Counted from the stretch's first letter, positions 1-25,176 are shown. The stretch: 25,176 nt of DNA from an uncultured delta proteobacterium (GCA_963808625.1 CAWEHK010000032.1:1-25176); one strand, 5' to 3'. Made by a program: numbers and translations. The notes: a model not told the origin generated them from the letters alone.

Positions 1-566
1 ACGGGCGGCGTGTTTTAAGTGACTCAACACCGGTCTGAACGGACTCTGATGGCCACGGAAGTGAAGACCGCCGGTTGGGAAAATCTCTCGACGGGCGAGG
101 TGCCAACCTCATTATGGTGAGAGCAACGGCATTTCCTCAAGAGCCTTCCAGGGGTAACAGGCGTGACTCTGCCACCCCCCGGTTCCGGGAAATTATTCAC
201 AAGGATGGCTGCACCCCCATCACTAAATCGCCCTCTTTATGCACCACCGACCCACCTTCCCCGCAGTCAATGAAAATGCTTCGCTCTTCAGGCCAAAGGG
301 ACGGCATCAAAAACAGCAAAGGCACCTGAAAAGCTCCAGCCTCCGCCAGTTTGGTAAAATCGCCCCAAGCCCTAGAACTGGCGAACCTATGTCCGGCATT
401 TCGCGGAGCCATACTCTCTCTCACTGTCTCGGGCCTCAGCGCGGCAGGTTGGGTCGGGCCAAAGCTTTCCCGGGGTTCTGGATGCGGATGCTTATGCTGC
501 GGTCGAGTTCAAGGCAATCAAATCGGCCATTTTCGTAAACTCACAGAGGTTGGGAGAACTTCGGAG

Positions 567-2204
567 ATGAATATAGGACCGTATCTCTTATGACGAGTAT
601 TTGAACGCAGTTAAATCTTTTCACGGTTATGCGGCGCCCGGGTTAATGATGGGCGGCTTTATGGTCGATCTGGCTCTGCAACACATGCCCGAGGGGGTGC
701 TGTTTGACGCCGTGTGTGAGACGAGGAGCTGCCTGCCCGATGCCGTCCAACTCCTGACGCCTTGCACCGTGGGGAACGGGTGGCTGAGGATCCTCAACCT
801 TGGCCGTTACGCTCTGAGCTTTTTTGACAAATACCAAGGGAGACGGCATCCGGGTTTTCGTGGACTCGCAGAAATTAGGGGCCTGGCCGGAGGTGGAAGC
901 GTGGATGCTGAAACTGAAACCCAAGCACGCACAGGACCAGGAACTTCTTCTGGATCAGATCCGGGAAGCGGGCAGAGCAATTTACGGAGTCCAGCCCATC
1001 CATATCCAGCCCCAATACCTGAAGAGCCGGCATAAGGGGCATATCGGCATCTGTACGCTGTGCGGGGAACCCTATCCGGCTGACGATGGCGCCATCTGCC
1101 GGGGATGCCAGGGAGAGGCGCCCTATGTGACCGCGGGGCATCAGCAGTTCCCGAGTATGTTTGAAGGCCCTTCGCTCCAAGCTCTGCCCCTGGAAGATGC
1201 GGTGGGCAGAACAGCCTTGCACGACATGACCATGATCGTCCCCGGGAAAAGCAAGGGAGCCGCATTCGTTCGCGGCCAGCAGTTCACCGTCGGTGATCTC
1301 TGCCGCCTGCAGCACATGGGGCGGCAAAGGGTCTACGTGGAAGAGGGCTTTGAAGCGGACGCCGAGTGGATTCATGAAAATCAGGCGGCTCTTGCCTTTG
1401 CCGGAGCCATGGCTGGAGAAGGGGTGCGTTTCCTGGAACCGCCCAGAGAAGGCAAAATCAACTTTGTTGCAGACCGGAACGGCCTCTTCGTCGTTGACGA
1501 GGAGTGCCTGGAGGAGTTCAACATGATCCCCGGCGTCATGTGCGCCTCGCGCAGGAGCTATACGCCGGTGAACGGCGGCCGTAATCTGGCCGGGACCAGG
1601 GCGATTCCTCTGTTCTTGCCGCGAGCCTCTTTCTTGAAGGCCATGGCCGTCCTCAACCGGCCGGCCGCTGTTGCGCGTTCTTCCCATGCGCAAGGCTCGA
1701 GTCGGCATTCTCGTCACCGGCAGTGAGATCTTTCAAGGATTGATCGAAGACAAGTTTGTTCCGATCATCGGCGCCAAAGTTGAAGCTTTCGGCTGTCGGG
1801 TGATCAAGGCCATTATCGTCCCCGATGATCGCAAGGCCATCCGTGAGGGAGTGCAGGAACTCATCCGTTGCGGCACGGATCTGCTGGTAACCACCGCGGG
1901 ACTTTCCGTGGACCCGGATGACGTCACCCGCCAGGGATTGATGGATGCCGGGGCCTCCGAAATGCTTTATGGCGCGCCGGTACTGCCCGGAGCCATGACC
2001 CTGTTGGCCCGCATTGGCACGGTTCAGGTGCTGGGGGTCCCGGCTTGTGCGCTGTATTTCAAGACCACCAGCTTCGATCTGCTGTTCCCCAGGCTGCTGG
2101 CGGGCCTGGAAATAACCCGCCGGGATCTGGCCAAATTGGGACACGGCTCTTTCTGCCTGGAATGCAAAGCCTGCACTTTCCCCAAGTGTCCTTTTGGCGG
2201 CTGA
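567..2204 (+). CDS. FmdE-domain / zinc-finger / MoeA-like molybdopterin-binding fusion protein (frameshifted in this sequence)
   Basis: Joining frames from ATG 567 gives MNIGPY..YDEYLNAVKSFHGYAAPG, CETRSCLPDAVQLLTPCTVGNG (FmdE), CTLCGE..CRGC (zinc finger), a MoCF-biosynthesis-like domain (VTGSEI, TAGLSVDPDDVT, YGAPVLPGAM) and C-terminal CLECKACTFPKC. Frame changes at ~585, ~830 and ~1660. Confidence 0.85.
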
Positions 2205-2308
2205 GGAAAAAATCAAGAAAGCAGATGCTCATGACTTTGACCGATAACGACCATCTTCATCCTGAAATTGCAGATCGCTCCAATGGCGACCGCACGGGTG
2301 AGGCAGAG

Positions 2309-2755
2309 ATGGAACAACAAGAACCGACCATCCGGCTTCATCTTTGGCTGGAAACCGGTGAAGGAGTGTTTTTCGGCGCCGGCAGGGCGCTGCTGCTGGC
2401 AAAAATCGAAGAACACGGTTCGCTGAAGAAAGCCGCAGAGGATCTCGGGATGTCTTATCGTGCCGCCTGGGGCAAGATAAGAGCAACGGAGGAAGTCCTC
2501 GGGGTCAAGTTGATCGCTCAAAATGGCTGCAAGAAGGGAGGGCATCGACTGACCGAACATGGCCTGTTGCTCAAGGAAAAATATCTCTTCTGGTTTCATG
2601 AAGTTGAGATGTGGGCCCTGAGAAAGGCCAGGGAGGTCTTTCCCTGGCCGGTCAAGAGCTTCGAAGAGAAACCAGCGTCCAAAATACTCCAATTCCTCAT
2701 CGCCCTATCGGTGTCGCTCAGCCCGCTGGAAGCCCTGATTGAGGTCGGGGTTTGA
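2309..2755 (+). CDS. Short ModE-family winged-helix transcriptional regulator (no molybdate-binding TOBE domains)
   Basis: IRLHLWLE..FFGAGRALLLAKIEEHGSLKKAAEDLGMSYRAAWGKI..GGHRLT is the ModE N-terminal HTH signature. ATG 2309 follows GTGAGG; ATG 2231 is an alternative start. Confidence 0.85.
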   Translation: MEQQEPTIRLHLWLETGEGVFFGAGRALLLAKIEEHGSLKKAAEDLGMSYRAAWGKIRATEEVLGVKLIAQNGCKKGGHRLTEHGLLLKEKYLFWFHEVEMWALRKAREVFPWPVKSFEEKPASKILQFLIALSVSLSPLEALIEVGV

Positions 2756-2771
2756 AACGGAGTCCCTAGCC

Positions 2772-3575
2772 ATGCAGATCCTCAAGCACAAGACATCAAG
2801 ATTCATAGACAACGGCCTCTTCGCTGCCGAGTACAATCTGGCGGTGGAAGAGTTGCTCGAAATCTATATAGACGATTCGCCTTATGCCATCACCATGCGT
2901 CTGCCCGGTGACGACATCAACCTCGTGGCCGGGTTTTGTTTCACCGAGGGAATCATTGCATCCCGCGATGACCTCCTATCGATCAAACACTGCGAGGCCA
3001 TCGCCAATAAGAGCAGAGTGCTCGTTCAGTTGAACCACCATCGCCCCGGCAGCTCAAATCGTCATCAAGAACGGGCGGAGTATGTCAGCAAATCGAGCTG
3101 CGGGGTCTGCGGGAAAAGTAAAGCGGAGGAAATATTCACCGAGCTCCAGCCGGTGGAAACATTTCACCGCGTTCACCTGGGCGGGATATTGACGCTGAAG
3201 GACTGCTTTGAAGCCAAACAAACCATCTTCCCTTTGACCGGGTCGACACATTCCGCATGCCTTTTCGACTTCGAACAAAACCTGCTTGCTTCCGCCGAAG
3301 ACATTGGTCGGCACAATGCCTTCGACAAGGTGATCGGGGCGCTCGTTCTCTGCGGCAGAACGCAGGATGCTTTTCTGGCAATCGTCTCATCGCGGCTGAG
3401 TTTTGAAATGGTGCAAAAAGCGGGCGCGGTTGGCATCGAGATTCTTTCGGGCCTGTCTGCGCCGACCAGCATGGCGGTGAGCATGGCCGACCGGCTAAAC
3501 ATCACCCTGATCGGCTTCCTGCGCGAGAATAGCATGAGCATTTATACTCACCCTGAGAGAATTCTCAGCTCCTGA
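2772..3575 (+). CDS. fdhD: Formate dehydrogenase accessory sulfurtransferase FdhD
   Basis: Motifs AVEE, TMRLPG, GFCFTEG, SSCGVCG, TGSTH, EDIGRHNAFDK, SSRLSFEMVQK, SAPTS and TLIGFLR. ATG 2772 chosen over TTG 2739. Confidence 0.93.
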   Translation: MQILKHKTSRFIDNGLFAAEYNLAVEELLEIYIDDSPYAITMRLPGDDINLVAGFCFTEGIIASRDDLLSIKHCEAIANKSRVLVQLNHHRPGSSNRHQERAEYVSKSSCGVCGKSKAEEIFTELQPVETFHRVHLGGILTLKDCFEAKQTIFPLTGSTHSACLFDFEQNLLASAEDIGRHNAFDKVIGALVLCGRTQDAFLAIVSSRLSFEMVQKAGAVGIEILSGLSAPTSMAVSMADRLNITLIGFLRENSMSIYTHPERILSS

Positions 3576-3602
3576 GGGAAAAGACGGAGAGAGGAGGGAG
3601 AA

Positions 3603-3778
3603 GGGGAGACACGGAGAGAGGGGAAGAAGCGCCTGTTGCGCCTGCGTAATCACGGGGTCAAGATCAGGCAAGCTTCTCAGCGTGTCAGCGAAAATCATCG
3701 CCGTGTAACTCGCCGAAGTTCTTCCAACCGCATTGTGCGCTTCGCATCTCCGCATCTCCAGCACCTCCGCGCCTCCCC
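3603..3778. repeat. Imperfect inverted repeat (purine-rich and pyrimidine-rich arms) with short GCATCTCC-like tandem units
   Basis: GGGGAGACACGGAGA (3603-3617) and CCTCCGCGCCTCCCC (3764-3778) pair at 15/15 positions on the minus strand when 3 G-U pairs are allowed. Tandem cgcatctc-like units lie at ~3743-3778. Confidence 0.45.
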
Positions 3779-3803
3779 AGTTTTATGTGTTTAATTTAAT
3801 ACA

Positions 3804-3831
3804 TTGAAATCATTATTAAAAAAGATAGGAT
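3804..3831 (+). promoter_or_regulatory. Possible sigma-70 promoter for fdhAB
   Basis: TTGAAA-N16-TAGGAT in an AT-rich patch (3781-3836), ~100 nt upstream of the AAGGAG RBS and ATG 3936. Confidence 0.35.
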
Positions 3832-3935
3832 ATAGTCAGAGTGTGCAAGTATTGGATTTCGGACAGTCTGGGATTTTTCGCCTGTCATGGGGAAGCGCGA
3901 TTTCTTAGGGGTTAAGTTGAGAGAAGGAGAATGAC

Positions 3936-6900
3936 ATGGGAGTTACTCGGCGTGAATTCCTCTTCATTTCCGGCGCCATGGGGGCCGGCGTGGCGCTGTC
4001 GTCGCTCGGGGTCGACATGCGCCCGGTCCTGGCCTATGCGGAGGAACTCAGTAAAATCGACAGGGTGAAGAGTGCTAAGCAGACCTACTCGCTTTGCTAT
4101 TACTGCTCAGTGACCTGCGGGTTGATCTGCAGCACCGATCCAAAAACAGGCAAGATCATCAACATCGAAGGTGATCCGGACCATCCTATCAGCGAAGGAT
4201 CACTGTGCGCCAAGGGTGCGGGCATCTACCAGATGTCGGCCCGCAACGAACATCGCTTGACCAAGGTTCTCTATCGCAAGCCCGGCGGCGACAAGTGGGA
4301 ACCCAAGACGATGGATTGGGCCCTGACCCAGATCGCCAAGAAGATCAAGGCAGAGCGAGACAAAGGATTTATCGTCAAAAACGGCAAAGGGCAGGTAGTC
4401 AACCGTGTGGATAGCCTCGCTCACATGGGCAGCTCCAAGCTCGACAATGAGGAGTGCTGGCTCATCACCACTGCCATGAGGACCCTGGGTCTTGTGCAAA
4501 TGGACCATCAGGCCAGGGTCTGACACGGTCCCAGCTGTAGCGGCTCTGGCAGAGTCGTTCGGCCGTGGTTCCATGACCAATCATTACAACGACATCAAGA
4601 ATGCCGACATCATCCTGATCATGGGCAGCAATGCTGCGGAGATGCACCCGATCTCCTTCAAATGGGTGATGCGGGCCAGGGAGGAAAGAGGCGCGAAAGT
4701 CATCCATGTCGATCCGCGATTTACGAGGACTTCGGCCCTGGCGGATTTTCACACGTCCCTGCGTTCCGGCACCGACATTGCCTTCCTTGGCGGGATGATC
4801 AACTACATCCTCGAAAACAATAAGTATTTTGAAGACTATGTGATGGACTACACCAACGCTTCATTCCTCATCAATGATAAGTTCGGCTTCAACGACGGCC
4901 TCTTTTCGGGCTACGATGCCGCCAGCCAGAAAATACGACAAGTCATCATGGGCAATAAAACTCGATGACAAGGGGATCCCTCAAAAAGACCCGACCTTAC
5001 AGAATCCGCGTTGCGTCTTGCAACTGCTGAAGGCCCATTATTCCCGATACGATCTCGAAAAGGTGTCGGCAATCACCGGTACGCCCGTGGATGACCTCAA
5101 GGCGGTTTATGAGATGTATTGCTCAACGGGGGTGAAGGACAAGGCCGGAACCATCCTTTATGCCCTGGGCTGGACCCAGCACACGGTGGGCGTGCAGAAT
5201 ATCAGGACTATGGCCATGATTCAGCTCCTGCTGGGCAACATCGGCATCGCCGGCGGGGGCGTGAACGCCCTGCGCGGGGAACCGAACGTCCAGGGATCGA
5301 CGGACCAGGCCATACTCTCGCATATCCTTCCCGGTTATCTCGAAGGCGCCTGCGGCATCCATGACCACCCTGGACGAATACCTGAAGAAGAACACCCCGA
5401 AAACCAAGGAACCGCAGTCGGCCAACTGGTACCAGAACACCCCAAGTACATGGTGAGCCTTCTCAAGACGTGGTATGGCGACAAGGCCACGAAGGAGAAT
5501 GATTTTGGCTATTCCTGGGTGCCCAAGCTCGATGACGGACAGGATGCACACTGCTGAACATGATCGACAACATGTATGACAGGCAAGATCAAGGGATTCA
5601 TCTGCATCGGCCAAAACCCGGCCTGCAGCCTTCCCAATTCCAACAAGGTGCGCCAGGCCCTCGCCAATCTGGATTGGATGGTGCATGTCAACATTTTCGA
5701 TAACGAGACGCCTTCCTTCTGGAAGGGGCCGGGGATGGACCCCAAGAAGATCAAGACCGAGGTCTTCCTGCTTCCGGCCGCTGCTTCCATGGAAAAAGCG
5801 GGCAGCATGACCAACAGCGGCCGCTGGCTCCAGTGGAAGTACGTGGCGGAGAATCCTCCGGGGGATGCCCTTGCGGTGGGCGACATCATTTACCGACTGA
5901 TGCGAAGATTAAGGAGCTCTACAAAAAGGAGAAGGGCGCGTTCCCCGATCCCATCCTCAACCTGGACTGGAACTATACCGATCAGAAAGGCATGTATGAT
6001 CCGCTAGCAGTCGCCAAGGCTATCAACGGATATTTTCTCGAAGACATCACCATCGGCGACAAGACCTACAAGAAGGGGGATTGCGTTCCTGGCTTTGCCA
6101 ACCTCCAGGCTGACGGAAAGACTTCGTGCGGCAACTGGATTCATTCGGGAAGCTTCACCCAAGACGGGACCAACCTCATGGAGCGCAGGAAGAAGGATGA
6201 CCCCACAGGTCTTGGCCTCTTTCCCGAATGGGGCTGGGCCTGGCCGGTAAACAGGCGGATTATCTACAACCGTGCTTCGGTTGACAAGAACGGACAGCCG
6301 TACGATCCCAGCCGGCCGATCCTGAAATGGACGGACGGCAAATGGGTGGGTGACGTTCCGGACGGTCCCTGGCCGCCGATGAGCGATCAAGAAAAGGGGA
6401 AATTGCCGTTCATCATGAAGCCCGACGGCGTCAGCTCCCTCTTCGGCCCGGGTCTGGCGGAGGGACCATTCCCTGAACATTACGAACCTCTTGAGGGCCC
6501 GCTGGCGAAAAACCTCATGTCTGCTCAATTGAGCAGTCCGGTGATCAAGATCTTTTCCAGCCATGCGATCACTTCTCCGGATGCGATCCCAAGTATCCCT
6601 TTGTCTGCACCACCTATTCCTGCACCGAACACTGGTGTACCGGCAGCGGGACCCGGTGGGCATCATGGCTCACCGAGGCCCAGCCCCAGGTCTATGTTGA
6701 AATCAGCAAAGAACTGGCTGAGCTCCGAGGCATCAAGAACGGGGAAGCAGTCAAGGTGGAGTCTCCACGCGGCAAGCTTGGATGCGTGGCCATGGTCACC
6801 ACCCGGTTTCGTCCTTTCACAATCGGGGGCCAGACCGTCCACCAGGTAGGACTGACCTACAACTACGGCTGGCTCTTCCCCACCGATTGCGGCGATAGTG

Positions 6901-6986
6901 CCAACCTGTTGACCCCTACCGTTGGCGACGCCAATACCATGACCCCGGAATACAAAGCCTTCATGGTCAACGTGACCAAGGTGTAG
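3936..6986 (+). CDS. fdhA: Selenocysteine-containing periplasmic formate dehydrogenase alpha subunit (FdnG/FdhA type, Mo/W-bis-PGD); frameshifted in this sequence
   Basis: Tat signal MGVTRREFL, [4Fe-4S] motif CYYCSVTC..LCAKG, active site HQARV-UGA(4521)-HGP, GRGSMTNH, LRGEPNVQGSTD, WPVNRRIIYNRAS and terminal TPEYKAFMVNV. About eight frame changes (~4534, 4925, 5342, 5440, two in 5550-5580, 5900, 6565). Confidence 0.93.
4521..4560 (+). promoter_or_regulatory. Sec UGA codon and bacterial SECIS-like hairpin
   Basis: TGA 4521-4523 sits at the catalytic Sec/Cys position and is followed by CAC (His). Stem-loop CTGTAG-CGGCT-CT(G)GCAG at 4535-4552 lies at the expected short distance downstream. Confidence 0.8.
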
Positions 6987-6998
6987 GAGGAGTGAGAC

Positions 6999-7652
6999 AT
7001 GTCTAAAGGAAAATCAATACTCGTTGATACCTCCAAATGCACGGCCTGCCGAGGCTGCCAGGTTGCCTGCAAACAATGGAACGGGTTGCCCGGGACCAAG
7101 ACCAAGCAGGTCGGAACTTATCAAAACCCCCAGGACGTCTCGGCCCAGACCTGGAAGCTCGTCCGCTTCTCCGAAGGGATCAGAGACAACGGCAAGCCGT
7201 ACTGGTACTTTTTCTCCGAACAGTGCCGCCACTGCCTTGAACCTCCCTGCATGGACGCCATCGGAGGGTACGTAAAGGACGGGGCGACACAGAATGAGGC
7301 GACGGGAGCGGTCATCTTTAACGACAAGTCCAAGGAAGCGCCCCTCGATGAAGTGCGCAACGCGTGCCCCTACAACATCCCGCGCCAGGATGAGAAAACC
7401 AAGGTGTTCTTCAAGTGCACCATGTGTTTGGACAGGATCACAAACAACGGGTCCCGGCTTGCGTCCTGAGTTGCCCGACAGGGGCGATGGTGTTTGGAGA
7501 CCGGGATGCCATCTTGGAAAAGGCGCAAAAGCGCGTTGAAGAGTTGAAGAATACTTATCCGAAAGCCATGGCGCTCAACCCGGATGAAGTGAGAGTAATC
7601 TACATCGTGACCGATGATCCCAAGAAAGTATTATGAATTCGCTGCTGCGTGA
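6999..7652 (+). CDS. fdhB: Formate dehydrogenase beta (Fe-S) subunit, soluble three-cluster type
   Basis: AGGAGG RBS. Motifs CTACRGCQVACKQWN, YQNPQD, CRHCLEPPC, ACPYNIP and KCTMCLDR..PACVLSCPTGA. Frame changes at ~7450 and ~7627; the repaired C-terminus PKKYYEFAAA ends at TGA 7650-7652. Confidence 0.9.
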
Positions 7653-7820
7653 CAGGTGCGGGTGCTCCTTATCATCAATCTGGGGAGACCCCCTGCGGTC
7701 CTGTTGTCAGCAGTCTGGGGACTTGGTGGAAGGTTTTACAACACTGTTGCGCAACCTGGTTCTCTGTTGGTAGCAAGGTTGTCATAGTCGATAATTGTGA
7801 TGCGATTCGGAGCTTTTCAT

Positions 7821-8742
7821 ATGGAACAGAGCGCCCTTGCGAGCGACGCCGCCGACATGATGGCGGCCGCTTTGCACAAAATTGAAACCGAAAACAGGCA
7901 CCTCGAGGGGGTGCTGAAGGCTTTCAGCGGAATCCTCATCGAACAGGCACGCTGGAAGTCGGAGCTGACGGCTGCTGGAATACGAGGAAGCCGGTAATCT
8001 TGAAGCGACACAATTTCACAACGGTTTTCCTCTAAGCGAAAGAGAACGGTTTATCCGGCTTGGTGCGCTATGGCAGACAGCAGCTTGCCGGCTGATACCC
8101 CCCTTGGCGGCGGGTTTCCCCAAAGTCCAGGGAGACCTTGAGCGACTGCAGGCTGCGATCATGGCCGGGCGTTTTGCCCCGGATTTGTTCCTGAGCGCCG
8201 TGCTCGGAGGCAGGGGAACAGAGGCGCGGGAAATTGCCGCCCAAATCGGCCTCGAAGTGGAACTCCTGGCATTTGTCCTGACACAGATTGGAAAGCCGGT
8301 GGTGGAAAAGCGTGCGGAGGCTCTGCAGCCCTCGATAAAAGGCCTTTCCTGGAACAAAGGGTATTGCCCCATTTGTGGTTCCTTTCCCGAATTGAGCCTG
8401 ATTAAAGAGAAGGAAGGCCAGCGCTGGCTGCGGTGTGGTTTTTGCGCAAGCACGTGGCGATTTCACCGGAGCTCCTGCCCCTTTTGCGATGCTCAGGAAT
8501 CAGGTGGCCTTGAAGTCATCTTTGTGGAGGGACGCGAGTACGAGCGGGTCGAAGTCTGTCACCAATGCAGGAAATACATACCCGGCATCGATGTCAGAAA
8601 TCTGGCCGACGAAGTCGTTCTCGAAGCTGCCGGTTTTGCCCTCATGCCCCTTGAAGCCATTGCCCAGGGAAAAGGGTTCTTCCCCATGGTCGGGAGCAAA
8701 TGGAATCTTCTCTCAGGCAACAGGAATGGCCATCAACAGTGA
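7821..8742 (+). CDS. fdhE: Formate dehydrogenase accessory protein FdhE (one frameshift at ~7970-7995)
   Basis: WNKGYCPICGSFP, RWLRCGFCASTWRFHRSSCPFC and CHQCRKY give the four CxxC pairs typical of FdhE. Confidence 0.88.
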
Positions 8743-8824
8743 ACATGCTATCCAGCAACCACACACTTTGAAAAGCAAACAAATGGATGATGCAAGGGCA
8801 GACCATATGACAGAATTCTTAAAA

Positions 8825-8854
8825 ATGTAATATGTCACACTTGACATATTACAT
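8825..8854. promoter_or_regulatory. Perfect palindrome, candidate operator (ATGTAATATGTCA-CACT-TGACATATTACAT)
   Basis: Perfect 13-bp arms with a 4-bp spacer. The core matches the palindromes at 24946 and 25088 and contains TTGACA (8841-8846). Confidence 0.65.
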
Positions 8855-8903
8855 GAGATGTGAAATAAGAAGACCGTCAGCTTCATGCAGTGTTTGTTTA
8901 AGG

Positions 8904-8936
8904 GAAATCGGGCCTCCGCGCCCGATTTTCTTTTTT
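8904..8936 (+). terminator. Rho-independent terminator
   Basis: Stem AAATCGGGC/GCCCGATTT with a 6-nt loop, followed by TCTTTTTT, between the convergent fdhE and modC. Confidence 0.75.
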
Positions 8937-8982
8937 CAGGGGGTAGCGGGTGGACCGGAGCAAGATGGAGCAGGAACGACGG

Positions 8983-9741
8983 TTATTGCGATCCCGCTAT
9001 TGTTGATGGGATCGGTAATTGTGACATCAGAAACTGATCGACACTCTCCTCCCCACTTCTGCCAAGATGCGGTTTCACCTGACAAACCCGGCCTTCCTCA
9101 TAGATCACGAGCGTTTCCGCAAACACTTTGATATCCTCCGGGTCGTGAGTAATCATTATGACCGGAATGCCGAAGCGCTCCTGGATTTCCAATAACTCCT
9201 TTCGTACTCTTCCGCGCAAGAGTGGATCAAGGGCGGCGAAAGGCTCATCCAAGAGCAGCAGTTCCGGCCGCCCAATGATGGACCGCGCCAGCGCCACACG
9301 CTGCCGCTGGCCGCCTGAGATATCGCGGGGGAAGCTCCGGGCGAGATGGGTTATCTCAAAAACTTCGAGAAACTCGTCAACCCGGCGTCGATCTTTGTTT
9401 GCCAGCCGCCATTGCCACGCTGTTTTGAGTGCAAAAGCCACATTTTCCTCTACGGTAACATGAGGAAACAGGGCGTAATCCTGGAACACATAGCCAATGC
9501 GCCGCTGCCGTGCGGGAATGTTCACGCCGGTTCCGGAATCGTACAGGAGGCGATCCCCTATCACAATGCGTCCGGAATCCGGTTCAGTTAGACCGGCAAT
9601 GGTCTGGAGGCTAAGGGTCTTGCCTGAACCGGACGGGCCGAACAGGACCACGAAATCCTCTTCGGAAGAGAATTTGGCCTTCAAAGAAAAGCTTCTTCCG
9701 TTCGAGCAAAGCTTCTTTTCTATGTCTACCTGAATTTTCAT
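8983..9741 (-). CDS. modC: Molybdate/tungstate ABC transporter ATPase (short, no C-terminal TOBE domain)
   Basis: Walker A GPSGSGKT, Q-loop VFQDYALFPH, signature ISGGQRQR, Walker B LLLDEPF and H-loop ITHD; adjacent to modA and modB. Confidence 0.9.
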   Translation of the reverse strand: MKIQVDIEKKLCSNGRSFSLKAKFSSEEDFVVLFGPSGSGKTLSLQTIAGLTEPDSGRIVIGDRLLYDSGTGVNIPARQRRIGYVFQDYALFPHVTVEENVAFALKTAWQWRLANKDRRRVDEFLEVFEITHLARSFPRDISGGQRQRVALARSIIGRPELLLLDEPFAALDPLLRGRVRKELLEIQERFGIPVIMITHDPEDIKVFAETLVIYEEGRVCQVKPHLGRSGEESVDQFLMSQLPIPSTIAGSQ

Positions 9742-9787
9742 GATCTACTCGACGGCGGGGTCGAAGCCCTCCTTGCCGATGCCAGTG

Positions 9788-10558
9788 TTACGGTTTGCCG
9801 AAACCATACCGAGAGAGTATCCGTTGCCCCTCGGGACTCATCACAAAGGCCACGAAGCGTTGCCCCAGATCTTTCTTCTTCGACGCTGCAATGACGGCGA
9901 TGGGATAACGGATTGGCTCGTGGTTCCCTATGGTTGCGACGACCTCTACCTTGTCTTTTGCGAGCAGGGCGTCGGTTGCGAAAACAAACCCGGCGTCAAC
10001 CTCTCCTCGATTGACATAATCCAGCACCTGCCGAACCGAATCGCCATGGATGAACTTGGGTGAGAGGGCTTCCCATAAGCCTTCGTTCGCCAAAGCCTCC
10101 TGTGTGTAACGTCCCGCAGGAACCGATTGCGGGTTTCCCAGAGCCACCTTCGTGACCTCTTTCATGGTGAGATCGTGCAGGCCTTTGATGGGGAGGGAGG
10201 CGCCCTTGGGAACAATCAATATCAGTTCGTTACTCACAAAGTCCTTGCGGTCACCCATCGCGAGCAAGTTCTTTTCCTCCCCCTGGTTCATGGTCTTCTG
10301 GTCTGCTGCGGCAAAGACATCGACCGGCGCACCCTTGTCAATCTGTTGCAGCAAAGCGCCGGAAGCCGCAAAATTGAAGACCACCGTGGTTCCCGAATTA
10401 GCCCTCTCGAAGTCCTTGCCAACCTCCGCAAAGGCGTTACTGAGACTGGATGCAGCGGAGACGATCAGTTCCTCGTCGGCGAGTGCGGTTCGAACATTGG
10501 AACCGCACCAGGCCACCAGGGGGAGGATCAGCAGGCAAAGCAGCGTTCGTTCTTTCAC
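9788..10558 (-). CDS. modA: Molybdate ABC transporter periplasmic binding protein
   Basis: Signal peptide, then SAASSL, FAASGAL..QI..GAPVDVF, GNPQSVPAGRY, SVRQVL, GFVFATDA and IRYP. Confidence 0.93.
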   Translation of the reverse strand: MKERTLLCLLILPLVAWCGSNVRTALADEELIVSAASSLSNAFAEVGKDFERANSGTTVVFNFAASGALLQQIDKGAPVDVFAAADQKTMNQGEEKNLLAMGDRKDFVSNELILIVPKGASLPIKGLHDLTMKEVTKVALGNPQSVPAGRYTQEALANEGLWEALSPKFIHGDSVRQVLDYVNRGEVDAGFVFATDALLAKDKVEVVATIGNHEPIRYPIAVIAASKKKDLGQRFVAFVMSPEGQRILSRYGFGKP

Positions 10559-11244
10559 TGTTCGATCTCCTTTAGGTAATTGGTGCGAAAGACTTTTCCG
10601 GAAGTGACCAGGATCACCAGGCAGACCAACGAGGTGATGAGGACCAGGGTTGCTGCGAGATGATCATTTCCGGCCTGGACGGCGTCGTAGACGGCAAGGG
10701 AAAGGGTCTGGGTCTTACCGGGAAGATTGCCCGCCACCATCAAGGTTGCGCCGAACTCACCCATGGCACGGGCGAAAGCGAGCATGGTCCCGGCAAGGAT
10801 TCCGCGCCATGCCAGGGGAAAAGACACCCGAAGGAAGATTTCACCCTCGGATAAACCAAGGGTCCGTGCGGCCTTCTCCAGGTTGTGATCGACCCCTTCG
10901 AAAGCGGCTCGCGCTGCCTTATAGACAAGAGGCAGGGAGACCACCGCTGCAGCCACCACCGCTCCCTGCCACGTGAACATCAGGGAGATTCCGAAAGTCT
11001 CGTTCAGCCAGCGGCCGATCCATCCATTTCGACCTAATATTACAATGAGATAGTAACCGAGTACGGTCGGCGGCATGACCAGCGGTAAGGTCAAAACGGC
11101 ATCCAGCCACTCACGACCCCGGAATTTATGCCGCGCGAGCAAAAAGGCCAGGCCGACACCGACCAGGAATGCCGTGACCGTTGCCGCACTGGCTACCTTT
11201 AAGGTCAACAATAAAGGCGTCAGGGTCTTGATGCCGCTCGTCAT
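10555..11244 (-). CDS. modB: Molybdate ABC transporter permease
   Basis: LPLVMPPTVLGYYL, EAA loop (LEKAARTLG) and FARAMGEFGATLMVAGNLPGKTQT. Confidence 0.93.
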   Translation of the reverse strand: MTSGIKTLTPLLLTLKVASAATVTAFLVGVGLAFLLARHKFRGREWLDAVLTLPLVMPPTVLGYYLIVILGRNGWIGRWLNETFGISLMFTWQGAVVAAAVVSLPLVYKAARAAFEGVDHNLEKAARTLGLSEGEIFLRVSFPLAWRGILAGTMLAFARAMGEFGATLMVAGNLPGKTQTLSLAVYDAVQAGNDHLAATLVLITSLVCLVILVTSGKVFRTNYLKEIEQ

Positions 11245-11268
11245 TACCTCTCATCTCCTCAGGCAATC

Positions 11269-11454
11269 TTATTCGATCTCATCGAGCAGATCACGAATCA
11301 TCCGTTCCAGGAAGGTACAATAATGTAGCTTGAGCCCACCTCTTTCGGCTTGTTCGACCAAAAGGGCCGGTGGAATAATTTCGATGCAGAGCCTTTTCTC
11401 GCCGGGGACCTTCACCTTTGCTCGATATGTTGTCAGGTCAATGACTTCTCCCAC
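11269..11454 (-). CDS. Small hypothetical protein (61 aa)
   Basis: Strong GGAGG RBS before the GTG start; fills the gap between the sigma-54 site and modB; N-terminus MGEVIDLTTYRA. Confidence 0.55.
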   Translation of the reverse strand: MGEVIDLTTYRAKVKVPGEKRLCIEIIPPALLVEQAERGGLKLHYCTFLERMIRDLLDEIE

Positions 11455-11474
11455 AGTTTCCCTCCATTTTAAAA

Positions 11475-11491
11475 AGCAAGCGCGATGCCAA
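11475..11491 (-). promoter_or_regulatory. Sigma-54 (-24/-12) promoter
   Basis: The minus strand reads TTGGCATCGCGCTTGCT (TGGCAY-N5-TTGCW with exact spacing). It is intergenic and points into the small ORF and modBAC. Confidence 0.75.
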
Positions 11492-11496
11492 GTTAT

Positions 11497-13251
11497 TTAA
11501 ACGGTATTTCCATTCAGTACTTGAAGCGTAAAGCTCCCCTCACGATAACGAATCACATTCAAACAGCCGTAATCCTGGTCGATTTCAAACAGCCTGGCTA
11601 ACGACATACCCAAGACCTGGCATAAGATGATCCGGTTGACACCGGCGTGAGCGACAATGAGCACATTGCCCCGGCTGGCGTGAAGAATGTTAAAAAAGGC
11701 CGGGATCACCCGCTCTGTGCAATCCAAAAAGCTTTCACCTCCAGGAGGCCGGTAATGGACCATATCGCGGCCTCTTTCCTCGAACTCCCCCGGGTACCTG
11801 GCGCGCACTTCCTGAAAGGTCAGGCCATCCCACTGGCCCAGGTTAATTTCCCGTAGTTCCGGGCGCTGGACGGGGGTGGGGCAGTTGCGCGTCCCGGCGA
11901 GGATGACGGCGGTTTCGACGGACCGTTTGAGGTCACTGCAGAAGATTGCTGACAGGTGAACGTCTCGGAGTTCGGCCTGCAGTCGCCGGATCTGCTGGAC
12001 TCCTTCTCTGCTCATGGGGTAATCCACTTGGCCGATGAACCGCTTGCCGCCTTCTTCAACCTGAACAGCCCCATGCCTGACCAGGAAAATTTTTCTTTCG
12101 CCGCTGTTGGAAACGGCCTCGAGGTTCCTCTTATACCTTTGAATGATTTGTTCCAGCGGTTGCCCCAGCAACTCCTCAGCGGTCGCCTGGATGAGCCGGG
12201 CATCGGTCAGGCGCTTGACAACCGCTTTCAGGATTTTAGGGGTCCTCGCGTATTTCTCGAGGGCGCCCGCGAAGCGATCCTCAAATGAGACCAGTTGGTC
12301 GCCGGCAACGTACTTATCCGCCAGATAAACCAGGTCCGCTTCCCGCAGTGTTTCCTTCCCATGACTGATATCCATGTGCGACGCTGCCACTTCCGCGACG
12401 CGCGGATATCCGAGCTTCACCAGCAGTTTGCCGGCCCTTCGGGCATGATCGGGTTGGCCCTTGGCGATATCGTGCAGAAAGCCTGCTGCCACAATGAGAT
12501 TCAAATTCAGGCCCAGTCCCGCCAGGTTAAGGTGCACCGCCAGCAGGCGTGCCAACTGGGATACCACCCGGGAATGGGCGATCACCCTCTCGGGAACGCG
12601 ATAATGAACCCACACCGCCTCGCATTCACGGTCCGTCGGAATGTCTTCCCTTTCGGCGTAGGCGCGTATTTGTTCATAGTCAGCAGGCGTGTCACAATCC
12701 ATGAGGATTGCCTGGTCCACCACCTCGACCTCCCTGGCCATGGGTTCATATTGCGTGAGGAAAGCCCTCAATCCCCCCGGGTAGTTGATCGGCAGGTCTT
12801 TTGGAATGCACTTGGTGGAAATGAGAGGGGGGTGGCCCCGCTGTTCTTGGAACCGCGGATAAATGATTGCCGAACCGCAATCAGCGTAAGCTCTCGCGAG
12901 TGTTTGAAGGGTTTTCGGTTTAACGAGCGGAATGTCCACCGGAAGCAAAAAAAAGGCATCGACACTGGATTCCAGGCTTCTTATTCCCGCCAGGACCGAG
13001 GAGAGCATGCCGATCTCGTACTGCTCATTAAGCACCCAGCGAATCCCCAGGCGATCGAGAATCGGGATGATCTCACCGGCCTTATACCCCACCACCACCC
13101 GTATGTCCGTAATTCCGGCCTTGGCAAAACGGGCTATGGCTTGCTCCAAAACGGTGGAACCTCCGACCGGCAGGAGGGGTTTGAAGGCTCCCATTCGCGA
13201 CGAATATCCCGCAGCGAGAATCAGGGCGCACAGCCTTGCTTTCGCCATCAC
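11497..13251 (-). CDS. MocA/MobA-like nucleotidyltransferase + HD domain + histidine-phosphatase fusion (DVU_1551-like)
   Basis: ILAAGYSSRMG..KPLL, LPVDIP, GHPPLI and DCDTPADY (NTP transferase); HSRVV..LHDIAK..H..H..YLADK (HD); LVRHG..SDLKRS..LREINLGQWDG..GGES..AHAGV (His phosphatase). Alternative ATG start at 13248. Confidence 0.88.
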   Translation of the reverse strand: MMAKARLCALILAAGYSSRMGAFKPLLPVGGSTVLEQAIARFAKAGITDIRVVVGYKAGEIIPILDRLGIRWVLNEQYEIGMLSSVLAGIRSLESSVDAFFLLPVDIPLVKPKTLQTLARAYADCGSAIIYPRFQEQRGHPPLISTKCIPKDLPINYPGGLRAFLTQYEPMAREVEVVDQAILMDCDTPADYEQIRAYAEREDIPTDRECEAVWVHYRVPERVIAHSRVVSQLARLLAVHLNLAGLGLNLNLIVAAGFLHDIAKGQPDHARRAGKLLVKLGYPRVAEVAASHMDISHGKETLREADLVYLADKYVAGDQLVSFEDRFAGALEKYARTPKILKAVVKRLTDARLIQATAEELLGQPLEQIIQRYKRNLEAVSNSGERKIFLVRHGAVQVEEGGKRFIGQVDYPMSREGVQQIRRLQAELRDVHLSAIFCSDLKRSVETAVILAGTRNCPTPVQRPELREINLGQWDGLTFQEVRARYPGEFEERGRDMVHYRPPGGESFLDCTERVIPAFFNILHASRGNVLIVAHAGVNRIILCQVLGMSLARLFEIDQDYGCLNVIRYREGSFTLQVLNGNTV

Positions 13252-14288
13252 TGAGCGCGTCCGGCCCGGGCCTGGATCAATTCCGCCACAATACAGGCCG
13301 CAATCTCCTCGGGGGTTTCTGCGCCGATATTCAACCCAATGGGGGAATGAACGCGGGCGAAATCCTCAGCGGTAAATCCCTCCTCGGCGAGTACCTGATA
13401 GGTGGCATCCCGCTTTCTTCTGCTGCCAATCATGCCGATATATCCCGCACCCGTTTTCAGTGCCTGTGCCAGAACGGTCTTGTCGTGAACGTGGCCGCGC
13501 GTCACGATCACGAGGTAGCTCTCTTCGTCAACAGCCTGATCTTTCATGGCTTCATCGAAGGATTTCAGCACCACGATGCCGTCGGCTGTACCCAAGAGCT
13601 CCCGGTTGGCGAATTCTTCCCGGTCATCGAGGACCACCGTGCGAAAGCCGACAAATTTCGTCAAGTGGGCAAGCTTCTGGCCAATATGTCCGGCCCCGAA
13701 AATGTACACGGTCCCCTCCGACGAGAGGGGTTCGATGAAGAAGCGCTTCCCTTCATGGGTGACGACGCTGGGCTGCGTTGAACTGGCCTCCACAAGAAGC
13801 TCTTTCAAGCGCAACAACCCCTCATCGTCAAAAGATCCGCCACCGTCCTTGAAAACATAAATCGCCGGGGGGCCATCGCTCACTTCTTCATCAGGAAGCA
13901 TGATGGTCAGCCACGCCCGTCTTTTCGAGGCCAGGGTGGCCAGAAGTTCCTGATAAAGCGCCAGGCGAGCTGGTTGAGAGGCATCCTCCCGATGCAGGAG
14001 AAATTCCACATCGCCGCCGCAGATCATCCCGATCGGGGTGGGACCTTCACGGTTCAGCGAATACTTTCCGACCATGGTCTTACCCGATTGGAAGACCTCT
14101 CTGGCCAGTTGCTGAACTCTGGCTTCCAGCACCCCGCCGCCAATGCTCCCGATGATCGAACCGTCGCCGCGGATGACCATCCGCGATCCCACATCCCGCG
14201 GAGCCGAGCCACATCGGCTGAGAATCGTAGCCAGGACGAGGCTCTCCTCCTCCCGCAACAACTCTACAATGCTTTCAAAAATAGTCAT
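13248..14288 (-). CDS. xdhC: XdhC/CoxI-family Moco chaperone for xanthine-oxidase-family enzymes
   Basis: GSAPR..GSIGGG..E, GMICGG, FGAGHI, DDREEFAN, VTRGH..D, YIGMIGS and SPIGLNIGAETPEEIA. ATG 14288 follows GAGG; the track start is 14303. Confidence 0.92.
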   Translation of the reverse strand: MTIFESIVELLREEESLVLATILSRCGSAPRDVGSRMVIRGDGSIIGSIGGGVLEARVQQLAREVFQSGKTMVGKYSLNREGPTPIGMICGGDVEFLLHREDASQPARLALYQELLATLASKRRAWLTIMLPDEEVSDGPPAIYVFKDGGGSFDDEGLLRLKELLVEASSTQPSVVTHEGKRFFIEPLSSEGTVYIFGAGHIGQKLAHLTKFVGFRTVVLDDREEFANRELLGTADGIVVLKSFDEAMKDQAVDEESYLVIVTRGHVHDKTVLAQALKTGAGYIGMIGSRRKRDATYQVLAEEGFTAEDFARVHSPIGLNIGAETPEEIAACIVAELIQARAGRAQ

Positions 14289-14299
14289 GATAAGAATCC

Positions 14300-15646
14300 T
14301 CAACTCCTAATGATGGTGATGGTTCGCTTGCTGCTGCCAGATAACGGGTGAGGGGTTCCTTTCCGGACGGTTGTTGAAACCGCAATCGTTCCTTCCTGTA
14401 CGGCAATTCGCAAGTCCGGAATGCCATGCAAAGCTCGGTAAATATCATCCGTTCTGCGTTCACCGTTCTCATCCAGCACGGTTGCTGTGATTTTCAGGTG
14501 GTTCATGCCTTGCTCGTGGGTGAACGCAGCCGAAAAATCGAGGAGCCCCTCGATTGGGAAAAGCGCTTCATCCAGATCTGCCATCGTCAGCACCTTTCCG
14601 GACGCGAGATCAACCGAGTCTTGAATGCGTCCCCTCACGCATGCCATGGCCTTCAAAACCGTCCCACATGAGCATGGCTCGGTGATAAACCGACTCAAAT
14701 CACCCGTGCGATACCTGATCAGCGGCATGCCCCGCCGGGTAAGCGTCGTAAAGACCACCTCTCCCGTCTTGCCGTCCGGCAACGGCTCGCCCGTCTTCGG
14801 GTCGACGATTTCAAAATAAAGATCCGCTTCCCGCATGTGATAACCTTGTCTTGCCTCGCACTCAACGCCACCGCCAAACCCCATCTCCGTCATGCCATAA
14901 TGGGTGTAAACCTCACAGCCCCAGATCAAGTGCAGCTCTTTCTTTATGGAATCCGGAACATAGTCGGTGCTCAGCAACACGCTTCGAGGGGCCGGCCTTC
15001 CCTTGCTGTACCTGGCGAGGGCAAGGACCTGCACCGGAATGCCAACCAGAGCATCGATGCCTTCCCTGACCATAACCTCTAACGCCTCGGGATAATCCTG
15101 AACGGGCCCATAGACTACCGCTGATGTGCCGAGACGTTGGAGTCCCGTGGCCAGCAAATCTCCCACGCTGCCGGGACGCTCGCCTGGCAAGAGAATCAGC
15201 ACACGCTCGCCGGGGCTTACCAGGGTGGACATACCCCTGTGGAAGAAATCAACCGTAAGCTCCTGGTCCTCCCCGGTGAAATAGATTCGCTTGGGCATGC
15301 CTGTTGTCCCTGAGGTGTGGAGCGTTACCACCCGATTGATTTCGCTTTGCGAGACACACAAAAAATGCAGAGGGTTTTGCCTGATATCCTCAGCGGTAGT
15401 GAAGGGAATGCGGTGAAAGTCTCCGAGACCGCGGAATTCCCTTTCGCTCAGACCGGCAAGATGCCTTCTGTAGAAGGAGCTTTTTGTCCTGGCCCAGGCA
15501 AACGTCTCTTGGAGCATTAGCCGCTGGTGGTGTTCAATTTTTTCTCTGGTGAGCGGGTCCGAGCCACTGCCTATCTTGCCCGAAACCCAGCTCTCCAGCG
15601 GAGTCCTCTTCATGGCACTCTTCCCAGTAAGAATTCGCGCGTTCAT
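14300..15646 (-). CDS. PaaK-like (phenylacetate-CoA ligase family) adenylate-forming ligase, substrate unknown (DVU_1553-like)
   Basis: SSFYR, IPFT, P-loop HTSGTTGMPKR, HYGMTE, EIVDP..G..GEVVFTTL..GMPLIRYRTGD and CSCG..GR. Confidence 0.85.
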   Translation of the reverse strand: MNARILTGKSAMKRTPLESWVSGKIGSGSDPLTREKIEHHQRLMLQETFAWARTKSSFYRRHLAGLSEREFRGLGDFHRIPFTTAEDIRQNPLHFLCVSQSEINRVVTLHTSGTTGMPKRIYFTGEDQELTVDFFHRGMSTLVSPGERVLILLPGERPGSVGDLLATGLQRLGTSAVVYGPVQDYPEALEVMVREGIDALVGIPVQVLALARYSKGRPAPRSVLLSTDYVPDSIKKELHLIWGCEVYTHYGMTEMGFGGGVECEARQGYHMREADLYFEIVDPKTGEPLPDGKTGEVVFTTLTRRGMPLIRYRTGDLSRFITEPCSCGTVLKAMACVRGRIQDSVDLASGKVLTMADLDEALFPIEGLLDFSAAFTHEQGMNHLKITATVLDENGERRTDDIYRALHGIPDLRIAVQEGTIAVSTTVRKGTPHPLSGSSKRTITIIRS

Positions 15647-17028
15647 CTTTCATCGGTAAGGGGAATTTGAGAACCCTTTCGGTAAAGGGGTCGCCCCTTG
15701 CTGTCAGTGAGATTGTAAGCACAAAAGGGGATGAGCCTGCCATCGGGATGGAGGACGTGGAGGTGGCATTCCCTGAGACGTTGCAGGTCGAGGTTCCAGG
15801 CATCTTGAAAGGCCATGCCGGAAAGGCAGAAGGAATGCGTCCGAATGCGCTCCAGGAAAAGATCCCACCCGCCAAGGCTGGGCCCTTTTTCCTGCGAGCA
15901 ACAGGAACTACCGGGAGATGCCCAGAACTGCTTCTGAAACTGCTGAGCCTTAACCGCCCCCAACCCTCCATCTTTACCCTGACAGCAGGCACCCCCAGAG
16001 TTATGCGCGGTCCAGGGCTTGAGTTCCCCTCCCGGCATGAGCACAAAATTCCCATGGAATGAGCAGTGCCAGTGCTCCGAGCCGGGCGGTCGGAAGTGCT
16101 CCGTTTTGATCATCGCATCCGTCTGCTTCTCGATTTCGGTTATGATCTCGGGAATGGTAATCCGGAGGTGGTCTCGGAAGAGACCGTTGTACCGGCCAAA
16201 ATAACTCATCGGCTGGAAGTGCACTCCCCGAACCATGGGCAGCCGGGTCCTGGCGAATTCGATGATGGCGCCAATCTGGTGGATATTGACGCCGGGAACC
16301 AGGGTCGGCACCAGGATCACCCCCAGTTCGTGTTCCAAGCAATGTTGGATCGCGCGTTCCTTTTCATAGAAAAGCGGCCGGCCCCTCAGTTTTTCGTAGA
16401 TTTCATCTTCAAGACCGTCAAACTGTAAGAACACGCATGATAGCCCGGCTTCCTTGAGCCGCCTGACGTAGCCCGGTTCCCGAGCCAAACGGAGCCCGTT
16501 GGTGTTGAGCTGGATAAAGTCAAACCCCATGGAGCGCCCAAGGGAGATAATTTCGGCCAGGTCTTCGCGAACCGTTGGCTCCCCTCCCGAAAGCTGCACA
16601 TTGTAGGGGCCTCCGGCGGCCAGAAGGGCCTGGTACATCCCTTGAATCCCGCGGAAATCCGGGTCATCGTCGCCGCCATTGCCGGAATCGGCAAAACAAA
16701 CATTACACTTGAGATCACACCGCTGGGTCACCTCAATCAAGGTACAACAGGTCTGCTGGCGATGTTCGGGGCAAAGGCCACAGTCCCAGGGACAACCTCG
16801 TTCCACGGTGGTCAAGGGGGCTCGGGGGTAGGCGGGGAGCTTCGGCCTGCTCCAGGAGGCATGCGAAGGCTCGCCCCGCCAGATCACAGCCTCGAAGGGA
16901 CCATGCTCAGGGCAGCGTTTCTTGAGCACGACCTGATCACCCTCAGCAACTCTCCGGGCCGGTATGCGAACAAAGCATTCCGGGCAAACGCTCTCTGTTT
17001 GGGAAAGAACGATCTCACCTGCCATCAT
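15643..17028 (-). CDS. trsS: Radical SAM protein with Tes/MJ0619-like motifs (TrsS/DVU_1554-like)
   Basis: Core CDLKCNVC, QLSGGEPT, NTNG and LQFDG; N-terminal TESVCPEC..KRCPEHG and CPWDCGLCPEH; C-terminal HCSFH, RLRECH and IPFCAYN. The symbol rests on recalled family and synteny, not on a search. Confidence 0.85.
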   Translation of the reverse strand: MMAGEIVLSQTESVCPECFVRIPARRVAEGDQVVLKKRCPEHGPFEAVIWRGEPSHASWSRPKLPAYPRAPLTTVERGCPWDCGLCPEHRQQTCCTLIEVTQRCDLKCNVCFADSGNGGDDDPDFRGIQGMYQALLAAGGPYNVQLSGGEPTVREDLAEIISLGRSMGFDFIQLNTNGLRLAREPGYVRRLKEAGLSCVFLQFDGLEDEIYEKLRGRPLFYEKERAIQHCLEHELGVILVPTLVPGVNIHQIGAIIEFARTRLPMVRGVHFQPMSYFGRYNGLFRDHLRITIPEIITEIEKQTDAMIKTEHFRPPGSEHWHCSFHGNFVLMPGGELKPWTAHNSGGACCQGKDGGLGAVKAQQFQKQFWASPGSSCCSQEKGPSLGGWDLFLERIRTHSFCLSGMAFQDAWNLDLQRLRECHLHVLHPDGRLIPFCAYNLTDSKGRPLYRKGSQIPLTDER

Positions 17029-17468
17029 TTCCCACCGGAAAGGTCAAAGCCGTATTCGATCAACAGGGCTTTCGCTTTCTCATAGGTTCCGAGCACCATG
17101 TTTGGGCATCTCGCCGTACGGTTCCTGGGATCATCCCCCAGAATGATTTCGCAGCGAATTCCCCCAAAGAGCTTGCCATATTCCTCTGAGAACCAGTCCA
17201 CCAGCTCGCTGACCATGAGGTTCAGCTTTTCGTCTTCCTGCTCCTCGGGAGTCCCTCTGCCAGCGTATAGTCCCAGCAAACAGGCGCCGCCGGTGAGGGC
17301 GCCGCAGGTATCCCCGGTAAAACCCAACCCTCCTGCGAGCGCGGACATGGCCCGAATCAACTCCGGGTTGCTTTTGCCCTGGGCCTCCAGACCCATAAAG
17401 AGCAAGATCTGGCTGCAATAAAATCCCTGGCCCGCCAGTTGAATCATCCGAAGCATTTCATCGGTCAC
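17025..17468 (-). CDS. C-GCAxxG-C-C family putative redox/metal-binding protein (DVU_1555-like)
   Basis: FYCSQ, GGLG..TCGALTGG, IRCE and RCP give the four-Cys pattern. GAGGAGG RBS before GTG. Confidence 0.88.
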   Translation of the reverse strand: MTDEMLRMIQLAGQGFYCSQILLFMGLEAQGKSNPELIRAMSALAGGLGFTGDTCGALTGGACLLGLYAGRGTPEEQEDEKLNLMVSELVDWFSEEYGKLFGGIRCEIILGDDPRNRTARCPNMVLGTYEKAKALLIEYGFDLSGGK

Positions 17469-17489
17469 GACTGCACCTCCTCATCAATT

Positions 17490-18251
17490 TCACGTCGCAG
17501 AAAGGCCCGCTCTCCTGGTGCCGGTCGCCTTCCGGGCCACGCACAAAAAGTATCCTGGCTTAGCCTGGGCAATGGCTTCGAACGTGGCGGAGCACCAGTC
17601 GCCATTGCCTTTACCTTGATCAGCGGGACACCAGAACTGCGGCACCGTACCGTGGGACAGAATGAGCTGAGCGACGAATTCCTTCAGGGCGCGAGACTGA
17701 TCTTCCCAAAACGTCACCTGAAAGCCATGGGCATTCAATTTCTTGGTCAGCTCTTCCCTGCTTAGGATTCCGGTGAAGCGACAATCCGGCAGCAGACCAC
17801 AACCGCCGCCGGCAACAGAGGAATCCCTGTTATACACATCACTCAGAATGAGCCGCCCGGTATCCGTCAATACCCGGGAGCATTCTCCAAGCACTCCGTC
17901 AGCGTTCTTCGCCACGGAAAGGCTGCATTCGACAAAAACCCCATCCCATACCGAATCCGCGAAGGGGAGATCCTCTCCGACAGCCAGCACCAGGGGCAAG
18001 CGATGGTTTCTCCGGTGGCCGTATTCCAGGAGAACCGAGGACGGATCAATCCCTACGGCACGCAGTCGGTGACGGCTCATCAAGTGTTCCACCGTACCTC
18101 CGGCGCCACATCCTACATCCAGGATGCGAGCGCCAGGGGGGAACAGGCAGAAAGAGAGTGTTCTTTCGGTTAGCGCAAGCCCGCCAGGCCTGAGAAACTC
18201 ACCGGCGGCGCCACTTGCAGCTAATTTTTCATATATTTCGGTTGCTGTCAT
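17490..18251 (-). CDS. Class I SAM-dependent methyltransferase (DVU_1556-like)
   Basis: LRPGGLALT, ILDVGCGAG, GIDPS, EDLPFAD and RVL..GRLILSD. ATG 18251 chosen because the longer track ORF overlaps the upstream gene. Confidence 0.88.
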   Translation of the reverse strand: MTATEIYEKLAASGAAGEFLRPGGLALTERTLSFCLFPPGARILDVGCGAGGTVEHLMSRHRLRAVGIDPSSVLLEYGHRRNHRLPLVLAVGEDLPFADSVWDGVFVECSLSVAKNADGVLGECSRVLTDTGRLILSDVYNRDSSVAGGGCGLLPDCRFTGILSREELTKKLNAHGFQVTFWEDQSRALKEFVAQLILSHGTVPQFWCPADQGKGNGDWCSATFEAIAQAKPGYFLCVARKATGTRRAGLSAT

Positions 18252-18294
18252 GATCCACTGCCGACGATCCCAGAACAATGAGCGAAGAGGTTCC

Positions 18295-18507
18295 CTACTT
18301 ATCTTCGAGGATCCTTTCCACTTCGGCCATCTTCCCCAGGGCGAGAGCTTCGGGGATGAACCCCTGCCCACACTGGGGACATTGAAGCAAATCCACGGGA
18401 AACATGCTTCCGAGATAGGCGATGTTGACCTTTCCCATCTGCAACGGAAGGTCACATCTCAGACACTGGAGAGTGGCGCCCTCGGGCGAGCTGTCTTGTT
18501 GGTTCAT
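18295..18507 (-). CDS. Small CxxC-CxxC (zinc-ribbon-like) protein (DVU_1557-like)
   Basis: CLRC..CPQCG; the start overlaps the upstream stop (ATGA) and follows a GGAGG RBS. Confidence 0.8.
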   Translation of the reverse strand: MNQQDSSPEGATLQCLRCDLPLQMGKVNIAYLGSMFPVDLLQCPQCGQGFIPEALALGKMAEVERILEDK

Positions 18508-20849
18508 GGCTTTGCTTCCTCCACAATTTCCATGCGGTGACTGTAGGCGTTATGAATGACAAAGCCGTCACCGTGGCGAGAGTACTCCACCCAATAAGTC
18601 ACTGCCGCCGGCTTATGATGGGCCAGGAGGTGTCCGGTCCGGCGATCCAGGAGCTTCGTGTTGGTCGTTTCCGCAAAATGAATAACGGCGAGGAGGTCCT
18701 CTTCGAGGATTAACCGTTTGTCCATAAGTTCCTGTACGTCAGGAGAAATACCCAGTTTGACCGCTTCATATCCTTCCATTTCAGCCACGGTCTCCCCCCA
18801 CAGGTCTTTCAGCATTCTGTTCTTCAGCTTCGCGCGGTTTTCGTGACGCTGCGAATAGCCCGGTCCTCTGCGCTCGGATGGGTCGCCGCCGCTTGTGCAG
18901 ATCAGATCCAGCAGGTGGAGCGTCCGCTTTCCACGAGCTGCAAAGTTGTCCCGGCACATCGCGCAATATGCCAAGTAGTCGGCTTCGCTATCGTGAATCC
19001 GGCGGTGGACGACCTTGTCTGCGACCTCGGGATTAGCGAACGCCATATGGCCGCCATAACCGCAACAAGTCGTGAGGCGGCGATTGTCTTTCAGCTCGGA
19101 CACCTGCACTCCCAGCTTGCCCAGCAGGTGGCGAACCGCGTCCTGAATGTCATTTTCGTACCTGGTGGCGCAGGGATCGTGAATGGCAACCAAGGCAGGG
19201 CTTGCCGGGGCGGTCGAGGGCGGCAACCCAACCCGGTCGAGCACCGTCCACAAAGATTCGACCGGCATGGCTGGCGCATGACCTTTGAACATCCGGTAAC
19301 AGCTTGAACAGGCGGTGATGACTTTCGGGGACCCCAAGTCCTCCCACTGCTCACGAACCAGTCCGATGGTATCTCCGAAGATTTCCTTTCGTCCGGCCCA
19401 CTCAGCGGGTGCGCCGCAGCAACCCAGGATCAGTCCAACCCCGCCCTCGATGCTTTGCTGTAAATGTTCATATATTTTGAAGACCTGTCCGGGCAAGGAT
19501 GCGCTCAGTTGACAGCCAGGAAAGAAGACGTGCCCGCTCGTCTCGCGGCCGGGCTGATGACGCGCAAGCGTAAAGGCCTCACTGGTGCTGAACGCCATGT
19601 CCCGTAGCGCAAATTCATGCACCGAAGGGGGCATCTTGCCCTTTTCCACCATGGCCTGCCGCGTTTCCAGGCAGTCTTCGCCCATGTCGAGCTTCTCCGG
19701 GCAAACCGCCCCACACAGTCCACACAGAGCGCATGAGTTCATCAGCGGGTTAGCCAGATGATTACCTAAAACGATGCAATAATTATTATAGAGCTCGCGG
19801 ATGTAGCGTCTCGGATACGATTTATAGTGCGCAAGGTACTCGCACACCTTCACGCACTCCAGGCACTCGCAATGGAGGCAGCGCTTTGCTTCCACAATCG
19901 CCTCTTCCCGGGTGTAGCCGTCCTGCGGCTGGGCCGGTGGAAGCGTGGCTTCCGGTGCGATTCCCTTGATGCTGGTGAAAAGCCTCGTTTTGAACGGTCC
20001 CTGCTGATCGCGGTTTGCCGACAGAGACGCCTTTTGCAGGAAGCGCTCGATGGACAGTACCGCATAGCGGCCGTCATGAACCGAGGTAATGGGGGAATAT
20101 GCAGCGGAACCGTAGCGCTGGCTGCCGCCGGCAAACACCTTGGGGTTGCTGGTGGCAAAGGTCAGTTCTTCAATCGCGATGCATCCGTTATCTCGAAGCG
20201 CCAGGTCCTGTCCAAAAAAGGCGGCACCGGACGGCCCCACGCCCAGATACACGGCGTTGAATTCTTCGACGACGGCGCTCAGGCTTGGTCCTGTTTGCGC
20301 GTGGCCACCGACCTGCGTGTTCAAACGCACCTCGACGAGCACATTTTCAAGCAGTGCAAGGTCTTCGTCAATCCATTGCTGCGGCAGCTCATCTTCGCCC
20401 AGTTCCCTTAGTCGTCCAGCCAGCCGTTTGCCGGCCTCAAAAAGGACAACCCCGTATCCTTTTGCGGCCAGGTCAAGGGCTGCAGTCAGTCCGCTCAAAC
20501 CGCCTCCTACAACCGCAATCCGCGCGTTCTTCTTGGACGAAAACGTGGCGCCCGCTGCCCGCTTTGTGGAATAGGCCACACATGCACGCTCCAGGGCGTT
20601 GATCTGGATATAGCCCCCTATTTCATGGCGCTTGCACTCCGGCTGGCAGGGATGGTCGCAGATCCGGCTGATGATGCGCGGAAGAGGAACGAACCGGTTA
20701 AACACGGCAAACGCAGCGGTGAAATCCTGCTTGTGAAAGCACTCGATCATGCCGCGTGCGTCGACGTGAATCGGGCATGCAGCCGTACATTTGGGCGGCT
20801 GTTCCTGAATGCACTGATTCTCGCGCTCCCTTACTCGCTGGGGGTCCAT
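18504..20849 (-). CDS. Multidomain Fe-S/FAD oxidoreductase with dicluster and two CCG-like domains (DVU_1558-like)
   Basis: GltD/DPD-type N-terminal Fe-S motifs (CIQEQPPKCTAACP, RICDHPCQPEC), FAD motif GGGLSG, CLHCECLECVKVC and CALCGLCGAVC, then FFPGC..CCG..CSSC and HDPC..CCG..CAMC. GGAG RBS. Confidence 0.87.
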   Translation of the reverse strand: MDPQRVRERENQCIQEQPPKCTAACPIHVDARGMIECFHKQDFTAAFAVFNRFVPLPRIISRICDHPCQPECKRHEIGGYIQINALERACVAYSTKRAAGATFSSKKNARIAVVGGGLSGLTAALDLAAKGYGVVLFEAGKRLAGRLRELGEDELPQQWIDEDLALLENVLVEVRLNTQVGGHAQTGPSLSAVVEEFNAVYLGVGPSGAAFFGQDLALRDNGCIAIEELTFATSNPKVFAGGSQRYGSAAYSPITSVHDGRYAVLSIERFLQKASLSANRDQQGPFKTRLFTSIKGIAPEATLPPAQPQDGYTREEAIVEAKRCLHCECLECVKVCEYLAHYKSYPRRYIRELYNNYCIVLGNHLANPLMNSCALCGLCGAVCPEKLDMGEDCLETRQAMVEKGKMPPSVHEFALRDMAFSTSEAFTLARHQPGRETSGHVFFPGCQLSASLPGQVFKIYEHLQQSIEGGVGLILGCCGAPAEWAGRKEIFGDTIGLVREQWEDLGSPKVITACSSCYRMFKGHAPAMPVESLWTVLDRVGLPPSTAPASPALVAIHDPCATRYENDIQDAVRHLLGKLGVQVSELKDNRRLTTCCGYGGHMAFANPEVADKVVHRRIHDSEADYLAYCAMCRDNFAARGKRTLHLLDLICTSGGDPSERRGPGYSQRHENRAKLKNRMLKDLWGETVAEMEGYEAVKLGISPDVQELMDKRLILEEDLLAVIHFAETTNTKLLDRRTGHLLAHHKPAAVTYWVEYSRHGDGFVIHNAYSHRMEIVEEAKP

Positions 20850-20985
20850 TGATCATCTCCAACTTCTGAAAATGGATAAAGATGTGAAAAACGGTGGCTT
20901 GCAAATCCAACCGGAGACTGGGAGCGAGTCAACAGGACTTTTCCCGTCTCCGATTCTCTGCAGTTCAATGACAATAATTGTTTAC

Positions 20986-21042
20986 AAAAAGCCAGGGAAC
21001 CAGGAGCGAGTCTACAAAATTTCGTCCGCCCCTGATCCCCGG
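20986..21042 (-). terminator. Probable intrinsic terminator after the aldehyde oxidoreductase gene
   Basis: On the minus strand CCGGGGATCAGGGGCG pairs with CGCTCCTGGTTCCCTGG (G-U pairs, one bulge), followed by CTTTTT. Confidence 0.6.
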
Positions 21043-21081
21043 TATGAGGTTATGAACACGACCGTCGTCCTAGGTCTCAGA

Positions 21082-23818
21082 CTATTTCTTCCCTTCCAGG
21101 GCCGCCTTGATCCTTTCGGGAATGGCGGGCATCCTTAGCACACGAGCGCCGACCGCGTTGTAGATGGCGTTAGAGCACGCCGGATGAACACTGGTCATCG
21201 AGACTTCACCAACGCCGGACTGACCCAGGAGACCCACCGGACGCGGTGTTTCCAGGTACAGGAGCTCGAAGTCATCGGGAACGTCGTTCGGGTATGGGAT
21301 ACCGCACTTCTGGAGGCTGGTGTGCACCTTCAGGTCGTCGAAGTCCTCGGTCAGGCCCATGCCCATGCCCTGTGCGATGCCGCCGTAGTTCTGACCGTCG
21401 ACCGTAATGCGGTTGATAATCTTACCTACGTCAATAGCCGACGTGATCCTTACGCATTTGGTTTTGTAGGTCTTGGTGTCCACTTCCAGCTCGACAATGA
21501 AAACACCGTACATGTATGTCCCGAACGGTGCTCCCTGACCGGTGGTTTCACTGCAGGCCGTGCAGCCAGGAACAGTCCACTTGCCGTCGTAACGCAGAGG
21601 GATATTTTCCGCTTTCATTTCCTCGTACGTACGGTAGGCACCGTCGGGCTTCAGCATTGCCTGCACCAGCATCCGGCAAGCCACCGTGATCGCGTTGCCG
21701 GTCATCACGTTCGAACGGCTGCCGCCGGAAGGACCGGAGTTCGGGTTGCGCGTATCGTTCATGTTCAGCTTGATCTGGTTCGTTTTGATGCCCATCGGAC
21801 GCAACGCCTCGTAGGCGAAGGTGAGCGAACCAAGATCCGAGCCCTGCCCATGATCCTGCCAGGCGTTGTGAATCATCACGTCGCCATTGGGGAGCAGTTC
21901 TGCCGCCGCCTCGGAACCGTCGGGACCATCGAGACCGGCGCCGTACACGCCCAGCGCGAGGCCGATGCCATAAGCCTTGCCCGGAACATTGTAGGCCGCC
22001 TTGCGTTTCTTTGCCTCTTCCCACTTCGGCTGAATCAGTTTGAGCAGCCCTTCCATGCAGTACACTTCCGGTTCCTGCCCGGTCGGAGTCGTATGGCCTT
22101 GACCTTCCTTGTAGCAATTCCTCAAACGCAGCTCGAGCGGATCGATACCCATTTTTTCCGCGAGCATATCCATGGCGATTTCGCCGTTGAGGAACGACTG
22201 CGGGTGAGCCATATGCGCGGAACGCCGAGCCCCAGGCGTGGTTGGTCGCAACCGTGTAACCCTTCGCGCGGATGTTCGGGACGTTGTAACCGGCGCCCAC
22301 AAACTGTGCCTGGCGTATGGTGAGGAGGTCGCCGAATTCGGAATACGGGCCGTGATCCACCCACCAGGTATATTCCAGCGCGGTAAGCTTGCCGTCTTTA
22401 TCCGCCCCCCATTTGGCTTTGATTTCGGCCGGCGAACGCTTTCCGGTGTAGGTGATGTTCTGGTACTGGTCGTAGACCAGGGAAACCGGCCTGCCGTCCA
22501 CGGCCAGGCAAGCTACGCCCAAAAGACCTTCCATGGTCGGGCTGAACTTGTAGCCAAAAGTGCCGCCGGTTGGGTTCTGAATAAGGCGCAGCTTCTCGGG
22601 TGGGACTCCGATGCCGGGGCAAATCATGGCATGGTGCAGGTGCAGGCCTATGCTTTTGGACTGGATGGTCAGCGTGCCGTCTTCTTCCATGTAGGCTAAG
22701 CCGCAGTCCGGCTCCAGGTGCAGGTGGGGCTGACGACTGTTGTAGGTTGTCACCTCGACCGTGCAGGCTGCCTTCTCCAAAAGCGGCCCGGTCTCTTCGC
22801 CCTTCACGACGCCCTGCTCGTAGTAAGCATTCGGAACGCCGGGGTGGATTTCCATGGCGTCCGGTGCCAGGGCCTCGTAACCGCTCATGTAGGCGGGCAG
22901 GACTTCCAGATCCACCTTGACCTTCTTCGCGGCGGCCCTGGCATGTTCTTCCGTATCCGCGGCTACGATAGCGATCGCATCGCCAAACTGGAACACCTTC
23001 TCTTTGCAAAGAATCGGGCGGTCCCATCCGTCGCCCTTGTTGGTCGGGAAAGTGATGAGGCCGGTAATCGCGTTCTTGCCTTTCACGTCCTTCCAGGTGA
23101 TGACCTTGACCACGCCGGGCATCTTTTCCGCTTCCGAGGTATCGATGCCTTTGATGTTGGCGTGCGACACCTCGGCCTGGGTCAGAGCCAAACGCAGAGT
23201 GCCCTCCGGCATGCGCAAGGCAAGGTCGGCGCCGAAATCCCAGGTACCGGTGACCTTTGCCACGGCCGACGGGCGCACAAAATTGCTTCCGACCATGGTG
23301 ACCGGGCTTTCCTGGGAATTGAGAATCTGTTCGGGCTTAATCTCGCCGCGCATAATCCTGGCGGCATCCATCACCGCGTTGATGAGGGGCTTGTAACCGG
23401 TGCAGCGGCACAGGTTGCGATTCCTCTGGAACCAGTCGCGAACCTCCTGCCGGGTCGGGTTATTGTTGTTGTCCAGCAGAACCTTGGCGGACATGATGAA
23501 GCCCGGTGTACAAATACCGCACTGCGCGCCGCCGTGAGCCATCCAGGCGATCTGTAACGGATGCAAATTTTCGGCGGTGCCGATGCCTTCGATCGTGGTG
23601 ATCTTTGCCCGCTCCGGGAGCTTCTGCATCTTGGTAACGCAGGCTCTGACCGGCTTGCCGTCCACTACAACCATGCAGGTGCCGCAATGGCCTTCGTTGC
23701 AGCAGACTTTACATCCCGTCAGCAGCAGGTTCTTCCTCAGCACCGTAGCCAAGGAAGTCTCGGGCTCGGCTATTAGCCAGCGATCAATTCCGTTGATGTT
23801 AAATAACATCCTCTTCAT
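21082..23818 (-). CDS. mop: Molybdopterin (MCD)-dependent aldehyde oxidoreductase, single-chain Mop type (one frameshift at ~22203)
   Basis: [2Fe-2S] motifs CKVCCNEGHCGTC and QCGICTPG..CRCTGY; AKVTG, GGTFGYK, AFRAYGSP-Q, HGQG, SGGSR, DGQNYGG and SGVGE (catalytic Glu). About 911 aa after removing one base; no FAD domain. Confidence 0.93.
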
Positions 23819-23857
23819 TTGTTTTCTCCGTTCGTCTATGAGATTCCCTTCCATCAG

Positions 23858-24884
23858 CTAGGCGCCCTTTCCAAAACCGCAATCCGGATACCTGCACCCC
23901 TCGCACTGGACACAGAGCCCACCGTGGGCCAATTTGACAAAGTCTTTCCGCGTCATTTCTTCGCCCGCCAGAATGCGTGGCAGCACCACGTCGAAAATAC
24001 TCGTCTTGTGGTACATGACACAGCCGGGAAGCCCCATCACCGGGACCTCTCCCAGATAGGCGAGCATGAACATGGCGCCCGGAAGCACCGGGCTGCCATA
24101 GGTCACCACCCGGCCTCCCGCGGCCCTGATTGCGGCAGGGGTGACATCGTCCGGGTCAACCGACATGCCCCCGGTAACCGTGACCATCTGGGCGCCGTCG
24201 CGGATGAAGCTGCGGATGGCATCGACGATCTGATCGACCTGGTCGGACACCAGGGTCTGCCCGATGACGTGACATCCCGAGTTCCTCCACCTTCTTCATA
24301 ACGACCGGGCCGAACTGGTCCTTGATCCGACCGTGGTAGACTTCACTGCCGGTCGTGACAATCCCCACCTTGAGGGATCGAAAGGGCTTTATTTCGATCA
24401 AGGGAGTGTAGCGCCGGCATATGCTTTCAACTTCCTTGATCTTCTTTTTGTCGATGACCAGAGGAATGATCCTGGTCCCGGCGACGGTTTTTCCTTTCTT
24501 ACTCGCTGATCCGTGTGAAGGGTGGAAAAGACGACTTGGTCAACGGAATTGACTGCCTCAAGTGCCTCGATCTGGATCTTTAGAAGACCGTCACGGGCTG
24601 CAATCAGATCGACTTTCCTTCTTTGGGTTCCCCAAGTGTGATTCCCTGCCCCACAGCAGCTCCCGCTATACGCCTGGCAGCCTCATTCTCATGCAAAAGA
24701 CCACTGTGGATTTCCCAGACATAGAGATGTTCTTTACCGATGTTGAGCAGCGTCGGGATGTCATCCGGCTGAACAATGTGTCCCTTTCTGAACGCCGGGC
24801 CTTTGAACTGGCCCGGTATGATCTGGGTCACATCGTGACAGAGAACCATTCCCAATGCCTCCTGCACCGGGACTGTCTTATCAT
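23858..24884 (-). CDS. MoeA-like molybdopterin-binding protein with C-terminal 4-Cys motif (frameshifted in this sequence)
   Basis: Joined frames give LCHDVTQIIPG..KGPAFRKGH, LHENEAA, VTTGSEVYHG, TGGMSVDPDDVTP, YGSPVLPGAM and CVQCEGCRYPDC. AGGAAGG precedes ATG 24884. About four frame changes. Confidence 0.85.
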
Positions 24885-24945
24885 GATGGTTCCTTCCTGG
24901 TTAAATGCGGCCAGGACGTTTTCCGCAAACAGTGCACGCTATCGT

Positions 24946-24965
24946 TTATGCCGTAAATGACATAA
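24946..24965. promoter_or_regulatory. Palindromic candidate operator TTATGCCG-TAAA-TGACATAA
   Basis: Same core and spacing as the sites at 8825 and 25088; ~60 bp upstream of the mop operon start. Confidence 0.65.
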
Positions 24966-25087
24966 TAAGCGACAAAAAAAATGGCCCGAAAACAGCACGC
25001 GGGACCCAAATATCGGGCGTCTCCGCATGGGGGTCCTGCCTTTCGAGGCAGCAACCAGTCGCACTGTGGATAGAAATGGGCAAGGTA

Positions 25088-25107
25088 TTATGCCACATGT
25101 GACATAA
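25088..25107. promoter_or_regulatory. Palindromic candidate operator TTATGCCA-CATG-TGACATAA overlapping an extended -10-like TG-G-CATAAT on the minus strand
   Basis: 7 of 8 arm positions are complementary; second copy of a ~47-bp direct repeat. Confidence 0.65.
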
Positions 25108-25176
25108 ATAGCGACAAAAAAATAGACCCCCGAAAAATGAGACTTTGAGAAGGATTGGGGGTAGGACCGGCCGGTT

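Follow-up and report, generated by a model that had tools for sequence, protein, structure and literature searches.

The question raised by this locus is what function is served by eight genes lying between mop, which encodes an aldehyde oxidoreductase, and the modBAC transporter genes. Positions 11497..20849 of the window, by which the whole analysed stretch of 25,176 nucleotides is meant, are filled by eight minus-strand reading frames, none with an internal stop (Table 1). The ORF map agrees with the initial annotation, which had described eight intact co-oriented genes with tight junctions: 4-nt overlaps occur at five of the seven junctions, the other two being gaps of 43 and 21 nt, with 232 nt separating the cluster from mop and 252 nt from modB. 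All eight genes exceed their own NCBIfam cut-offs (NF045663, NF045645, NF045667, NF045669, NF045646, NF045666, NF045664, NF045665), and their order is that of the TrsS neighbourhood DVU_1551-1559 of D. vulgaris (NF045645, NF045646, NF045663-NF045669; Haft and Tolstoy, 2025), from which this locus differs by a Ser at the Cys/Sec site of TrsS and by a phosphatase fused to MocA-HD. The D. vulgaris order given in the initial annotation was confirmed for the six tags checked in supplementary table 5 of PMC10102598 (DVU1553, 1554 and 1556-1559); all six are non-essential in that organism, and mutants exist. The cluster is also, as had been supposed, catalogued and functionally unsolved, since every gene has a dedicated model and no published function was found in the literature looked through. 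Its only Moco maturation genes are XdhC and MocA(-HD), which had likewise been anticipated; the catalytic motifs of the HD and histidine phosphatase domains in the MocA fusion are intact.

Table 1. Features of the window, with the matches on which each assignment is based.
Feature	Position	Strand	Evidence
modB-modA-modC molybdate transporter	8983..11244	-	domain and NCBIfam matches
MocA-like nucleotidyltransferase + HD domain + histidine phosphatase fusion	11497..13251	-	NF045665, PF12804, PF01966, PF00300
XdhC-family Moco insertion chaperone	13248..14303	-	NF045664, PF02625, PF13478
DVU_1553-family PaaK-like adenylating ligase	14300..15646	-	NF045666; PaaK structures E 6e-33
TrsS radical SAM enzyme	15643..17028	-	NF045646 665 bits, cut-off 490; 7tol E 1e-86
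DVU_1555-family C-GCAxxG-C-C (CGA) protein	17025..17468	-	NF045669, PF09719
DVU_1556-family class I SAM methyltransferase (MT)	17490..18251	-	NF045667
DVU_1557-family zinc-ribbon protein, CxxC-x24-CxxC, invariant final Lys, proposed carrier	18295..18507	-	NF045645
Ox, DVU_1558 type	18504..20849	-	NF045663 1030 bits, cut-off 530
OxC, C-terminal domain of Ox, near-invariant His-Arg	18507..18779	-	AF2 model, pLDDT 91.5
mop, Mo-MCD aldehyde oxidoreductase, D. gigas MOP type	21082..23818	-	NF045668 in two pieces; 1sij E 2e-234
moeA-like molybdopterin-binding gene, several frameshifts	23858..24885 (5' end approximate)	-	PF00994, TIGR00177 in separate frames

The adjoining MOP-type aldehyde oxidoreductase is present in two frames (954 and 527 bits against NF045668), split by a 1-nt frameshift near 22203-22205. 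The base at 22205 is absent from the contigs of close relatives in three of four comparisons, and so is the frameshift. Also broken are the fdh genes and the moeA-like gene upstream of mop; in the latter, comparison with one relative contig shows an extra base at 24275. This makes assembly indels likely, and the frameshift in mop is probably an assembly error. The initial annotation had recorded neither this frameshift nor two features described below, a terminal Lys that is invariant and a pair resembling RelE-fold proteins and MqsA. The D. gigas enzyme is presented in the available text of PMC10223205 as a structural model for the xanthine-oxidase (XO) family, without FAD and with a partner that is only presumed to be flavodoxin.

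Conservation of the cluster goes far beyond chance. Among 79 TrsS loci, 42 had full 10-kb flanks, and these contained the ligase in 42 cases, DVU_1557 in 40, the MT in 39, the CGA protein in 39, Ox in 38, Mop in 37, MocA in 32, XdhC and the phosphatase in 31 each and HD in 30. The fixed core consists of the OxC domain, the DVU_1557 zinc finger, the MT, TrsS and the ligase, and its parts are tied together by fusions of TrsS to the MT (three loci), TrsS to the ligase (one) and OxC to the finger (L095). The cluster is best explained as an ordinary Mop maturation kit (XdhC, MocA-HD) joined to this separate core.

TrsS is reportedly tied strictly to aldehyde oxidoreductase. In a sample of 301 genomes of the phylum, searched with the NCBIfam cut-off for TrsS and with intact Mop counted separately, TrsS occurred in 30 genomes and intact Mop in 20; all 20 also had TrsS and the finger, whereas eight of the 30 TrsS genomes were without the oxidoreductase, contrary to the strict tie. 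The view of a module attached to Mop as such is therefore not sustained, and neither is that of one unit, because natural breakpoints part Mop-Ox-DVU_1557 from MT-CGA-TrsS-ligase. Among the Mop-less TrsS genomes tested, six of 11 had no XO-family enzyme and five of 11 no XdhC; the six, 90-100% complete, belong to two families. MoeA-HD-MocA-XdhC genes also stand beside an XO-family enzyme in a genome that has no TrsS (G198). The DVU_1557 family was found in 30 of the 301 genomes, namely 29 of the 30 with TrsS and one in which TrsS is truncated; the 30th TrsS genome has a divergent finger, detected by a custom profile.

The finger, a protein of 70 residues in D. vulgaris, ends in Lys in 115 of the 118 complete, distinct copies, and in the remaining three a Lys stands two residues from the end; a terminal Lys was found in 9/79 CGA, 9/80 MT and 7/99 TrsS-like control proteins. 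Every locus with a DVU_1558-type CCG enzyme holds the finger (91/91). In split operons it goes with Mop-Ox, apart from MT-CGA-TrsS-ligase; it is duplicated in four genomes and one further locus (L085), and in L084 and L085 it directly follows a second XO-family enzyme. This distribution resembles a substrate-versus-maturase pattern, with the finger on the side of the substrate. Its family matches DUF7479 and zinc ribbons only, not the lipoyl-domain fold, with weak similarity to the MqsA and YgiT fingers in 23 and 20 of 57 members.

Of the 118 finger copies, 113 are immediately preceded by OxC. In Ox it follows Fer4_20, a shortened GltD-like FAD Rossmann region, Fer4_17 and two complete CCG motifs (Pfam); an alignment of 80 sequences shows at least 92% conservation for every CCG cysteine. 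In many Mop-less loci OxC is a stand-alone gene, also in genomes without a CCG enzyme. The predicted model appears to have a RelE/BrnT-like fold, matching BrnT with Z 7.9 (below the tool's mark of 8; rmsd 2.5 over 73 residues) and MqsR with Z 5.9, and by title 30 of the 34 top entries are toxins, CdiA or nucleases; Foldseek placed HP0894 and YafQ on top, with no match at E ≤ 0.001. DUF4258 is no more than a lead for this domain. Like MqsR/MqsA and other RelE-fold toxin/zinc-finger antitoxin pairs, the locus places a probable RelE-like fold before a CxxC/CxxC finger; it differs from them in having no DNA-binding domain, in the usual fusion of the toxin-like domain to an oxidoreductase and in its metabolic operon.

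In the tree, TrsS is the sister group of the tetraether lipid synthase Tes/GDGT-MAS (7TOL/7TOM). All four Tes metal sites are present: the rubredoxin site, two auxiliary [4Fe-4S] sites, including the C-terminal cluster with its labile Met ligand, and the radical SAM triad, with C15/C18/C39/H42, C79/C83/C86/H89, the triad, C322/C421/C436 and M405 (Met439 of GDGT-MAS) kept in 85-86 of 86 sequences. In GDGT-MAS, according to the available text of PMC9433317, a substrate C-S bond is formed with the C-terminal cluster and a thiolated lipid was detected. TrsS differs in a score of 357 bits, short of the 450 that Tes requires (NF045702), in Val for Tyr459 (70/86), in an additional invariant Cys94, in a Cys/Sec site at 317, in its fixed partners and in a C-terminal region that is 38 residues shorter between two aligned blocks, a stretch in which the second lipid pocket of GDGT-MAS would lie. 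TrsS is named as a selenoprotein family in the accessible part of PMC13188914; this locus has Ser317 instead of an in-frame TGA at the PPG-U-E site, and TGA was seen in L053. A few orphan TrsS genes adjoin CobW, ArsR or NifX-like genes. In the other core enzymes, Cys109 of the MT is conserved in 74/76, and in the ligase His249 is invariant and Lys440 conserved; its score against the PaaK model TIGR02155 is 132 bits, where 646 are required. The CGA protein has four near-invariant cysteines (C18, C55, C106, C121) and is possibly an Fe-S or sulfur carrier.

We tentatively propose that the core charges a small carrier protein and brings it to maturity. In this scheme the invariant Lys at the C-terminus of the finger would be acylated by the PaaK-like ligase, and TrsS would insert sulfur into the acyl arm in a lipoic-acid-like manner, possibly with the CGA protein as sulfur donor. 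Electrons could then travel over the arm between an enzyme that oxidises aldehydes and a disulfide enzyme of either the CCG (HdrD-like) or the E3 type, and the finger would dock on OxC as a domesticated MqsR/MqsA-like pair; the MT may perform S-methylation or tailoring of the acyl group. We infer this chemistry, from Lys acylation and sulfur insertion to docking and the redox role. A parallel is offered by three Mop-less loci with a dihydrolipoyl dehydrogenase (E3), its CxxxxC and His-x4-Glu intact, two tandem TrsS paralogs and no CCG enzyme in the retrieved DNA, an arrangement that recalls LipS1/LipS2 lipoate assembly (available text of PMC10332631). The logic proposed here is that of sLpl(AB)-LipS1/LipS2 acting on LbpA for the sHdr complex: a ligase would load a Lys of a small protein, radical SAM enzymes would add sulfur and an Hdr-like or E3 enzyme would cycle the product. 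No component is homologous, however: the ligase is PaaK-like instead of LplA-type, the synthase Tes-like instead of LipA/LipS, a zinc ribbon replaces the lipoyl domain, and an MT is added. The LysW amino-group carrier, which ends in Glu and is served by an ATP-grasp ligase, is likewise a small zinc ribbon whose conserved final residue is the proposed attachment point; here the residue is Lys and the ligase AMP-forming, and the LysW model is matched at all by only eight of the 57 family members, with E 0.01 at best.

Several observations speak against the carrier proposal. The terminal Lys may serve for docking without any covalent bond, the finger is no lipoyl domain, and the usual products of PaaK-family enzymes are CoA thioesters. 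The TrsS of the three E3 loci form one clade in the tree, so the E3 case amounts to about one event; the locus E3 is additional to other E3 genes in two of these genomes and the sole E3 found in the third, where GcvH exists. The recycling partner is not universal, since four of five tested genomes of one family (f45) have neither a DVU_1558-type CCG enzyme nor an E3 in the locus, and one genome has TrsS and the ligase, with no finger found when searched for. The MT occurs in 99 of 111 TrsS loci, yet a free-thiol shuttle needs none. In a D. vulgaris proteome Mop gave 66 PSMs versus one for DVU_1558, which indicates that under those conditions Ox is no stoichiometric subunit of Mop, and there were no rows for the accessions inferred as TrsS, ligase, MT, CGA and finger; a second proteome lists DVU1559 and none of the five other tags.

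A soluble pathway, in which the acid from Mop or another aldehyde dehydrogenase becomes a CoA ester that is methylated and modified by TrsS, the finger being a rubredoxin-like electron carrier and Ox the reductant of TrsS, is rather unlikely. It gains from the aldehyde enzymes of three cofactor types that flank the core (Mop, W-type AOR in L097 and L098, three NAD-dependent ALDHs in L097), from the HGD-D/BadFG genes in L088 and one E3 locus (L069) and HGD-D in another (L110), which point to acyl-CoA chemistry, and from the aryl-acid activity of the nearest solved ligases, alongside the oxidation of aromatic aldehydes by D. gigas AOR (available text of PMC10223205). It leaves the exact terminal Lys unexplained, several Mop-less loci (L088-L096) have no aldehyde enzyme among the neighbours scanned, and the ligase differs from PaaK in its invariant His249 and at the site of its PGxxPGSVG loop. 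Unlikely, too, is carrier-based synthesis of a released product (LysW- or mycofactocin-like), with the modified Lys or acyl group cut off, possibly by the His-Arg of OxC, as a cofactor or metabolite. The position of OxC before the finger, its occurrence without a CCG enzyme and its nearly invariant His81-Arg82 would suit such a role, as methylation would suit a finished small molecule; but the core encodes no peptidase, RelE-fold proteins are known as RNases or gyrase inhibitors and not as amidases, and a finger duplicated next to each redox enzyme is more in keeping with a partner that is used repeatedly. Metalloid chemistry, with an ArsM-like MT methylating As, Se or Sb on cysteines and TrsS joining the product to a carbon chain, is quite improbable. 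In this reading and in the soluble pathway, the initially suggested processing of a metal(loid) and modification of the acid made by Mop persist as rivals. Two MT cysteine motifs (first Cys 68/72, second motif 57/72) stand at positions resembling those of ArsM, and TGA at site 317 and the orphan TrsS neighbours would agree with it. The ArsM models, however, give 33-45 bits against cut-offs of 240-575 (33.8 against 263 for PRK11873), no better than MenG, the E3-type MT has Ala in place of the first Cys, and no ars efflux genes were among the neighbours scanned.

Tailoring or re-activation of the Mop cofactor, by modification of the pterin or re-reduction of the Mop dithiolene, is very improbable; pterin tailoring, one of the roles initially suggested, fails as a general role, because the core genomes without an XO-family enzyme or XdhC argue against MCD tailoring. 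In its favour are the co-occurrence in all 20 intact-Mop genomes, the finger after second XO-family enzymes, a ligase-MocA-HD-phosphatase fusion (L055) and partner proteins that in the D. vulgaris proteome are roughly as rare as XdhC and MocA; MoaC, present in four of five genomes tested, leaves some room for a generic pterin role. The available text of PMC10223205 points both ways: D. gigas AOR unusually needs no sulfido ligand, yet its released cofactor works in the nit-1 assay. It is highly improbable that OxC has remained an RNase or a unit that binds RNA, with its MqsA-like partner holding it and the core modifying RNA or controlling OxC. The fold, the finger resemblance and a conserved late His, as with the catalytic His87 of YafQ (position taken from a PDB title), would allow this, but OxC is usually fused to an Fe-S oxidoreductase, there is no HTH, PADLOC gave no match for five proteins, and D. 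vulgaris tolerates finger insertions (supplement of PMC10102598), unlike the case of a true antitoxin. Tes-like C-C coupling of fatty acids supplied by Mop and the ligase has an extremely small likelihood. The sister-group position and the complete metal sites would permit it; against it stand the score below the Tes cut-off, the shortened region, the replaced Tyr459, and true Tes genes located elsewhere in the phylum without TrsS-type neighbours.

The carrier proposal can be widened to a doubtful general statement: anaerobes in at least six phyla may possess a second, independently evolved lipoyl-like system, in which the two halves of a toxin-antitoxin pair have been domesticated, the RelE fold as dock and the MqsA-like finger as carrier. 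A PaaK-type ligase would acylate the terminal Lys of the finger and a Tes-type radical SAM enzyme, converted to S/Se insertion, would thiolate it, so that aldehyde oxidation is linked to disulfide chemistry of the Hdr-like or E3 kind. If true, this would add a protein-bound redox carrier or cofactor of a novel kind, extend the reactions of the Tes family and exemplify the metabolic reuse of a toxin-antitoxin pair. Should the mechanism prove wrong, the independence of the core from Mop and the invariant Lys would still direct study away from pterin tailoring. Since every intact MOP-type gene in the 301-genome sample accompanies the core, MOP-type physiology is probably tied to it.

The association of the cluster with Mop, the Mo-MCD aldehyde oxidoreductase, proposed in the initial annotation, was only partly upheld. 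Among loci fetched through TrsS (the radical SAM enzyme related to tetraether lipid synthase, Tes or GDGT-MAS) or through the finger (the DVU_1557-family zinc-ribbon protein), kin included and not independent, the gene set is kept, and its order often too, in 79 TrsS loci (Desulfobacterota, Bacillota and Chloroflexota, plus single members of other phyla), and the finger is present in all 91 loci with an Ox-type CCG oxidoreductase; the comparison of 301 genomes of the phylum is less biased. In this sample TrsS exceeded its cut-off in 30 genomes, which include all 20 with an intact Mop, but mop is broken or split in two of the other ten (G000, G242) and absent from eight. The finger was found in 30 of the 301, namely 29 TrsS genomes and one with a truncated TrsS (G078); the G294 finger is a divergent copy. 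In 11 Mop-less genomes tested, an XO-family domain was absent from six (90-100% completeness), five of them kin, and XdhC from five; MoaC was still present in four of five tested. Among clostridia, 19 of 399 genomes carry TrsS over the cut-off, and the loci fetched are mostly of the Mop type, some dispersed. The second TrsS paralog gave only one weak match in a metagenome scan.

The eight genes are indeed intact and point the same way; neighbours overlap by 4 nt at five junctions and are 43 and 21 nt apart at the other two. All score above the cut-off of their own NCBIfam model, one of a set named for D. vulgaris DVU_1551-1558 or TrsS. The D. vulgaris gene order given in the initial annotation agrees for the six tags looked up in the accessible part of PMC10102598, all non-essential by RB-TnSeq (supplement table 5); that supplement reports essentiality only, without per-condition fitness. 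The mop of the window belongs to the D. gigas MOP type and carries a single frameshift near 22203. The base at 22205 is absent from relatives in three of four sequencing runs and the moeA-like and fdh genes nearby are broken as well, therefore the frameshift is likely an assembly error. The closest relatives are Syntrophobacteraceae genomes. Promoter and terminator scans performed no better than chance; the sequencing runs contained at most 0.15 of the words, and RNA contigs were uninformative on co-transcription.

The cluster consists of three sub-modules: XdhC with MocA-HD, Mop-Ox-finger, and MT-CGA-TrsS-ligase (MT, methyltransferase; CGA, C-GCAxxG-C-C protein). The assignment of XdhC and MocA to Moco maturation was correct; XdhC and MocA-HD form a generic MCD kit that adjoins an XO-family enzyme in a TrsS-less genome (L167). 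In split operons, Mop, Ox and finger remain joined and MT-CGA-TrsS-ligase is a separate block. Several genomes have the finger in duplicate. The neighbours of Mop-less loci are variable; a histidine phosphatase following the ligase in L069 resembles ordinary phosphoglycerate mutase and was dropped as evidence. These and other features are collected in the table.

Features of the window, fetched loci (L) and sampled genomes (G)
Location	Feature	Context or reading
Window 3936-8742	Formate dehydrogenase alpha, beta and FdhE genes split over several frames	Follow FmdE-, ModE- and FdhD-like genes; consistent with an assembly rich in indels
Window 21082-23818	Versus relative L009: Mop halves 68% and 54% identical, TrsS 90%	Cluster 5' part (mop through MT) seems to have been exchanged with respect to the 3' part
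L097, L098	NAD-dependent ALDHs and W-type AOR	Mop-less
L088, L069	HGD-D/BadFG pairs	Mop-less
L092, L093	RACo and corrinoid genes	Mop-less; opposite strand
L095	DMSO-reductase-family enzyme	Mop-less
L094	PLP decarboxylase	Mop-less
L057, L069, L110	Dihydrolipoyl dehydrogenase (E3) and two tandem TrsS paralogs	Mop-less
L069:11283-12572, L057:4785-6068, L110:8185-9474	Second TrsS paralog	Two copies read: no N-terminal auxiliary cluster motif, RS triad and C-terminal cluster ligands kept; Cys317 clear in L069
L053:325-1650	In-frame TGA in TrsS	PPG-U-E site, hairpin shortly downstream
G549:C203, G684:C15	In-frame TGA in TrsS	
L118:10703-11086, L127:10346-10753, L120:7730-9367, L124:8515-9237, L125:10344-11114	NifX-like, ArsR + CobW and DUF5714 genes	Immediate neighbours of TrsS; loci rearranged or orphan
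L102, L103, L104, L106, L107	Genes above Tes cut-off in five bacterial genomes of the phylum	No TrsS-module neighbours
L099, L100, L101, L105	Further Tes/TrsS-related radical SAM clades	Under both cut-offs; tandem pair in L105
L109, L112, L116, L117, L176	Sigma-54 activator	Adjoins clostridial cluster copies; L176 one DhaR-like
L159:9000-11052	Second finger copy of G109, behind peptide deformylase-OxC chimera	Adjoins NifU-like gene and MBL-fold hydrolase (by eye); probably left over from a duplication
L160:14911-16377	Mycofactocin glycosyltransferase MftF	Immediately precedes mop (G141)
L172:4761-6218	CoA-disulfide reductase-like gene, under the cut-off	Convergent with Mop-Ox-finger block
L084:6299-9262	XO-family enzyme, truncated and apparently fused to FtsW	Upstream of finger; misassembly or pseudogene

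The finger ends in lysine in 115 of 118 distinct copies, and in the other three the lysine lies two residues earlier; a C-terminal lysine occurs in about 11% or fewer of other module proteins. Ox carries two complete CCG motifs. OxC, its C-terminal domain, lies directly upstream of the finger in 113 of the 118 copies; it stands alone as a gene in many loci, and L095 has it fused to the finger. The structure model of OxC (pLDDT 91.5) resembles BrnT, YoeB, MqsR and RNases akin to them, with a best Z of 7.9, just under the tool's mark of 8; MqsA/YgiT models match the finger weakly. This likeness suggests that OxC and the finger may be a domesticated toxin-antitoxin-like pair. Queries of PDB sequences with the finger profile and with the CGA protein yielded no more than generic zinc fingers and a split-Soret cytochrome at a weak E of 0.12. 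The mixed OxC/finger alignment A4 was misaligned and served for member-wise Pfam scans only.

With 9 Tes-like or outlying rows and 5 truncated or TGA-containing rows excluded, TrsS retains every ligand of the four metal sites of GDGT-MAS, among them the Met ligand of the cluster through which a C-S bond to substrate is made (PMC9433317, accessible part). Compared with GDGT-MAS, its C-terminal region is shorter and Tyr459 is absent; its Sec site is position 317, five residues ahead of a cluster ligand. In a FastTree tree of 31 sequences, all TrsS are sister to Tes, and TrsS from the Mop-less locus types of the table fall mostly in a clade of their own, L095 excepted. The ligase resembles PaaK and has His249 as an invariant residue; in MT the SAM motifs are intact and two Cys motifs are conserved. 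The single-sequence fold of TrsS (pLDDT 35.5) was not used. Complex prediction for TrsS, ligase and finger, with the controls not folded, scored 0.07 against a mark of 0.32 and counts neither for nor against a complex.

The most economical reading, still a tentative one, is a carrier system. The terminal lysine of the finger would be acylated by the ligase, TrsS would insert sulfur, and the resulting thiol arm might shuttle from a donor, for example Mop, to a CCG or E3 enzyme and back, with docking putatively provided by OxC. Such a system would share its working logic with lipoate assembly on LbpA, but no homologous part (PMC10332631, accessible part). Several points weigh against it: the E3 evidence amounts to about one evolutionary event, the E3 of G475 may serve GcvH, four of five family-f45 genomes tested have no CCG ortholog, and MT is left without explanation. 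The accessible D. vulgaris proteome data also count against it: Mop gave 66 PSMs and Ox one (PMC10920352; accession-to-tag mapping partly inferred), therefore Ox is not a stoichiometric partner of Mop there (also PMC11784015).

Other explanations were weighed against this carrier system. A soluble acyl-CoA pathway is rather unlikely; synthesis on a carrier with subsequent release of the product is slightly less probable. Metalloid methylation is considered improbable. Tailoring or repair of the Mop cofactor is given even less weight. An RNA-directed function is very improbable. Lipid coupling is the least probable explanation of all.

The system is real, and its gene set is not new. As the initial annotation had supposed, it is catalogued but functionally unsolved, and literature searches by gene tags, TrsS, or aldehyde oxidoreductase and operon terms found no functional study. 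Haft and Tolstoy reportedly tied TrsS strictly to aldehyde oxidoreductase in 2025. A selenoproteome review (PMC13188914, accessible part), which cites that 2025 paper, also lists TrsS. No earlier mention of the Mop-independent core (OxC, finger, MT, TrsS and ligase), the invariant terminal lysine, the RelE-like/MqsA-like pair or the E3 variant was found in the accessible literature; Mop-less loci may already be mentioned by Haft and Tolstoy 2025 or in the supplements of that paper. Together, these four features turn the function of the cluster into a question that is testable by a single mass-spectrometry experiment.
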